Source of the DNA: an uncultured bacterium
Lineage (GTDB): Bacteria; Oederibacteriota; Oederibacteriia; Oederibacteriales; Oederibacteriaceae
Length of the DNA stretch: 64,000 bases
Assembly: GCA_965112635.1 (NCBI GenBank)
Contig: OZ218778.1
Span: 128,001-192,000 of the forward strand
Direction of reading: 5' to 3'
The notes under the pieces were generated by a model. It saw nothing but the letters and a program-made list of their open reading frames with translations, searched no databases and was not told where the DNA came from. The position numbers and the translations under genes are program-made. Every line of letters starts with the position of its first letter. Within the stretch, counting starts at the first letter, position 1. Below are positions 1-64,000 of the stretch, one piece after another.

Positions 1-65
1 CGGGCTGCTAATTTTCCCAAACCCGGCTGCCATGTTCTGACCAATGGCAGGATCATTTCAGTCAT
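1..65 (-). CDS. 5' end of a gene running off the window (MTEMILPLVRTWQPGLGKLAA...), probably part of the cobalamin operon
   Basis: ATG at 65 with a GAAGGAG-type RBS upstream; same strand as and directly downstream of the btuB-like gene; frame open to the window edge. Confidence 0.5.
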   Translation of the reverse strand, partial: MTEMILPLVRTWQPGLGKLAA

Positions 66-145
66 GCAACCTTCTCCTTCTCAAAATTCCTGCTCCTAAG
101 CCCAGGCTCCGGAGCAGGTAAACATTTTACTATACTTGTATGGTT

Positions 146-2206
146 CTAGAAAGTCAGGTTGACGCCTCCATGGTACGTGGTGCCTGGCAAAGGATAAAAC
201 TCTTCATCCTCATATTTGATATTAAAGATATTGTCTGCAGTAAAAAATATCTCGCTCCCGGCTATAGACCATCCCAGCCTCGCTCCAAAAATGGAAGCAT
301 CGGGCAGGAAGTGCTTGGTACCATAGCTGTCAACCCATTCTACCTTGTCAGTATAGTCGAATTTCACCAGGGCATTCAAACCCAGCCCCGGCTTTAATCC
401 AAACCTGTAGCTGACTTTATTGAACGGAGCATACTCCAGCCTCTGATAATTTGAGCTGTCGTTATTTCTCCCCTGGCTTTCCAAATAGGTATAGCCCAGG
501 GACTGTTCCACAATCTTTCCGATGTGGCTGGTCATATCCACTTCCATGCCCTGGTTATAAACATTTCCTATATTGACCGGACGGAAGTGCTGGATGGTCG
601 GGTCCGTGCTGATATCTTCCCACTGGATCAAGTCTGTGATATCGCTCCGGTAAAAAGTAACACGCTGGGTCAGCAATTCCGACCAGTCCACCTCAACCCC
701 TGCGTCATAACCCCAGGCTATCTCAGGGCTCAGGTTTGGATTGCCCTGCGTGTCTCCGGCTGGGCTGCCCCAAAAGGAAGGCCACGATGAAAATGGGGAA
801 TACATATCATCCATGGTCGGAGCCCGGAAAGCCCGGCTTACGTTACCGGATAATTTAACGTTATCCATGGGCTTGTAAACCACAGTCAACCGGGGGTCGA
901 ACTGGGTGCCAAAATCATCATAGTAATCAAACCTGCCCCCTAGGGTCGTAACGGTCGGTCCTAGATGCAGGATTTGCTCCAAATATAACGCCCGGCTCGA
1001 GATTGTATCTTCAATCTGGGTTTTATTGGGAACCACGGTCAAATCCTTGGTCACAGCGCTTCTGCTCTGGAGTCCCCAGCCCAGCATGAAATCTACAGGT
1101 GTGTTCAACTGGACATCCAGGCCAGTCATGGAATCATTATAATCATTGGCCTCAAAAGAATCCGGGTCTGCGTACTGCCTATCCACGAGATTGCCATAAG
1201 TCCGCAGGCTAAGTTCCATTCCCTGACTGAACTTTCGGCCGTATTCTATCTGGGCATAGCTCATGGTGTCGTTTTCGTCAGCGTTGGGATAGCCGGACTG
1301 CAGCTCCTTGTTCCCGTCCCACTTTGCAAAAGGGGTATTATTCTCTCCCGGAACACCATAATAGGCCTGGTGATAAAGTATCCTGGCCACTAGAGAGTCA
1401 TCGGGAGAAATATCCACCCCCATATTGCTGTTAAAATTATTGGCATCATAATGACTATTGGCTCTCCAACCGCCGTCCAGGTCTTTTTCCGCTGAAAAGG
1501 AATACCAGTGATTGTCATGTTTATCGCAAGCATTTATAATATATTCCTGTTCCCCATAACTTCCGAAAGAGGTTGTGATGGAAGAAACTGGTTTATCGCC
1601 GACCTTATTGGTAATGATATTGATAAGCCCGCCCAAGGCATTGGCTCCCCACAAAGCAGAACCGGGTCCTTTGACCACTTCGATGCGGTCAATATTGGAG
1701 ACAGAAATCGTGCTTAGGTCCGCGCTCCCCATCTCAATATCATTGATGGGTTGCCCATCGATCATCACTAAAACCTGGTCACTGGAAGCCCCGCCGCTGC
1801 GCATCCTGATTTCCCGGGGTGAACCTTCCGTTCCGGGATTTGACACATCCACCACGCCGCTGATACCTTCGATGGCGTCTGCGGCGGTATGGACATTGCG
1901 CTCTTTCAGCTGCGCCTGGGTCACCACGCTCACATTGGTTCCAAGCTCTGCCATACTGCTTTTTAACTTGGTGGCCGACACAACGACCTCATTGATCACG
2001 GCGGGTTCTTGTGCCGTCGTGGAAACCGCCCCGGCTGAGGCGGCCATCGTCTGAGCTACGGGAGTCACGCCCTGGCTTTCGGACACTGACGCACTTGCCG
2101 TAGGCGTGACCGGCAAACTCATTAACCCCTGCGCCCCTAAACTCATACTTGATAAAATCAACACCAAACTTGTTGCTGAAATCTTCAAGCTTTTTTCTCC
2201 TGACAT
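146..2206 (-). CDS. btuB: TonB-dependent outer-membrane receptor, cobalamin (BtuB-like)
   Basis: Signal peptide, TonB-box-like EVVVSA, plug motif IDRIEVVKGPGSALWGANALGGLINIIT, C-terminal Phe; cobalamin riboswitch directly upstream. Confidence 0.88.
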   Translation of the reverse strand: MSGEKSLKISATSLVLILSSMSLGAQGLMSLPVTPTASASVSESQGVTPVAQTMAASAGAVSTTAQEPAVINEVVVSATKLKSSMAELGTNVSVVTQAQLKERNVHTAADAIEGISGVVDVSNPGTEGSPREIRMRSGGASSDQVLVMIDGQPINDIEMGSADLSTISVSNIDRIEVVKGPGSALWGANALGGLINIITNKVGDKPVSSITTSFGSYGEQEYIINACDKHDNHWYSFSAEKDLDGGWRANSHYDANNFNSNMGVDISPDDSLVARILYHQAYYGVPGENNTPFAKWDGNKELQSGYPNADENDTMSYAQIEYGRKFSQGMELSLRTYGNLVDRQYADPDSFEANDYNDSMTGLDVQLNTPVDFMLGWGLQSRSAVTKDLTVVPNKTQIEDTISSRALYLEQILHLGPTVTTLGGRFDYYDDFGTQFDPRLTVVYKPMDNVKLSGNVSRAFRAPTMDDMYSPFSSWPSFWGSPAGDTQGNPNLSPEIAWGYDAGVEVDWSELLTQRVTFYRSDITDLIQWEDISTDPTIQHFRPVNIGNVYNQGMEVDMTSHIGKIVEQSLGYTYLESQGRNNDSSNYQRLEYAPFNKVSYRFGLKPGLGLNALVKFDYTDKVEWVDSYGTKHFLPDASIFGARLGWSIAGSEIFFTADNIFNIKYEDEEFYPLPGTTYHGGVNLTF

Positions 2207-2281
2207 TTTTCAACCCTTTCTGCCCCCGCGGGCAAAACAAAATACCTTTGGATATCCTCCAATAGGTTTATAACCATACTT

Positions 2282-2435
2282 CCGGTGTCCTGGCTTGGCT
2301 TCGTCCTTCCCTGTGCCTTCCCAGCCTTTTGGCCAGTGGTTTTCACAGGGTCGTCAGCATTTACAGTGGCGGGGCCGTCGCCGAATTTCACGGCGTTCCC
2401 GGAACTTTTCAATTTCTAATCTATTGATCACCCCC
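2282..2435 (-). ncRNA. Cobalamin riboswitch (copy 1, upstream of btuB)
   Basis: Minus strand reads GGGAA..GTGAAA..CGGCCCCGCCACTGTAA..CCACTG..TGGGAAGG..AAGCCAGGACACC (B12 element and B12 box); 5' boundary approximate. Confidence 0.93.
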
Positions 2436-2461
2436 AATGGACAAACTCATTTAGATCCCAA

Positions 2462-3379
2462 TTAATTTTCCCTGGCTCTTTTGAGCCGTTCCAATATTTC
2501 CCGACAGCCCTTGACGACCCGCGGACCAGGTCTTTCTAAAAGGTCTAGAACAATGTCCGCGTAAATGTGCCGCTTTTTAACAGCCGTGACGTTCTGCCAA
2601 CCCTGCCTGGCGCATATCTCTTTGACCGCCTGGTCCTGGCTGATGGGATAACCCACAATGATGACATCAGGGTTTTGGCCGATGATATACTCGGCGCTGA
2701 CATTGACATAAGTGCCTTTCAGGGTGTCCCCGATGTTCTCGCCACCGGCGGTCTCGATGGACTCATGCAAGTCCGTTCCCGTGCCTACGGTCATATACGG
2801 GTTTTTCCAAAGCTCGAAATAAACCTTGGGCCTGTTCCTGCCAAAGAGCGCCCAGGCCTCCCGGCCTATCCCCTCCAGCTCTTTCCTGAGGCTGTTGACC
2901 ACCTTTTCAGCCCGCTGGCTCACCCCTGCCGCGCGCCCCATGAGCAAAATATCTTGGAATATCCTTTCAATGGAATTGGGATAGAGGACGAACACCGCGA
3001 TATCCAGCTTCTCCAAATTTTCCACCAGTTCTTTTTGCACACCGCCGGTGGCAAAGACCAGGTCCGGCTTTAAAGCCACAACTTTTTCTAGGCTGGGTTT
3101 GGAAAAAATACCCACCTTGGCCACTTTTTTTGCCTCAGGAGGATAATTACAGTCCTGGGTCACTCCGACCAGCTTGTTGCCCAGACCCAGCACAAATACG
3201 ACCTCCGTATCCGCCGGAGATAGTGAAACGATCCGCAGGGGCTCCTGCTTGACCGTCACGGTCCTGCCCACATCGTCGGTTAGGACCAGAGGTGTAAATC
3301 TCGTCGCCTTGGCGTCCAATACTGGAAAGCAAGACCAAAACAACCACAACGCCAAGTAAAAAATTTCATTTTTTTTCAT
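2462..3379 (-). CDS. btuF: Periplasmic cobalamin-binding protein (BtuF-like)
   Basis: TDDVGRTVTV..RIVSLSPADTE, EKVVALKPDLV and RPGPR motifs of class III metal-complex binding proteins; riboswitch upstream. Confidence 0.88.
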   Translation of the reverse strand: MKKNEIFYLALWLFWSCFPVLDAKATRFTPLVLTDDVGRTVTVKQEPLRIVSLSPADTEVVFVLGLGNKLVGVTQDCNYPPEAKKVAKVGIFSKPSLEKVVALKPDLVFATGGVQKELVENLEKLDIAVFVLYPNSIERIFQDILLMGRAAGVSQRAEKVVNSLRKELEGIGREAWALFGRNRPKVYFELWKNPYMTVGTGTDLHESIETAGGENIGDTLKGTYVNVSAEYIIGQNPDVIIVGYPISQDQAVKEICARQGWQNVTAVKKRHIYADIVLDLLERPGPRVVKGCREILERLKRAREN

Positions 3380-3392
3380 TATTACTCCGCCC

Positions 3393-3427
3393 TAAAAACA
3401 AAAAACCCATGCGCCTCGCATGGGTTG
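3393..3427 (-). terminator. Intrinsic terminator in the riboswitch expression platform upstream of btuF
   Basis: AACCCATGCG-loop-CGCATGGGTT hairpin followed on the minus strand by TTTTGTTTTT, between riboswitch and RBS. Confidence 0.75.
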
Positions 3428-3489
3428 GTCTTTGAGTGTCTATGGAACCGACTCCCTCACCTCGAGGAGCGCTTTTCTTTAAATTTAGT

Positions 3490-3650
3490 TCGGGCCAGGT
3501 CTCCTGGCTTATGCCTCATCCTCGCCTGCACCTTCCCAGCCGGTGGGCCAGTGGTCTTACGCAGGTTCGTCAGCATTTACAGTGGCGGGGCCGTCGCTGG
3601 TTTTCACAGCGTTCCCTCTGCCCGAATATGTTTAATTCAAAGAACATAAA
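3490..3650 (-). ncRNA. Cobalamin riboswitch (copy 2, upstream of btuF)
   Basis: Minus strand GGGAA..GTGAAA..CGGCCCCGCCACTGTAA..CCACTG..TGGGAAGG..AAGCCAGGAGACCTG; 5' boundary approximate. Confidence 0.94.
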
Positions 3651-3664
3651 ACAATATCACTGCC

Positions 3665-3692
3665 ATTCTATTCTAAATAATCCCTTAGTCAA
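3665..3692 (-). promoter_or_regulatory. Putative sigma70 promoter for the btuF-btuB operon
   Basis: TTGACT-N16-TAGAAT on the minus strand just upstream of riboswitch copy 2. Confidence 0.45.
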
Positions 3693-3712
3693 GAGTCCCT
3701 TGTCATGTCAAT

Positions 3713-3750
3713 AAAAAAGCCCGGCCCCCCCATCAGGGAACCGGGCTTTT
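3713..3750 (-). terminator. Intrinsic terminator after hppA
   Basis: AAAAGCCCGG...CCGGGCTTTT hairpin with T-run on the minus strand. Confidence 0.8.
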
Positions 3751-3767
3751 GCAATCTTAGACTGTGA

Positions 3768-6215
3768 CTAGGACTTGATCCTCATCTTATAGAACGAACG
3801 CCATACAAAGGTCACCGACACCAAGAAAAAGCACAGGGCCACGACTAGCCTGGTCTGCTGGGGCAGGGTGATGGCCAGTTCCACAGCCAGTAAACCGAAC
3901 AGGGTCGTGAACTTGATGACCGGGTTCATGGCTACGGAAGAGGTATCCTTGAACGGGTCACCGACCGTATCGCCGACCACCGTGGCCGCGTGCAGCTCCG
4001 TCCCTTTTTGGTCCATATCCGTCTCCACGATCTTCTTGGCATTGTCCCACGCGCCGCCCGCGTTAGCCATAAAGATGGCCTGGTACAGGCCGAAGATGGC
4101 GATGGAGATCAGGTAGCCGATGAAGAAATAGGAGTCTAGGCAGGCGAACGCCAGCGTCCCGCAAAACACGGCGATAAAGATGTTGAACATGCCCTTTTGC
4201 GCGTACTTGGTGCATATCTCCACGACCTTCTTGGAATCGGTGATGGAGGCCTTCTGGGCTCCCTTGCCCAGATGGATATTGCGTTTGATGAACTCCACGG
4301 CCCGGAAAGCTCCGGTGGAGACCGCCTGCGTGGAAGCGCCGGTGAACCAGTAGATCATGGCGCCGCCGGTGATGAGTCCCAGCAGGAACATGGGGTTGTA
4401 AATGGAGAAATAGCTGGATGCGTTGGAGAGCGCCTGCTCCGTGATCTTCATCCCCTCCGTGTAATTGGGGGTCAGCTTGTTGGCCAGGAGCACCATGATG
4501 GAGAAGACCAGGGTGGTGGCTCCGACCACGGCCGTGCCGATCAAGACAGGCTTGGCGGTCGCCTTAAAGGTATTGCCCGCCCCGTCATTCTCTTCCAATA
4601 GCGCTTTTGCTCTCTTGAAGTTCGGGTCAAAACCGAAAGTTTTCTTGATATCGTTCTTGATATTTTTGATGGTCTCGATGGTGGACAGTTCGTACACGGA
4701 CTGCGCGTTGTCAGTGACCGGGCCGTAGGAATCCACGGCAATGGTCACCGGGCCCATGCCCAGGAAGCCAAAGGCCACCAGACCAAAAGCGAACACCGCC
4801 GGAGCGACCATCAGGGCCCCCAGGCCAAAAGTAGATACGCCATAGGCAATGGCCATCAGGATGACGATGGAAAGTCCTATATAGTAGGCCGAGAAGTTGC
4901 CGGCCACGAACCCGGACAGGATGGTGAGCGAAGGGCCGCCCTCCTGGGCCGACTCCACGACTTCTTGGACATGCCTGGACTTGGTGGAGGTGAACACCTT
5001 GACCAACTCGGGAATGATAGCTCCGGCCAGGGTACCGCAGGTGATGATACAGGACAGTTTCCACCACAGGGTCCCGTCCCCGAGATTGGGGATGAGCAGG
5101 CTGGAAACCCAGAAGGTCATGCCCACTGAAATAAGGGAAGTGATCCAAACCAGCGAGGTCAGAGGGGACTCAAAGTTCATCTCGTCGCTGTTCTTATAGC
5201 GGGCCATGGCCAGGACCTCGTTGACGCCATAAGCCACTCCTGAGGTCACGATCATCATGACGCGCATGACAAAGATCCACACCAGCAGCTGCAGCTGGAC
5301 CATAGGGTCCGCGACGGCCAGCAGGATAAAGGTGATCAGGGCCACGCCAGTGACGCCGTAGGTTTCAAAGCCGTCGGCCGTGGGGCCCACAGAATCGCCC
5401 GCGTTGTCGCCCGTGCAGTCGGCGATAACACCGGGGTTGCGCGCGTCGTCTTCTTTGATCTTGAACACGATCTTCATCAGGTCTGAGCCGATATCCGCGA
5501 TCTTGGTAAAGATACCGCCCGCGATCCTGAGGGCTGCTGCGCCCAGGGACTCGCCGATGGCGAAACCGATGAAGCAGAATCCGGCCAGGTCGCCGGGAAT
5601 GACCAGCAGGATGAACAAGAGGATGATCAATTCAATGGAGATCAGGAGCATGCCGATGGAAATGCCAGACTTTAAAGGGATGGAATAGGCCGGGAACGGC
5701 TTGCCTTTAAGTGCGGCAAAGGCTGTGCGGGAGTTGGCAAAAGTATTGATCCGGATGCCGAACCACGCCACAGTGATGGACCCAGCGATACCCACCAGGC
5801 TGAATCCCAGGATGATGAGCATGTTGAGCGTCCCTACGGGTTTAAGCCAGCCGAAATAGATCCCTATGACCACCCCGATGAACACCCACAGGAGCAGGAT
5901 GAACTTGATCTGCGTGAGCAGATATGTTTTGCAGGTCTCGTAGATCAGCTCTGAGATGTCTTTCATGGACTGATGGACCGGCAGGCTCCTCAGGTAAAGG
6001 TACATCACCAGGCCGAACAGCATGCCCAGGACGCACACGCCCATCCCCCACTGCAGGATGGTCGCCCCCGGGGTGCCCATAAAACTGACCAGCCCCAGGT
6101 CCGGGATCTTCAGGTCCGCCTCGCTCGCGAACGCTGGCATAGCTAAAAGGCTGATGGCCAATGTTGATACTATCGCGGCCAAAGCCCTTTGGAACCACTT
6201 AAAGCTTTTAACCAT
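3768..6215 (-). CDS. hppA: Membrane-bound H+-translocating pyrophosphatase, divergent K+-independent type
   Basis: GGIFTKIADIGSDL, EDDARNPGVIADCTGDNAGD, DSYGPVTDNA, GNTFKA, GGAWDNAKK and GDTVGDPFKDTS motifs. Confidence 0.95.
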   Translation of the reverse strand: MVKSFKWFQRALAAIVSTLAISLLAMPAFASEADLKIPDLGLVSFMGTPGATILQWGMGVCVLGMLFGLVMYLYLRSLPVHQSMKDISELIYETCKTYLLTQIKFILLLWVFIGVVIGIYFGWLKPVGTLNMLIILGFSLVGIAGSITVAWFGIRINTFANSRTAFAALKGKPFPAYSIPLKSGISIGMLLISIELIILLFILLVIPGDLAGFCFIGFAIGESLGAAALRIAGGIFTKIADIGSDLMKIVFKIKEDDARNPGVIADCTGDNAGDSVGPTADGFETYGVTGVALITFILLAVADPMVQLQLLVWIFVMRVMMIVTSGVAYGVNEVLAMARYKNSDEMNFESPLTSLVWITSLISVGMTFWVSSLLIPNLGDGTLWWKLSCIITCGTLAGAIIPELVKVFTSTKSRHVQEVVESAQEGGPSLTILSGFVAGNFSAYYIGLSIVILMAIAYGVSTFGLGALMVAPAVFAFGLVAFGFLGMGPVTIAVDSYGPVTDNAQSVYELSTIETIKNIKNDIKKTFGFDPNFKRAKALLEENDGAGNTFKATAKPVLIGTAVVGATTLVFSIMVLLANKLTPNYTEGMKITEQALSNASSYFSIYNPMFLLGLITGGAMIYWFTGASTQAVSTGAFRAVEFIKRNIHLGKGAQKASITDSKKVVEICTKYAQKGMFNIFIAVFCGTLAFACLDSYFFIGYLISIAIFGLYQAIFMANAGGAWDNAKKIVETDMDQKGTELHAATVVGDTVGDPFKDTSSVAMNPVIKFTTLFGLLAVELAITLPQQTRLVVALCFFLVSVTFVWRSFYKMRIKS

Positions 6216-6290
6216 TGTTCCTCCTTAAAATAGTTTTCCTCCGGTCCAATAAAGGGAGGGGTATACTTTTATGAAAACAACGAAAACATT

Positions 6291-6319
6291 ACTATAGAAT
6301 TATCCGTTTGAGCTGTCAA
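6291..6319 (-). promoter_or_regulatory. Sigma70 promoter of hppA
   Basis: TTGACA-N17-TATAGT on the minus strand ~75 bp upstream of the start. Confidence 0.65.
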
Positions 6320-6434
6320 TAACGGCTGACCCTCTAAAAGAAACAGGTTGGCCGCATGATTCATGCAATTTTTTACAACAGACGCGCTTTAAAACTTGTT
6401 ATGGATCAATGTGATATTTGTAAAAAAGAGGCCA

Positions 6435-7004
6435 TTATTTCTGGTTCGGCGTCTCGGTGACCCGTGGAAGCGCGGGCGGTATCTTGGCCTTGCGGACCAA
6501 CTCGATGGCTTTTTCAGCCAGCGGATCCCCCATCGTTTCAGCATGGTAAAGGTCCTCCAACGCTGTCTTCTTATTATGCTTGTCCAGCTGGAATTCGGCG
6601 ATCCCACGCTTTAAATAAGCCGCGGCAAAACCAGGGTTGAGCTGGATCACCTTGCTCAGGTCTTTGATGGCTGCGGCGCAGTTGCCCGCGGCACAGTTGA
6701 GGGCTCCCCGGGCGAAATAAGCATCGGCGTTGTCCGGGGCGAATTCCACGGCCTTGTTATAGTCCGCAATGGCGCCTTTAATGTCAGCCAGGTCTTCCCG
6801 GGCCAGCCCGCGCTTGAGATATATAGCGCCATCTTGAGGGTCTTGAGCAAGGGCCTTGGTGCATTCATCGATCACTCTTTGATGTTCCTGGTAGGCGGCG
6901 GTGCTGGTGACCCCGTTGTATCCGGTGGCCGGTTTCGCAGCCTGGCTGATAGCGCTGAGAAACACCACGCAACAAAAGAAGACCGAACACAATATTTTTT
7001 TCAT
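6435..7004 (-). CDS. Exported tetratricopeptide repeat protein
   Basis: Signal peptide; repeated AY.xRG...AIxDYxKA TPR consensus. Confidence 0.8.
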   Translation of the reverse strand: MKKILCSVFFCCVVFLSAISQAAKPATGYNGVTSTAAYQEHQRVIDECTKALAQDPQDGAIYLKRGLAREDLADIKGAIADYNKAVEFAPDNADAYFARGALNCAAGNCAAAIKDLSKVIQLNPGFAAAYLKRGIAEFQLDKHNKKTALEDLYHAETMGDPLAEKAIELVRKAKIPPALPRVTETPNQK

Positions 7005-7066
7005 CAGCTTTCCCCTTTCGTTCAGGAACTATTGAGAGGATATTATACCACCCTCATCCACCCTGG

Positions 7067-7534
7067 TCATCCAAGGCAGGCTGGGGATATGATTTTCAAG
7101 GCCTGTCCCTTGGGTTTGAACACTATACGCCTCTTTTTTTCAGATATATGGGTGAATTCTATCTTAAGATAGTCCTTGGGCCAGGCCTCCTTTATCTTTT
7201 CGGCCCATTCGATGACGCAGACCCCTTCCCCAAAAAGGTATTCATCCAGGCCTATCCCCTCAACCTGCCGGACATTATCCAACCTGTAGAGGTCCAGGTG
7301 GTACAGGGGTATCCTGCCCTGGTAGGGCTGCATCAGCACAAAGGTCGGGCTGGTCACCTGCTCCTTGACCCCCAAACCCTTGGCCAGACCCTGGGTAAAA
7401 ACGGTCTTGCCCGCTCCCAGGTCGCCGATGAGCAGGACCACGCTGCCTTGTGGAAGCGTCTTCCCCAGCTCCTCGCCCAGCTTAAAGGTCTGCTGGCGGC
7501 TTTTCAAAATGATTTTCTTTTCTTTGTGTCGCAT
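7067..7534 (-). CDS. tsaE: tRNA threonylcarbamoyladenosine biosynthesis ATPase TsaE
   Basis: GDLGAGKT, VTSPTF, HLDLYRL and IEWAE motifs. Confidence 0.95.
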   Translation of the reverse strand: MRHKEKKIILKSRQQTFKLGEELGKTLPQGSVVLLIGDLGAGKTVFTQGLAKGLGVKEQVTSPTFVLMQPYQGRIPLYHLDLYRLDNVRQVEGIGLDEYLFGEGVCVIEWAEKIKEAWPKDYLKIEFTHISEKKRRIVFKPKGQALKIISPACLG

Positions 7535-7535
7535 C

Positions 7536-8783
7536 TTAATCTTCCTCTGCCCGGGCCTGGAGCGATTTCAGCTGGACCAGTTCCGGCCACTTTTTCCCCA
7601 CGGCTCCCACGACCAGCATGGTGGCCACCCCGCCGCCCACCACCGAAATGACCGGGCCGAAAAGCCAGGCCGTCAGCCCGGACTCGAACCAGCCCAGCTC
7701 ATTGGAAATGCTGATGAACATATTGTTGACCGCCTGCACCCTGCCTCTCATGGCATCCGGGGTCCTGACCATGACCAGGGTATGCCGGACCACCACGCTG
7801 ATATTATCCATGCCTCCCACAATGGCCAGCAGCACCAGGGAAAACCAGAAGGTATGGGACATCCCAAATCCTATCGTAGCCACTCCAAATCCAGCCACGG
7901 CAATGAACAAAGCTTTGCCGGCTTGTTTCAAAATAGGGTATCTCGATAAGAACCATATCATGACCATGGCTCCGACGGAGGGGGCCGCCCTGAGCCATCC
8001 CAGGCCAGCCGGCCCCACCTGCAGGATATCCTTGGCGTAAATGGGCAGAAGCGCCACGGCCCCGCCGAACAGGACCGCGAACAGGTCCAGGGTCATTACG
8101 CTCAGCAGGATGGGATGGGTCCAGACAAATCGCACTCCTCCCGCCAAGGAATGCAAGGTGACTTTTTTCACGGCAACCTTTGTCTGCCTGACCCGTATCC
8201 CCGCCAGGAATAAGCAATAACACAAGATGGCCAGCATGGTAAACCCATAAACATAGGTTGACCCGGCCAATACGGCGATGAGCCAGCCTCCCAGGGCCGG
8301 TCCGATGACCGTCCCCACCTGCCAGCTGCTGCTTTGCCAGGTGGCGGCGTTGGCAAAATGTTTTAAGGGGAGCATCATGGGGACCAGGGTAGCTGTGGAC
8401 GGAGTGATAAACGCGCTGGCCATGGCATTAAAAAATAGGATCAGGTAAAAGTAAGGCACCGGACCCTTGTTCAAAGAGACCAGCAAAAGGGCCAGGGAAC
8501 AAAGCGCCTGGGCGATCAGGCCCAGGATTGCCACCTTTTTCCTGTTAAAGCGGTCAGCCGTATGCCCGGCAGGCAAGGCCAGCAGGATGATGGGGACGAC
8601 CTGGACCAGCCCCAGCCAGGCCAGCACCATGGCTGAGTGGGTCCGTTCATAAAGCTCCCAGCTGATGGCTACGGCCTGCATCTGCCCGCCAATGACCTGA
8701 ATAAGCCTGCCAATAAAATAAAGCCGGTAGGACGAATACCTGAACGCGGCATAAGGGTCCTGGGTTGTTTTGTTTCCCATCAT
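7536..8783 (-). CDS. MFS transporter (EntS-like/MFS_3)
   Basis: About 12 hydrophobic segments, motif A GHTADRFNRK, C-terminal TPDAMRGRV. Confidence 0.88.
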   Translation of the reverse strand: MMGNKTTQDPYAAFRYSSYRLYFIGRLIQVIGGQMQAVAISWELYERTHSAMVLAWLGLVQVVPIILLALPAGHTADRFNRKKVAILGLIAQALCSLALLLVSLNKGPVPYFYLILFFNAMASAFITPSTATLVPMMLPLKHFANAATWQSSSWQVGTVIGPALGGWLIAVLAGSTYVYGFTMLAILCYCLFLAGIRVRQTKVAVKKVTLHSLAGGVRFVWTHPILLSVMTLDLFAVLFGGAVALLPIYAKDILQVGPAGLGWLRAAPSVGAMVMIWFLSRYPILKQAGKALFIAVAGFGVATIGFGMSHTFWFSLVLLAIVGGMDNISVVVRHTLVMVRTPDAMRGRVQAVNNMFISISNELGWFESGLTAWLFGPVISVVGGGVATMLVVGAVGKKWPELVQLKSLQARAEED

Positions 8784-8789
8784 CTCCTC

Positions 8790-9773
8790 TTAAAAATGCC
8801 GGTAGCCTTTGGGTTTCAGGGGCAGGTTTTTTAGTCCCGAGGTCATCAATCTTATTCCCTGCCTGGCCGGGATGATCCTGCCAATACAGGAAACTGGTAC
8901 CTGCCCTATTTTCTTCGGAACCTTGCCGAAAGACGCGGTGAAAACAAGTTCGTATTCTTCCCCGCCGTTCACGGCCCAGTCCAAAGCAGATTTTCTGGCT
9001 TTTTTAGCCAGGGTCACGGCTGGCTGAAACACGGGCACGACTCCTTCCAGGAGCAGGGCGCCGACCTTGCTTTCCTGGCAGATATGGTGTACTTCGCTGG
9101 CCAGGCCGTCACTGATATCCATCATGGCGTGCACGGCTTTTGTCTTCATGAGCGCCAATGACTCTTTGACCCGGGCTTGAGGAACAAGATGCCTTTTCTT
9201 TAACTCCCTAGCCGACCTGCCATCTATTTTTATTTTCCGGTTCTGCAGTAAAAAAAGCCCGGCTGCTGACCCGCCTAATGCTCCGGTGACAAAAATACCG
9301 TCCCCGACTTTGGCGCCTGAACGCAGGGCCGTGCCATAAGGCCCAGCCTCGCCCAAAACCGTCACATCCAGCACCACCTTGGAGCTTTTGACCGTGTCTC
9401 CGCCGACCAAAACTGCCCCGTATTTCTTGCAGGCCAGCTTGACACCCTTGTAAACACTGTCAAAAAATCTGACCGGCAAATCCCGGCAGCCCAGCGAAAC
9501 CACACAAAACCTGGGCACTCCTCCCATGGCGGCGATGTCGCTGATGGCCGTAGTAACCGCCTTGGCTCCCACCTCAAAAGGGGTGGCAGTTTTTAGGGAG
9601 AAATGGACATCCTCCACCGACATATCGCAGGTCAAAAGGATTTTCTTTGTTCCAAATCCTTTGAGCACAGCCGCATCATCCCCGATGCCGGTCAGCACAC
9701 CCTTGGTTCTTTTGGGCGCGCCCTTTTTCAGCCGGTCGATGAGACCAAACTCTCCTAACTTACCCAATTTCAT
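8790..9773 (-). CDS. thiL: Thiamine-monophosphate kinase
   Basis: GEFGLI, GIGDDAA, SDIAAMGG, GGDT, MDISDGL and GGEEYEL motifs. Confidence 0.95.
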   Translation of the reverse strand: MKLGKLGEFGLIDRLKKGAPKRTKGVLTGIGDDAAVLKGFGTKKILLTCDMSVEDVHFSLKTATPFEVGAKAVTTAISDIAAMGGVPRFCVVSLGCRDLPVRFFDSVYKGVKLACKKYGAVLVGGDTVKSSKVVLDVTVLGEAGPYGTALRSGAKVGDGIFVTGALGGSAAGLFLLQNRKIKIDGRSARELKKRHLVPQARVKESLALMKTKAVHAMMDISDGLASEVHHICQESKVGALLLEGVVPVFQPAVTLAKKARKSALDWAVNGGEEYELVFTASFGKVPKKIGQVPVSCIGRIIPARQGIRLMTSGLKNLPLKPKGYRHF

Positions 9774-9811
9774 ATGGGACTTCCTTCTAATAAAATCATT
9801 ACCATCCCCTG

Positions 9812-9831
9812 CCCTGAGCAGCGTCGAAGGG
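9812..9831. repeat. REP-like short palindrome CCCTGAGC-N-GTCGAAGGG (copy 1)
   Basis: CCCTGAGCAGCGTCGAAGGG; near-identical copy at 62861-62879. Confidence 0.55.
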
Positions 9832-9942
9832 TTCTCCTATTTGCGAAAGCTTCACAATCCCCACTCCTTTGCAGAATTCCTCGTAACATAACCAGTATAG
9901 GAAAAAAACAGCTGTTTCTAAAGTAAAGAATAGTTATCGGGA

Positions 9943-9986
9943 AGCGCCTAGAACACCACGGGCAAAGCCCGTGGATGAATAGGCGC
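9943..9986 (-). mobile_element. Solo IS200/IS605-type end hairpin (remnant)
   Basis: Minus strand GCCTATTCATCCACGGGCTTTGCCCGTGGTGTTCTAGGC has the same layout as the second hairpin of the elements at 32288 and 40696. Confidence 0.55.
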
Positions 9987-10125
9987 AGGTGTAATAAATA
10001 CAATCCTCTCCGAGAGGATTCCAAAGGAGGATACTCCTTTGGTCAGCCAGCGTAGCTGGCTGAATGTTTTAGTGTCTAACTTTTGTTATAATCCTTATCA
10101 ATCAATTTCTCAAAAGGACAAAAAC

Positions 10126-11352
10126 TTGGATTTAAAAAGCAAAGAAATCGTTATTTTACGTGACTTGGCCAAGAGGGTGGCCGAGATCGCCGCACTGCCG
10201 GAGCAGGATATCAAAAGAAAGCTCTGGTACCAGCACAACGCTTTAAAGTCTGAAAAGGTCATGGTGCTTTGTTTTCCTGAGAACGGCTGGGCTGAACTGC
10301 TCCCGGACAGTGTGTTGCAGACCAAGGATCCCCTGTTTCGGGAAATGGAAAATAACCTGCGTATGAATATCTATATGCATGAACATATCCACGACGACAA
10401 TGTCCTGGATAATTTTTATGACCTAAATTATGTTTATGAGCGTAGCGATTACGGCCTGACCATGAAGAAGATCAAGAGCACCATGGAAACAGGCTCCTAC
10501 ACCTGGGAAGCCCCCCTGAAAGACCTGGAAGATATTGAGAAGCTTAAACCTTGCACCATCACCATTGACCAGGCCAAGACCAAAGAACGAATAGAACTGG
10601 CCCAGGAAGTGTTCGGAGATATTTTAAAAGTACGCCTCAAGGGCGGCTTTTTCTGGGGAGTGGGCCTGACCTGGAAACTGATCGACTTGCGCGGTTTGGA
10701 ACAAGTCATGATCGATCTCTCGGAGAACAGCGAGTGGCTGCACCGGGTCATGCAGTTCCTCCAAAAGAACATGATGCAGGAGCTGAATTTTTATGAAAAA
10801 AACAACCTGCTCAGCTTGAACAACGACAACGATTACGTGGGCTCTGGAGGACTTGGTTTTACCCACGAACTGCCGCAGGATGATTTTAACGGCCGGGTGA
10901 GATTAAAAGATATGTGGGGTTTCGCCGAGGCCCAGCCTCTAACCGGCGTCTCGCCCCGGATGCTGGATGAGTTTTCCCTGCAGTACGAACTGCCTTTGCT
11001 GGCCCGGTTCGGCCTGAACTGCTACGGCTGCTGCGAACCTCTGGACAAAAAATACAGCCTGGTCAAAAAGGTCCCTAATCTGCGCCGCGTCTCGGTCTCG
11101 CCTTTTGCCGATGTCGAGATCGCAGCCAGGGAATTGCAGGACAAATACATCTTTTCCTGGAAACCCTCGCCCACGGACATGGCCAATCCCCATTTTGACG
11201 AGCGGAAGATAAGGGAATACATCCAGCGGACGCTGGACATCGCCAAAGGCTGTGTCCTGGAGATAGTCCTAAAAGACCTGACCACGGTAAACCATGACCC
11301 CAGCCGCATTGACCGCTGGACCTCCATAGCCAAGGAGCTCACCAAAGGATAA
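10126..11352 (+). CDS. Conserved protein with uroporphyrinogen decarboxylase/MtaA-like TIM barrel, function unknown
   Basis: LRGLEQVMIDL..VSPRMLDEF..YGCCEP..VSVSPFAD..WKPSP pattern; TTG start chosen after AAAGGA (ORF track starts at 10039). Confidence 0.65.
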   Translation: MDLKSKEIVILRDLAKRVAEIAALPEQDIKRKLWYQHNALKSEKVMVLCFPENGWAELLPDSVLQTKDPLFREMENNLRMNIYMHEHIHDDNVLDNFYDLNYVYERSDYGLTMKKIKSTMETGSYTWEAPLKDLEDIEKLKPCTITIDQAKTKERIELAQEVFGDILKVRLKGGFFWGVGLTWKLIDLRGLEQVMIDLSENSEWLHRVMQFLQKNMMQELNFYEKNNLLSLNNDNDYVGSGGLGFTHELPQDDFNGRVRLKDMWGFAEAQPLTGVSPRMLDEFSLQYELPLLARFGLNCYGCCEPLDKKYSLVKKVPNLRRVSVSPFADVEIAARELQDKYIFSWKPSPTDMANPHFDERKIREYIQRTLDIAKGCVLEIVLKDLTTVNHDPSRIDRWTSIAKELTKG

Positions 11353-11420
11353 GTTCCCCCTCCTTTGCAACTCTTTTTGGGCCCAATTGGGACAGAATAT
11401 AAATTAAATAAGGAGATCGC

Positions 11421-12818
11421 TTGAAAGACTTTACCAAGGGAAATATTTTCCAGCAGTTGGTCGAATTTTCCATCCCCATGCTCCTGGCCAACCTGCTGCA
11501 GGCGGCCTACTCCATCGTCGACGCCATCTGGGTGGGCCGCTTGATCGGCTATGAAGCTTTTGCCGCGGTGAGCGTGACCATGCCACTGGTGTTTTTCCTG
11601 GTCTCGGCCGTCATCGGCATGACCATGTCCACCAACATCCTGATCGGACAGGCCTATGGTTCCCGCAACTTCGCCTACATGAAAAAGGTCCTGAGCAATT
11701 CCTTCATCTCCACCATGCTTATCGCCCTGGTCATCTCGGTTTTGAGCATCGTCTTTACGGGACCCCTGCTCCACTTGCTCAACACCCCCGAAAAGCTCAA
11801 GCCCTACGCCCACACATTTTTTCTCATCGCCGTGTCCGGGCTGGTCTTTTCCTTCGGTTACAACTGGTTTGGCGCGGTCATGCGGGGACTGGGCGACTCC
11901 AAGACCCCGCTCATCCTGCTCGTGTATTCCACGGCCCTCAACATCCTGTTCGTGCCCATCCTCATCCTGGGGTTTGGGCCTATCCCGCCCCTGGGCGTGG
12001 CTGGCGCGGCCCTGGGCACGGTCATCTCCAGCTTTCTCATCCTGGTTTGGGCCTATGTTTTCGTCCTAAGAAAGCACCCGGTGCTCAATGCGCATAACTG
12101 GGATTTCACCCCGGACTGGACCATCATCCGCAAAATATTTTCTATCGGCATCCCCATCTCCTTCCAGATGTCCATCGTCTCCCTGAGCGGCCTGTTCATC
12201 GTGTCCCTGGTCAACACCTTTGGGCCGGCTGTGGCCGCGGCCTACGGCATCGGCATGCGCCTGGACCAACTCGCCATCCTGCCGGCCATGGCTATCGGCA
12301 TGAGCGTCTCCTCCATGGTCGCCCAGAACCTCGGGGCCAAAGAGCACGGCCGGGTCAAGGAACTGGTCCGGCTCTCCCTGCTCACCGCGCTTGGCCTGTC
12401 CACCCTGTTTTTTGGCATCATCTACGGTTTCCCCCGCCTCATCGCCTCGGTTTTCACGCGTGAACTGCCTGTCGTGGACCTGACCGTGGACTATATCCGC
12501 ATCGTGGCCTTTACCTATTTCACTTTTTCAGTAATGAATGTACTGCAGAGCATCGTGCGCGGGGCCGGAGACACTTTTTACATGATGGTCTTTTCGCTCG
12601 TTGGGCTCATCATTGTCCGCTATCCGCTGGCCTTGTGGCTGTCCAAAACAGCTCTGCAGGAAAGGGGTATCTGGCTGGGTATTCTACTCTCCACCGTGGT
12701 CGGTCTGACCATGAATTACCTTTATTATCGGAGCGGGCGCTGGAAACGGCTGACCATCCTGCCCAAAATGCCTCCGCAAACAGCCCTGGAACGGGAAATC
12801 GAAGAAAATATCGTATAG
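11421..12818 (+). CDS. MATE family efflux transporter
   Basis: DFTKGNI start, LQAAYSIVDAIWVG, RGLGDSKTPL, GVAGAALGT and RGAGDT motifs. Confidence 0.93.
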   Translation: MKDFTKGNIFQQLVEFSIPMLLANLLQAAYSIVDAIWVGRLIGYEAFAAVSVTMPLVFFLVSAVIGMTMSTNILIGQAYGSRNFAYMKKVLSNSFISTMLIALVISVLSIVFTGPLLHLLNTPEKLKPYAHTFFLIAVSGLVFSFGYNWFGAVMRGLGDSKTPLILLVYSTALNILFVPILILGFGPIPPLGVAGAALGTVISSFLILVWAYVFVLRKHPVLNAHNWDFTPDWTIIRKIFSIGIPISFQMSIVSLSGLFIVSLVNTFGPAVAAAYGIGMRLDQLAILPAMAIGMSVSSMVAQNLGAKEHGRVKELVRLSLLTALGLSTLFFGIIYGFPRLIASVFTRELPVVDLTVDYIRIVAFTYFTFSVMNVLQSIVRGAGDTFYMMVFSLVGLIIVRYPLALWLSKTALQERGIWLGILLSTVVGLTMNYLYYRSGRWKRLTILPKMPPQTALEREIEENIV

Positions 12819-12884
12819 AAGGAATTAACTGCGTATTAGGGATATAATTTGCACTACTAATTCGTGGAGGGGAGGCCGTCACCC

Positions 12885-13412
12885 ATGTTCACCCTGAACA
12901 CCCGCAACTTCATCATCATCCTTGTGGTCCTTCTGGGCCTTTTGGCGTATATGGTCATGCACCGCCCGGCATCTAACAGCGCTCCCCCTGCTGCCGGGAC
13001 GACAGCTGGCTCCGGTTTTGTGGACATCGACAGCAGACCCTTGGTCCTGGACGGCTGCAAAGGAAAGGTTTTGATCGTGGATTTTTGGGCCACCTGGTGC
13101 GGCCCCTGCAGGCGCGAGCTCCCTAATGTCATCGGCATCTATAACAAATACCATTCCCAAGGCTTGGATATCACGGGCGTCAGCGCAGACAATATGCCCA
13201 GGGAAGAATTCAGGGCTTGGCTTCAGCAAGCCGGTATCGGCTGGCCTCAATATTGGGACGGTCTGGGCTGGGGCAACAAGGTCTTCGCGCAATACGGCAT
13301 CCGGTCCATCCCCGCCACTTTCATCTACGACCGGCAGGGTAAGCTGGCCGCCCAAAATCTGCGTGGCCCTGACCTGGAAGCCAAAGTCGCCGAGCTGCTC
13401 GGTTCACACTAA
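12885..13412 (+). CDS. TlpA-family membrane-anchored thioredoxin
   Basis: N-terminal TM segment, DFWATWCGPC, cis-Pro motif IPAT. Confidence 0.9.
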   Translation: MFTLNTRNFIIILVVLLGLLAYMVMHRPASNSAPPAAGTTAGSGFVDIDSRPLVLDGCKGKVLIVDFWATWCGPCRRELPNVIGIYNKYHSQGLDITGVSADNMPREEFRAWLQQAGIGWPQYWDGLGWGNKVFAQYGIRSIPATFIYDRQGKLAAQNLRGPDLEAKVAELLGSH

Positions 13413-13425
13413 AGTGAAATTGAAA

Positions 13426-13455
13426 ACACCGCAAACCCCTGCGGTTTTGCGGTGT
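13426..13455. terminator. Hairpin between convergent genes (possible terminator)
   Basis: ACACCGCAAACC...GGTTTTGCGGTGT inverted repeat. Confidence 0.5.
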
Positions 13456-13503
13456 AGTAGGCTGCTAAAGGACCCTGTATTTAAGTTTTTCAGCAGCCTG
13501 CTA
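13455..13503. mobile_element. Miniature inverted-repeat remnant with IS5/IS1182-like ends
   Basis: TAGTAGGCTGCTAAAG ... TTTTTCAGCAGCCTGCTA inverted repeats 15 bp apart; the right repeat supplies the stop codon of the adjacent gene. Confidence 0.45.
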
Positions 13504-14308
13504 AATATTCTCTTAGTTTTTTCGCGTACTGGGGCAGGGCGATTTCCGGCTCCTCGATGTCCGGGCACCATTTCTTTTCCCACTCCACGGACAGCCAGCC
13601 CTGGTAATCGGCCCCCCGGAGCAGCTGGATAAGCTCCACGGTGGGCAGTTCACCCTGGCCTAAGAGCTGATATTTCCCTTCCAGACTCCCGGCCTGGTTG
13701 CGCTTCCAGTCCTTGATATGGACATGGCGCAACCTGGACTTGATGTCCTCAAAGGTTTCCTTCACCGGTTCGCCGATGATGCAGGAGGAATTCATCACAT
13801 CCCAGAGGATGCCGGCTCCCTTGCCCGGCACGCCTTCCAGCACTTTTTTGGCGACAGTACCGTGGGCAAAAGCGTCATGGGTCTCCAAAAGCACGGCCAC
13901 GCCCAGCTGGCTGGCCCTTTTTTCCAGGACTTTAAACCCCTCGATGCAGCCCCTGACCGCGTCGTCCAGGGCCGTGCCTTTGGGCGGCCCGGCAAAGACC
14001 CGGACAAAAGGCGCTTTCCACTCCACGGCCATTTCCAAAAAAGCCAAACACTCCTTGACCTGTTCTTCCAGTTTCAAGGGGTCGGGCTGGGCCAGGCCCA
14101 CCGAGGTGTCCACGCACACCACCGGCATCCCGTTGTCCGTGCACAGGGATTTGACCTTCCTGCGTTTTTCCTTGTCCAACTGCCCTGTCATCAGCTCCTT
14201 GTCCAGCAGCCGGATTTCCAGTCCCTCGTAACCGTCCTTTTTGGCCTCTTCCACGCATTGCTCCAGAGTCCACTCCGGGCAGGCCAGGGTCGAATAGCAA
14301 AGTTTCAT
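13490..14308 (-). CDS. Sugar phosphate isomerase/epimerase (xylose isomerase-like TIM barrel)
   Basis: GYEGLEIR, LETHD, LWD, HVHIKD and SVEWE metal-ligand pattern. Confidence 0.88.
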   Translation of the reverse strand: MKLCYSTLACPEWTLEQCVEEAKKDGYEGLEIRLLDKELMTGQLDKEKRRKVKSLCTDNGMPVVCVDTSVGLAQPDPLKLEEQVKECLAFLEMAVEWKAPFVRVFAGPPKGTALDDAVRGCIEGFKVLEKRASQLGVAVLLETHDAFAHGTVAKKVLEGVPGKGAGILWDVMNSSCIIGEPVKETFEDIKSRLRHVHIKDWKRNQAGSLEGKYQLLGQGELPTVELIQLLRGADYQGWLSVEWEKKWCPDIEEPEIALPQYAKKLREYLAGC

Positions 14309-14336
14309 GGCGCCATTCCTTTCTTTTTTAGTTTTT

Positions 14337-14972
14337 TCACTTCTCCGCGATATGGACCTTGATCGGATAGCACAGGACCGATTCGCTGCCGAGGTATTTT
14401 AAGCCCGCCTCGGAAAACATCTGCCGGAACTCGGCCGTGCTGTACTGCTTGACGTGCGTTTTTTCCAGGGAGTGCATCTTGTTCTCGACCCACTTGGTAA
14501 AAACATCGTCCGGCGTGGCGTCCAGAATATACAGCCTGGCGTCCTGCTTCAGGACCCGGTACACTTCGGCCAGGGCATGCTTGGGGTTGGAATAGTGGTG
14601 GAAAGAAAAGGTGCAGATGGCGTTGTCAAAAAACCTGTGCCCGAACGGCAGGGCCTCGGAGCTGGCCACATGGAAGGAAACATTCTTTTGGCCGGCCGCG
14701 TTCGCCCTGGCCTTGGCGATCATTTTTTCCGAAATATCAATGCCCACGAAATTGCCTTTTCCCCGCCCTAACCCGGCCGCGTAACGCACGGCCCACCCTG
14801 TCCCGCACCCCAGGTCAAGGAAATTGGTGTCCGCCAGAGGGCCGATCATCTGGACCACCTTTTTTTGGAGATAACGGAAAACAAAATTCCACTTGTCAAA
14901 GGTCCTGGCCCACTGGTCGAACTTTTTCTGGTTGACCCTGTCGTGCTCGCTGAACTTTCCTGTTTTTCCCAT
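14337..14972 (-). CDS. Class I SAM-dependent methyltransferase
   Basis: FLDLGCGTG, GIDISEKM, LPF..FD, EVYRVLK; start uncertain (14972 or 14993). Confidence 0.85.
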   Translation of the reverse strand: MGKTGKFSEHDRVNQKKFDQWARTFDKWNFVFRYLQKKVVQMIGPLADTNFLDLGCGTGWAVRYAAGLGRGKGNFVGIDISEKMIAKARANAAGQKNVSFHVASSEALPFGHRFFDNAICTFSFHHYSNPKHALAEVYRVLKQDARLYILDATPDDVFTKWVENKMHSLEKTHVKQYSTAEFRQMFSEAGLKYLGSESVLCYPIKVHIAEK

Positions 14973-15595
14973 TACTTTGCCTCGTAGAACCATATCTTTT
15001 GATCCACCTTATACTTGCTCCCGTCCTCATTATAAACAATAGCCGTGACAATGTATTCCCCCTCATCGATGACCGTGTCCTTTTTTAAGGGCACATTGTA
15101 TTCAAACCCGTAGGTCTGGGTATTGCCGTCATAGGGCAGGGTGATGACCGGAGGGTCGTCAATATCTAAGGTCAGATCGACCCTGGACGCCCCAGGAGCT
15201 GTGACCGCCACCTTGAACCTGTCTCCGTAGTGCAGGGTGGAGGGCGCGACCATCAAAGTCGCCAGGGGAGCCTGCTGGCTGGCCGGCTGGCCGGGCTGGG
15301 GCGTGGGCTCCACAATAGGGGCCTGTTCATTGCTGTTTTCCGTGCCTGCCTTGCTCGGCTTGGCCTGGATGACCTTGTGTCTGGGGAATACGATCTCCGG
15401 CGTCGGAATTGGTACCGCAGATGGGTTTGCGCTATAGACTTGGCGCATCAAATTTTCCACGGAACCGCTGCTGCTAGGGGTGGGCACGGGCCTTTGGACC
15501 GGCCGGTTTTCCTCCAGGGTGGTTCCGCATCCGGTCAGCCAAAGCATTAGCCCTCCGGCTGCCAGACTTAAGACCGTTGTTTTTAATTTAACCAT
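14972..15595 (-). CDS. Putative lipoprotein with Pro-rich linker and C-terminal Ig-like beta domain
   Basis: Lipobox-like LTGC after a hydrophobic leader; start overlaps recJ stop. Confidence 0.6.
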   Translation of the reverse strand: MVKLKTTVLSLAAGGLMLWLTGCGTTLEENRPVQRPVPTPSSSGSVENLMRQVYSANPSAVPIPTPEIVFPRHKVIQAKPSKAGTENSNEQAPIVEPTPQPGQPASQQAPLATLMVAPSTLHYGDRFKVAVTAPGASRVDLTLDIDDPPVITLPYDGNTQTYGFEYNVPLKKDTVIDEGEYIVTAIVYNEDGSKYKVDQKIWFYEAK

Positions 15596-17294
15596 TTTTA
15601 GACACACGGAAATCTTTGACCTCCAACTGCACGGTTTCCTGGTCATTCCACCTGTTGATGGATGGTGAAAAGACCAGGTCTATGTCCAGGCCGGGAAGCA
15701 GCTCCCCGAACCTATCCGCCTCGCGGAACAGGATAGCGTCCCGGAAAACCCCGTTGGACTTGACGCTGAACTTGATATGCTTGTCCCCGCCCACCAGTTT
15801 GGGGTTCCCGGCCACCTGGACCCTCCGGGTCCCCAGCAAAGGTCCTGGGTTGCCCACTCCCAGAGGCGCCAGCTTTTCCAGGTCAGCCACCAGGCGGGCG
15901 TCAACATCCTGAAGAGGCACCTCCGCGTCTATCCGCAGTTTGGCCTGGAGCGCTTCGGAGGACACGCCTCCCTCAGCCAGCTTTAAGAACGCCTCCTCGA
16001 ACTCGGTCAGTTTGTCCTTTTCCACGGACAACCCCGCGGCCATGCTGTGGCCTCCGAACTTGACCAGGGATTTGCCGCATTTTTCCAAAGCCTGCGTGAT
16101 GTCAAAACCCTCCACCGACCTGGCCGAGCCTTTGCCCTGGCCCAGCTGGAAACTCACCACCACGGCCGGCCTGCTATAACTCTCCACCAGCCGCGAGGCC
16201 ACCAGCCCGATGACGCCGGGATGCCACCGCTCGTCGCTCACCACAATGGCCTTTTTATACTTTCCGTCCAGGTCGGTTTCCACCTTTGTCTTGGCCTCCG
16301 CGACGGCCTTGCGTTCCATCTCCTGCCTCTGCTTGTTGACCTGGTCCAGGGTGCGGGAGGCCGGCAAAGCGCCCTGGTAAGAGGGGCTCAAAAGCACCCG
16401 CAGGCCCAGGCTCGGGTCGCCTATCCTTCCGCCGGCATTGAGGCGGGGGCCCAGTATAAAAGCCAGGTGATAGCTGGCCAAAACCTTGTCCCCGATCCCC
16501 GCGATCTCCTTGAGGGCTTTTAGTCCTGGCCGGATCTGGTCATTCATCAGCCGGAGGCCCTGGTCCGTGATATAACGGTTTTCCCCATATAAAGGCACCA
16601 TATCCGACACCGTACCCAGGGCCGCCAAGTCAAAATAAGACTGGCTGCGGCTGGCTTTGCCCGCTGATTCATAAAGGGCCTGGCATACTTTAAGGCACAG
16701 CCCGGAGGCGCATAAATGGTCAAAGGGATAGGTGCAGTCCGGCTGGTGCGGGTTGATGAAGGTGTTGGAGGGCGGCACCTGCTCCACGACCTCGTGATGG
16801 TCCACCACCAGGACTTCCATCCCAAGCTCCCTGGCCCGGAGGATCTCCGTGGCCGAGGTCGTCCCCGAATCAATGCAGACCAGGACCTTGGTGCCGCCTT
16901 TGGCCAGGAATTCCACGGCCGGGATATTGAGGCCGTAGCCCTCCTTGAGCCGGTCGGGAAAGTAGTAAAACACCGTGCCGCCCAGCGTCTCGATCGTATG
17001 GTGCAGGATGGCCGTGCCGCTGATGCCGTCCACGTCGTAATCGCCGTAAAGCGTGATGCGCCGCTTGTCCTGGACGGCCCGCCAGAGGATATCCACCGTC
17101 TCCTTCATCCCCTTGATGTCCCAGCAGGAGGCGCTGAATCCGGGTTTTTTTTCCAGGAACACCCGTGCCTGCTCCTCGGTTTTATACCCGCGATTGATCA
17201 GGATCTGGGAAAGGAATGGGGTGATGCCGAGCTTGGCGGAAAGTTCTTTTTGCAGGTTCAGGGAAGGCGTGACGATCAACCAGGATTTGGGCAT
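15588..17294 (-). CDS. recJ: Single-stranded-DNA exonuclease RecJ
   Basis: YGDYDVDG, EGYGL, DHH, GPRLNAGGR and GGHSMAAG motifs. Confidence 0.96.
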   Translation of the reverse strand: MPKSWLIVTPSLNLQKELSAKLGITPFLSQILINRGYKTEEQARVFLEKKPGFSASCWDIKGMKETVDILWRAVQDKRRITLYGDYDVDGISGTAILHHTIETLGGTVFYYFPDRLKEGYGLNIPAVEFLAKGGTKVLVCIDSGTTSATEILRARELGMEVLVVDHHEVVEQVPPSNTFINPHQPDCTYPFDHLCASGLCLKVCQALYESAGKASRSQSYFDLAALGTVSDMVPLYGENRYITDQGLRLMNDQIRPGLKALKEIAGIGDKVLASYHLAFILGPRLNAGGRIGDPSLGLRVLLSPSYQGALPASRTLDQVNKQRQEMERKAVAEAKTKVETDLDGKYKKAIVVSDERWHPGVIGLVASRLVESYSRPAVVVSFQLGQGKGSARSVEGFDITQALEKCGKSLVKFGGHSMAAGLSVEKDKLTEFEEAFLKLAEGGVSSEALQAKLRIDAEVPLQDVDARLVADLEKLAPLGVGNPGPLLGTRRVQVAGNPKLVGGDKHIKFSVKSNGVFRDAILFREADRFGELLPGLDIDLVFSPSINRWNDQETVQLEVKDFRVSKNG

Positions 17295-17296
17295 GC

Positions 17297-17962
17297 TCAG
17301 AACGGGGTGTTCTTTTTGCTGAACACATCCGGCGACACGATGCCTCCGGACATGACCAGCTTGATGCCGTCCTCCACGGAGAGCTCCAGGGGGGTCACTT
17401 CCGGGGCCTCGCAGAACACCGTGTAGCCGAGGTAAAGCTGATTGGTCGGCACGAACACGTGCAGGACCTTTTTGGCCCCCTCTCCCGCCGGGATGACGCT
17501 GTCCCGGGTGACGAACCCGAGCGAGTAGTTGCCCTTGCGGGGATACTCGATGAGGACCACGGCCCGGAAACTTTTTTTCCCCGAACCGATGGTCTCAGCC
17601 ATTTGCTTGGCCGCGTGGTAGATATTGCCCATGACCGGGATGTGCGTGATCAGGGACTCCAGCCACTCAAAGAATCGCTTGCCGAAAATATTGGTGGACA
17701 GGTAGCCGACGAAGACCAGGATGATGACGGCCAGCACCAGGCCCAGGATGGTCATGACCTGGTATTTGAGCAGGATGTCGAAAAGGCCGGGGGCCATGAT
17801 GTACTGCAGGGCGGTCTTTCCCAGGGGCCCCACCCAGTATTCCAGGAGCCGGTAAAGGACCAGCAGGATGAAATAGGTGACGAGCAGGGGCAAAAAGGTG
17901 ATGAGCCCCGTGATGAAATAGCCCCTCAACCTGACCCTGAACTTATCTTTTTTCTCGACCAA
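17297..17962 (-). CDS. DUF502-family membrane protein
   Basis: YFITGL, IPVMGNIYHAAKQ, VVLIEYPRKG, VFVPT and LVMSGG pattern. Confidence 0.85.
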   Translation of the reverse strand: MVEKKDKFRVRLRGYFITGLITFLPLLVTYFILLVLYRLLEYWVGPLGKTALQYIMAPGLFDILLKYQVMTILGLVLAVIILVFVGYLSTNIFGKRFFEWLESLITHIPVMGNIYHAAKQMAETIGSGKKSFRAVVLIEYPRKGNYSLGFVTRDSVIPAGEGAKKVLHVFVPTNQLYLGYTVFCEAPEVTPLELSVEDGIKLVMSGGIVSPDVFSKKNTPF

Positions 17963-18071
17963 GGGACCTCCTTAGGCTTTTGACTGACCGGTTGATTTTA
18001 CCATTAATTAAAGGAGTGGTTACATAACTATCATGCTAAAAAAGCCTTGGAATGCGGGGAAAACGGGCGGC

Positions 18072-19004
18072 TTACTGGTTGTGGGGCTTTTTGGAGGTCA
18101 AAACTTCCCACTCCACCAGGATGGGGCTGGCCACGTAGACCGAGGAGTAAGTCCCCACGCACACCCCGAAAAGCATGGCCCAGGAAAAGTCGTGGATGAC
18201 GTCCCCGCCCAGGAAATAAAGGGCCAGGAGCACGAGCAGGACGGTGGAGGAGGTGATGATGGTCCGGCTCAGGACTTCGTTGACGCTCTTGTTGATGACC
18301 TCCCCGTAGGTCTCTTTGCGCCGGTAACGCAGGTTTTCGCGGATGCGGTCAAAGACCACGACCGTGTCGGTCAGGGAATAGCCGGCCAGGGTCAGCAGGG
18401 CCGTGATGATCAGGAGCGTGAACTCCTTGTGGAAGATCCACAGCATGCCGATGGTGGCCAGGACGTCGTGCAGGGTGGCGATGGCCGCGGCCACGCCGAA
18501 GCTGAAATCGAACCTTATCCAGATATAGGCCATGATGCCTATGAGGGCCCAGAACACGGCCCACAGCGCCTGCTGCCGCAGCTGCGACCCCACCGCCGGC
18601 CCGACCTCTTCGCTGCTGATCTTGCCTTTGTCCACGGGGTTGTCCGGGAACGCCTTGGTGAGGGCGTCGATGAGTTTGCCCGCCACGCCCGCGCCCACGG
18701 ACTCGGTCTGGGCCACCCGGACCAGGACCATGTTGTCGCTATCGCCCAGCTTCTGGATGACCGACTCTTTCCAGCCGGCCTGCTCCAGGGCTACGCGAAT
18801 GGCGCCGATATCCACCGGCTTTTGGAACCCTATCTCGACCAGGGTCCCGCCGGCGAAATCAACGCCCAAAGGCGCGTTGCCCAGGAAGATCTGGACCGTG
18901 CCGATGATGCCCAGGGTCACCAGGACGCCGGACAGGCAAAAAGCGTACCGGCGCCACTTGATGAAGTCCCAAGAGGTCTTTTTCCATTTCAGCAGTTCGA
19001 ACAT
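18072..19004 (-). CDS. secF: Protein translocase subunit SecF
   Basis: GVDFAGG, VGPAVG, HDV, GYSLTDTVVVFDRIRE and GTYSS motifs. Confidence 0.96.
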   Translation of the reverse strand: MFELLKWKKTSWDFIKWRRYAFCLSGVLVTLGIIGTVQIFLGNAPLGVDFAGGTLVEIGFQKPVDIGAIRVALEQAGWKESVIQKLGDSDNMVLVRVAQTESVGAGVAGKLIDALTKAFPDNPVDKGKISSEEVGPAVGSQLRQQALWAVFWALIGIMAYIWIRFDFSFGVAAAIATLHDVLATIGMLWIFHKEFTLLIITALLTLAGYSLTDTVVVFDRIRENLRYRRKETYGEVINKSVNEVLSRTIITSSTVLLVLLALYFLGGDVIHDFSWAMLFGVCVGTYSSVYVASPILVEWEVLTSKKPHNQ

Positions 19005-19014
19005 TTTTCTCCCC

Positions 19015-20319
19015 CTAGATGCTCAGTGAAGAATACTGTTTTCTTAGGTCAAAGATGATCTTGGTGATGACCACGGCGGTAAAGAGGCTGATGACCACGC
19101 CCCAGAACAGGGTCACGGCGAATCCTTTGACCGGCCCGCTGCCGAACTGGAAGAGCACGGCGGCGGTGATGAGGGTGGTCACGTGCGAGTCGATGATGGT
19201 CCATAGCGCGTGGCTGTAACCGCCGTCAATGGCGGCCCGCACGGTCTTGCCGGCCCTCAGCTCCTCGCGTATCCTCTCGAAGATCAGCACGTTACTGTCC
19301 ACGGACATACCCATGGTCAGGATGATGCCGGCGATGCCCGGCATGGTCAGGGTGGCGTGCACCCCGCACAAAAAGGCCATCAGGAAAACGAAATTGACCA
19401 GCATCCCGATGTCCGCGATAAAGCCCGATATCCTGTAATAGATGATCATCCAGAGCATGACGGCGCAGATGCCCACGATGGCCGAAATAATGCCCGCTTT
19501 GATGGAATCCGCTCCCAGGGAAGGCCCGACCAGCTGGTTATGGATGATGGCGATGGGGGCCGGCAGAGCGCCTGACCTTAAGACCAGGGCCAGGTCCTTG
19601 GCCTCATCCAGCGAAAAATGCCCTTCGATCTGTCCCGAACCGCCGTCAATCCTGGTGCGGATGACCGGCGCGGAATAGACCCGGCCGTCCAGGATGATGG
19701 CCAGGTAGCGGCCGATGTTCTCGGAGGTCAGGTCCGCGAACTTGTCCGCGTACTCCTTGGTGAGGGTGAAATTGACCACCGGGCGCTGGTAGGAGTCCAT
19801 GACCACCTTGGCGTCGCTCAGGGCCGAGCCGGTCATGAGCTGCTTGCTCTCCAGCAGGTAGTATTTTTGCTCCTTGCCCGGCACGACTTCCAGGTCAGCC
19901 GGGACCTTGGACGGCATGGGGTCGCCGTTCTTGTCCAGATAATCGCTCAGGGAATGGGTGGTGTCCTGCAATTTGAACTCCAAAAGAGCGGTCTTGCCGA
20001 TGAGGTCTAACGCCCGGTCCTTGTCCTTGATGCCCGGGAGCTGGACCACGATCCATTTTTCGCCCTGCCTCTGGATGGAAGGCTCGGCCACGCCCAGCCC
20101 GTCCACGCGGTTGCGGATGATCTCCAAAGCTCTGTCCACGGCGTCGGCCGGCTTGGCCCCCACGGGCAGTTTGTCGGTCTGCACTTCCAGGACCAGGTGC
20201 AGCCCGCCCTGCAGGTCCAGCCCCAGGTTTATCTTTTGCTGGGGAGGATAGACCAGGTAAACGGCGTAAAATAACGCGGCGACAATGGCCAGGATGAGGA
20301 TCTTTTGAGGTGTGCCCAC
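19015..20319 (-). CDS. secD: Protein translocase subunit SecD
   Basis: LGLDLQGG, RVDGLGVAEP, GALP, VGPSLG and VDSNVLIFERIREE motifs. Confidence 0.96.
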   Translation of the reverse strand: MGTPQKILILAIVAALFYAVYLVYPPQQKINLGLDLQGGLHLVLEVQTDKLPVGAKPADAVDRALEIIRNRVDGLGVAEPSIQRQGEKWIVVQLPGIKDKDRALDLIGKTALLEFKLQDTTHSLSDYLDKNGDPMPSKVPADLEVVPGKEQKYYLLESKQLMTGSALSDAKVVMDSYQRPVVNFTLTKEYADKFADLTSENIGRYLAIILDGRVYSAPVIRTRIDGGSGQIEGHFSLDEAKDLALVLRSGALPAPIAIIHNQLVGPSLGADSIKAGIISAIVGICAVMLWMIIYYRISGFIADIGMLVNFVFLMAFLCGVHATLTMPGIAGIILTMGMSVDSNVLIFERIREELRAGKTVRAAIDGGYSHALWTIIDSHVTTLITAAVLFQFGSGPVKGFAVTLFWGVVISLFTAVVITKIIFDLRKQYSSLSI

Positions 20320-20320
20320 T

Positions 20321-20683
20321 TTAGGATTGGGTTCCTTGTCTTAGAGAGTCTACGGCGCCCTTGAGGATCTTGACCTCTACGTTGTTGGCGATCCGGACTA
20401 GAAGTTCGTTCTGCCCCTCGAAACCGGTGATGGTCCCGATGATCCCGCGGAACACGACGACATCGCCTTTTTTGAGGTTCTCCAGCAGTTTCTGGTGCTC
20501 TTTTTGGGTCTTGCGCTGGGGCATGATGATCAAAAAAATGAAAGCGACCACGATCAATAAAAGGGGCATCAGTCCTGAAATAAATCCCGCGGGCGACGGC
20601 GCTGCCCCGGCGGCGGGCGCTGCGGGAGCCGCCGCGGTTCCTTGCGCGTATAATAATGAAACCAAGCTCAATAACATACCCAA
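20321..20683 (-). CDS. yajC: Preprotein translocase subunit YajC
   Basis: TM segment, PQRK..H..LL..LKKGD pattern; tgt-yajC-secD-secF synteny. Confidence 0.92.
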   Translation of the reverse strand: MGMLLSLVSLLYAQGTAAAPAAPAAGAAPSPAGFISGLMPLLLIVVAFIFLIIMPQRKTQKEHQKLLENLKKGDVVVFRGIIGTITGFEGQNELLVRIANNVEVKILKGAVDSLRQGTQS

Positions 20684-20754
20684 CCTCCTTGAATGTCCTT
20701 GTAATCTCTTAATATTGCGTTTCCTATCAAGAGCTCGATGGGAACATTGAAATT

Positions 20755-21870
20755 CTATTTTTTAAAAAAATTTTCTCTAAACTTCTTTTTTGCTTCTAAA
20801 AAAGTCCCTGAGGCGATAGCCTGCCTCATAGAACCCATTAAATCTATCATATAGGTCAAATTGTGTAAAGTAAGGAGCCTCTGCACCAGCAATTCGCCGC
20901 TCTGGAACAGATGGCGCAGGAATGAACGGCTGTAATTCTTGCAGGTAAAGCACCGGCAGGCCTGGTCCAGGGGTGCGTGGTCATGGGTGAATTCCGCGTT
21001 TTTGATGAGCATCTTGCCTTCGCTGGTGAACACCGTGCCGTTCCTCGCGTTGCGCGTGGGCAGGACGCAGTCGAACATGTCGATGCCCAGCTCCACCGCG
21101 TCCCACAGGTCCTCGGGGCTGCCCAGGCCCATCAGATAGCGGGGTTTTTCTTTGGGCAAATGAGGTGTGGTCCACCCGATGACCTCCAGCATGGTTTCCG
21201 CGGGTTCTCCCACGGACAAGCCGCCCAGGGCATAGCCCGGAAAGTCCATTTCCACCATGGCTTTCGCGCTTTGCTCGCGCAGGTCTTTATACACTCCGCC
21301 CTGCACGATGCCGAACAGGGCCTGGTCGTCCGGCCGCCTAAAGCTCCTCAGCGAGCGCTCGGCCCACTGGAGCGTGGTCTTGAGCGAGCTCTCCACCTCG
21401 CCCTGCGAAGCGGGATACTGGCTGCACACATCCAAGGGCATGATGATGTCCGAACCCAATATCTGCTGGATGTCCATCACCTTTTCCGGGGTCAGGAAAT
21501 GGCTGGAACCGTCCAGGTGGGACTGGAATTTCACTCCCTCATCCGACACCTTGGCCAGCTGGGCCAGGCTGAAAACCTGGAACCCGCCGCTGTCCGTGAG
21601 CATGGGCCCGTCCCACCCGCTGAACTTGTGCAGGCCTCCGGCCTCCCGGATGACCTCCATGCCCGGCCGCAGGTAAAGGTGGTAGGCGTTGGCAAGGTAG
21701 ATGGATACTCCCGCCTCCCTGAGCTCCTTCGAGGTCAGGGTCTTGACCACTCCCTGCGTTCCGACCGGCATGAAACAGGGCGTCAGCACCTCTCCGTGCG
21801 TCAGCGTCATCCTGCCGTTGCGCGCCTGGGTATCCTTATCCTTCGCTGTCACTTCAAACGAAAAAGCCAT
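20755..21870 (-). CDS. tgt: tRNA-guanine transglycosylase
   Basis: TPCFMPVGT, TDSGGFQVFS, GGLSVGE, DMFDCVLPTR and Zn-binding CRCFTC..H motifs. Confidence 0.97.
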   Translation of the reverse strand: MAFSFEVTAKDKDTQARNGRMTLTHGEVLTPCFMPVGTQGVVKTLTSKELREAGVSIYLANAYHLYLRPGMEVIREAGGLHKFSGWDGPMLTDSGGFQVFSLAQLAKVSDEGVKFQSHLDGSSHFLTPEKVMDIQQILGSDIIMPLDVCSQYPASQGEVESSLKTTLQWAERSLRSFRRPDDQALFGIVQGGVYKDLREQSAKAMVEMDFPGYALGGLSVGEPAETMLEVIGWTTPHLPKEKPRYLMGLGSPEDLWDAVELGIDMFDCVLPTRNARNGTVFTSEGKMLIKNAEFTHDHAPLDQACRCFTCKNYSRSFLRHLFQSGELLVQRLLTLHNLTYMIDLMGSMRQAIASGTFLEAKKKFRENFFKK

Positions 21871-22853
21871 TATTCCACCATCCTCACCCATTTAATGATC
21901 TTAAGCCCTTCTTTTTCGGGCACTGCCAGGTAAATATCGCCGTCCTTGTCCACCACCGCCGCCTTGCCCCCTATGGCCGGTTTAAAAAGCCTGGATTGCC
22001 ACAGGACCTTTCCCTGGGTATTCGCCACGGCGGCCAAAAAATGATCCTCGGATTCTGGATCGTCGGTTTGATAATCCACAAAATGATAGATCTTTCCTTT
22101 CTGGACCCCGATCAAATGGCTCCAGAGCGCATTGATTTTCGGAGCGTCCGTTCCGATGGGCTTAGGAAAATGGCTAAAAAAGACGCTCCTGAAATGCCTC
22201 AGATTTTTCTCGAATCTTTTCTGGTCACCTCCCGAGGAGAACGGGTCGCTGTCATAAAAACAGTCCTCCAAAAACTCCTTCCTGGGGATCACCACCATTG
22301 GCTTGTCCGATTTCCATGCTTTGAGGACCAAAACCGCATACCTGGTCTTGTAATCCACCAAAGCGCCGTTTTCATAGAATAGATGGGCATGCTCATTTCC
22401 CAATTTTCTATCCTTCAAGAGGTTGCCTTTTTTATCGAATATCTGTAAATTTCCGCGCAAACTGCTGTTTGCTGAATAGAGATACAACGAGCCTTCCTCA
22501 TCGAAAAGATAATCTACACCGATATAGTCATGCCTGATAGTTTGCAGGTATTGCCCGTTGGAACTGAATTTTAAGATCTTAAAACCTTTGCCTATCTGCT
22601 TGACCAGGGCCGGGTCATTTCCGCCTCCATAATCAAGATAAAGACAGCCCTCCGGGTCTATCGCCAATTGAAAAGGAACGCCTAAAACCTTCAAGGGGGC
22701 ATTATGGAAGCTTAATTGATAAAAAACGGTTTGCACCTGGTCATCCCCCGTGCCGTACGGGATGGTCACGAACGCCTCTTCTTTGAAATCCAGGCCGTCA
22801 GCTCGGCTCACGCCCAGCACAAACAAAACCAGGAGCAACAGGATTTTTTTCAC
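21870..22853 (-). CDS. Secreted hypothetical protein, possible beta-propeller, between queA and tgt
   Basis: GTG start after GGAGAGG, signal peptide KKILLLLVLFVLG, repeated AIDxxGxLY/VDKDGDIY blade-like motifs. Confidence 0.6.
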   Translation of the reverse strand: MKKILLLLVLFVLGVSRADGLDFKEEAFVTIPYGTGDDQVQTVFYQLSFHNAPLKVLGVPFQLAIDPEGCLYLDYGGGNDPALVKQIGKGFKILKFSSNGQYLQTIRHDYIGVDYLFDEEGSLYLYSANSSLRGNLQIFDKKGNLLKDRKLGNEHAHLFYENGALVDYKTRYAVLVLKAWKSDKPMVVIPRKEFLEDCFYDSDPFSSGGDQKRFEKNLRHFRSVFFSHFPKPIGTDAPKINALWSHLIGVQKGKIYHFVDYQTDDPESEDHFLAAVANTQGKVLWQSRLFKPAIGGKAAVVDKDGDIYLAVPEKEGLKIIKWVRMVE

Positions 22854-22906
22854 AGCAGCCACCTCTCCAATATGTCCAATGTCCAAAGTCCAAGGTTAGC
22901 GATTAT

Positions 22907-23941
22907 TTAGTCGATTATCAACATGCAGTCGCCGTAACTGTAAAAACGGTATCTATCTTTGACCGCCTGAGCGTAAAGCTCCAGCAATTTTTCCCTGCCG
23001 ATGAAGGCTGAGACCAGGAGCAGAAGACTGGAACCAGGCAGATGAAAATTGGTCAGCAGGTTTTTGACCACCTTGAACTTGTAACCCGGCATGATAAAAA
23101 GGTCGCACCAGCCCTCTTTTGGCTGGACCCGGCCCTGCTCTGTGGCGGCCCATTCCAATGCGCGGGTGGATGTCGTGCCCACGCACACCAATCGTTTACC
23201 CTGTTCCAGCGTCTGGTTGATGGTCTGGCTGGCCTGTTCGGTGATGCGGACATATTCCGGATGCATCTTGTGGGTATCCAAATCACGGACAGGCTTAAAA
23301 GTGCCCCAACCCACATGCAGGGTAAGCTCGGCGACGCACACCCCTTTTTGCCTAAGACTGTCCAAAATAGCCGGGGTAAAATGCAAGCCAGCCGTGGGGC
23401 TGGCAATGGAACCGTTTTCCCTGGCATAGACTGTCTGGTAACGCTCGCTGTCCATAGGCTCAGCCGGCCTGGTTATATAAGGAGGAAGAGGCACCTTGCC
23501 TTCTTTATCAATAAACGCCTGCCAATCCTCCACGGGACTGAACTGCACAATGCCTCCGGCCTGCTCCAAAAACTCTATTATTTCAGCAGTAACCTGGCCC
23601 TGGCTAAAGCTCAGTTTGGTGCCGGGTTTTGCCCTTTTTTTGGGATTGATCAGGGCTTCCCACTTACCTTGTCCCAAGTCACGGGTCAAAAGAAGCTCCA
23701 CCTTGCCGCCTGTGCCCAGCTTTTCTCCAAAGAGTCTGGCTGGAATGACCCGGCTCTGGTTGAGCACCAGGCAATCCCCCGGCTGGATGAATCCGGCAAA
23801 ATCCTTGAACGACCAATGCTGGACCTGTCCGCTCGTCTGGTCAAAGACCATCATCCGGCTCTGGTCCCGTTCCTTGGCCGGATACTGGGCTATCAACTCC
23901 TCCGGCAACTCATAATTAAAATCCTCGATTTTCATTTTCAC
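22907..23941 (-). CDS. queA: S-adenosylmethionine:tRNA ribosyltransferase-isomerase
   Basis: YELPEELIAQYP, PLPPYI, YQTVYA, PTAGLHF, VGTTS, TNFHLP and YRFYSYGD motifs. Confidence 0.97.
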   Translation of the reverse strand: MKMKIEDFNYELPEELIAQYPAKERDQSRMMVFDQTSGQVQHWSFKDFAGFIQPGDCLVLNQSRVIPARLFGEKLGTGGKVELLLTRDLGQGKWEALINPKKRAKPGTKLSFSQGQVTAEIIEFLEQAGGIVQFSPVEDWQAFIDKEGKVPLPPYITRPAEPMDSERYQTVYARENGSIASPTAGLHFTPAILDSLRQKGVCVAELTLHVGWGTFKPVRDLDTHKMHPEYVRITEQASQTINQTLEQGKRLVCVGTTSTRALEWAATEQGRVQPKEGWCDLFIMPGYKFKVVKNLLTNFHLPGSSLLLLVSAFIGREKLLELYAQAVKDRYRFYSYGDCMLIID

Positions 23942-24024
23942 CCTTCTTAAAATTCTTGGTCCCGTATCAATAAGTTAGGCCAGTTTACCTCAAAAACCCA
24001 ATTAATTTAAGGTATGATAGGACC

Positions 24025-25503
24025 ATGGCCAAGGGAGAATATTTCACTTTTAAAAATTTAACGGACATACGCCAGAGGGTCAAAGACCTAAATCTATCGG
24101 ATGACCTTGGTTTTAGCGATGATATCAGCCCCGCCAAACCCGGACGAAAGATATCCTCACCCATAAACTGCGGCCCTTTTGTATTGAGCAACCGCTTTGC
24201 CATCCATCCCATGGAAGGCTGGGACGCTGACCCTGTGTCCGGCGCTCCCACCCTGGACACTTTGCGGCGCTGGGAGCGGATGGGGCAAAGCGGAGCCAGT
24301 CTGCTCTGGGGCGTGGAGGCCATGGCCGTGGATTTCGAGTACCGGGCCAACCCCAACCAACTTGTCATCAACGAAAGCACAGCTCTTGCCTTGGAACAAG
24401 GCCTTAAACTCATCCGGCAAGCGCATTCCCGTTGCTTTGGCACAGCCAGCAGGATCGTCATCGGTGCCCAAATCACCTGTTCAGGCAGGTACAGCCACGG
24501 CCGGCTCAAAGGCTCTCCCCTGCTACTGATGTACCACCACCCGGAACTGGACAAACGCGTCCACGCGGACAAGGACACGCTTCTGATGACCGACCAGAAA
24601 ATAGAGTCCATCGTGGGACAATACGCCGCAGCCAGCCGGGTCGCCAAAAAGATCGGTTTTGATTTTATTGACATCAAGGCCTGCCACCGCTACTGGCTCA
24701 ATGAAACTCTCGCAGCCAAGACCAGGCCCGGCCAGTATGGCGGCTCCTCTGATAATCGGACAAAAATATTCCTGATGATCGTGGACGCCATCAGACGGGA
24801 AGTCGGCCCGGATTTCACCCTGGGCTCCCGGCTCAATGCCTGCGACGGTATCCCATTTGAGGAAGACCCGGCCACCCAGCGCCCGGGCTTAAAAGGTTAT
24901 GGCCATCCAAGCCCTTTTACCACGCCTTATGTGTGGGGTTGGGGAGTCAATGAGAGCGACCCTCTCCAGCCGGACCTCTCGGAGCCCATCCAGCTCATCG
25001 CCAAACTCAAGGCCAAGGGACTAAAATTGTTCAACATTTCCTCAGGCAGTCCGTATTCCAACCCGCACTTTTCCCGTCCCACGGAAACTCCGCCTGTGGA
25101 CGGCTACCAGCCCCACCACGACCCTTTACATGAAGTGGCCCTGCACTTTTCCGTTGCGGCAAGCATCAAAAAGGCGCACCCCGACATCGTGGTCATCGGC
25201 ACAGCCTACTCCTACTTGCGCCAGTTCAAGGCCCATGCCGCGGAATATAATATCGAGAAGGGCCGGGTGGATATGGTGGGACTTGGCCGGGCCCTGCTTT
25301 CCTACCACGACGAGGCCAGGAAACTGCTGGAAACCGGGGAGGCCAAGATAGAAAAAGGAAGGATGGTCTGTACCGGAGACTCGGCTTGCACCACCGGCCC
25401 CCGTTTCGGCCTGAAATCCGGCTGTATCTTTGATCCCTACTATGTCCAGGTCAACCAGGCCATCAAATCCCGCCTGACCGAAATAGGCCTCACCAAAAAA
25501 TAG
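24025..25503 (+). CDS. NADH:flavin oxidoreductase (old yellow enzyme family)
   Basis: NRFAIHPMEG, GFDFIDIKACHRY, RPGQYGGSSDNR and DMVGLGR motifs. Confidence 0.88.
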   Translation: MAKGEYFTFKNLTDIRQRVKDLNLSDDLGFSDDISPAKPGRKISSPINCGPFVLSNRFAIHPMEGWDADPVSGAPTLDTLRRWERMGQSGASLLWGVEAMAVDFEYRANPNQLVINESTALALEQGLKLIRQAHSRCFGTASRIVIGAQITCSGRYSHGRLKGSPLLLMYHHPELDKRVHADKDTLLMTDQKIESIVGQYAAASRVAKKIGFDFIDIKACHRYWLNETLAAKTRPGQYGGSSDNRTKIFLMIVDAIRREVGPDFTLGSRLNACDGIPFEEDPATQRPGLKGYGHPSPFTTPYVWGWGVNESDPLQPDLSEPIQLIAKLKAKGLKLFNISSGSPYSNPHFSRPTETPPVDGYQPHHDPLHEVALHFSVAASIKKAHPDIVVIGTAYSYLRQFKAHAAEYNIEKGRVDMVGLGRALLSYHDEARKLLETGEAKIEKGRMVCTGDSACTTGPRFGLKSGCIFDPYYVQVNQAIKSRLTEIGLTKK

Positions 25504-25504
25504 C

Positions 25505-26500
25505 TCAGTAGTTGAAGCTTACCTTGAGCTTGAGAGGGTTGTTGGTGGGGTCCACCAAAAAGCCCACGGCGCCCGCGATCTCGTTCCACCAAAAATGGGC
25601 GGCCACGCATTTGGACAGCTTGTAACCCTGGTCCTGGAACAGCCAGCCGCTGTAAAACCCGAACATCGTGGCAAAGGCCACGTCTCCCCAGGCCTGGGCC
25701 TCGGTCTCGCCGTTGAAATAAATATTGAAATAATGCATCCCCCCAAAGGTCACGCTGGCAATGGCCAGCCCGGCCAGCGGTCCGTAGTCTTCCTCCATCT
25801 CGGTCTGGAAATATCCCCGGAAAAAAGACTCCTCCGAAGCCGCCACCGTGGTATTGAGCAGGGTCCAGGAGGTCTCATAGACGGCGGTTCCGTCGCCCTG
25901 GCCAAAATCATGGCCGAACATGGTCACGGTGCTGAGGGAGTTACAGTGCTGGGTGACCGGCGAGATGGAATAAACGGCCCACAGATAGGCTCCGCTCAGC
26001 AGGGCCACGCCCCACACATAGGGCGAAGTGAGATTTTCCCATTTATAGGGGGCCAGCAGCAGTTGCGGGACAGGCGTAGGGTCGATGGGGTGGCGGTAAT
26101 CAAGGTCGGGCCGCCTGAGCCTGGCCTCCCGGTAGGCGTCATAGCTCTGCAGGGTATAGACCTCGCCGAATAGAAAAAAGAAATAGTTGTATTCCGGGCT
26201 GTTGCTTTCCCATATTTTGTACTGGTTCCACAGGGACAGGCCCCCCAGCCCGATACTGCCGAGGAGGATGGGATAGGCCGCCCCGTAATCTCCCAGGTAA
26301 AAATGCCCTCCTGCCGGTATGGTGGCCCAGGCCATGGCGTCATGCGGGTCGATTTTGGCGGTCTGGGTGACATTTTCACCCGTGCCCGGGATGGCTGCCC
26401 CTAGACTGGCCGCAAAGAATAGGACGCACAACACGGCGCTGAGGCAGCACAAAAGGGTTCGGGGAGCGCGGCAAAGCCGGCAAGCAGGGGTCATCAGCAC
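25505..26500 (-). CDS. CPBP (CAAX/Abi) family intramembrane protease
   Basis: EESFFRG, FGGMH and AAHFWWN motifs. Confidence 0.85.
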   Translation of the reverse strand: MLMTPACRLCRAPRTLLCCLSAVLCVLFFAASLGAAIPGTGENVTQTAKIDPHDAMAWATIPAGGHFYLGDYGAAYPILLGSIGLGGLSLWNQYKIWESNSPEYNYFFFLFGEVYTLQSYDAYREARLRRPDLDYRHPIDPTPVPQLLLAPYKWENLTSPYVWGVALLSGAYLWAVYSISPVTQHCNSLSTVTMFGHDFGQGDGTAVYETSWTLLNTTVAASEESFFRGYFQTEMEEDYGPLAGLAIASVTFGGMHYFNIYFNGETEAQAWGDVAFATMFGFYSGWLFQDQGYKLSKCVAAHFWWNEIAGAVGFLVDPTNNPLKLKVSFNY

Positions 26501-26505
26501 TCCTT

Positions 26506-27261
26506 TTAGAGCGTGAACTTTTCTCCCAGGTATATTTCTTTGGCTTTCTTGTTGGTGACCAGCTGGCGGGAAGTGCCGGACAGGAGGATATCGCCGGCGT
26601 ACATGATATAGGAGCGGTCCGTGATGGCCAGGGTCTCCCGGACATTGTGATCCGTGATGAGGACGCCCAGTCCTTTTCTCTTGAGCTGGCTTACGATGCC
26701 CTGGATGTCCAGCACCGCGAGGGGGTCGATGCCCACGAACGGCTCGTCGAGCAGGATGAACCGGGGCGACATGGCCAGGGTCCGGGATATCTCCACCCTG
26801 CGCCGTTCCCCCCCGGACAGGGTGTAGGCTTTTTGCTTGGACAGGTGCAGGATGCCCAGCTCTTTCAAAAGCGCCTTGGCCCGGGACTCCCGCTCGGCGG
26901 GGCTGCCATCCATCATCTCCAGGACCGCCATGACGTTGTCGTAAACGGACAGCTTCCTGAATACGGACGGCTCTTGCGCCAGGTAGCCGATGCCCTGCCG
27001 GGCTCTAAGATACATGGGCAGTTCGGTGATGTTCTGTTCGTCCAGGTAGATGGAACCGCTGTCCGGCCTGATCAGGCCCACCACCATATAAAAGGTCGTG
27101 GTCTTGCCCGCGCCGTTGGGGCCCAAAAGCCCCACCACCTCGCCCTGGTGCACCTCCACGCTCACGCCTTTGACCACCTGGCGGTGCTTGTAGGTCTTGT
27201 TAAGCCCCTGGGTGCGCAACACGCCTTGAGGAACGGTCCGGGTCTTATGGGTCTTTTTCAA
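26506..27261 (-). CDS. lptB: LPS export ABC transporter ATP-binding protein
   Basis: GPNGAGKTT, YLAQEPSVFRKL, LSGGERRRVEI, DEPFVGIDP and ITDHNVRETL motifs. Confidence 0.96.
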   Translation of the reverse strand: MKKTHKTRTVPQGVLRTQGLNKTYKHRQVVKGVSVEVHQGEVVGLLGPNGAGKTTTFYMVVGLIRPDSGSIYLDEQNITELPMYLRARQGIGYLAQEPSVFRKLSVYDNVMAVLEMMDGSPAERESRAKALLKELGILHLSKQKAYTLSGGERRRVEISRTLAMSPRFILLDEPFVGIDPLAVLDIQGIVSQLKRKGLGVLITDHNVRETLAITDRSYIMYAGDILLSGTSRQLVTNKKAKEIYLGEKFTL

Positions 27262-27284
27262 AAGGGTCCTTTCCCTGCTGTTCT

Positions 27285-28001
27285 TTAGAAATTGCTGTTG
27301 GCGAAATCCGCCGAATAAAAGGTCGCTTTCACCCTGCCCTGCAGGACGATGCGGTCGTCCTTGAGGTAGGCGGTGATGGTCTCTCCCTGGAATATATTGC
27401 GTCCCTTGATGACCTCCGGAGAACCGGTCAACTGCATGGTCTGTTCGGTGTCCGAATAAAAAGCCTGCTCTGAATTGGTCTTAATGTCCTGCCGGATGAT
27501 CCAGACATTTCCTTTGGCCAGGGCCTTCTTTTCCCGGTCCTGGAGCTCTATACTATCACCCCGGATGCACAATTCGCCCGCTTTTTTGTCCTGCCTGGTG
27601 AACTCCGGATGGCCTGTGGCCACCACGACCTTCATGTTGTTCCTGTATTCCAGTTCGTCGCTGATGAGCTGCATGGCTTGGCTGTCGTCCGTCAGGCACA
27701 CGTGGCCCTGGGCCGTGGCGCTGTCCTTGGCCGAAGTGCCGACCAGCCTGTCCGAGACCATCCGGGAACTCCCCTGCCTGACCACGACATGCCCGGTCCA
27801 GGTGTTGGTCTTGTCCGTGCCGTTGTAGGACACCTTGTCGGCGCTGATATAGACAGGCTCCTTGGATTTAGCCCTCTCCTGGAGCAGTTCCTGGGCTTTG
27901 GGCACCGGCGTCGGGACAGCCTGGCCCCATCCTGCCAGGGGCAGCAGGCACAGCCCCGACAAAAGCACGGCCCATCGCGTCAAAACTCCCTTTGTTTTCA
28001 T
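27285..28001 (-). CDS. lptA: LptA/OstA-like periplasmic LPS transport protein
   Basis: Signal peptide from MKTKG, ISAD..TGHVVVRQG beta-jellyroll repeats, position between lptC and lptB. Confidence 0.82.
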   Translation of the reverse strand: MKTKGVLTRWAVLLSGLCLLPLAGWGQAVPTPVPKAQELLQERAKSKEPVYISADKVSYNGTDKTNTWTGHVVVRQGSSRMVSDRLVGTSAKDSATAQGHVCLTDDSQAMQLISDELEYRNNMKVVVATGHPEFTRQDKKAGELCIRGDSIELQDREKKALAKGNVWIIRQDIKTNSEQAFYSDTEQTMQLTGSPEVIKGRNIFQGETITAYLKDDRIVLQGRVKATFYSADFANSNF

Positions 28002-28588
28002 TGCTTGATCCTCTGTACTTGCGTGATGTCCTTGATCCTGCCCCGCGGGTCCATGATCTGCAGGTGGTCCAGGTTGGCGCTGGCCACCAGGCCGAAGCCC
28101 GTGAGGACATTGCCGTCCCCGTAAGTGACCTTGACAAAATCGTCGGTGGTTATTTTTTTGTTCCGGGGGTCCCACTGGAGCGTCTGGGTCTCCAGCTTGG
28201 TCTTCTGCTGGCCCATCAGCACCACGTGCCCTTCCACCTCGGCTTCATTGGTCTGGGTCTGCACGGTCCCCTTGTCCGCGGTCAGGTAGGAGACCAGGCG
28301 TCCGGCGTTGTAGCCGTAGATCCTCACCCTTTCCGCGTAGGCCTTGTTCTTGGTTTCGTAGACCATGGCGTTGTCCGCCTGGAATTCCCAGGTGGTCCTG
28401 CCTTTGACCGTTTCCACGAGCCTGAACCCTTCCAAATAAGCGCTGGGATAATTTTTGCCGATGACCGTATTCGAAGCCGGCCCGCTGTTCCCGCGGGAAC
28501 AGCCCAGGCATAGCACCGGCAGCAGGAACAGCCACCCGAGCGCCTTAACGGTTCTTATCTTCAACTGGCTTGGTTTTCCAACGGTCAT
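27998..28588 (-). CDS. lptC: LPS export periplasmic protein LptC
   Basis: Hydrophobic leader, WEFQAD, LTADKG, LETQTLQWD..KITTD and GFGL pattern; synteny. Confidence 0.82.
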   Translation of the reverse strand: MTVGKPSQLKIRTVKALGWLFLLPVLCLGCSRGNSGPASNTVIGKNYPSAYLEGFRLVETVKGRTTWEFQADNAMVYETKNKAYAERVRIYGYNAGRLVSYLTADKGTVQTQTNEAEVEGHVVLMGQQKTKLETQTLQWDPRNKKITTDDFVKVTYGDGNVLTGFGLVASANLDHLQIMDPRGRIKDITQVQRIKQ

Positions 28589-29417
28589 GGACCCACACCC
28601 ACTGTTCAGGATTGTTGCGGATATGCTTTTCCAAAAATGACGTGTATTGCTGGACCACGGACTGGATATTATCGGGGCCGACGGATATCTCCGGCTCTCC
28701 AATGATTTTATACCGGCCGTCCGCTTCCCGTCTAATGATAAATGGCACCAGGGCTGCACCGGTGTGCTGGGCCAGGATGGCCGGGCCTGCCGGTGTGGAA
28801 GCCGGTCTCCCGAAAAAATCCGCGAATACGCTTTCCACGCCCGTGTCCTGGTCGCACAAAACCCCTACGACCTTGCCCTCTTTGAGGGCTTTTAAGATGG
28901 GTTTGGGGCTGGCCTGCCGGGAAAAGGTCGTATATCCTTGGGCTTCCCGATAGCTATTGAGCAGGTTATTCAAGCGTTCATCATAAACCGCCCTGCCTAT
29001 CACAGCCACAGGCAAGCGGTGAGCTACTGCGGCAGCCATCAGTTCCCAGTTGCCCAAGTGGCCGGTCACACCCAGCACCCCTTTGCCCTTTTTAAAGGCA
29101 TTTTCCAGGTGTTCAAATCCCTCAAAGGTGACCATACTGTCCAGCTTTTGAGCAGACCACCGGCGGAATTTAACCAGCTCTGCCACGCATATCCCGAAAT
29201 GCCTGTACATCCCCCGGCATATCCTCTTAATTTCCGCAGGGCTTTTTTCCGAGAAAGCGGCTTGCAGGTTTTTCAGCGCCCGGTTCCTTCCATGGCTGTC
29301 GAAATAATAGGCCACCCCCCCCATCCCCGCCAATATCAGCCTGCTCAATCCTAAGGGCATGAGGCTAAAGAATAAAATCCACGGCCTGATGCACCAATAG
29401 ATAATAAAATTTTTCAT
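28545..29417 (-). CDS. lpxL: Lipid A late acyltransferase (LpxL/HtrB family)
   Basis: HLGNWE catalytic motif, LCDQD, FFGRPA, PEQWVWVHDRWK. Confidence 0.88.
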   Translation of the reverse strand: MKNFIIYWCIRPWILFFSLMPLGLSRLILAGMGGVAYYFDSHGRNRALKNLQAAFSEKSPAEIKRICRGMYRHFGICVAELVKFRRWSAQKLDSMVTFEGFEHLENAFKKGKGVLGVTGHLGNWELMAAAVAHRLPVAVIGRAVYDERLNNLLNSYREAQGYTTFSRQASPKPILKALKEGKVVGVLCDQDTGVESVFADFFGRPASTPAGPAILAQHTGAALVPFIIRREADGRYKIIGEPEISVGPDNIQSVVQQYTSFLEKHIRNNPEQWVWVHDRWKTKPVEDKNR

Positions 29418-29520
29418 TCTCAGCCTTTCTAAATCTATTGCACAGCTATCGTGTATAAAAACTGTTCCTTATGATTTTACCAGTTTGCCTGGTTTTTCTC
29501 CTGATAAAACACCGCAGGTC

Positions 29521-30351
29521 CTAGGGCCTGTTTTGCCTGCTCCTCTGGCCGTTCCGGAAAGCCCCCGGAGACTGCCGGATGGCCTTGCTGAAGGCTGTGG
29601 AAAAATACCTTTCGTTCTTGAAACAGCACTGGGTGGCAATGGCCTTTAAAGGCATGGTGGAGTGGGTCAAGAGGCTCTTGGCCCGCTCTATCCTTTGGCC
29701 AATCAAAAAACGGACCAGACTGGTCCCGTAGGTCTCTTTGAAAACATGCCTGAGATGGTCATAACCCACCCCGATTGCCTCGGCCACCTGCTCCATCTTT
29801 TGCAGGTCAAAAAGGTGCTCCTGGATATATTGCCTGGCCTTGTCCGCCTGGGCCACGGTCTCTTTGAGGGTATTGCGGGGCAGACTGCTCCTGGCTGACT
29901 CGAACAGCGACAGCACCAAAGCGGTGACCCTCAGGTTCAAGACCCTTTGACCGGACCAGTCCAGGGACACGGGCGGATAAGCCAGCTGTAGCAGTTCCTG
30001 CTGCTGGTAAGGACTGAGGCTAGCGGTCAGGCAGGCCGTTTCCTCCAATTCGCCGGGCCAGGGCCGGCTGGCCGAGAAAAGCAGGCAGATGTCCTCGGCT
30101 CCCGGTTCGGAGACCTGGTCGTGGAACACCTTGGGGGGATATACAAAAATGCTTTCCTCTTTGAAGCTCACGGTCTTTTTGGCCTTGCCGGTTTTGACGA
30201 TGCTCTGGCCTCCGCCCTTCACGTGGTAAACCAGCTCAAAATCGCCATGCTCGTGAAAACCGCATCTGGCCACGCAGTCAAAACGGCAGCCCATGATGAA
30301 TTCCAGGGTGACTTTGGAAAAAAAAGACTCCCGGCTGAACGGTTGTTCCAA
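29521..30351 (-). CDS. AraC-family transcriptional regulator
   Basis: Cupin HEH..FEL N-terminus; C-terminal double HTH (RIERAKSLL, YFSTAFSK, SPGAFR); divergent from the sugar operon. Confidence 0.92.
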   Translation of the reverse strand: MEQPFSRESFFSKVTLEFIMGCRFDCVARCGFHEHGDFELVYHVKGGGQSIVKTGKAKKTVSFKEESIFVYPPKVFHDQVSEPGAEDICLLFSASRPWPGELEETACLTASLSPYQQQELLQLAYPPVSLDWSGQRVLNLRVTALVLSLFESARSSLPRNTLKETVAQADKARQYIQEHLFDLQKMEQVAEAIGVGYDHLRHVFKETYGTSLVRFLIGQRIERAKSLLTHSTMPLKAIATQCCFKNERYFSTAFSKAIRQSPGAFRNGQRSRQNRP

Positions 30352-30504
30352 GAAAACCCCCTTTTTCTTCGATTATACCTAGCTGGCATGCCCTTGGCAA
30401 CCAAATAGTGGAATATTTAACCATTCTTTGGAATAGATATAAAGGGTTTTATAGCCTATAGTTCCAAATATCGAAATGAATTCTAATTCCAAAAGGAGGA
30501 AGAT

Positions 30505-31497
30505 ATGGCTTCAAGATTGGTTTTTACAGGCAAGCAGCAAGTTAAATACGAGTCCTTTGAACCGCCCAAAGTGGACAAAGGCATGATCAAGGTCCGCGCG
30601 CTTTACTCGCTCATCAGCACGGGCACCGAGACCATCGTTTACAACCGCCTGTTCGACGCGGGCAGTCACTGGGACAACTGGGTCAAGTATCCTTTTTATC
30701 CGGGATACTCCATGGTGGGCGAGGTCGTGGAGACGGGACCGGAATGCAAGGCCAAAGTCGGCGACAGGCTGGCCATGAGGACCGGCCACGCCTCCGTCCA
30801 GGTGATCCCCGAGGCCTACACTTTGCCTGTTCCCAGGGAAATGGACCCCAAGTCCGCCTCCTGGTTCGCCCTGGCCAAGATCACTTTCACCGGAGCCCGG
30901 GCCGCGCAATACAGCCTCGGCGACAGCGTCCTCATCATCGGTGCCGGACCCATCGGTCAGATGTCCACGCGCTGGGCCAGAGCCGCCGGCGTGGAGACCA
31001 TCATCGTCTGCGACATGCTGGAATCCCGTCTCAAGTTGGCCAAGGCCGGAGGCGCCACGCATATCCTCCCCAAACCCATCAACCAGTGCGCGGCCGACAT
31101 CAAGTCCATCACCAAGGACCAGATGACCCGGGTGGTTCTTGACGGCACGGGCAACGCCGAGGTGTTCAGCCAGGCCCTCCAGCTGGCCAGGCACCGCGGC
31201 CGGGTGGTCGTACTGGGCGACACCGGCGCGCCGACCTTGCAGCATCTCACCCCTGACCTCATCCTGCGGGGACTGACCGTCATCGGCGCCCACGACGGCC
31301 ACACGGATGCCGAGTGGAGCGAACAGCGCATGGTCACCCTGTTCTTCAACCTGTGCCTGACCAACCGGTTCGACATGAACAACATGATCACCCACACGTT
31401 CCAGCCCCAGGACTGCGTCAAAGCTTTTGAGACAGCGAGCAACCGTAAAGCCGAAGCCATGGGCCTGCTCTTTGACTGGACAGGCATCAAAGACTAA
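30505..31497 (+). CDS. Medium-chain dehydrogenase/reductase
   Basis: SLISTGTE, YPFYPGY and GAGPIG motifs; lacks the canonical Cys/His zinc ligands. Confidence 0.85.
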   Translation: MASRLVFTGKQQVKYESFEPPKVDKGMIKVRALYSLISTGTETIVYNRLFDAGSHWDNWVKYPFYPGYSMVGEVVETGPECKAKVGDRLAMRTGHASVQVIPEAYTLPVPREMDPKSASWFALAKITFTGARAAQYSLGDSVLIIGAGPIGQMSTRWARAAGVETIIVCDMLESRLKLAKAGGATHILPKPINQCAADIKSITKDQMTRVVLDGTGNAEVFSQALQLARHRGRVVVLGDTGAPTLQHLTPDLILRGLTVIGAHDGHTDAEWSEQRMVTLFFNLCLTNRFDMNNMITHTFQPQDCVKAFETASNRKAEAMGLLFDWTGIKD

Positions 31498-31513
31498 TAT
31501 GGAGGAACAACAC

Positions 31514-32272
31514 ATGAACAACATCAAACTCAGCGCGCCGGACTGGTGCTTTTACCGGGATAGTTTCGGGCCGGCGGAATATTACAACAACCTCAGGAAG
31601 CTCGGTTACACCGGCGTGGAAATGGTGGACTCCAAGCGCTGGCCTGCGGCCAAAACAGCCGGCCTGGAGATCGTCAACATCTCCCTGGCCAGTTTGGAAA
31701 AAGGTTTTAACCGGACCGAGAACCATGCCGGGCTAATCGAAGAGATCCGCAAGAATATCGAGCTGGCCAAGGCGAACAATATTCCCCAGATCATTGTTTT
31801 CAGCGGCAACCGCCAGGGCCAGCCGGACGAGGCAGGCTTTAAAAACTGCGTTTTGGGCCTGAAAAGGGCGGTTTCTGACGCCCAAAAAGCGGGCATCACC
31901 CTTGTTTTTGAAATGCTCAATTCCTATGACCACAAAGACTATCAGGGAGACCGCAGCGCCTACGGCTTCAGGCTGGTCAAAGAGGTCGGCTCGCCGGCCC
32001 TCAAGGTGCTCTACGACGCCTACCATATGTTCCAGATGGGCGAAGATATCCTCAAGGACCTGACCGAAAACCTAAAAAGCGTGGCCCATATCCATGTGGC
32101 GGAAAGCCAGGGCCGGTCCATCCCCTCTATGCAGGGCAAAATAGATTACAAAACAGTGGTCCAAAAGGTCCAGGCCGCCGGATACGAGGGATATTGGGGC
32201 ATGGAATATTTCCCCGGCGAGAACGTGATGCAGAGCCTGCAGCAGGCCGCGGACCTGTTCCGGTCTTTTTGA
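31514..32272 (+). CDS. Hydroxypyruvate isomerase-like TIM barrel protein
   Basis: IVFSGNR, FEMLNS..HKDY, LYDAYH, HIHVAE and GMEY motifs. Confidence 0.88.
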   Translation: MNNIKLSAPDWCFYRDSFGPAEYYNNLRKLGYTGVEMVDSKRWPAAKTAGLEIVNISLASLEKGFNRTENHAGLIEEIRKNIELAKANNIPQIIVFSGNRQGQPDEAGFKNCVLGLKRAVSDAQKAGITLVFEMLNSYDHKDYQGDRSAYGFRLVKEVGSPALKVLYDAYHMFQMGEDILKDLTENLKSVAHIHVAESQGRSIPSMQGKIDYKTVVQKVQAAGYEGYWGMEYFPGENVMQSLQQAADLFRSF

Positions 32273-32287
32273 GTTTTCTGGTGCTAC

Positions 32288-32420
32288 AATAAACTACCAC
32301 GGGCTCACGCCCGTGGTTTTAAAGCGGAAGAATTTATTATGTTTGTTACTCCTCCGCCTCCGGCTCCGGGCTGCCATTCATCCCCGCCGCTTGCGGCGGG
32401 GTACTATGGCAGTAGTAATA
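32288..32420 (+). mobile_element. Non-autonomous IS200/IS605-type mini-element (copy 1)
   Basis: AATAAACT + hairpin CCACGGGC/GCCCGTGG, shared linker TGTTTGTT.CTCCTCCGC, then CTGCCATTCATCCCC-hairpin-GGGG..GGCAGTAGT; homologous to 40696-40854. Confidence 0.7.
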
Positions 32421-32461
32421 GAGTTTTGTTTCACCAAATCTTGCGGGTAAAGGATGAAAAA

Positions 32462-33220
32462 ATGAAAAAATATCCGGTTTCAGTGCAGCTCTATTCGGTC
32501 AGGGACCAGGCGGCCAAGGATTTCGCGGGTGTCCTCAAAAAGATCGCCTCATTTGGCTACACGGGGGTGGAGTTCGCCGGCCTGCACAACCTGACCCCCA
32601 AGGAGGTCCGCAACATTATCGACGACCTGGGGCTGGTAGCCTCTTCCACGCACGGCCCCATGCCCGACAGGGGCAACCTGACCGAGATCGTGGACGCCGC
32701 CCATGTGCTTGGTTATGACTGCCATATCAGCGGATGCGGGCCGGATGATTTCAAAGATGTAGAAACAAGCAAAAGGACCGGCGCCCGTTTCCAGGAAGCC
32801 AGCCAGCTGCTCAAAGCACAGGGCTTGCGCTTCGGCGTCCATAACCACTGGTGGGAGTTCAATAAAAATTTCAAAGGCAAACTGCCCTATGACATCGCCC
32901 TGGAAGCCGCTCCCGGAGCTTTATGCGAGATAGACACCTACTGGGTCAAGTTCGGCGGCCCTGACCCCGCCAACCTCATCAAACGGTTCTCTTCTCGGAC
33001 AAATTTCCTGCATATCAAAGACGGCCCGCTCCAAAAAGACAAAGCCATGACCGCGGTGGGCCAGGGCAGAATGAACTGGAAACCTATTATGGAGGCTGCC
33101 TCAGCCAGCGCAGCTGAGTGGCTGGTGGTGGAGCTGGACAGCTGCGACACAGACATGCTGGAAGCGGTCCAGCAAAGCATCCAGTACCTGGTGGAACAAG
33201 GTTACGGTAAAGCAAAATAG
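32462..33220 (+). CDS. Sugar phosphate isomerase/epimerase
   Basis: VQLYSVR, GVEFAG, HNHWWEF, EIDTYW, LHIKD and VVELD motifs. Confidence 0.9.
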   Translation: MKKYPVSVQLYSVRDQAAKDFAGVLKKIASFGYTGVEFAGLHNLTPKEVRNIIDDLGLVASSTHGPMPDRGNLTEIVDAAHVLGYDCHISGCGPDDFKDVETSKRTGARFQEASQLLKAQGLRFGVHNHWWEFNKNFKGKLPYDIALEAAPGALCEIDTYWVKFGGPDPANLIKRFSSRTNFLHIKDGPLQKDKAMTAVGQGRMNWKPIMEAASASAAEWLVVELDSCDTDMLEAVQQSIQYLVEQGYGKAK

Positions 33221-33235
33221 AATAGGGAGGATATT

Positions 33236-34339
33236 ATGAAAGGTAATAGGATCAAGGTCGGGCTCGTGGGATGCGGGAACATCTGCGATATTTACTTCCA
33301 GAACATGAAAACCCATCCGGTCCTCCAGGTGGCGGCCTGCTCCGACCTGCTCTTGGACAGGGCCAAAGCCAAGGCCAAGCAGTATGGCATCCCCAAAGCC
33401 TGCACAGTTAAAGAGCTTTTGGCTGATCCCGCAATAGGCATTATTGTTAATCTTACGGTCCCCAAAGCCCACGCGGACATAGCTTTGGCAGCGGTCAAGG
33501 CAGGCAAAAGCGTTTATAACGAAAAACCTTTGACCATCCGGCGCGAGGACGGGCAAAAGCTGTTGAAATTGGCCAGATCCAAACGGGTACTGGTGGGAGG
33601 CGCTCCGGATACATTTCTGGGCGCCGGCCTGCAGACCTGCCGCAAACTCATCGACGACGGGGTCATCGGCGACCCGGTCGCGGCCACGGCTTTTATGATG
33701 GGCCACGGCCCTGAGGGATGGCATCCCAACCCAACCTTCTTTTACCAGGTCGGCGGAGGCCCCATGTTCGACGTGGGCCCTTACTATGTGACTGCCCTGG
33801 TCACCCTGCTGGGGTCGGTCAAACGCGTGTCCGGTTCGGCCAGGATCAGTTTCAAAGAACGCCTGATCACCAGCAAACCCCAATACGGCAAAAAGATCAA
33901 AGTGCAGGTGCCTACTCATATTGCCGGGGTCATGGACTTTGCCAGCGGAGCGGTCGGGACTATCATCACCAGCTTTGATGTTTGGGGCGCTGAACTGCCC
34001 CGGATAGAGATCTACGGCTCCAAGGGCACCTTGAGCGTGCCTGACCCAAATTCTTTCGGCGGGCCGGTCAGGGTAAAACTCGCCGGCAAAGAATGGAAAG
34101 AAATGCCTTTGACCCACAACTATCCCCAGAACAGCCGGAGCTTGGGCGTGGCGGATATGGCCTACGCTCTTTTGTCCGGCAGGCCCCATCGCGCCAGCGG
34201 CAGTTTGGCCTACCATGTCCTGGACATCATGCACGCCATCCATGACGCTTCGGCCCGTGGGGTTTATGCCAAGCTAAAAAGTTCCTGCACTCGTCCGGCA
34301 CCTCTGCCTGCGGGATTGAAATATAAAATTAATGGTTAA
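33236..34339 (+). CDS. Gfo/Idh/MocA-family oxidoreductase
   Basis: VGCGNI, YNEKPL, APDTFLG and [12 protein letters not shown] motifs. Confidence 0.92.
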
Positions 34340-34376
34340 GGAAACTTTTCGCCCGGCCTGAGGCTGAGGAGGCTTC

Positions 34377-36401
34377 ATGAAGAATTGGAATACAACGGTC
34401 CCTCTGGGACTGACCCAGCTGAACAGGAAAAACATGCCGCTTTACGCCGCAAGGCTCAAGGCCATGGGAGCTGACCGCGTTTTCCTGGCGGCACCGGACG
34501 GCATGACCGACCATCCTCCCTTCCCCAAAGACTGGCTCGACCTGAAAAAACGCCTAATCAAAGCCAAAGCGTTCTTTAACGCCAGGGGCATTGCCGTGGC
34601 TTACTGGCTGGGCAGGACCATCGGACACAACCAACTGCCGACCGACCGGAAAGACTGGCCTTTTCAGCCCATCGTGGGCCCCACCGGCAAGGAGGCTGAA
34701 GGCTGTTTTTGCCCCCTGGACAAGCGTTTTCGCGGCTATCTCTCCTCTGGCCTGGCTACGATGGCCCGGAGCGGAGTGGAGCTGATCGTCTTGGACGATG
34801 ACTTCCGGATGAACGGCCACGGCCCTGATACTGATTTCGCCTGTTACTGCCCCCTGCATCTGGCCGAGTTCCGCGCCAGGACCGGCCGCAAAATCTCCCG
34901 CGAAAAACTTTTTAAAGAGGCTATGGGCGGCGCTCCCAGCCGGACTCGCGACCAGTGGCTGGATATCCAGGGAAAAACCCTGATGCTTCTGGCCGGTGAC
35001 CTGGAGCAAGCGGTGCACCGGGTAAATCCCCGGGCCCGGCTCGGGCTCTGCTCGGTCATCTGGCATAACAGCGGCCACGACGGCGTGGAACTTCCAGCGC
35101 TGGTCAAGAAGCTGGCGGGAAATACCCGGCCGTTCATGCGCACCATAGGCGCGCCCTATTGGGACAAGCAGCCGTTCCATGTCTGCTGGGTGACCGAATA
35201 TACCCGCCTGCAGGCTTCCTGGTCCAAAGGGCATGACATAGAACTGTTGGCTGAGGGCGACACCTGGCCTCATACCCGTTTCAGCTGTTCCGCGGCCATG
35301 CTCGGCGCCTACCAGGAATGGCTGATGGCTTCGGGCTTCCCCGGTATCCTCTGCTATGCCCTTGGTTACACTGGCAACCCGGACTTCGAAACAGGCTTTT
35401 GGCGGAAGATCAGCGCCAGCCGCCGGCACAGCCAGGCAATCCTCGGCTTTTTCCCGTCCGATTACCAGGCCCTGGGCGTGCGGCCTTTGGAGCCCCAGAA
35501 CAGCTTCCGGCACTGGGTCATGCCCTCTGGCCCCGGGACCAACAACTGGGCCAACCAGCCTGCGGCCCTCCGATTGCTGTCCAGGATGGGCATCCCCCTG
35601 ACCTATGAAAAAACAGGCGGCCCTGTTCTAATCACGGGCTGGAGCGCTTCCGGTCTCTCCAGGGCAGAAATACAAGAGGCCCTGCGTTCCGGGGCAGTGC
35701 TGGATGCCATAGCCGCGCAATGGCTCCTGCAGAAAGGCTTTGACATCGGAGTGCTTGCGGTGGAGGAGGCCCCTGTGCCGCGGACCGAACGCTTTATTGA
35801 CCCCGGCTTCAGCGGCCGTCATTTAGGTCTGAATCTCTGGCCCGGCCCGGCCGGGAAAAACTCTTTTTACCGCTGCCAACCTGCACCAAGAGCAAGGGTC
35901 CTCAGCGAATTCCTGGACTCTGACCAAAAAAGGCTCTATCCAGGGACCCTGCTTTACGAGAACAGGGCCGGCAACCGTTTCTGCGTCCTGCCTTTGGGAT
36001 TGCACTCCCTGACCCTGGACCTGGCAACGCCCCTGCCCGTCCTGAACTATGCCCGGCAGGAGCAATTGACCCGTTCCCTGACCTGGGTCAACCGCCGTCC
36101 TTTAGCGGTATCTGTCCAGGATATCGCTGATGTCCATGTGCTGTGCCGGGTATCCCCGTCCAGGGACCGCCTGGCCATCGCGGTCCAAAACGCCCATTCC
36201 GACCCCATCCAAAACCCTGTGCTTAGGCTGGACCCGGCTATTGAGGTGGGAAAAACAATAGAACTCCTCGTCCCCGCTGCTGGCAAGGCGCAAAAAACCT
36301 CAGCATTTAAATATAGGAACGACGGAGAATACGGTCACCTTACTGTTCCCTGCACCATCCCGTCCATGGGTATGATGTCGGTGGGGATTACAAGAAGATG
36401 A
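34377..36401 (+). CDS. Hypothetical protein, probable glycoside-hydrolase-like TIM barrel
   Basis: FCPLD, LDDDFR, CYCPLH and AEGDTWP pattern; last gene of the sugar operon; family not assigned. Confidence 0.55.
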   Translation: MKNWNTTVPLGLTQLNRKNMPLYAARLKAMGADRVFLAAPDGMTDHPPFPKDWLDLKKRLIKAKAFFNARGIAVAYWLGRTIGHNQLPTDRKDWPFQPIVGPTGKEAEGCFCPLDKRFRGYLSSGLATMARSGVELIVLDDDFRMNGHGPDTDFACYCPLHLAEFRARTGRKISREKLFKEAMGGAPSRTRDQWLDIQGKTLMLLAGDLEQAVHRVNPRARLGLCSVIWHNSGHDGVELPALVKKLAGNTRPFMRTIGAPYWDKQPFHVCWVTEYTRLQASWSKGHDIELLAEGDTWPHTRFSCSAAMLGAYQEWLMASGFPGILCYALGYTGNPDFETGFWRKISASRRHSQAILGFFPSDYQALGVRPLEPQNSFRHWVMPSGPGTNNWANQPAALRLLSRMGIPLTYEKTGGPVLITGWSASGLSRAEIQEALRSGAVLDAIAAQWLLQKGFDIGVLAVEEAPVPRTERFIDPGFSGRHLGLNLWPGPAGKNSFYRCQPAPRARVLSEFLDSDQKRLYPGTLLYENRAGNRFCVLPLGLHSLTLDLATPLPVLNYARQEQLTRSLTWVNRRPLAVSVQDIADVHVLCRVSPSRDRLAIAVQNAHSDPIQNPVLRLDPAIEVGKTIELLVPAAGKAQKTSAFKYRNDGEYGHLTVPCTIPSMGMMSVGITRR

Positions 36402-36466
36402 TTTTCTCCAGGTTTACAGGGAGCCGTAGGCGTAGGTTTTATTTACCTTAAATAACACAAGACAGC

Positions 36467-37222
36467 TTATGCCTGAGCCACGACCCAAAGCCAGTAAGGT
36501 TCAGGACCGCCTTGAAACAGGTCCCCTGACATGGTCCTCAGGGTGCACTGGGAAAAACCGGCTTCCTGGAGCAACGAGATGGTTTTGGACGGGTCGGTTT
36601 TAAGGCCTGGTTCGGATATATTTGAGCTCTCTTCGATGGCATCGCGTTGCGGGTCAATAGTGATCCAAACATCTTCCTGCTTGCCTGACTTAGGATCGAT
36701 CCCATGACTTTCCAGCTTGAATACACCGTTATCCTCACGCCAACTGCGCCAATTTCCTGAATGGGCTTTGATCTTTGGATGTTCAGGATTTCTCACATCG
36801 CAGATGAAGCATCCCCCGGGCTTAAGCGTCCGGTGTATCCTGCGGAACACATCCAGGTCCAAAAGCGACATTTCGATCCAGGTGGCCGCCGTGAATTCCC
36901 TAGGAAGGTCCAGGGAACGCATATCACAGACAAGGAACTTGACCTGGGGCAGTCCCGACGCTGACTGGCGCGCCCTGTCCACAAAAGTTTCGGAGATATC
37001 TATCCCCAGGACCTCATGTCCCTTGTTACCCCAACAGACGGCATGGGTCCCGATCCCGCAGGCAATATCCAATATCTTGTGTGGCCCAGGCTGTCCCAGG
37101 AGACGAAGCACGGACTCCGCCTCATCGGCCTGTGTCTTGGGGTCAGGGAAGCCCCAGTTAAGGTAATCTTTGTCAAAATCCGGCTCCCCATAGCGATGCA
37201 TTTGTTTTTTGATACGGCGCAT
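36467..37222 (-). CDS. Class I SAM-dependent methyltransferase
   Basis: ILDIACGIGTH, GIDIS, CDMR and LKPGG motifs. Confidence 0.85.
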   Translation of the reverse strand: MRRIKKQMHRYGEPDFDKDYLNWGFPDPKTQADEAESVLRLLGQPGPHKILDIACGIGTHAVCWGNKGHEVLGIDISETFVDRARQSASGLPQVKFLVCDMRSLDLPREFTAATWIEMSLLDLDVFRRIHRTLKPGGCFICDVRNPEHPKIKAHSGNWRSWREDNGVFKLESHGIDPKSGKQEDVWITIDPQRDAIEESSNISEPGLKTDPSKTISLLQEAGFSQCTLRTMSGDLFQGGPEPYWLWVVAQA

Positions 37223-37294
37223 AAGTCCCCCTTTGTCTGATATTTATATTGCTTTTTTGTTCCTGGAAATATTAGCAAAAGGCGAAATGTTGAA

Positions 37295-38263
37295 TTATAT
37301 GGAGCCGCCGGCCTTTAAAAGGTCGTGCAGGTGGACGATGCCGACCGGCCGATGGGCTTTGTCCACGACCATCAAGGTGCCCACGGATTTTTCTTCGGTG
37401 ATATAAATGGCCTCAGCCACCAGCTGGTCCTGGTCGATGACCTTGGGATGGGGGTTCATGAGCTGTTTGATCCTGACCCTGTTAAAATCCATCCGGCCTG
37501 ACCGCTGGATGAACCGCCTCAGGTCGTCGTCCGTGAAGATGCCGCATAATTTCCCCGACGCGTTGACCACGCCCGTGCAGCCTTTGCGTTTGGCGGTCAT
37601 CTCCTGGACCGCCTCGTTGAGGGTCGCTTGCTGGCTGACCAGCGGCACAGCGCTTCCCGAGTGCATGATGGACCTGACCTTGAGGAGCTTGCGCCCGATC
37701 TGTCCGCCCGGGTGAAGGAAAGCGAAATCCTCTTTTTTAAACCCTTTTTCCTTGAGCAGCACCACGGCCAGGGCGTCGCCCATGGCCATCGCCGCGGCGC
37801 TGGAGGCCGTTGGCGCCAGGCCCAGGGGGCAAGCCTCTTCTTTGACGCTGCAGTCCAGGGCCACTTCGCTGTTCTTGGCCAGGGTGGAATGGATGTTGCC
37901 GGTCAGGGAGACCAGTTTGGCGCCAATGCGTTTGATCATGGGCAGGACCACGCTGAGCTCATCGGTCTCTCCGCTGTAGGAAACGGCTAAAACCACGTCG
38001 TCCCTCATCAGGACCCCGAGGTCGCCGTGCACGCCCTCGGCCGGGTGGATGAACAGGGCCGGGGTCCCGGTGCTGGCCAGGGTGGAGGCGATTTTACGGC
38101 CCACCAGCCCCGACTTGCCGATACCCATGACGATGACCCTGCCTTTGCAGTGGAGGAGGAGCTTGACGGCCTGGAGGAACCGTTTATCCAGCTTGGGGGC
38201 CAGGCCGAGGATGGCCCCGGCTTCTATCTTGAGAACTTTCCTGGCTTGATTGAGGGAGGCCAT
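37295..38263 (-). CDS. kdsD: Arabinose-5-phosphate isomerase (KpsF/GutQ family)
   Basis: GIGKSG, STGTPA..HPAEGVHGDLG, APTAS, HPGG, C-terminal CBS pair. Confidence 0.95.
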   Translation of the reverse strand: MASLNQARKVLKIEAGAILGLAPKLDKRFLQAVKLLLHCKGRVIVMGIGKSGLVGRKIASTLASTGTPALFIHPAEGVHGDLGVLMRDDVVLAVSYSGETDELSVVLPMIKRIGAKLVSLTGNIHSTLAKNSEVALDCSVKEEACPLGLAPTASSAAAMAMGDALAVVLLKEKGFKKEDFAFLHPGGQIGRKLLKVRSIMHSGSAVPLVSQQATLNEAVQEMTAKRKGCTGVVNASGKLCGIFTDDDLRRFIQRSGRMDFNRVRIKQLMNPHPKVIDQDQLVAEAIYITEEKSVGTLMVVDKAHRPVGIVHLHDLLKAGGSI

Positions 38264-38266
38264 GGA

Positions 38267-38977
38267 TTACTCCACGTAGAGCATGCGTCCGCAGCTTTCA
38301 CAGAATATCATCTCTTTGCCTTTTTGGATCTCGATGATGACCTGCGGCCTGATGTTGATCTGGCATCCCCCACAGTTACCCTGCCGGACCGGGGCGATGG
38401 CCATGCTTTTCTTGCTCTGGCGGATGCGTTCGTAGCGGTCCAGGATCCCGCGTTCGACTTTGGCGGTCGCTTCCTGGCGCTTGGTCTGGGATTCGCCGAT
38501 CTTCTGGTTGATGACGGCGAGGTCTTTCTGGAACTTTTCCTCTTCCTGTTTTACTTTTTGCTCTTCGGTCTTGACCTCGTCCTGCAGGACGGCCAGTTTC
38601 TTGCGGTTCTCGTCATCCTGGTCCATCTTGACCAGGATCTGTTCCTCCAGCTTGGAGTTATCTTCTTTGAGCTTGGCGATCTCGTTCTGCAGGGAGGTGT
38701 AGGCTTCGTTGGACTTGACCTCAAAGACCTGCTCTTTGTATTTGGACATGTTGGCCAGCTTGGCTTTGGAGTCCAGCTCCATGGCCAGCCTGGCCTTGCG
38801 GTCCTCTTCGGCGCTTTTTTTGGCCTGGTCCAGGGCCTGCTTCTTGGCTTCCAAAAACGCCTTGGCGTTTTCCAGGGAAGCCGAACCTGCGGATTTTTCC
38901 GCCTGGAGCTGGTCCAGTCCCAGATCGATCTTCTGAAGGTCAAGCAGCTGCGGCAACCCGCTATTGGTCGTGATCAT
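38267..38977 (-). CDS. Coiled-coil protein with C4 zinc ribbon (DUF164/CdsZ-like)
   Basis: LLDLQKID start, long coiled coil, CGGC...CESCGRMLY. Confidence 0.9.
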   Translation of the reverse strand: MITTNSGLPQLLDLQKIDLGLDQLQAEKSAGSASLENAKAFLEAKKQALDQAKKSAEEDRKARLAMELDSKAKLANMSKYKEQVFEVKSNEAYTSLQNEIAKLKEDNSKLEEQILVKMDQDDENRKKLAVLQDEVKTEEQKVKQEEEKFQKDLAVINQKIGESQTKRQEATAKVERGILDRYERIRQSKKSMAIAPVRQGNCGGCQINIRPQVIIEIQKGKEMIFCESCGRMLYVE

Positions 38978-39021
38978 GCATCCCCCTTCGTGGAAATCTA
39001 GGCCACCATTCTAACACAGAC

Positions 39022-40269
39022 TCATTTTTTCGGTAAACTTAACAGCCGGTAGACCGTATCCTTGTTGGCGTCAGCCACGTCCCCCTGGTTGAACGAACTG
39101 CGCATCCTCACACGGGCTTCGGCGTGGGCGCCATCAAAATCAGGGTATGTCAGCGACTTTTTATAGGCTTTGGTGGCTTCGTCGTCCTTCCCCATAATGT
39201 CGTAAGTGCGGCCCTCTTCCACGTTGCCCCAGACCAGGAACCTGGGCATGGCCTTGGCGTCATTATTGCAGAGTTCGTATTCGCGGATGGCTTGCTCGTA
39301 CTCTTTTTTTGCGCGGTAAAGGTTCCCCAGCATAATATGAATGAACGGCGCCATCTTCTTGTTGAAGGTGGGATGTTTGTCATCCATCATTTGCAGGATC
39401 TCATTAAAAAGGGTAGCTCCGGCATCCGGGTCAAAAAAGGAAGTGACCAGGGCTAAGTTCAACCTGTATCGGAAATTATCCGGATAGCTAGCCACGAGCT
39501 CTTTCAAGAGGGTCGCGGATTTGGCGTATTGGTCCTCATAAATTCCCAGGCCTTCGGCGATGAATACCTTGGCCATCACTTTGGCGTAGTGCCCTTTTTC
39601 GCAGACCAGCTCCAGCTTCTTGATGCCTTCGGTCTTGCTGCCGTTGATCAGCAGCCAGCTCCCGAAAAGCCGGGGGATAATGGGCAGGGTATCGATATAG
39701 TACTGGTATATCCCCAGGCCCACGTTGGCATCGATCAGGTCGGGTTCCTGTTCCAGGGATTTTTTGAGCCTGGATATGGCCTCACTGCTCTTGTTAAACG
39801 CATCCAGATAATCGCCGTCCCACATGGAGAGCAAAGCCAGGCAGCCGTAGGCGTTGCCTGTAAAGAACAGGGAGTAAGCGTCATGATGCCTGTTATTCTC
39901 GTAGGCTTTGCCCAGGGAGATCAGCTCGTTGCCCTTTTTGACCAAAGCGTCTTCCACGGATTTATCTTCTTTATCGTCCTTGAGCTTTTCCCAGTTGATG
40001 ATCAAATGGCCGAAATAGCCCTCCATGCGCTCAGGATGGGTGGCGATGGCCTTGTCAAAGATAGCTGCCGCCGCGGCGTAATGCATATTGTAGGTTTCAT
40101 CCAAGCCGTTCAGCAGCATCTGCTCCCAGAGCTGTTCGGGGGATAAAGGGGTCTGGCTAGGCGTGGGTGTTTTAGCTGTTTTGGAAAAAACAGGGACAGA
40201 AAAAATCAGGGCAATGACAAACCAAAGGCAGACGACCTGAAAGTTAGCGGGTAGCTTTTTGTTAAATAT
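39022..40269 (-). CDS. Exported tetratricopeptide repeat protein
   Basis: Signal peptide and TPR-like helices; ORF-track extension overlaps tRNA-Val, so start placed tentatively at ATA 40269 after GGAG. Confidence 0.7.
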   Translation of the reverse strand: MFNKKLPANFQVVCLWFVIALIFSVPVFSKTAKTPTPSQTPLSPEQLWEQMLLNGLDETYNMHYAAAAAIFDKAIATHPERMEGYFGHLIINWEKLKDDKEDKSVEDALVKKGNELISLGKAYENNRHHDAYSLFFTGNAYGCLALLSMWDGDYLDAFNKSSEAISRLKKSLEQEPDLIDANVGLGIYQYYIDTLPIIPRLFGSWLLINGSKTEGIKKLELVCEKGHYAKVMAKVFIAEGLGIYEDQYAKSATLLKELVASYPDNFRYRLNLALVTSFFDPDAGATLFNEILQMMDDKHPTFNKKMAPFIHIMLGNLYRAKKEYEQAIREYELCNNDAKAMPRFLVWGNVEEGRTYDIMGKDDEATKAYKKSLTYPDFDGAHAEARVRMRSSFNQGDVADANKDTVYRLLSLPKK

Positions 40270-40309
40270 AGTCCTTCTCCACTCTACGTCGCAAAGCGAC
40301 GATATTAAA

Positions 40310-40386
40310 TGGTAGGCGGTACAGGGCTTGAACCTGTGACCTCTGCTCTGTGAAAGCAGCGCTCTAGCCAACTGAGCTAACCGCCC
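40310..40386 (-). tRNA. tRNA-Val (anticodon CAC)
   Basis: Full cloverleaf GGGCGGT TA GCTC..GAGC G CTGCT TTCACAG AGCAG AGGTC ACAGG TTCAAGC CCTGT ACCGCCT A CCA. Confidence 0.97.
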
Positions 40387-40437
40387 ACGTACAACTCCAG
40401 CGCACTCGAGCTCTGTCAAACTCTACCACAGTTATAA

Positions 40438-40563
40438 TGCCAAAGACGGCAGCGTACCCAACCGAAGGCTGGGAGCTCGATTGCACTTGCCCTCTATAAT
40501 AATGCGTTTCCTTTCAAGTGCAATCGCACCAAACAGCGGTTTGGTGACGCCCATCCTAACAAA
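40438..40563 (-). ncRNA. Candidate structured RNA (closed four-way junction) upstream of tRNA-Val
   Basis: Outer stem plus three inner hairpins; G-U pairs resolve only on the minus strand; promoter directly upstream. Confidence 0.5.
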
Positions 40564-40572
40564 CAAGCACAA

Positions 40573-40601
40573 ATTATATTATTTAGTAAGCCTTTTGTAA
40601 A
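40573..40601 (-). promoter_or_regulatory. Sigma70 promoter driving the candidate RNA and tRNA-Val
   Basis: TTTACA-N17-TATAAT on the minus strand. Confidence 0.6.
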
Positions 40602-40695
40602 ACCTTCAATTTACTCTCCAAGCCTCTAGCCTGACCAAAGCTAAAAATTGTAACCAATTTGTAACCACCCTACCCAACTTTGCCATCATTAAACG

Positions 40696-40854
40696 AATAA
40701 ACTTCCCCGCCCTAACGCCCTCATGGGCGCGCACCTTGAGGGCGAGGGCGGGTTTTCGTAAGGAGGAGTTATCTTGTTTGTTCCTCCTCCGCTGCGCTCC
40801 GGGCTGCCGTTCATCCCCGGCCTAAAGGCCGGGGTTTTCTCGGCAGTAGTCATA
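40696..40854 (+). mobile_element. Non-autonomous IS200/IS605-type mini-element (copy 2)
   Basis: AATAAACT + extended hairpin, shared linker, CTGCCGTTCATCCCCGGCCTAAAGGCCGGGGTTTTCTCGGCAGTAGT; homologous to 32288-32420. Confidence 0.7.
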
Positions 40855-40975
40855 AACAGGCTCCTGGGGAACATCTTTTGACTTCATCCGGAAACGACCT
40901 GAATGCCAAGGTCAGATGGTCATTCAACCCCAGGCTTTGCTGGTTAGCTTTTCTTGGCGGGACTAAAGAAGACCG

Positions 40976-41914
40976 TTAAAAAAGATAACTGACGCTCACT
41001 CGGTTGGAAGTCCCCAGGTCTCCGTAGGGCAGGTAGGCATAGTCCACCACGAAATCCTGGACGGTGAAACCGACCCCCGCGCTCAACCCCGTAAGGCCTT
41101 CCAATTGCATATCGCTCAGGTTGAGCTGGTAACCCGCCCGCAACGCAACCACCGAATACATCACATCCTCCGCGGCCAGTTGGATCTGGTTCACGCTGTT
41201 GGTTCCCACTTGCGCGCCCAGCGCCACGATCACCCTGCTCTGCTTGGCCAGCCTGACGTGGTAGGACCCGCCCACATTGAGCGCTCCGTCCAGCTGGTTC
41301 CCGTTGACCGCGGTCCCCAGATTGTTGTAACTGAGCCCCAGCCTGAAATTCTTGCCTATTTGCTTCATCAGCCCGAGTTCGCCGCTAAAAACCGAGACCG
41401 CCTGGCTGGACAGGGTCATCTGGGAGTATTTCAAGGTCAACCCGGCGAAATACTGGTCCATGAGCTCCGAACCCCAGCCCAGGGCCCCAGCGATGTTATT
41501 CCCCGTATAGCTCGAAGTCTGGGCACCCGTGCTGTCCCTGCCCTCAAAACTGCCATAATTCACGAAATCAACGGCTACGCCCAGGGTTCCGTATTCCATG
41601 GGCAGGCTCATGACCGCTGTCTCTTCCGTGATATCCGTGAGCCAACTGTTATGGTGAAAGGCGATCTCCCCGTCCTCCTGGAAGCCCAATCCGGCCGGGT
41701 TCCAAAAGACCGCCGAGGAATCGTCCGCCACCCCTACAAAGGCCGAGCCCATCACGTTGGCCCTGGCCGAAGGCCCCAGATTGCTGAGCGGCATCGCGTA
41801 ACCGCCCGAGGTCAACACCTGGGCCTGGCCCCAACCCAGGCTGGGTAGCAATAAACAAACCGCCGTGAGGATGGCCCCATAGGCCGTTTTAAAACCCGAG
41901 TAGTTTTTCATCAT
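40976..41914 (-). CDS. PorV/PorQ-like outer-membrane beta-barrel protein
   Basis: SARANVMGSAFVGVADDSSAVFWNPAGL signature, VDYAYLPYGDLG..RVSVSYLF C-terminus. Confidence 0.85.
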   Translation of the reverse strand: MMKNYSGFKTAYGAILTAVCLLLPSLGWGQAQVLTSGGYAMPLSNLGPSARANVMGSAFVGVADDSSAVFWNPAGLGFQEDGEIAFHHNSWLTDITEETAVMSLPMEYGTLGVAVDFVNYGSFEGRDSTGAQTSSYTGNNIAGALGWGSELMDQYFAGLTLKYSQMTLSSQAVSVFSGELGLMKQIGKNFRLGLSYNNLGTAVNGNQLDGALNVGGSYHVRLAKQSRVIVALGAQVGTNSVNQIQLAAEDVMYSVVALRAGYQLNLSDMQLEGLTGLSAGVGFTVQDFVVDYAYLPYGDLGTSNRVSVSYLF

Positions 41915-43061
41915 TTCAGCACCATGAATTTCTTGGGCCCGATCTTTGTCGTTCCCTGATTTTGGTAGGTAAGGGTCAATATATACATATACACTCCTGT
42001 TGATAGATTTTTAATGTTTAAAACGCTCGTCTGAGGGCCCCCTTGCTTGTCTTCGGTCAAGGTTTCCACCAATTGCGCCGCGTCATTATACACTCTTATC
42101 TTCACGTTGCCAGGCCCTGATAGGGTATAAACGACATTGGCCTTATCGCCCGTCGCCGGGGATGGGTAGATAAAAGTGGCGCCTGCCGCGGCCGGGGTGG
42201 TGACAAAAGTCGGGCTGGCCGTTGTCGTAGGCTGGATCGTGGCGGTTTCGGATGGAGTGGTTGTCGGAGGTAGCGTCATGGTCTGGCTCGGCGTCACGGT
42301 CGAGGTGACCGTGTAAGTACTGGTCATGAGAGGCGTATTGGTGCTGGTCAAGGTCTGCGTCCCCGTAGTGGTCACCGTTCCGGTCAGAGAAGGCGTTAAA
42401 GTCAGGGTGGCTGTGCCTGACGGCGCAGGGGTTGGGGAATCGGTCAAAGTGCTCGTGTCCGTGATCGTGGCTGTGGCCGTCTGGGTCGCGGTAACGGTAA
42501 TGGTAGGGGTCTCCGTGGGCGTGCCGGTGCAGGCATTGCCATTGAGCATCAGGTCGTTGAATAAGAGGCCCACATTGGTCGTATTGCACTGCATGGTGAA
42601 CTTAGCTACATAATGAAAATCGGTCTCGTTGAGGATGCCGCTCTGAAAACCATTGTAACCCGTGGGACTGGGCACGTATTGCAGTTGGATGGTCTCCGCG
42701 GTCCAACTGGTCGGCGCGGTCAGCCAACTGCCATTGGGCAAATTGAAAGTGTCGTTGCCCGCCGAATCTTCAATGCCCACCCGGTACTGCACTCCAGTCA
42801 CCGTGGCGCAAATATAATATGTGACGGAGTCATAACAGCGCCAATCCCAATAAGCCGGGCTCGGGCCGTCGGTAATCTTGACGCATGCTCCATTCGGCGG
42901 CAAAGCCCCAAAATCTACTTCCAAAGAATGGTTAAAGTCATACCGTTCATCCTGTCCAGCATAAAAGATTGCGCGCCGGCTATTGAAGGAAATAACAAGG
43001 AAAAGAAGGAGAGAGCGGGAAAAAGATAAACCAGGAGGGTCCGGAAAGAAAACGTTCTCAT
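41911..43061 (-). pseudogene. Frameshifted secreted protein: signal peptide, CBM-like domain, Thr/Pro linker, T9SS-like C-terminal domain
   Basis: Signal peptide frame (MRTFSF..AGAQ from 43061) stops at 42915; the body continues in another frame (41911-42924); CTD strongly similar to that of the upstream gene. Confidence 0.65.
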
Positions 43062-43108
43062 CAAAAAGTTACCCTTGTCCGATATATGATGACAAAATTG
43101 TTTCCCTG

Positions 43109-45193
43109 TCATTTCAGCACCATAAACTTCTTTGGACCAATCTTGCTGTTACCCTGGCCTTGATAAGTGATATTGATGATATAGAGATAAACCCCGGTCG
43201 CCAAACCCTTGGTGTCGATCAAACTTTCCTGGGGCCCTCCCTGCTTTTCATCCGCAACGGTTTCCACCAATTGCGCTGCGTCATTATACACCCGTATTTT
43301 CACGGTTCCAGGCCCCGTCATAAAATAGGTGATCTCTGCGGTATCTCCCGTGGCCGGGGATGGATAAATAAAGGTATTGCCCGGTGCCGGAGGAGTGGTG
43401 ACAAAGGTCGGGCTGGCCGTGGCGGTCTGGGACGGGGTGGAGGTCGGCGCGGCTGTCGTGGTCTGGCTCGGCGTCACGGTCACGGTGGCCGTTGAGGTGA
43501 TGGTCGCGGTCTGGGTGATGGTGTTCGTCGTGGTGCTCGTGGGGACGGGCGTGCTGGTCCCGGTAAAGGTCGGGGTGGCCGTGGCCGAGGAGGTGCTGGT
43601 CACGGTGACGGTCAAGGAACTGGTCCTGGTCGCGGTCCCAGTCCCCGAAGCGGTCCCGGTCACCGTCACGGTCGCGGTAATCGAAGCCGTGGGGGTGCTG
43701 GTGCTGGTCGCCGTATTGGAAGCCGTTTGGGTGGGCGTGGCCGTGGGTCTGGGCGGGCAGAACTGGATATCATCGATCCATATCGTATAGGGCCCGCCTG
43801 GATTGTTGAAATCAGCTAGAAAAGCCACATCCCCCATAGTATTCAGCTGGGGCATCGGCTCACGGTTGGGATTGAGGTTTGATGGGATATAGACGGTATA
43901 CTGGGTCCAGGTTGTTGCGGCGGAAAATCCGAAATAAGCCCAAGCCTGGTCATCGGCGGGATGGTCCCTGACCTGGAAGATAAAAGGTTCTCCCCCGCTC
44001 TGGCCTTTGGCCCAAAAAGAAACTTGGGTATAACTCGTCCAATCCGTCAGGGAACCCACCGAGACATAGAGGGCCACCCAGCCGCCGCCGGTGTTGTCCC
44101 AGGTAAATTTAATGGAGTCTCCCGAGGGTCCGCCGTGGTTCTGGGTGTTGTCATACATAAAGGAACCCGTAGCCGGCAGCGTGGCTGAAATAAGGGTAGC
44201 GCCTCCGCTGCTGGTAGGGTCTGTGCCGCTGTCGAAATTGGCCATCAAGTCCGGCACGGAACACATCGCCGGAGTGGGCGTGTTGGTCGGCGTGTTGGCG
44301 CACACGCAGGGCCCGGCGCCGGAACTGCTGACCTGGAAATCCGCGACACCGTCCGTACAGGTATATTTGCCCTTGGTGCTGCAGCACCCCGCGCCAAAGA
44401 TAAAATACGAGTTCGCTCCCCAGTTGGCCGAGATCGGCGTATAGGCCTGGGTGTTGACCAAAGTGCCGTTAAGGGTGAGATAGTTGTTGGTCCCGTCCCA
44501 TTGCAAGTTCACATGGAGGACCACCCCATTGCCATAGAGGGCGTCCTCGGTCGTCGCGGGGACCGTATACACGGTGTCCCCCCCGCTGGAATCCGTTTGG
44601 TAGGAAAGGATAAGGCTGGTCCCGGATTCGCCGGCATAAAAATGGAACAGGGGATCGCTGCCGGTGTCGTTGACGTCAAAGACCCAGTCCTGGGTATTGG
44701 CCGCCAGGCGGGTGGCCCAGGATTCGCTGGACCTGAGGTAAAAATCAACCGAGCCTCCGCAGGTGCTGAAATAATTCCCCACGTCCGCTCCGGACCAGAG
44801 GTAGTAACAGGAGTTGGCGCTCTGGCTTCCGCCCGTTCCGAAATACACGCCGTCGAGCAATCCCTGCCCGCCGCCGCTCTCAAACGCATTGCCGTCCACC
44901 GAACTGTAGTTAAGCGTGCCGGCCCCATTGACGACCACGGTCCCGCAGGGACCTTCGTGGGGTTTTATGGGGTTTCCGTTGAGATTGCCCCAAAGATTGG
45001 CGTTCGAGTTGTTCGTGGCATAATTGCCAAAAGGGGTCTCGTTATAGTTGCCCGCGATATAAAGCTGGACGCAGGACTGGGCGAAGGTTGTCTGGGAAAA
45101 ACACAGGATGATCATACTGACTAGAGCCAGCAAGCCACGCTGCAAGACGGTTGATACATTTTTCACAAATCTTTTTCTCCTGACAATAACCAA
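43109..45193 (-). CDS. Secreted multidomain protein (LamG-like and CBM11/CIA30-like domains, Thr/Pro linker, T9SS type A-like sorting domain)
   Basis: Signal peptide; DWTSYTQVSFWAKG..IWIDDI; long (T-x)n linker; FIYPSPA..IRVYN..LATGVYLY..KFMVLK. Confidence 0.8.
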   Translation of the reverse strand: MVIVRRKRFVKNVSTVLQRGLLALVSMIILCFSQTTFAQSCVQLYIAGNYNETPFGNYATNNSNANLWGNLNGNPIKPHEGPCGTVVVNGAGTLNYSSVDGNAFESGGGQGLLDGVYFGTGGSQSANSCYYLWSGADVGNYFSTCGGSVDFYLRSSESWATRLAANTQDWVFDVNDTGSDPLFHFYAGESGTSLILSYQTDSSGGDTVYTVPATTEDALYGNGVVLHVNLQWDGTNNYLTLNGTLVNTQAYTPISANWGANSYFIFGAGCCSTKGKYTCTDGVADFQVSSSGAGPCVCANTPTNTPTPAMCSVPDLMANFDSGTDPTSSGGATLISATLPATGSFMYDNTQNHGGPSGDSIKFTWDNTGGGWVALYVSVGSLTDWTSYTQVSFWAKGQSGGEPFIFQVRDHPADDQAWAYFGFSAATTWTQYTVYIPSNLNPNREPMPQLNTMGDVAFLADFNNPGGPYTIWIDDIQFCPPRPTATPTQTASNTATSTSTPTASITATVTVTGTASGTGTATRTSSLTVTVTSTSSATATPTFTGTSTPVPTSTTTNTITQTATITSTATVTVTPSQTTTAAPTSTPSQTATASPTFVTTPPAPGNTFIYPSPATGDTAEITYFMTGPGTVKIRVYNDAAQLVETVADEKQGGPQESLIDTKGLATGVYLYIINITYQGQGNSKIGPKKFMVLK

Positions 45194-45511
45194 ATAATGT
45201 TTCCTAAAGCCGTTTATATTAACTCTATTCAGCTAGGAAAAAAAGGGGGGAAAGGGTTTATTTCCAACACCCCTGATCAGGGTTAATATCTAAAAAAACA
45301 CTGGTTTTACCTGCTTTTTGACCGCTTTCCTGACCTTATACTATCCCATCGAGCAATTTATCATGCTCTAACTAAAAACACTCATAGTTTGGTCGGGTTG
45401 GAATATGATTTTTTGCTTTTTTACATCCTGCTCTTTACCTTTTCTATATTATAGGAGAACGTCGCATTCAGCACTGCATATCCCATTTTCCCTAACCTAG
45501 CCATCCGCTCA

Positions 45512-45540
45512 TTGACTTCAATTGGCGCAGATATTATTAT
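45512..45540 (+). promoter_or_regulatory. Putative sigma70 promoter of the GH38 gene
   Basis: TTGACT-N17-TATTAT ~35 bp upstream of the start. Confidence 0.5.
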
Positions 45541-45576
45541 CACTATTCAAATCTTCCATCCTCAAAAGGAGCAAAA

Positions 45577-48500
45577 ATGAAAAAACCCACGATATACGTT
45601 GTCGCCACGGCGCACATTGATTCCCAGTGGCTCTGGACCATCCAGCATACGATCCACAACTGCATTCATACGACCCTGCGGCAGAACTTCAGCCTGTTTA
45701 AAAAATATCCTTTCTACAAATTCAACTTTGAGGGTACTTACCACTATATGTTGATGAAAGAATACTTCCCCGAGGATTTCAAGTTGCTGAAAAAATACGT
45801 CAGGCAGGGACGCTGGCTCTTATCCGGGTCCTGGTTCAATGCCACCGACGTCAATGTCCCCACCCCGGAGTCCATTTTCCGGCACGCCCTTTACGGCAAC
45901 GGTTTTTACCGCAAGGAGTTCGGCAAGGTCAGCCGGGACGTGTACCTTCCCGACTGTTTCGGTTTTGGCTACTCCCTGCCTTCCATCGCCAAGCACTCCG
46001 GCCTGGATTCTTTCTCTTCGGCCAAACTGCAGTGGTGTAACACGGCCATCCCCATCCCTTTCGGCGTGGGCCGCTGGGAGGGACCGGACGGCTCTGAGAT
46101 CGTGGCAGGCTTGAAATGCGGCCCCTACTGGAGGTTCATCAGGACCGATATCACCAGGGATCCCCTGTGGACCGGGCCTTTGACCGACGCCGGTGACACC
46201 AAGGTCTGCATCCAGTATGTCGGCACTGGCGACCAGGGCGGCGCTCCGGATGAGGAATCGGTCAAACGACTGGGTAAGTTCATTAAGGACAAGCATAGCC
46301 GGGTCAGGGTCGTCATGGCCTCCAACGACCAGCTGGCCAAGGAATTGACCAAGGAAGAAAGAGCGGCCCTTCCTCGCCATAAAGGCGAGCTCTTGATCAC
46401 GACCCACAGCGTCGGCGGCTACACCAGCCAGTCGGCCATGAAAAAGTGGAACCATATGAACGAGAACCTGGCGGACGCTGCGGAACGGTCCCTGGTGGCC
46501 GCGCAGTGGCTCGGCGGCCTGGACTATCCGGCTGAGTCCGTCAAAAAAGCCTGGCTGCATTTCATGAGCGTCCAGCACCACGACGACCTGCCGGGCACCT
46601 CCATCCCCGAAGCCTACCAGTTCGCCTGGAACGAGGAACTGGTCTCTCTCAACAAGTTCTCCAATCTTCTCGCTACCGGTGTGGGCTCGGTGGCCTGCTC
46701 CCTGGACACCCAGGTCCAAGGCATCCCCGTCCTGGTCTTTAATCCCCTTTCCCATCCGAGGCAGGATACGGTCGAAACGGCCGTCAAATTCAAAGGAAAA
46801 GCCCCCCGCCAGGCCAGGGTGTTTGACCCGGAAACCGGCCAGGAAGTCCCCAGCCAGGTTCTGTCCACGGAACAAGATACGATGAAACTCCTTATCCTGG
46901 CCAGCCTTCCTTCGGTGGGATTTAAGATCTTTGATGTCAGGACCTCGGACAAACCCTGTGCCCTAAAAACCGGGCTCAAGATCAGCGGGAAGACCATGGA
47001 AAACGACCGTTTTACGGTCCGTCTCGACGGAAACGGCAACATCGCCAGCATCGTCCAGAAAAACGACGGCAGGGAATTTTTGAAAGCTCCGGCCACCATC
47101 GAATATTTCGACAACCTTTCCAACTTTTGGCCTGCCTGGGAGATCCTTTACGACGCGGTCAGCCGTCCCAGCCGGACCACCCTGCGTCATCCTAAAATAA
47201 GGGTCGTAGAAAAGGGCCCAGTGAGGGTCAGCCTGGAGGTCGTCCGGTCGGCCGAAGGTTCCACCTTTACCCAACTTATCCGCTTGACCGCCTCCGGCGA
47301 CTGGGTGGAATGCGACACCAGCATCGATTGGAAAACCCCCGATGCTCTGGTCAAGGCCGTGTTCCCCCTGACCGCTTCTAACTCCAAAGCTACCTATGAC
47401 CTGGGCCTCGGGACTATAGAACGGGGCAACAACACACCCAGCCTCTACGAAGTGCCCGCCCAGCAGTGGGCTGACCTGACCGACTCATCGGGCCGGTTCG
47501 GCCTTTCCGTGCTGAGCCGTTATAAATACGGCTGGGACAAGCCCGGCGACAATGTCCTGCGGCTGACCCTCCTTCATACTCCCAGCATTGATGAAAAGAC
47601 CATGAATTTCACCAAACCCCAGACCTCCCTGGACATCGGCAGACATCATTTCAGTTATGCCTTGGCAGGCCACAGCCACAGCTGGGTCAATAGCGAGACA
47701 CCTTTGGTCGCCAGCCGCTTCAACCAGCCTCCCCTCGCTTTCCAGACCGTCAAACATCCCGGGACTTTGGGACGCGTCTGGAGTTTCCTCCAGGTCAGCA
47801 CCAGGCAGGTCGCGGTCAAGGCGGTCAAAAAAGCGGAGGACAGCAGCGAGATCGTCCTGCGGCTCCATGAACTCTACGGCCAGCCGGCCAAGAGGGTTAA
47901 GATCAGCCTGGCCGCTCCCGTGGCCAGCGTCCGGGAGATCAACGCCGCTGAAGAGCCGGTCGCCAACGGTGTCCCTGAAAACGGCTGCCTGGCGTTGGAC
48001 CTCCAAGCTTACCAGCCCCGTTCTTTTGCGCTCAAGCTGGCCTCGCCCAGAACCAAAGCCAAAAAACCGGCCAGCAAGCCTGTGCCCATCCCTCCCCAAT
48101 ACATCGACGCCTGCGTAGCTTCGGATCACAACGCCATTGAACTGGATAACAATTTTGTGGCTGCCGTGGATGAGGAACGCTCCTCTTACCCGGCCGAACA
48201 GCTTCCCCAAGAGCTTGTGGCGGACGGCGTTAGGTTCGTTCTCAAGACGGTCAAAGGGAAAAAGAACTACCGTTCCATCAACTATCACGCCATGGGCTGC
48301 AACGGCCAAACCATCCGCCTGCCCCGGGGCAGGTTCAACCGTCTCTATATCCTGGCCAGCGCTTTCCGCAACGACCAGACCGAAATCTTTAAGATCAAGA
48401 CCAGGAATGGCAAACTGGTCCCCTTTACCCTCACGGTCCAGGAATGGAGCGGCTGGATAGGTCAGTGGCATAGCAGGTTGGTCAACGGCCGGTTGGTCGT

Positions 48501-48789
48501 GAAATTGAACGACAAAGGGATTTTGGAAGGGTTGGATAAGATGGCCCCGGCCTACGTGAAAAAAGACAACATCGCCTGGCTGGGCACCCACATCCACCGT
48601 TTGGAAGAGAACAAATACGTGAGCGTGCCGAGAATCTTCTGTTATCTGTTCAAATACAGGATAGACCTGCCGCCCCAGGCTCAGGCCCTGGTCCTGCCGG
48701 ACAACTACCAGATACGGATCATGGGTCTGACCGTCGCCAAAAATGAAATAGACGGCACGGTCCCCGCCCAGGAACTGTTCGAGCTCTAG
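45577..48789 (+). CDS. Alpha-mannosidase, glycoside hydrolase family 38
   Basis: AHIDSQWLW, LPDCFGF, GTGDQGG, QHHDDLPGTS and EVPAQQWADL motifs. Confidence 0.93.
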   Translation: MKKPTIYVVATAHIDSQWLWTIQHTIHNCIHTTLRQNFSLFKKYPFYKFNFEGTYHYMLMKEYFPEDFKLLKKYVRQGRWLLSGSWFNATDVNVPTPESIFRHALYGNGFYRKEFGKVSRDVYLPDCFGFGYSLPSIAKHSGLDSFSSAKLQWCNTAIPIPFGVGRWEGPDGSEIVAGLKCGPYWRFIRTDITRDPLWTGPLTDAGDTKVCIQYVGTGDQGGAPDEESVKRLGKFIKDKHSRVRVVMASNDQLAKELTKEERAALPRHKGELLITTHSVGGYTSQSAMKKWNHMNENLADAAERSLVAAQWLGGLDYPAESVKKAWLHFMSVQHHDDLPGTSIPEAYQFAWNEELVSLNKFSNLLATGVGSVACSLDTQVQGIPVLVFNPLSHPRQDTVETAVKFKGKAPRQARVFDPETGQEVPSQVLSTEQDTMKLLILASLPSVGFKIFDVRTSDKPCALKTGLKISGKTMENDRFTVRLDGNGNIASIVQKNDGREFLKAPATIEYFDNLSNFWPAWEILYDAVSRPSRTTLRHPKIRVVEKGPVRVSLEVVRSAEGSTFTQLIRLTASGDWVECDTSIDWKTPDALVKAVFPLTASNSKATYDLGLGTIERGNNTPSLYEVPAQQWADLTDSSGRFGLSVLSRYKYGWDKPGDNVLRLTLLHTPSIDEKTMNFTKPQTSLDIGRHHFSYALAGHSHSWVNSETPLVASRFNQPPLAFQTVKHPGTLGRVWSFLQVSTRQVAVKAVKKAEDSSEIVLRLHELYGQPAKRVKISLAAPVASVREINAAEEPVANGVPENGCLALDLQAYQPRSFALKLASPRTKAKKPASKPVPIPPQYIDACVASDHNAIELDNNFVAAVDEERSSYPAEQLPQELVADGVRFVLKTVKGKKNYRSINYHAMGCNGQTIRLPRGRFNRLYILASAFRNDQTEIFKIKTRNGKLVPFTLTVQEWSGWIGQWHSRLVNGRLVVKLNDKGILEGLDKMAPAYVKKDNIAWLGTHIHRLEENKYVSVPRIFCYLFKYRIDLPPQAQALVLPDNYQIRIMGLTVAKNEIDGTVPAQELFEL

Positions 48790-48804
48790 GAGTTCTGTAA
48801 GGGC

Positions 48805-49272
48805 TTAACGGATCTTGGCGCTGGCCACCTGGGTTTTGGACAGGCTGGTTAGCACCCGGCTAAAATGTTCCCGCATATCTTTTAAAGAGCTCAGCCGGAC
48901 AACCTGCATATTAACCTGGTCCAGCCTGACCGTGACGCCCGTCTGTTCCCGGATAATCCTTACAATGGCTGCATCAGGGTCATGTTTTGGGTCAAAGCTG
49001 AACTTATTGAACTCCTGGCCTTCGAGGGAACCCCTCTTGCTCCCTTTGGGCAGATAAATGGTGCCGTTGGTATAGTCCACCGCGAACGCCACGACCCCGG
49101 GAAGGATAAATAACAGCAGGCATACCGCGTCCAAAGCCACGATATTGACATCAAGTTCTCCTGATTTTTGCCCCCTGCGCTCCGGGTACAGCAGGTAGCC
49201 GCATCCCACGAACTGGACAAACACCAGCAAACAAAGCAGGGATGCCGCAACTTTCCCATAGATTGTTTTCAT
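48805..49272 (-). CDS. Conserved hypothetical lipoprotein/membrane protein
   Basis: GCGYLLYPERRGQ..FILPGVVAFAVDYTNGTIYLP; strong RBS. Confidence 0.7.
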   Translation of the reverse strand: MKTIYGKVAASLLCLLVFVQFVGCGYLLYPERRGQKSGELDVNIVALDAVCLLLFILPGVVAFAVDYTNGTIYLPKGSKRGSLEGQEFNKFSFDPKHDPDAAIVRIIREQTGVTVRLDQVNMQVVRLSSLKDMREHFSRVLTSLSKTQVASAKIR

Positions 49273-49316
49273 CTCTCTTTCCTCCTTAAATTTTAATTTT
49301 TATTCATCCAACTTAC

Positions 49317-50351
49317 TTACATCGTCAGGGTGATCTTGCGCAGTCCCCTGGGATGGTCGGGACTCATTCCCTTGGTCAGGGACAGGTAATAGCTGAACAG
49401 CTGGCCGGCCAGGATATAAGTGATGGGCGTGAGCATGGGGTCCATCTTGGGCATCCGTAAGGTCCCGTGGGCCAGCTTGAGTATGCCGGGTTCGCTGGAC
49501 ACGGCAATGATCTCGGCCTCTTTGGCCCTGAGCTTTTTGGCCACATCGAGCATGCTTTTATAGGTCGGGTCAGGCGGAGCGAACAGGATGACCGGGAAGT
49601 TTTTGTCCACGATGGCGATGGGTCCGTGCAAAAAGTCCGTGCCTGACATGGCCTCGGCTCTCAGGTAGCAGGTCTCTTTTAATTTGAGCGCGGTCTCCAG
49701 GGCCGTGGCGTAGTTAAATCCCCTTCCCAGCACCAGGCATTCCCGGATATAGCGGTAGGGTTCCACGGCCGCGCGAAAAACCTCCTTTTGCGACAATATT
49801 TTTCGCATCAGCCCCGGCACTTTGGCCAGCAAGCTGACGACCTCGGTCTTGCCGCCCAGGGAACAGGCCAGGAGATGCAGCAAAGCCAGCTGGGAGGTAT
49901 AAGTCTTGGTGGCCGGTACGGACCGCTCCGGGCCCGCGTTGCAATACAGGGCCGCGTGGGACTGTTTGACGATGCTGGAATTTTCCTGGTTGGTCACGGC
50001 CACGCAATAGGCCCCGAGCTTCTTGGCCTGGCGCATGCCGTCCACGATATCAATGGACTCGCCGGACTGGGAAATGCCTATGACCAGGGCATTGTGCAGG
50101 GAGATGGATTTTTTATACAGGGAAAGAAGCGAAGGGGCGGTCATCCCCACCGGGAACCCGTTGGTGTAGCCGAAAATATATTTGCCAAAAGCGGCCGCGT
50201 TGTCCGAGGTGCCCCTGGCATGGAAAAGCACGAAATCAATGACCCGGCGGTTCAGGTCCTTGCAGATCTTTTCCAAAGCCTTGCGGTTCTTGGCCACGAC
50301 CCGGCTGATGACCTCGGGCTGTTGCTCTATCTCTTGCAGCATGACCGACAT
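49317..50351 (-). CDS. SIS-domain protein (GlmS C-terminal-like; glucosamine-6-phosphate deaminase/isomerase)
   Basis: MLQEIEQQP, ARGTSDNA, ISQSGES, ATKTY, ETALKLKET, HGPIA and PRGLRKIT; no glutaminase domain. Confidence 0.88.
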   Translation of the reverse strand: MSVMLQEIEQQPEVISRVVAKNRKALEKICKDLNRRVIDFVLFHARGTSDNAAAFGKYIFGYTNGFPVGMTAPSLLSLYKKSISLHNALVIGISQSGESIDIVDGMRQAKKLGAYCVAVTNQENSSIVKQSHAALYCNAGPERSVPATKTYTSQLALLHLLACSLGGKTEVVSLLAKVPGLMRKILSQKEVFRAAVEPYRYIRECLVLGRGFNYATALETALKLKETCYLRAEAMSGTDFLHGPIAIVDKNFPVILFAPPDPTYKSMLDVAKKLRAKEAEIIAVSSEPGILKLAHGTLRMPKMDPMLTPITYILAGQLFSYYLSLTKGMSPDHPRGLRKITLTM

Positions 50352-50505
50352 GATAGCTCCTCCCTGCCTATGAATCTTGCCAGAAACAGGGACAATAATC
50401 AATTGCACCTGAAAAATAGGGCCCTTTCACTATGGTCAAACCCGGACCATACTGCTATGATTTTGTTCTGCAACTCCACATCCCATCCAAGAAGGAGGTT
50501 TTCCT

Positions 50506-52773
50506 ATGAGCCGCTCTACCCTGTCCTGGCTTTTAGCCGCTTTGATCCTGTGTTCCTTGCCCGTGAGCATCCATGCCCAGAAATCGTGGGAGCCTGTGGG
50601 CCCGGGCGGCGGCGGCTCGCTCTACGTGCCCTCTATTTCTCCGGTGGACCCAGACCTCATCATGGAAGGCTGCGACATGAGCGGCGCCTACCGCTCCGAG
50701 AACGGCGGCCTGACCTGGCAGACGGTGGATTTCAACGAACTCACCACCTATATACCCTGGAGCTTGGGCCACGAATGGATGTGTCCGTTCGCCTGGCATC
50801 CCCAGGACGCTAATGTAGTCTTTGTCTACGGGAGCAAGCTCGGCGCTACGAGACTTTATAAGAGCGTGGACAAAGGTAAAACCTGGTCCCCAGCCCTGAC
50901 CGCGGCAACCGACCCCTGGAGAGTGGTCACCCAGCTCGCCATTGACCGGACCAATCCGGATTTCATGCTGGCCGGAACCAACGACGGCGCCTATAGGAGC
51001 ACGGATGGGGGCAAGACCTGGACGGTCTGCAAAGGCGTGGCGGGATATGCGGTCGGCCTCATGATCGACCAGAACAGCCCGGCTGGCAAAAGGACTTGCT
51101 ATGTCGGCACCAACACAGCGGCCTACATCTCCCAGAACCAGGGCGCTGACTTCGAGCCTGTCCGGTCTGAGGGCACACTCACCAACCTCGCCAGCCTGGC
51201 CGGCGGCAGCCTCACCACCACTGGCCGGACGGTCGTATATGCGGCAGCGGGCGGCCTGGTCTACAGGTCCGTGAACGGCGGCTCCTGGTCCGCAGCCGGG
51301 TCTGATGACTGCAAGTCCAACAACTTCCTGGCCGTGGCGGACAATACGCCCGACGTCGCCTATGTCTCTGCCTCGGATACCTATGACGGCATCTATAAAA
51401 CTGTAGACAGCGGCAAGACCTGGAAAAAAGTTTTTAACCCTTCCCTGACCGGCGGAAACGTGGACCTGGGCTGGATCCATTACGACGGCGGGTTCAAGCT
51501 CGTCAATTTGGGCCAAGACGTGTTCCCTGCCCTGGGGCTGGGCGTCAACCCGGCCAATCCTGACATGGTCATGCTGACCAACGGCATGGAATCCATCATT
51601 TCCACCAACGGCGGCGACACCTGGCAGCAGGACTACTCCGTGGCCATAGACCCGGCTCCGCGCCACGCGGGCCAGCGCTGGGCATCCCGCGGCCTGGAGG
51701 TCACCGGCGCCTGGTTTTACCAGATCAATCCCTCCAACCCCCAGCTCCATTACATCGCCTATACGGACATCTGTTATGCTCGGAGCATGGACGCCGGACT
51801 GACCTGGATCCCCCTGCCCAAGCCCTACCCGACCCACATCAACACCTTTTACCAGCTGGCCTTTGACCCTTCCCAGCCCAAGGTAGTTTACGCGGCCATG
51901 TCCGACCAGCACGATATTCCCCACAAGCCCTACGACGCCGCACCGGACAATCCCTGGTCTATTGGTAGCGTTTTCAAGAGCACGGACGAAGGAGCCACCT
52001 GGTTCGATTCCTCCAACGGCCTGCCTCTCAAGCCCAAAAATACAAGAACGTATCCCATCACATCCATCATCTCCGACACCAGCACCAAACCGGCCACCCT
52101 CTATGCCGCCGTGTGGGGAGGCGGGGTTTACAAGTCCGTGGACAGCGCCGCCAACTGGACGCCTCTGGCTCCTATTTCCATTGGCGAGAACAAACACACC
52201 TACTTTTTGAAACTGCATAAGGACGGCACCTTGTTCTGCGTCCTGGGACCCCGTATTCCCGAAGACCATATTGTTTACAAGGACCCGGGAGGATTGTTCC
52301 GTTCCAGGGACAAGGGCAAGACCTGGGAGAATATCACGGAACACGCGGACACGGCTCACGGCAACATCCCCTTTTATTGCCCCATCCAGATGGATGTGGA
52401 CCCTAAAAACAGCAACATCATCTACCTAGCTACCAATAACGGCCAATGGTCCCCCCTACCCGGCCACTTTTTTCCGGACCAGGGAGGTGTGTATAAGACC
52501 ATCGATGGTGGAAAGAACTGGAAGCGCCTGACCTTACCCCCCAACCCTGCCGGCTACGACGGCATCTCTGTGATTATTGATCCCACCAATACCCAGAGAG
52601 TCTATTTCACCACCGAGAACATAGGATTGTATGTCAGCGAGAACGCGGGTAAATCATGGCAGAGGGTGACCGATATTCCTTTTGCCTCTATTCAAAGGGT
52701 CGCTTTCGATACGGCTCATAAAAAGATTTTTGTGGGAACCAACGGCAACGGAGTGTGGCGGAAAGATTACTAG
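50506..52773 (+). CDS. Secreted BNR/Asp-box beta-propeller protein (GH74/sortilin-like)
   Basis: GPGGGG..CDMSGAYRSENGG and many SxDxGxTW repeats. Confidence 0.8.
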   Translation: MSRSTLSWLLAALILCSLPVSIHAQKSWEPVGPGGGGSLYVPSISPVDPDLIMEGCDMSGAYRSENGGLTWQTVDFNELTTYIPWSLGHEWMCPFAWHPQDANVVFVYGSKLGATRLYKSVDKGKTWSPALTAATDPWRVVTQLAIDRTNPDFMLAGTNDGAYRSTDGGKTWTVCKGVAGYAVGLMIDQNSPAGKRTCYVGTNTAAYISQNQGADFEPVRSEGTLTNLASLAGGSLTTTGRTVVYAAAGGLVYRSVNGGSWSAAGSDDCKSNNFLAVADNTPDVAYVSASDTYDGIYKTVDSGKTWKKVFNPSLTGGNVDLGWIHYDGGFKLVNLGQDVFPALGLGVNPANPDMVMLTNGMESIISTNGGDTWQQDYSVAIDPAPRHAGQRWASRGLEVTGAWFYQINPSNPQLHYIAYTDICYARSMDAGLTWIPLPKPYPTHINTFYQLAFDPSQPKVVYAAMSDQHDIPHKPYDAAPDNPWSIGSVFKSTDEGATWFDSSNGLPLKPKNTRTYPITSIISDTSTKPATLYAAVWGGGVYKSVDSAANWTPLAPISIGENKHTYFLKLHKDGTLFCVLGPRIPEDHIVYKDPGGLFRSRDKGKTWENITEHADTAHGNIPFYCPIQMDVDPKNSNIIYLATNNGQWSPLPGHFFPDQGGVYKTIDGGKNWKRLTLPPNPAGYDGISVIIDPTNTQRVYFTTENIGLYVSENAGKSWQRVTDIPFASIQRVAFDTAHKKIFVGTNGNGVWRKDY

Positions 52774-52797
52774 CCCTGGGACTCAGCGGCGAACTGT

Positions 52798-55191
52798 TTA
52801 CCTGCCCATCACGGCGGTCACTTCGACCGTTCTTTTGCCCTTTTGGACGGGTATGATGCAGCCGCTGATGATCTTGCCATGGACCACCAGATACTTGACC
52901 CCGTGGCTGACATGCTGGGGGTTCTTGACGCTTATTTCGTAACGCGTTCCCCGGAAGACCCGCGACAGTTTAAACCCGTCCCAATCGCTCGGAATGGAAG
53001 GGTCGATCCTGAGTCCTTTGTATTCCGGTCTGCATCCCAGGATATACTGCTTGGCGCCGTGTGCCATCCAGGTGGCGGTACCGGTCAGCCAGGCATTGCG
53101 GCCGCGTCCCACGATATGGAACGGCTTTTCGCTGATGAACTGGCAGGCCACGTAGGGCTCGGACTCGTGCACTTCGGCCTTGCGGTTCTTGGTGGCGCCG
53201 CACATCCTCTTGAAATACTCCATGGCCTTGTCCCCGCGGCCTATAAAGCCCTCCGCGTTGATCACCCAGCTGGAAGCGTGGTTAAAGACCGCCCCGTTCT
53301 CTTTGATGCCGCCGGGGTCAGTGGTCGTCCCGCCTATCTCCGGGTCAAAGGATTTGAAGGGTCTATCCATTATTTTATGCCCGTCCGGAGTCCCTAAATA
53401 TTTTTCCACGGCATTGAGGACCACTTCCGCCCGTTCTCCCTCAGCGACCCCTCCTAATACGGCCCAGGGCTGGGGTTCCAGGAAAATACGCCCGTCCTTA
53501 CTCTTGCGGCTCCCCAGGATCATCCCGTTGGTATAGATCATCCGCTGGTACCACTGGCCGTCCCAGGCCGCCTTGTTCATGAGCTTTTTCTGGATGTCAT
53601 AACGTTTCTGGTATTTTTCCGCCAGGTTCTTCTTGCCCAGCGCCTCCAAAAGCTCCACCAGCAATTTGGTGGAAAAGCAATAAAGAGCCGAGTTAAAAGG
53701 GCTTTCCGTGGTCAGGTCCGGCGGGTTGAGGCCGTCGTTCCAGTCCGCGTGCCCCACCTGCATCAGGCCGTGCTTGCCCCGGAGCGTCCAGGCGTATTCC
53801 TGGCATTTGAGCAGATGCTCCAGCACCGTGCCTTTTTTTCCGCTCGTGACATAGTCCACTTTTTGCTGGAGGAATTTAAGGTCGCCGGTTTCTTTGACGT
53901 ACTGGCAGATGGGAATGGCCAGCCAGTGATGGTCGTCATAAAACCCCGCCCCGTCATACTGCTTGCGCAGGGGAAAGGAATTGTGCGCGGCCGAGCCGTC
54001 CGGATAAATGGCCGAGCACAGCCTCAGCAGCATGGTCCTGGACCTGTCCGGCAGGGCGTGCATCATGCCCAGCTGGTCCTGGCAGCTGTCGCGGAACCCC
54101 ATGCCCCGGCCCATGCCCCATTCATAGCTGGAGATACTGCGGGACAGCCACATCGTCATGGCCGCCTGGTACTGGACGAACCCGTTGACCAAGGCGTCGA
54201 ACTCCGCATCCGGGGTGCTGACCTTAAAAAGGTCCATTTTCTCTGACCAGAACCGTTTGACTTCCTGGAGGGCCAGGTCCACCTGGCGGGTGCTCTTGTA
54301 TTTTTGGCTCATTCTGAATACATCCGCTTCGTTCTTGGCCATGCCGGTCTGGTAAACAATGCGCTTGGTTTGCCCGGGTTTGAGCTCGAACCTGTGCTCC
54401 AGGCACCCGATGGGGTATCCGCCGTCCTTGCAGTAATTGGTGGACTCCCCTTTTTCCAGGACTATGGGGTTTTTCTCGTCATGGTAATTGCCCAGGAACC
54501 TGTCCCGGTCGCCGTTATGGCCGAAGGGTGTCTGGTTGGAGGTATGGAAGCCGAAATTCTGCACAAAGATGCAGTTATCCAGGCCCGTGCCGATGTCGTT
54601 GAAGGAAGAATGGATGATGGCGCCCTTGCTGTATTTCTGCTTGGACTCATTGGGGCAGTTGTCGATATTCATGAGGTCGCGCATGGCTCCCCAAAAAGCG
54701 AATTCCGCGTAGCTGAAGGTGGACAGCTTTCGTTTGCGTGAGGAGAGGTTAGTAACGGTCAGGTCCCATATTTCCAGAGGCTTATCCTGGGGCACGAAAT
54801 AGGTGATCTCGGTCCTGATGCCCTCGTACTCGAAGGTGATGACCTGGTAACTGAACCCGACCCGGCATTGGTAAAAGCATTTTTCCACCGGAGGAAGCAC
54901 CGGCGCCCAGCAGCCTGACCAGTATTTGCCTGACTGGCGGTCTTTGATGTAGATATAGCGGCCCGGACGGTCATAGGGGATGTTCTGGTAGCGGTAGCGC
55001 AGCAGGCGGTAAATGCCGGGGTCTTTGTCATAGCTCACCCCGCCGCCGGTGTTGGATATCATGGCCACGTAGGTCTCGTTCATCAGGTAGTTGTACCAGG
55101 GCCGGGGCGTGTCCGGCCGGATGATGACATATTCCCTTTTCTCAGCGTCAAAATATCCGTACTTGCCCGGAGCTATCTTTTGCTCTTTCAT
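52798..55191 (-). CDS. GH94 glycoside phosphorylase (cellobiose/chitobiose phosphorylase-like)
   Basis: YGYFD..REYVI..PDTPRPWYN, GMGFRDSCQD, ADWND, KENGAVFNH and WLTGTA motifs. Confidence 0.92.
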   Translation of the reverse strand: MKEQKIAPGKYGYFDAEKREYVIIRPDTPRPWYNYLMNETYVAMISNTGGGVSYDKDPGIYRLLRYRYQNIPYDRPGRYIYIKDRQSGKYWSGCWAPVLPPVEKCFYQCRVGFSYQVITFEYEGIRTEITYFVPQDKPLEIWDLTVTNLSSRKRKLSTFSYAEFAFWGAMRDLMNIDNCPNESKQKYSKGAIIHSSFNDIGTGLDNCIFVQNFGFHTSNQTPFGHNGDRDRFLGNYHDEKNPIVLEKGESTNYCKDGGYPIGCLEHRFELKPGQTKRIVYQTGMAKNEADVFRMSQKYKSTRQVDLALQEVKRFWSEKMDLFKVSTPDAEFDALVNGFVQYQAAMTMWLSRSISSYEWGMGRGMGFRDSCQDQLGMMHALPDRSRTMLLRLCSAIYPDGSAAHNSFPLRKQYDGAGFYDDHHWLAIPICQYVKETGDLKFLQQKVDYVTSGKKGTVLEHLLKCQEYAWTLRGKHGLMQVGHADWNDGLNPPDLTTESPFNSALYCFSTKLLVELLEALGKKNLAEKYQKRYDIQKKLMNKAAWDGQWYQRMIYTNGMILGSRKSKDGRIFLEPQPWAVLGGVAEGERAEVVLNAVEKYLGTPDGHKIMDRPFKSFDPEIGGTTTDPGGIKENGAVFNHASSWVINAEGFIGRGDKAMEYFKRMCGATKNRKAEVHESEPYVACQFISEKPFHIVGRGRNAWLTGTATWMAHGAKQYILGCRPEYKGLRIDPSIPSDWDGFKLSRVFRGTRYEISVKNPQHVSHGVKYLVVHGKIISGCIIPVQKGKRTVEVTAVMGR

Positions 55192-55331
55192 TCCTCGACC
55201 TCTCCTCGGCCTTTTAAGGCACAAATTTTTTAAACGAAAAGATTATATCATAGCCCTGCCGCCTCAGCCTTTAACCATAGAAATCCAAAAAGTTTTCTGC
55301 TCTAATATTGGAAAATCAAAAAGGAGGATTT

Positions 55332-55583
55332 ATGAAAAAAGCGCTGCTTTCCGTTGCTATCATTCTTTGCCTGGCCATCCCGGCCAGCCTTCTGGCTGAC
55401 ACCAGCATCAATAACAGCTCGGTCGAATTTAATGTTAAGGGAAGTTTCAAAGAGCCCGGCGCCAAGAACTCGTCAAAAAGGAGTTCATCTAAAAAGAAAA
55501 AATCCAGCTCCCAATCTAAATCAAAGAAAACCAAAAAAACAAAGAAAACAAAGAAAAAAAGCGCCTCAGGAGAAGGACAATGA
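55332..55583 (+). CDS. Small exported protein with Lys/Ser-rich basic tail
   Basis: AGGAGG RBS, signal peptide MKKALLSVAIILCLAIPASLLA, poly-K/S C-terminus; stop overlaps next start. Confidence 0.7.
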   Translation: MKKALLSVAIILCLAIPASLLADTSINNSSVEFNVKGSFKEPGAKNSSKRSSSKKKKSSSQSKSKKTKKTKKTKKKSASGEGQ

Positions 55584-56335
55584 TAAAAGAAGCTAAAAAC
55601 TGGTGGGAACTGCATGGCCAATCGTTCCAGAAAGATAACTCTATTCCCATTGATATCCTCTACGGCATAGGCAGTCCCAATGAACAGGAACTGGGGCTTA
55701 TTGGTCCAGTGGCGGGGAAAAAAGTCCTGGAGATAGGTTGCGGGGGGGCGCAATGCTCCATTGCCTTTGCCAAGATGGGCGCCACGGTCACCGGGATTGA
55801 TGTGGCTGCGTCCCAAATAGAGTTTGCCCGGGAACTGGCCAGGAAAAACAACGTCTCCATCGACTTGTTGCAAAGAGACATGTCTGACCTGTCAGCCATA
55901 GCCTCGGACAGCCAGGACGTGGTTTTTTCATCCTCAGCCTTTGGATATGTGGACGACCTATCGGTTTGCTTTAAAGAAGTTTTCCGGGTTTTGAAGCCGG
56001 ACGGGCTGTTTGTTTGGGGCGTCGGTCACCCCTTTATGGGCATCCTCGACACGGATACGATGAAGGTGAAACGCTCCTACTTTGAAACAGGAGTGCGCAT
56101 CGAAGGCGCGGAAACCGGTTGCGCGTTCGCTTGTGTTGACCGGACCATAAGCGAGTTCCTCAATACGCTTGTGGATGCCGGCTTCCACATTGAACGGATG
56201 GTGGAGCCTGACTCGCGGAAACGGTATGCCTGCGACCCCTGGTTCGGACGGTGGGGGTTGACGGCTGATGTTCTGGCCAAGGTTCCCGCAACCTTAATTT
56301 TCAAAGCCAAAAAACCAATAAGAAGAAAAGGCTAA
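55580..56335 (+). CDS. Class I SAM-dependent methyltransferase
   Basis: VLEIGCGGAQCS and EVFRVLKPDG..HP motifs. Confidence 0.88.
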   Translation: MIKEAKNWWELHGQSFQKDNSIPIDILYGIGSPNEQELGLIGPVAGKKVLEIGCGGAQCSIAFAKMGATVTGIDVAASQIEFARELARKNNVSIDLLQRDMSDLSAIASDSQDVVFSSSAFGYVDDLSVCFKEVFRVLKPDGLFVWGVGHPFMGILDTDTMKVKRSYFETGVRIEGAETGCAFACVDRTISEFLNTLVDAGFHIERMVEPDSRKRYACDPWFGRWGLTADVLAKVPATLIFKAKKPIRRKG

Positions 56336-56347
56336 GAACCGCCCACT

Positions 56348-57148
56348 ATGGCTAGAAACAAAAAACAAACACCCCTTTTGGAATTCAAAAATATTACGGT
56401 TTACCGGGGAGAGACTAAAGCCCTGGATAACATCGATCTAACTATTCCCAAAGGCCAGGATGTTGCCATTTTGGGCCCCAACGGGTCCGGCAAATCCACG
56501 CTCATCAAGACCATCACCCATGAATGTTATGCCTGGCAGGGCAACCCCAAATCCTCCATCAAAATATTCGGGGAAGTATTATGGAACATCTTTGATCTAC
56601 AGGACAAGCTGGGTATTGTCACCAATGACCTGATGCAGACCTGCTCCCGCGACATCACCGCCATGGAGCTCATCCTTTCCGGTTTTTTCAGCAGTATCGG
56701 CCTGTGGCAGGGCCAGCAGGTCACCAAAGCCATGGAGAAAAAGGCCCGGCAAGCCCTGACGCAAATGGAAGCATTGCCTTTGGCCCAGCGCCTGGTCTCG
56801 CACCTGTCCGACGGCCAGGCCCGCCGCATCCTCATCAGCCGCGCCCTGGTCCATGACCCCCAGGCCCTGCTTTTGGACGAACCCTTCAACAGCCTCGACC
56901 CCAAAGCCAGCTATGACCTTAAAAATATCCTCGGTAAACTGGCCCGTTCCGGCAGGAACATCATCCTGGCCACGCACCAGTTTTCGGATATCATCCCTGA
57001 GATCACGCGGGTAATATTTATGAAAGAAGGAAGGATATACCTGGACGGTTCCAGGGAAAAGGTTTTGACCAGCAAGAACCTCACCGCTCTTTTCGACTTT
57101 CCGGTAGGGAAACAATCTACCTATAAACTTCCCGACGGTGCCCTATAG
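56348..57148 (+). CDS. ABC transporter ATP-binding protein (ModF-like)
   Basis: GPNGSGKST, LSDGQARR, LLLDEP and H-loop. Confidence 0.88.
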   Translation: MARNKKQTPLLEFKNITVYRGETKALDNIDLTIPKGQDVAILGPNGSGKSTLIKTITHECYAWQGNPKSSIKIFGEVLWNIFDLQDKLGIVTNDLMQTCSRDITAMELILSGFFSSIGLWQGQQVTKAMEKKARQALTQMEALPLAQRLVSHLSDGQARRILISRALVHDPQALLLDEPFNSLDPKASYDLKNILGKLARSGRNIILATHQFSDIIPEITRVIFMKEGRIYLDGSREKVLTSKNLTALFDFPVGKQSTYKLPDGAL

Positions 57149-57371
57149 ACAAAATAGTTATGATCCTATTTCTTGGCTCGATCGAATAAATGACACGGTA
57201 GTCACCTACACGAAACCGAAAATAATCCGAATCCCTTAACTTTATCGAACCATGAATATGGGGGTCATTCGCAAGAGAAAGTAATTTGGGCCGTATTCTG
57301 GAATAAATTTCTGCAGGAAGGCTGGACAGTTCTTTTTCGGCTGATTTGGATATCTGAATATCAAAGGCCAA
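57117..57371 (-). CDS. relE: Type II toxin, RelE/ParE family
   Basis: AEKEL..L, KL, FRFRVGDYRVIY and IGHRREVYR. Confidence 0.93.
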   Translation of the reverse strand: MAFDIQISKSAEKELSSLPAEIYSRIRPKLLSLANDPHIHGSIKLRDSDYFRFRVGDYRVIYSIEPRNRIITILSIGHRREVYR

Positions 57372-57377
57372 ACAAGG

Positions 57378-57584
57378 CTACTTTCTGTTGTCTAAAACGG
57401 CCAAGACCTGTTTTAAAGACCGGCTGGGTTCGCGGTGGCGCGCTTCGGCTATGGCCAAGTCTATCAAGTCTTCGCGTATGACCTTGTCCTTGACCAGTTC
57501 CACAATCACCTGGTTCTTCCCTTTTTTCGGAAGCGCTTCAAATGCTGTCATAAAAACCTCAGCAGTCGCTTGTAACTTAGTCAT
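57378..57584 (-). CDS. Probable antitoxin of the RelE toxin
   Basis: Small ORF directly upstream of relE with EDLIDLAIA..R..EP acidic motif; AGGAGG RBS. Confidence 0.75.
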   Translation of the reverse strand: MTKLQATAEVFMTAFEALPKKGKNQVIVELVKDKVIREDLIDLAIAEARHREPSRSLKQVLAVLDNRK

Positions 57585-57674
57585 CTCTGTTCCTCCTGCC
57601 AAGTATTATAAGTGAATCCAATTGCGAAATCAAACCTACCTAGAAAAAGTGATATCATCGAAAGAGGAGGATCC

Positions 57675-58142
57675 ATGCAGGCCCCTATGAGACGGCAGGA
57701 CAGGAAGTTAACCGACCAACAAGCCTTAGCAATACTGGAAAAAGGCGAATACGGTGTTCTATCTATGTGCACACCGGACAATCAGGGTTACGGCGTGCCT
57801 GTAAGTTATGTCCTCTGGAATAATGCCCTTTATTTTCATGGAGCAGGACAAGGGACCAAATTAAGCAACCTCAAAAACAATAACAAGGTCTCTTTTTGCG
57901 TGGTGGGCCACACCCAAGTCCTTCCTGCTAAATTTAGCATGCAATACGAAAGCGCTATTGTTTCCGGGACCACCAGTGAAGTGGAGGGTGATGAAAAAAG
58001 ACAGGCGTTGGTGAAGTTCATAGAAAAGTATTCAGGCGAGTTCCTTCAGCAAGGCATCCAATATATTGATAAACAGTTTGATAACACCCTTGTGCTAAAA
58101 CTAACTATTACCACCCTCACCGGAAAAGCCAAAAAACCCTAG
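57675..58142 (+). CDS. Pyridoxamine 5'-phosphate oxidase-like flavoprotein (NimA family)
   Basis: MRRQDR, GEYGVLS, YGVPVSY, LYFHGA..G.K, VSFCVV and YESAIV.G. Confidence 0.9.
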   Translation: MQAPMRRQDRKLTDQQALAILEKGEYGVLSMCTPDNQGYGVPVSYVLWNNALYFHGAGQGTKLSNLKNNNKVSFCVVGHTQVLPAKFSMQYESAIVSGTTSEVEGDEKRQALVKFIEKYSGEFLQQGIQYIDKQFDNTLVLKLTITTLTGKAKKP

Positions 58143-58147
58143 CTCAA

Positions 58148-58193
58148 CTAAACCATCATTTTTTGCATGTCACAAGTAAAGACGCGACCCCGG
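58148..58193. repeat. Cassette-boundary repeat, copy A
   Basis: ACTAAACCATCATTTTTTGCATGTCACAAGTAAAGACGCGACCCCGG; near-identical to 62124-62170 and 62182-62223. Confidence 0.85.
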
Positions 58194-58224
58194 CTCACGC
58201 CTCTTTTCGCAATGCCCCCGAATT

Positions 58225-58539
58225 CTACAAATTTTCGTTCCGAAGACGTTTCGCTCTTTGATTCCATGCTGTTGCTAATATGTATTTCCAAGTAAAGTAG
58301 ACAATCAACCACATTAAAGCTATGGCAATCCAAAAACAAAACCAACATATTTTTTTTTCTGTGGCAACGATTAGTATGGCAAACAACACACTACCAAAAA
58401 ACCCACAATAGATCGTTAATTTGAGAATCAATACAGTATCGAAATCATTTGTTTTGGAAGGACGCCAACTCAATATTGGCCACCAGCCCCAATCCATGTC
58501 GGAAAACCAATTAGCGATTTTTTCTAGTTTATCATTCAT
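58225..58539 (-). CDS. AT-rich hypothetical membrane protein (cassette)
   Basis: GGAG RBS, two hydrophobic segments, low GC. Confidence 0.65.
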   Translation of the reverse strand: MNDKLEKIANWFSDMDWGWWPILSWRPSKTNDFDTVLILKLTIYCGFFGSVLFAILIVATEKKICWFCFWIAIALMWLIVYFTWKYILATAWNQRAKRLRNENL

Positions 58540-58618
58540 CTTTATCTCCCCGGAATAATCGAATTACGAACCATTTAATTTACTTTCAACAAACAAAGTG
58601 AACCAAATATTCAGCATG

Positions 58619-59278
58619 CTATTCTTTATTTTCCCATTCAATTGGCCTAGGGGAGTCAAAGCGATTATAGACTTCACCGTTCGAGGATTTAATATCTCCA
58701 AATATTAATAAGGACAATGTTCTTTTGTATTTTTCGTTTTCATTCAATCTGTCATAATTTTTTTGTACCTTTTTCATTTCACTACCATTATTTTCTAACC
58801 TTTTAATAAATTTACAAATAGCCTCTTTTAAATCATCTACTAATTGACAGATATTTATGACAATAATTATTTTTTCCCTATTCCCATCTACTTGGTAACA
58901 TTTTAAATGTTCCTGTCTATGGCACTGTTTTGAAGAATTATTTGAAAGCCATAATAATTGAATTTGATTTGCAACCATAAATGTTTTGGGTTTATATTGG
59001 TGAATAGTGCCATGACGCCACATATTGATTAAAATATGAACAATTGGTTTATATTTTTCATCAAAATAGGTCTTAATAAAATCCATCTCTCTTTTGGTTG
59101 ATTTAGCATTACGGCCAGAAAGCAAAGCACCTAAATAATCAATGTAACAAAAGACTTGCCGAGGAATACTAAAATATCCACCCCCAGCATATCCATGAAA
59201 CTGAGTTACTGCTGCTATATCATCATTTATAGAATCCAACATATCGTTTTTTAGAAACTCAATAACATTTTTAGTCAT
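58619..59278 (-). CDS. AT-rich hypothetical protein with HEPN-like R-x4-H motif (cassette)
   Basis: CYIDYLG...FIKTYF...WRHGTIH; strongly AT-rich relative to the window. Confidence 0.65.
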   Translation of the reverse strand: MTKNVIEFLKNDMLDSINDDIAAVTQFHGYAGGGYFSIPRQVFCYIDYLGALLSGRNAKSTKREMDFIKTYFDEKYKPIVHILINMWRHGTIHQYKPKTFMVANQIQLLWLSNNSSKQCHRQEHLKCYQVDGNREKIIIVINICQLVDDLKEAICKFIKRLENNGSEMKKVQKNYDRLNENEKYKRTLSLLIFGDIKSSNGEVYNRFDSPRPIEWENKE

Positions 59279-59298
59279 TTAATAATGTTCTCCGAATT

Positions 59299-59316
59299 GG
59301 ACTCGAACCTGCGACC
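59299..59316 (-). other. tRNA T-arm-like fragment
   Basis: GGTCGCAGGTTCGAGTCC on the minus strand; no remaining cloverleaf. Confidence 0.45.
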
Positions 59317-59365
59317 ACATTTTTAACCGGCCTTCACAACTATTATCTCTGCCGTAATTGATACT

Positions 59366-59395
59366 AAAAAGGTTCCAGGTCTTGTTTTTTGCTTT
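59366..59395. repeat. Degenerate inverted partner of the cassette repeat (block A)
   Basis: AAAAAGGTTCCAGGTCTTGTTTTTTGCTTT; similar to 62812-62841 and inverted relative to CAAGACGCGACCCC. Confidence 0.55.
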
Positions 59396-59439
59396 CCACT
59401 GCGTCCGATCCAATGGTTATTTACTCCCCAAGTTTACCC

Positions 59440-60171
59440 TTATCGCGCCTGGCTGACCACAAAATCAACCAGTTCCCGGCATTCAAACCAGCCCGGCCAC
59501 ATATCATGGCCTTTTCCCCTGACCAGGTTAAGGGTCATGGCCCCGCCCAGCTTGCGGTAGCGCCGGCACAGTTCGCCGGAATTCTTTTCCAATGGCACGA
59601 CCGTATCGCTGTCCCCGTGGATGTGATAAATGGGGATACGCGCCTTGGCCAGTGGCTCCAGGCGGTCAATGGGATTATGCTCTTTCAGTCCGGCCTGGAG
59701 CTGCAGCTCGGTCATTCCATAAGCTTCGCAGGCTTTGTCAACGCCGGGGTAGCTGGTCAGGGCGCACACGGGATAGATGCCCGCCACGCAGGCCACGCAA
59801 AAGGGATGCTCCACGGCCCAGTTATAGTGCATCAATCCTCCCCGGCTTCTGGCCAGCAAACAGGGCGTCTGGGAATAGCCGCGCCTCTGGACCATCTCCT
59901 CGTAAAAGCAAGTGAACAGGGCCCGGCCCGCGGGACTGCCGAACGATTCACCAACGTCTATTCCTGAAACAGCCAGCCCGTTTTTTAGGAACTCCTGAAG
60001 CATCCATTTTTCTTCCGGGCCCGGGTAGGCAGGCAGTGTCGGCGCGTACCAAACCCAGGGTTTCCCCGGCTTGGCCAAACTGTTATCCGGAGCGATCAAA
60101 AACGTCGTGCAGTTCTTTACGCTAAAAACTTGTCCGGGTATGGGCAATTCTTTGGACGGCCCCATCCGCAC
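59440..60171 (-). CDS. Alpha/beta hydrolase (paralog A)
   Basis: ARSRGG nucleophile elbow, HGDSD and GHD triad; ~90% identical to 62923-63645 by manual comparison. Confidence 0.88.
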   Translation of the reverse strand: MRMGPSKELPIPGQVFSVKNCTTFLIAPDNSLAKPGKPWVWYAPTLPAYPGPEEKWMLQEFLKNGLAVSGIDVGESFGSPAGRALFTCFYEEMVQRRGYSQTPCLLARSRGGLMHYNWAVEHPFCVACVAGIYPVCALTSYPGVDKACEAYGMTELQLQAGLKEHNPIDRLEPLAKARIPIYHIHGDSDTVVPLEKNSGELCRRYRKLGGAMTLNLVRGKGHDMWPGWFECRELVDFVVSQAR

Positions 60172-60238
60172 TCCTCAACTTCCCAACCAGATTGCATTAG
60201 ACGGCTCATATTTTTCTTTCTAATTTTTGCCGTGGGGT

Positions 60239-60757
60239 TTAATTTTGCTCGGAAAACTGAATATTGTTCTTATCAAGTAAAGCAATGACAGCAGAGATAT
60301 CAGTCACATATTTGAGCTCAATCTTCCACCGCCGGATCGCTTCCGCCATCGTAATCGTTTCGCATGCAAGAGCCTTTTTCGGTTCCCGCGTAATATATTC
60401 ATTGCTGGGAATTGGTTCAAAACCGTCACGGGTAAAAGTGAACACTGTCGGACAGAAATCCAAGATCATCTTTTGGTCCTCTTGACGGGCAAACAGAAGC
60501 GTTCTGCAGTCAGACCGCAGCTGATATCCCAGGGCATGTATTCTATCCGCGGAATCCGGCGTGACCCTTACGCGTAACCTTCTGACTTTGGGCAGCAAAT
60601 GGATGCTCACCTCGTCGAAGTCGCCGGCATACAAGACAGCATCTTCGATATATCCCTCTCGGGGACGATTTGAACTGCTTTTCCAATCAGGCGTGTGCCA
60701 GAACCTGGTTGGCTGGAAGATCATATCGCTTCTTGGTTTAGTCACTTTGTAGAGCAT
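60239..60757 (-). CDS. Hypothetical protein
   Basis: 172-aa ORF co-oriented with neighbours; no recognised motif. Confidence 0.55.
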   Translation of the reverse strand: MLYKVTKPRSDMIFQPTRFWHTPDWKSSSNRPREGYIEDAVLYAGDFDEVSIHLLPKVRRLRVRVTPDSADRIHALGYQLRSDCRTLLFARQEDQKMILDFCPTVFTFTRDGFEPIPSNEYITREPKKALACETITMAEAIRRWKIELKYVTDISAVIALLDKNNIQFSEQN

Positions 60758-60787
60758 GTCGTGTTTTCCAATTTAGGATTTCCCCTA

Positions 60788-60919
60788 TTATCCCTGATGG
60801 TCTTTTCCAAACACATTTTTAACAGCCTGCAAGTAGCCGTATCCCCAGCGCTCGTCCGGCAGGAGGTAACTGCCCTCGGTCCACTCATTCCAGCTGTTGA
60901 GGGTCAGGAGAGGAGCCTG
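60788..60919 (-). pseudogene. C-terminal remnant of the GH99-like gene
   Basis: Encodes [40 protein letters not shown], near-identical to the end of the gene at 63663; no start. Confidence 0.85.
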
Positions 60920-60942
60920 GCCCGTGGAACTCGAAAACGCCG

Positions 60943-61356
60943 TCAGATTTTTTGAACAATCTTGGTTTTAACCCATTCAAAGAACCTTTCCGCGTGCTTC
61001 ACGATCTCATCGGCTTCTTTCCGCGTGAATAGGCGGGATTCATATTCCACCAGGTTTTTCTGGTTCAGTATCTTACGAAGATGGCCGGCCGCATCGTCCG
61101 TTCCTTTGAACATCACTTTTTGCTGTAGAAGAACGGTCAGGTCCGAATGTTTTTGGCTGGAGCTTCGCAAACCGGCTTCAGCGACCAGGATGGCATCGGC
61201 TGAGCTGATCGCGCAATGTATGGCCGAAAGGGCGGCGGCATTCCAGCGGTCCCCGGCATAGTTATCGGTCATGGAATCGTAAAACTCCTGGGACTTTTTC
61301 CAATATAGAGCGGCTTGTTTGTGATCCACTTCTCTGGTGGGAATCTTACCTGCCAC
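60943..61356 (-). CDS. HEPN domain protein
   Basis: Helical [27 protein letters not shown] pattern; overlaps the upstream MNT gene. Confidence 0.8.
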
Positions 61357-62017
61357 TGACGATCACCTCCATTTTGCTTTTGCCATGGACCACGATCCCA
61401 TCCCGATGGATATTCTTGACCAGGGGGTCGCCTTGCTTCATTTTGCGCCTGTATTCCATGACCGTATAGACGACCGGGGACAACATGATCTGGGTGTTGC
61501 GCTCAAATTCCATGGTCAACCACTCCAGAGTCGCTCCTTGAATGGACGCCTTATCTTTTTCCCCATTGACCAGGACCAGCAGGTCGGCATCGCTTGGCCA
61601 ATCCGCCTTGCCGGTGGCCCAGCTTCCGAATAAGACCAAAGAAACGACCCTCCCCCTTATTTCCCTGGGGAGCCTGCGGAAAAGTTCGTCTATTTCCATG
61701 ACGATCAACTTGTTTGGGTCAAGGCTGGGTTCTAATATCCTTTTATATAGAAGATGGGCGCGGTTGACCGTATAGACATGGCTATTGCCTATCCTCTTTA
61801 CCTGAACGAGACCGGACGAGGTAAGTTCTTTCAATACCCGGTGCACGGTCGGATGGGACAAACCGCTGTCCCTAGCCAACTGCCGGCCGCTCAATCCGGC
61901 GGGGTCGTTACGGAGAAGGCGGAGCAGACGCCAGACCGGACTGGCCGGAAAGAGTTTTTCCATAATGGATGAGTGGTGAAATTCATTGATCTTCTTCATG
62001 GTAAATAATATTACCAT
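61346..62017 (-). CDS. HTH plus minimal nucleotidyltransferase (MNT antitoxin-like)
   Basis: SGRQLARDSGLSHPTVHRVL HTH; LFGSWATGKADWPSDADL (GS-x10-DxD). Confidence 0.88.
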   Translation of the reverse strand: MVILFTMKKINEFHHSSIMEKLFPASPVWRLLRLLRNDPAGLSGRQLARDSGLSHPTVHRVLKELTSSGLVQVKRIGNSHVYTVNRAHLLYKRILEPSLDPNKLIVMEIDELFRRLPREIRGRVVSLVLFGSWATGKADWPSDADLLVLVNGEKDKASIQGATLEWLTMEFERNTQIMLSPVVYTVMEYRRKMKQGDPLVKNIHRDGIVVHGKSKMEVIVSGR

Positions 62018-62036
62018 ATGGTAAGTATATTTACCA
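61999..62036. promoter_or_regulatory. Palindromic operator overlapping the MNT start
   Basis: TGGTAAATAATATTACCATATGGTAAGTATATTTACCA with perfect core TTACCATATGGTAA. Confidence 0.6.
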
Positions 62037-62123
62037 ACATAATGTGGGTCCCCACCTATTTCGGCGTTTCGGCAAATGCCAAATGACCGAAAGGCTGGAA
62101 AATTGCAAGATTAGGCGGGGGTT

Positions 62124-62223
62124 ACTGAACCTTCAATTTTTGCATGTCACATGTCAAGACGCGACCCCGGAGCTATAAGGTAACTTCAATTTAAACATGT
62201 CACATGTCAAGACGCGACCCCGG
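62124..62223. repeat. Cassette-boundary repeat, tandem copies B and C (53-bp period)
   Basis: CATGTCACATGTCAAGACGCGACCCCGGAG occurs twice, with the CCCCGG ending at 62170 and 62223. Confidence 0.88.
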
Positions 62224-62424
62224 AGGCGCTGATCCAGAAGATATATCATTGATATATAAATTTATTTCACTGTAAGCAGGCGAGGAAATACATAATTGTT
62301 GAATCGCACTTCTAGTGATAAAAGGATGAGAAGTGTTATTATCCCAAGCAAAACACTTATCAGATTTAGAAAACGTTAACAATACTAATACCCAAAACAA
62401 TAACGGAATCATTTTCCTTGCCAT
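62200..62424 (-). pseudogene. Truncated secreted protein with a Zn-phospholipase C/S1-P1-like N-terminus (cassette)
   Basis: Signal peptide followed by AWDNNTSHPFITRSA (W..H motif); frame runs into and stops inside the repeat. Confidence 0.5.
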
Positions 62425-62443
62425 GTTATTTTACCCTTACATC

Positions 62444-62689
62444 CTAAAATATATTGTCATGGAGAACAGTTACGGAATAATAAGTAAGAGCTAATATGAT
62501 GGGAATGTGAATCACAAGAAATAATAAATAAAGCATCTTTTTTCTGTGCCTGAATTTCCACAATAGTAAAAACATCAATGATAAATCAAGAAAGGCGCAA
62601 GGCACAAATTTATCGGGATGATACCAAGCAAAAGCTGGCACTTGTATTGGGGCTATAATTAATAAAACTATTAAAGTATGAAACTCCAT
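62444..62689 (-). CDS. AT-rich small membrane protein (cassette)
   Basis: Three hydrophobic segments, low GC. Confidence 0.55.
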   Translation of the reverse strand: MEFHTLIVLLIIAPIQVPAFAWYHPDKFVPCAFLDLSLMFLLLWKFRHRKKMLYLLFLVIHIPIILALTYYSVTVLHDNIF

Positions 62690-62811
62690 ATTTTCTTACC
62701 TATTCCCTTCTATATAATATTTACTGAATGTCATTCGTTACCAGGACTTGGATTGCCTCCTGACTACCCAGCCCATCTGTATCTACCTCATTTTTTAGGA
62801 TACTGATCAAT

Positions 62812-62841
62812 AAAAAGGTACCGTGTCTTGTTTCTTGCATT
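62812..62841. repeat. Degenerate inverted partner of the cassette repeat (block B)
   Basis: AAAAAGGTACCGTGTCTTGTTTCTTGCATT; same position relative to the hydrolase as 59366-59395. Confidence 0.55.
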
Positions 62842-62852
62842 CTGCCATCTCC

Positions 62853-62886
62853 CCTGCCTACCCTGAGCCTGTCGAAGGGCCTGCCT
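62853..62886. repeat. REP-like palindrome (copy 2) flanked by CCTGCCT direct repeats
   Basis: CCTGCCT-A-CCCTGAGCCTGTCGAAGGG-CCTGCCT; absent from the paralogous spacer near 59400. Confidence 0.55.
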
Positions 62887-62922
62887 CCGGCTCTTTGGCT
62901 ACTTACTCACCAATTTTACCTC

Positions 62923-63645
62923 TTATCTTGCCTGGCTGACCACAAAATCAAGCAGTTCCTGACATTCAAACCAGCCCGGCCACATATCATGGCCTTTGCC
63001 TTGGACCAGATTAAGTGTCATCACCCCGCCCAGCTGGCGGTAGCGCAGAGCCAGCTCGCCGGAATTCTTTTCCAAAGGTACCACCGTATCGCTGTCTCCG
63101 TGGATGTGATAAATGGGGACACGGCCTTTAGCCAGAGGCTCCAGGCGGTCAATGGGATTATGTCCGGCCAGCTTGGCCTGAAGCTGTTGTTCGGTCATTC
63201 CATAAGCTTCGCAGGCTTTGTCAACGCCGGGGTAGCTGGTCAGGTCGCACACGGGATAGATACCCGCCACGCAAGCCACGCAAACGGGATGCTCCACCGC
63301 CCAGTTATAGTGCATCAGCCCTCCCCGGCTTCTGGCCAGCAAACAGGGAGTCTGTGAATAACCGCGTTGGACCATAACCTCATAAAAGGAAGTGAACAAA
63401 GCCCGGCCGGCAGGACTGCCGAACGATTCACCCACGTCTATGCCTGCGACAGCCAGCCCGTTTTTAAGGAACTCTTGGAACATCCATTTTTCTTCCGGGC
63501 CCGGGTAAGCAGGCAGGGTCGGCGCGTACCACACCCACGGCCTCCCCTGTTTGGCCAAACTGTTTTCCGGCGCGATCAAAAAAGCCGTGCAGTTCTTTAC
63601 GCTAAAAACTTGTCCGGGTATGGGCAGTTCTTTGGAAGGCTCCAC
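62923..63645 (-). CDS. Alpha/beta hydrolase (paralog B)
   Basis: ARSRGG, HGDSD and GHD; GAGGAG RBS. Confidence 0.88.
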   Translation of the reverse strand: MEPSKELPIPGQVFSVKNCTAFLIAPENSLAKQGRPWVWYAPTLPAYPGPEEKWMFQEFLKNGLAVAGIDVGESFGSPAGRALFTSFYEVMVQRGYSQTPCLLARSRGGLMHYNWAVEHPVCVACVAGIYPVCDLTSYPGVDKACEAYGMTEQQLQAKLAGHNPIDRLEPLAKGRVPIYHIHGDSDTVVPLEKNSGELALRYRQLGGVMTLNLVQGKGHDMWPGWFECQELLDFVVSQAR

Positions 63646-63662
63646 TCAAACTCCTCTTTCAC

Positions 63663-64000
63663 TCACCCTTTGCTATCTTTTCCAAACACATTTTTAACCG
63701 CCTGCAGGTAACCGTATCCCCAGCGTTGGTCCGGCAGGAGGTAACTGCCCTCGGTCCATTCATTCCAGCTATTGAGGGTCAGGAGCGGCGTCTGTTGCGG
63801 ACGGCTGTCCAAAAAGCTTTTGGCTTTCCGCAGGCAGGCCTCAAAAGCCTCAGGAGTGGAGCCGGTTACCGCGGTCTTGGCCGAGGGAAAGCGGTGGGTG
63901 TTGTCCCAGCCGATGGAGACTTGGGGAAAATATTGGTTGAATTCCTTTTCATATCCTTCCCAGCTGGCCATGGCCTTTTGCGCCCAGGCCGGGTAGCCCC
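63663..64000 (-). CDS. GH99-like/WbsX-like glycoside hydrolase domain protein, 3' part (runs off the window)
   Basis: YFPQVSIGWDNTHR and [23 protein letters not shown] motifs. Confidence 0.85.
   Translation of the reverse strand, partial: GYPAWAQKAMASWEGYEKEFNQYFPQVSIGWDNTHRFPSAKTAVTGSTPEAFEACLRKAKSFLDSRPQQTPLLTLNSWNEWTEGSYLLPDQRWGYGYLQAVKNVFGKDSKG

Follow-up and report, generated by a model that had tools for sequence, protein, structure and literature searches.

The three copies of a 47-nt repeat in the window (the whole analysed stretch of 64,000 nucleotides, from contig OZ218778.1 of an uncultured bacterium) and their degenerate inverted partners are solo terminal inverted repeats (TIRs) of TIRtron/TIRYT elements, a known kind of repeat from a family of small mobile elements that has received little study. 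In our preferred explanation, which we hold with slightly better than even confidence, they are relics with recombination-active tips, and the AT-rich genes next to them are ordinary accessory genes served by no dedicated capture machinery.

Comparison of the window with itself located the direct repeat at 58147-58193, 62124-62170 and 62177-62223, matching the ~47-bp repeat described in the first-pass annotation, which had set the start of the third copy at 62182. The copy at 58147-58193 is nearer to that at 62124-62170 (89% identity) than to that at 62177-62223 (74%), and blastn matches between repeat copies had E values of 2e-8 to 5e-25, far beyond chance. The middle copy reaches inward to ~62099, sharing 56-71 nt with two other copies in the genome, and is referred to here as L'. 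The inverted partner was likewise recovered as a 32-nt pair (59365-59396 and 62811-62842, 84% identical) that includes GGTTCCAGGTCTTG and GGTACCGTGTCTTG; these R copies carry mutated tips, GGAACC and GGTACC, while related copies at genome positions 1451435-1451466 and 1451557-1451588 keep an intact GACCCC tip. DNA folding of six repeat stretches gave none better than its own shuffles (z +0.6 to +1.8), and Rfam returned no match for the repeats. The features of this region are listed below, with A and B denoting the two copies of a duplicated unit.

58147..58193, plus strand: L-type solo TIR of copy A, matched by the TIR-end profile at E 0.0035 (nhmmer) and by the 75-nt L profile at E 6e-14
58186-58191: tip GACCCC of the copy A L-type TIR, facing right into AT-rich block A
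58194..59358, minus strand: AT-rich block A, ORFs of 104 aa (58225-58539) and 219 aa (58619-59278), GC 0.24-0.37
59365..59396, minus strand: R-type degenerate TIR, copy A, tip left into block A (weak TIR-end profile match, E 6.5)
59440..60171, minus strand: alpha/beta-hydrolase-like gene, copy A
60239..60757, minus strand: 172-aa ORF with no assigned family, copy A only
60801..60919, minus strand: 119-nt fragment of the 3' end of a WbsX-like gene, 92% identical to 63676-63794, marking the duplication junction
60943..62017, minus strand: HEPN (137 aa) and wHTH-nucleotidyltransferase (223 aa) gene pair of the MNT/HEPN type (PADLOC PDC-M05A/B)
62099..62170, plus strand: L', extended TIR-bearing repeat of ~72 nt, tip right (E 2.4e-22 with the 75-nt L profile)
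62177..62223, plus strand: L-type solo TIR following L' in a head-to-tail tandem, tip facing block B
62224..62803, minus strand: AT-rich block B, ORFs of 74 aa (62200-62424) and 81 aa (62444-62689), GC 0.31-0.36
62811..62842, minus strand: R-type degenerate TIR, copy B, tip left into block B (TIR-end profile E 4.2)
62923..63645, minus strand: alpha/beta-hydrolase-like gene, copy B
63663 to past the window end: full WbsX-like gene (Pfam Glyco_tran_WbsX), next to the copy B hydrolase gene

TIRtrons, named in 2013 by Di Nocera, De Gregorio & Rocco, comprise one Y1/HUH transposase gene (TIRYT) between ~25-nt TIRs, and the available portions of that article (PMC3733652) describe TIRs whose tips read GGGGWSAS and whose families comprise single, dimeric and clustered copies. 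The available portions of Quentin et al. 2018 (PMC6006769) assign a C-terminal HTH to TnpA-Y1 subclass 2.1, to which TIRYT belongs; those of the two articles together give the tip consensus GGGG[AT][CG]A[CG] and contain no demonstration of TIRYT activity. Our survey of the genome revealed five full 278-aa Y1/HUH transposase genes and two fragments, all outside the window, the five full genes being flanked by inverted repeat copies with GGGGTC outermost and each having its own TIR subtype. Three units of 901-922 nt each hold a 277-278-aa ORF with an H-Y-H motif between inverted copies (genome 1522657/1523578, 1775600/1776520 and 2734096/2734996). The transposase matched Pfam Y1_Tnp (5.8e-14), the five genomic matches scoring 45-58 bits against a cut-off of 23, and in the search for a C-terminal helix-turn-helix extension the protein, 278 aa long against a 121-position core, gave matches to HTH_23 (E 0.002) and Sigma70_r4_2 (E 0.0021), both below cut-offs. 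Tips E2 GGGGTCAC and E3 GGGGTCAG agree with the consensus, and E1 GGGGTCGT/GGGGTCAC and the window L repeat GGGGTCGC deviate from it at position 7. The repeat also occurs beyond this locus, with 22 strong TIR ends across the genome (TIR-end profile, nhmmer) and the exact 25-mer in 63 metagenome stretches whose host GC ranges from 0.34 to 0.68. The window L subtype has ~10 copies in the genome and no cognate transposase gene among those present there. The link to Y1/HUH (RAYT-like) transposases suggested by the first-pass annotation was thus well founded, since the repeat is the terminal repeat of such genes, which could act in trans. The same annotation had viewed the two tandem repeats as an empty slot, a view that we abandoned because tandem ends are common for this repeat family in other organisms; dimers occur in the window, at genome 1451435/1451557 and 2241/2415, and at several metagenome loci.

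Both repeat pairs of the window sit in one diverged segmental duplication (~87% identity), which had been missed earlier. The duplicated unit consists of L, block, R, hydrolase gene and 119 nt of WbsX, and between its two copies lies the MNT/HEPN module bearing its own L' repeat, with which it is contiguous. The hydrolase genes of copies A and B share 87.6% DNA identity over 764 nt and 89.6% protein identity, and copy A alone carries a 625-nt insertion, containing the 172-aa ORF, that separates the hydrolase gene from the WbsX fragment. Homology between the copies stops directly past GACCCCGG on the L side and ~13 nt past AAAAAGG on the R side; both borders are kept, and the DNA enclosed by the inward-facing tips is completely different. 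The ORF list supports the earlier statement that each repeat pair encloses a different pair of AT-rich genes, all four on the minus strand, and the reported drop in GC is evident in both blocks against a genome mean of 0.513. A cargo gene had also been described as cut at the repeat, which is true in one sense only, because the end of the 74-aa ORF falls within the third repeat copy. The 74-aa and 81-aa products of block B are small and hydrophobic, and neither ORF had a supporting homologue within this genome. The 219-aa gene of block A is the sole well-supported cargo gene. Its product belongs to a conserved family (80 homologues with an invariant R-x4-H) and had no match in Pfam, PADLOC or NCBIfam; its best structural matches are HEPN toxins (Z 5.8-6.8) which, together with the R-x4-H motif, indicate that it is probably HEPN-like. 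At all 16 loci with a relative of this gene, in 16 other genomes, there was neither a significant TIR nor a TIRYT gene, and relatives in other phyla form low-GC islands without TIRs.

Across the genome, GC fell below 0.40 outside the tip at 10 of the 22 strong ends and inside the tip at none, compared with a background of 7.6% (p about 2e-6). The tips thus border low-GC DNA far above chance; of the AT-rich islands, however, only 11/289 touch a TIR and 278/289 have none at the border. In 10 of those 11, the tip points into the island; TIRs stand at each border of only three of the 289, and for one of these three the matches are weak (E 5-9). At three of the 10 ends that face AT-rich DNA (E1, E3 and E5), the adjoining DNA is a single paralogous gene module, which diverged in step with its transposase gene (its copies share 51% and 38% aa identity); these three are not independent captures. 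In the window, the tips point into the AT-rich blocks, which accordingly lie outside the tips, like the flanking DNA of a transposase gene. Elsewhere in the genome the orientation is reversed, with tips-outward TIR pairs surrounding transposase genes and a 2.7-kb low-GC unit (1448871-1451583), a candidate non-autonomous cargo element that holds NYN and KilA-N genes between its L and R ends. A catalase gene ends at the tip of this unit, at Pfam position 197/383, and its other part is missing; in the window, block 59371-62170 shares the geometry of the unit but has normal GC. Defence-type genes adjacent to tips include those for AbiV and for a protein with a TIR domain (genome 2015-2016.7 kb), as well as the probably HEPN-like 219-aa gene.

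In alignments between different metagenome contigs (at least 300 nt and at least 90% identity), 10/54 internal alignment ends lay within 12 nt of a tip, where ~1% was expected by chance. Lake contigs displayed an indel of ~215 nt beside a tip and different blocks joined at one TIR, and repeat-rich contigs carried small accessory genes between copies, with Pfam matches for 5/13 ORFs (DUF4160, DUF6883, YhcG nuclease and HATPase_c_4+HTH). Among the values listed for 61 metagenome loci that share this TIR, GC on the inner side did not differ from that on the outer side.

The association between tips and AT-rich DNA is real and unexplained, and it is no demonstration of integron-like gene capture. 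In the reading we favour, the TIR tips would be recombination-active junctions, either nicked by TIRYT in trans or serving as short homologies, so that tip-adjacent DNA would have been rearranged, duplicated and replaced; the AT-rich genes would be horizontally moving accessory or defence-type genes occupying the same flexible patches, without an integron-like machinery devoted to their capture. Two observations count against this reading, as passive co-location leaves the AT-richness of the outer side only unexplained, and different DNA exactly between inward-facing tips is the expected product of tip-specific exchange. Such an exchange, with TIRYT in trans cutting GACCCC tips and joining foreign AT-rich DNA between them, is quite unlikely, as is its corollary that pairs of inward-facing solo TIRs would be exchangeable slots for defence and accessory genes, a platform without an integrase. 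The outer-flank bias (10/22 versus 0/22), the orientation of tips towards islands, the arrest of A/B homology at both tips, the defence-type genes in tip-adjacent blocks and the small accessory genes between metagenomic copies would all fit it; against it stand the rarity of islands bracketed on two sides, the derivation of three AT-rich-facing ends from one module, the lack of a GC difference among the values listed for the metagenome loci, the mutated R tips of the window and the missing cognate gene of the L subtype. The integron-like capture platform of the first-pass annotation is not supported by these results, given 3/289 bracketed islands, blocks lying outside the tips and 219-aa gene relatives without repeats in 16 genomes.

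It is unlikely that the TIRs have no role at all, being inert remnants of one old segmental duplication in a chance neighbourhood, with the blocks arriving by unrelated routes. Although both repeat pairs do lie within the duplication, most AT-rich islands lack a border TIR and the 219-aa gene relatives in other phyla are TIR-free, a duplication leaves differing enclosed DNA with kept borders unexplained and accounts neither for the genome-wide outer-flank bias nor for tip-coincident breakpoints between near-identical metagenome contigs. We consider it highly improbable that L and R serve neighbouring genes as regulatory elements (promoters, operators or terminators) and were copied together with them, an operator of the wHTH-nucleotidyltransferase being one example. 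L' lies ~80-100 nt upstream of that gene, a paralogous HTH fragment elsewhere in the genome likewise has a degenerate L copy before it (2023257-2023813; 2023493), and two 7-nt direct repeats within the TIR core could be protein-binding sites; yet inverted pairs of this core also surround five transposase genes, the 25-mer spans organisms of widely different GC, Rfam gave no match, and a promoter and terminator scan showed no excess (13 versus 8.9+/-3.0 and 6 versus 5.2+/-2.3), the single site found being one weak terminator-like match inside L'.

Should the tips prove to be enzymatically active junctions, Y1 transposases would have a new means of shaping flexible regions of the genome; otherwise, the locus amounts to ordinary debris left by mobile elements. 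This genome adds to the picture of TIRtrons that TIR pairs may bound multi-gene cargo, that tips fall at the edges of AT-rich DNA, some of it defence-type, and in other organisms at strain-level breakpoints, and that an IS110-family element has inserted within the TIR core more than once.

The elements resemble TIRtrons in their ~278-aa Y1/HUH transposase, with a candidate C-terminal HTH, in non-palindromic ~25-nt TIRs with tips that fit or nearly fit GGGGWSAS, and in solo TIR families that are moderately abundant and comprise single, dimeric and clustered copies. They differ in that TIR pairs also surround putative multi-gene cargo (NYN + KilA-N), tips are biased to AT-rich accessory DNA and the window L subtype lacks a cognate gene; a term search of the available portions of PMC3733652 and PMC6006769 returned neither "cargo" nor "passenger". 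REP/RAYT "REPtrons" and REPINs share a related Y1 clade, short dispersed intergenic repeats and inverted copies flanking the gene, whereas a REP is a palindrome that folds into a hairpin and bears a GTAG (or CGTC) tag. Membership in that group was rejected, as our repeats show no folding beyond that of shuffled sequences and have GGGGTC tips, and NCBIfam REP_Tyr_transpos scored 72 bits, below the cut-off of 80. Integrons likewise hold small, promoterless-looking gene blocks between repeated sites and differ in content between paralogous positions, but the present locus has no array past two blocks and its sites derive from a transposon family. Membership was rejected here too, with no IntI-type recombinase beside the array (PF00589 has five genomic matches, and the closest of them, at 1018189, lies >800 kb away from the window) and no hairpin-folding attC in the repeats by comparison with shuffles, as the first-pass annotation had stated. 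IS91/ISCR rolling-circle elements have Y2 HUH enzymes and ori/ter ends without TIRs; the likeness lies in an HUH enzyme, in end-adjacent DNA that could be co-mobilised and in head-to-tail duplicated ends. IS200/IS605 elements have the Pfam family Y1_Tnp in common with the transposases here and differ in their subterminal hairpins, lack of TIRs and TnpA of ~150 aa; a single classical copy with an open frame of 146 aa, unrelated to the TIR repeats, is present at genome position 919642.

Three direct copies of the repeat and two inverted partners were located in the window, in agreement with the first-pass annotation, which had claimed that repeats bracket AT-rich genes at this locus.

Repeats of the window, with identities
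58147-58193: L of copy A (first repeat pair), direct repeat, reference for identities
62124-62170: L', the middle direct copy, with an inward extension to ~62099; 89% identical to L of copy A
62177-62223: tandem L, the third direct copy; 74% identical to L of copy A
59365-59396 and 62811-62842: R, the inverted partner, 32 nt; the two are 84% identical to each other

The two repeat pairs (copies A and B) enclose co-oriented minus-strand ORFs of 104 and 219 aa in the first and 74 and 81 aa in the second, and the GC content within the enclosed blocks was 0.24-0.37 versus a genome mean of 0.513. Both pairs are part of one diverged duplication, in which the hydrolase genes (59440-60171 vs 62923-63645) share 87.6% DNA identity over 764 nt and 89.6% protein identity, and in which the 3' end of the next gene, WbsX-like, is also duplicated over 119 nt (60801-60919 vs 63676-63794, 92%). 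A 172-aa ORF without a family match (60239-60757) occurs in copy A only, within a 625-nt copy A-specific stretch that separates the start of the hydrolase gene from the WbsX fragment. Homology between the copies stops right after GACCCCGG on the L side and ~13 nt past AAAAAGG on the R side; the DNA enclosed in copies A (1165 nt) and B (580 nt) is unrelated, and the difference falls exactly between the tips. The L of copy A resembles L' more than it does the tandem L, and the MNT/HEPN pair lying between the copies is continuous with L'. At genome 2023257-2023813, a degenerate L copy stands before an HTH fragment that is a paralogue (52% identity). The duplication junction at 60919/60920 carries no repeat. 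In two peat read runs, where the source organism was represented by short contigs only at a depth of ~3, a 443-nt contig spanned 57921-58363, across the L of copy A, without any difference; at this thin coverage, joints, empty sites and circles did not show up.

Our search of the single 2,876,006-nt contig to which the window belongs (genome coordinates refer to this contig) revealed 29 occurrences of the core AAGAYNNGACCCC, versus 8 in a reversed-sequence control. Three units, 901-922 nt long, are each made up of a single 277-278-aa ORF flanked by inverted cores, with GGGGTC outermost, and the encoded protein carries an H-Y-H motif, matches Pfam Y1_Tnp (5.8e-14) and, weakly, HTH_23, and scores 72 bits with the NCBIfam RayT model, under the cut-off of 80. 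In total, the genome holds five such transposase genes and two fragments, and the subtype of the terminal repeat (TIR) differs per gene; the L subtype is carried by no transposase gene of the genome. A profile of TIR ends found 22 strong copies in the genome at E <= 0.02, and a 75-nt L-form profile found 10 at E <= 7e-11. R is a degenerate relative of the ends at genome 1451435-1451466 and 1451557-1451588, in which the GACCCC tip is preserved. Passages of Di Nocera et al. 2013 (PMC3733652) describe RAYT-like genes with long TIRs unrelated to REPs, many of the TIRs having GGGGWSAS in common, in moderately abundant families of singles, dimers and clusters; most such genes were assigned to TnpA-Y1 subclass 2.1, with a C-terminal HTH, in a section of Quentin et al. 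2018 (PMC6006769). The published features of TIRtrons (one TIRYT, or Y1/HUH transposase, gene between TIRs) that were tested in this genome agree, with weaker signals for the C-terminal HTH (HTH_23 at E 0.002 and Sigma70_r4_2 at E 0.0021, each under its cut-off, in a 278-aa protein with a 121-position core). The window repeats are TIRtron ends, a known kind with putative activity. The link to a Y1/RAYT-like enzyme, which had been a guess from the window, was borne out, as the repeat core flanks Y1_Tnp transposase genes; nor is the motif confined to the locus, given the 22 strong genomic ends and an exact 25-mer present in 63 metagenome stretches (locus GC 0.34 to 0.68). The terms TIRYT and TIRtron turned up in only three papers of a full-text search, and term searches of the available text of PMC3733652 and PMC6006769 returned 0 occurrences of 'cargo' and 'passenger'.

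Single-stranded DNA folding of six repeat stretches (z +0.6 to +1.8) was no better than that of shuffles, which identifies the repeats as neither REP hairpins nor attC-like sites. Rfam returned nothing in 57500-64000 at E <= 1, and a scan for promoters and terminators showed no excess. The closest of the five tyrosine recombinase matches in the genome lies > 800 kb from the window. The proposed analogy to an integron found no support as a system.

Around the transposase genes the TIR tips point outward, as they do in a low-GC 2.7-kb unit (genome 1448871-1451583) that has one L-type TIR at one end and two tandem R-type ends opposite, and that encodes NYN (PADLOC HEC-09) and KilA-N (PDC-S22) genes. 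A catalase gene (genome 1448313-1451583 together with the unit; 3292-6583 in locus L001) breaks off precisely where the L-type TIR opening this unit has its tip (Pfam position 197 of 383), and its remainder is missing from the whole genome. The tips of the window TIRs point inward, toward the AT-rich blocks, which therefore hold the position of flanking DNA; the stretch 59371-62170 (hydrolase of copy A, 172-aa ORF, HEPN, MNT) has the geometry of an element.

In this genome, AT-rich accessory DNA is frequent beyond the tips, on their outer sides alone. GC was below 0.40 over the 400 nt outside the tip at 10 of 22 strong ends and inside at 0 of 22, against a background of 7.6% (binomial p ~2e-6, two of the 22 ends being adjacent and hence not independent). 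A TIR end lay at the border of 11 of 289 AT-rich islands, with the tip toward the island in 10 of the 11, and only three islands were bracketed on both sides, namely both blocks of the window and genome 4370-5144 (weak matches). Three of the 10 AT-rich cases (E1, with its TIRYT gene at 1522713-1523549, E3 and E5, TIRYT genes or ends elsewhere in the genome) adjoin one paralogous AT-rich module, whose genes encode a LolA-like protein, a secreted protein of 258-274 aa and a second, small secreted one.

Copies of the module next to E1, E3 and E5 (genome coordinates)
1520950-1522495: module copy
2731574-2734060: module copy
2874458-2875640: module copy

The module copies are 38-61% identical at the protein level, about the same divergence as that of the transposases (about 55%), and judged from these sequences the three cases are a conserved neighbourhood rather than three captures; the module was not seen beside the TIRYT genes in four metagenome loci. 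Among the other AT-rich cases, one 3.5-kb block encodes an M48-like peptidase, a TIR-domain protein and AbiV. No far-side TIR was found for the AT-rich blocks by E1, E2 and the genome ends 2871683 and 2874498. Active tip-specific exchange is unlikely.

The 219-aa protein of block A (gene at 58619-59278) has 80 homologues at 31-49% identity, the named sources being several bacterial phyla and one archaeon, and R88-x4-H93 is invariant in the family. The top structural matches of its AlphaFold model (pLDDT 82) were HEPN toxins (Z 6.8, 6.5, 5.8) and AbiV (Z 5.2), middling values for a helical fold, and Foldseek gave no match to the PDB at E <= 0.001. The protein is one of at least 80 in a family that has no name and is probably a new HEPN-like branch, patchy across bacteria and archaea. 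The 16 loci compared from other genomes often have the gene as an island of low GC within the host, and significant TIRs, TIRYT genes and relatives of the other three ORFs were absent from all of them. The 104-, 74- and 81-aa ORFs have no Pfam or PADLOC match and no paralogue in the genome. Just upstream of the 219-aa gene, a tRNA T-arm-like stretch (59298-59316; 19-nt match to the genome's tRNA-Met, E 0.12) could stem from an att site or be accidental, the match being too weak for an att call.

A search of 40 relatives, all of the same phylum, with the 7-kb locus yielded short, weak matches at most. The repeat family probably entered the lineage horizontally, because the exact 17-mer core was absent from all 98 further genomes of the phylum. 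None of 61 metagenome loci was close to the source genome. Among the 63 stretches with the 25-mer, a TIRYT gene lay between ends in 4, and dimers, head-to-tail included, were present in many; inner and outer GC were alike in the values listed. Of the 54 internal ends in long near-identical alignments between different metagenome contigs, 10 fell <= 12 nt from a tip versus ~1% by chance, a count in which some ends mirror the edge of the partner contig. Lake contigs showed a ~215-nt indel beside a tip, and also differing blocks joined at one TIR. Genes between metagenome copies include DUF4160, DUF6883, a YhcG nuclease and HATPase_c_4+HTH, with a Pfam match for 5 of 13 ORFs. On one metagenome contig (L028), a module of three genes (175/151 aa, a DUF4160 protein of 101 aa, 182 aa) is duplicated at 5068-6568 and 8263-9691 with 97.7% identity, and this duplication stops at TIR tips, in parallel to that of the window.

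An IS110-family element (348-aa DEDD transposase, Pfam) was found within TIR cores.

Copies of the IS110-family element (genome coordinates)
2021899-2023274: copy at 9899-11274 of locus L002
1-1372: copy in locus L004
1452523-1453891: copy at 7523-8891 of locus L001

Its left junction reads ...GGGGTCA, and at the right, in two copies, stands the remaining TIR part (..TCTTGAAA..). The element appears to target the TIRtron tip, as other IS110/IS1111 members are reported to do with REP or attC sites. A 180-aa ORF (genome 2425-2967) considered as Cas4 was rejected, having no Pfam support. At genome 2100-2445 (L004), a TIR and the first 38 TIRYT codons are duplicated head-to-tail over 173 nt (98% identical). 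TIR dimers in this arrangement are also present in the window and at genome 1451435/1451557, and several metagenome loci have them as well. At genome 4356-4557 (L004), a ~77-nt TIR-like element lies between two direct repeats of 61-64 nt with 91% identity.
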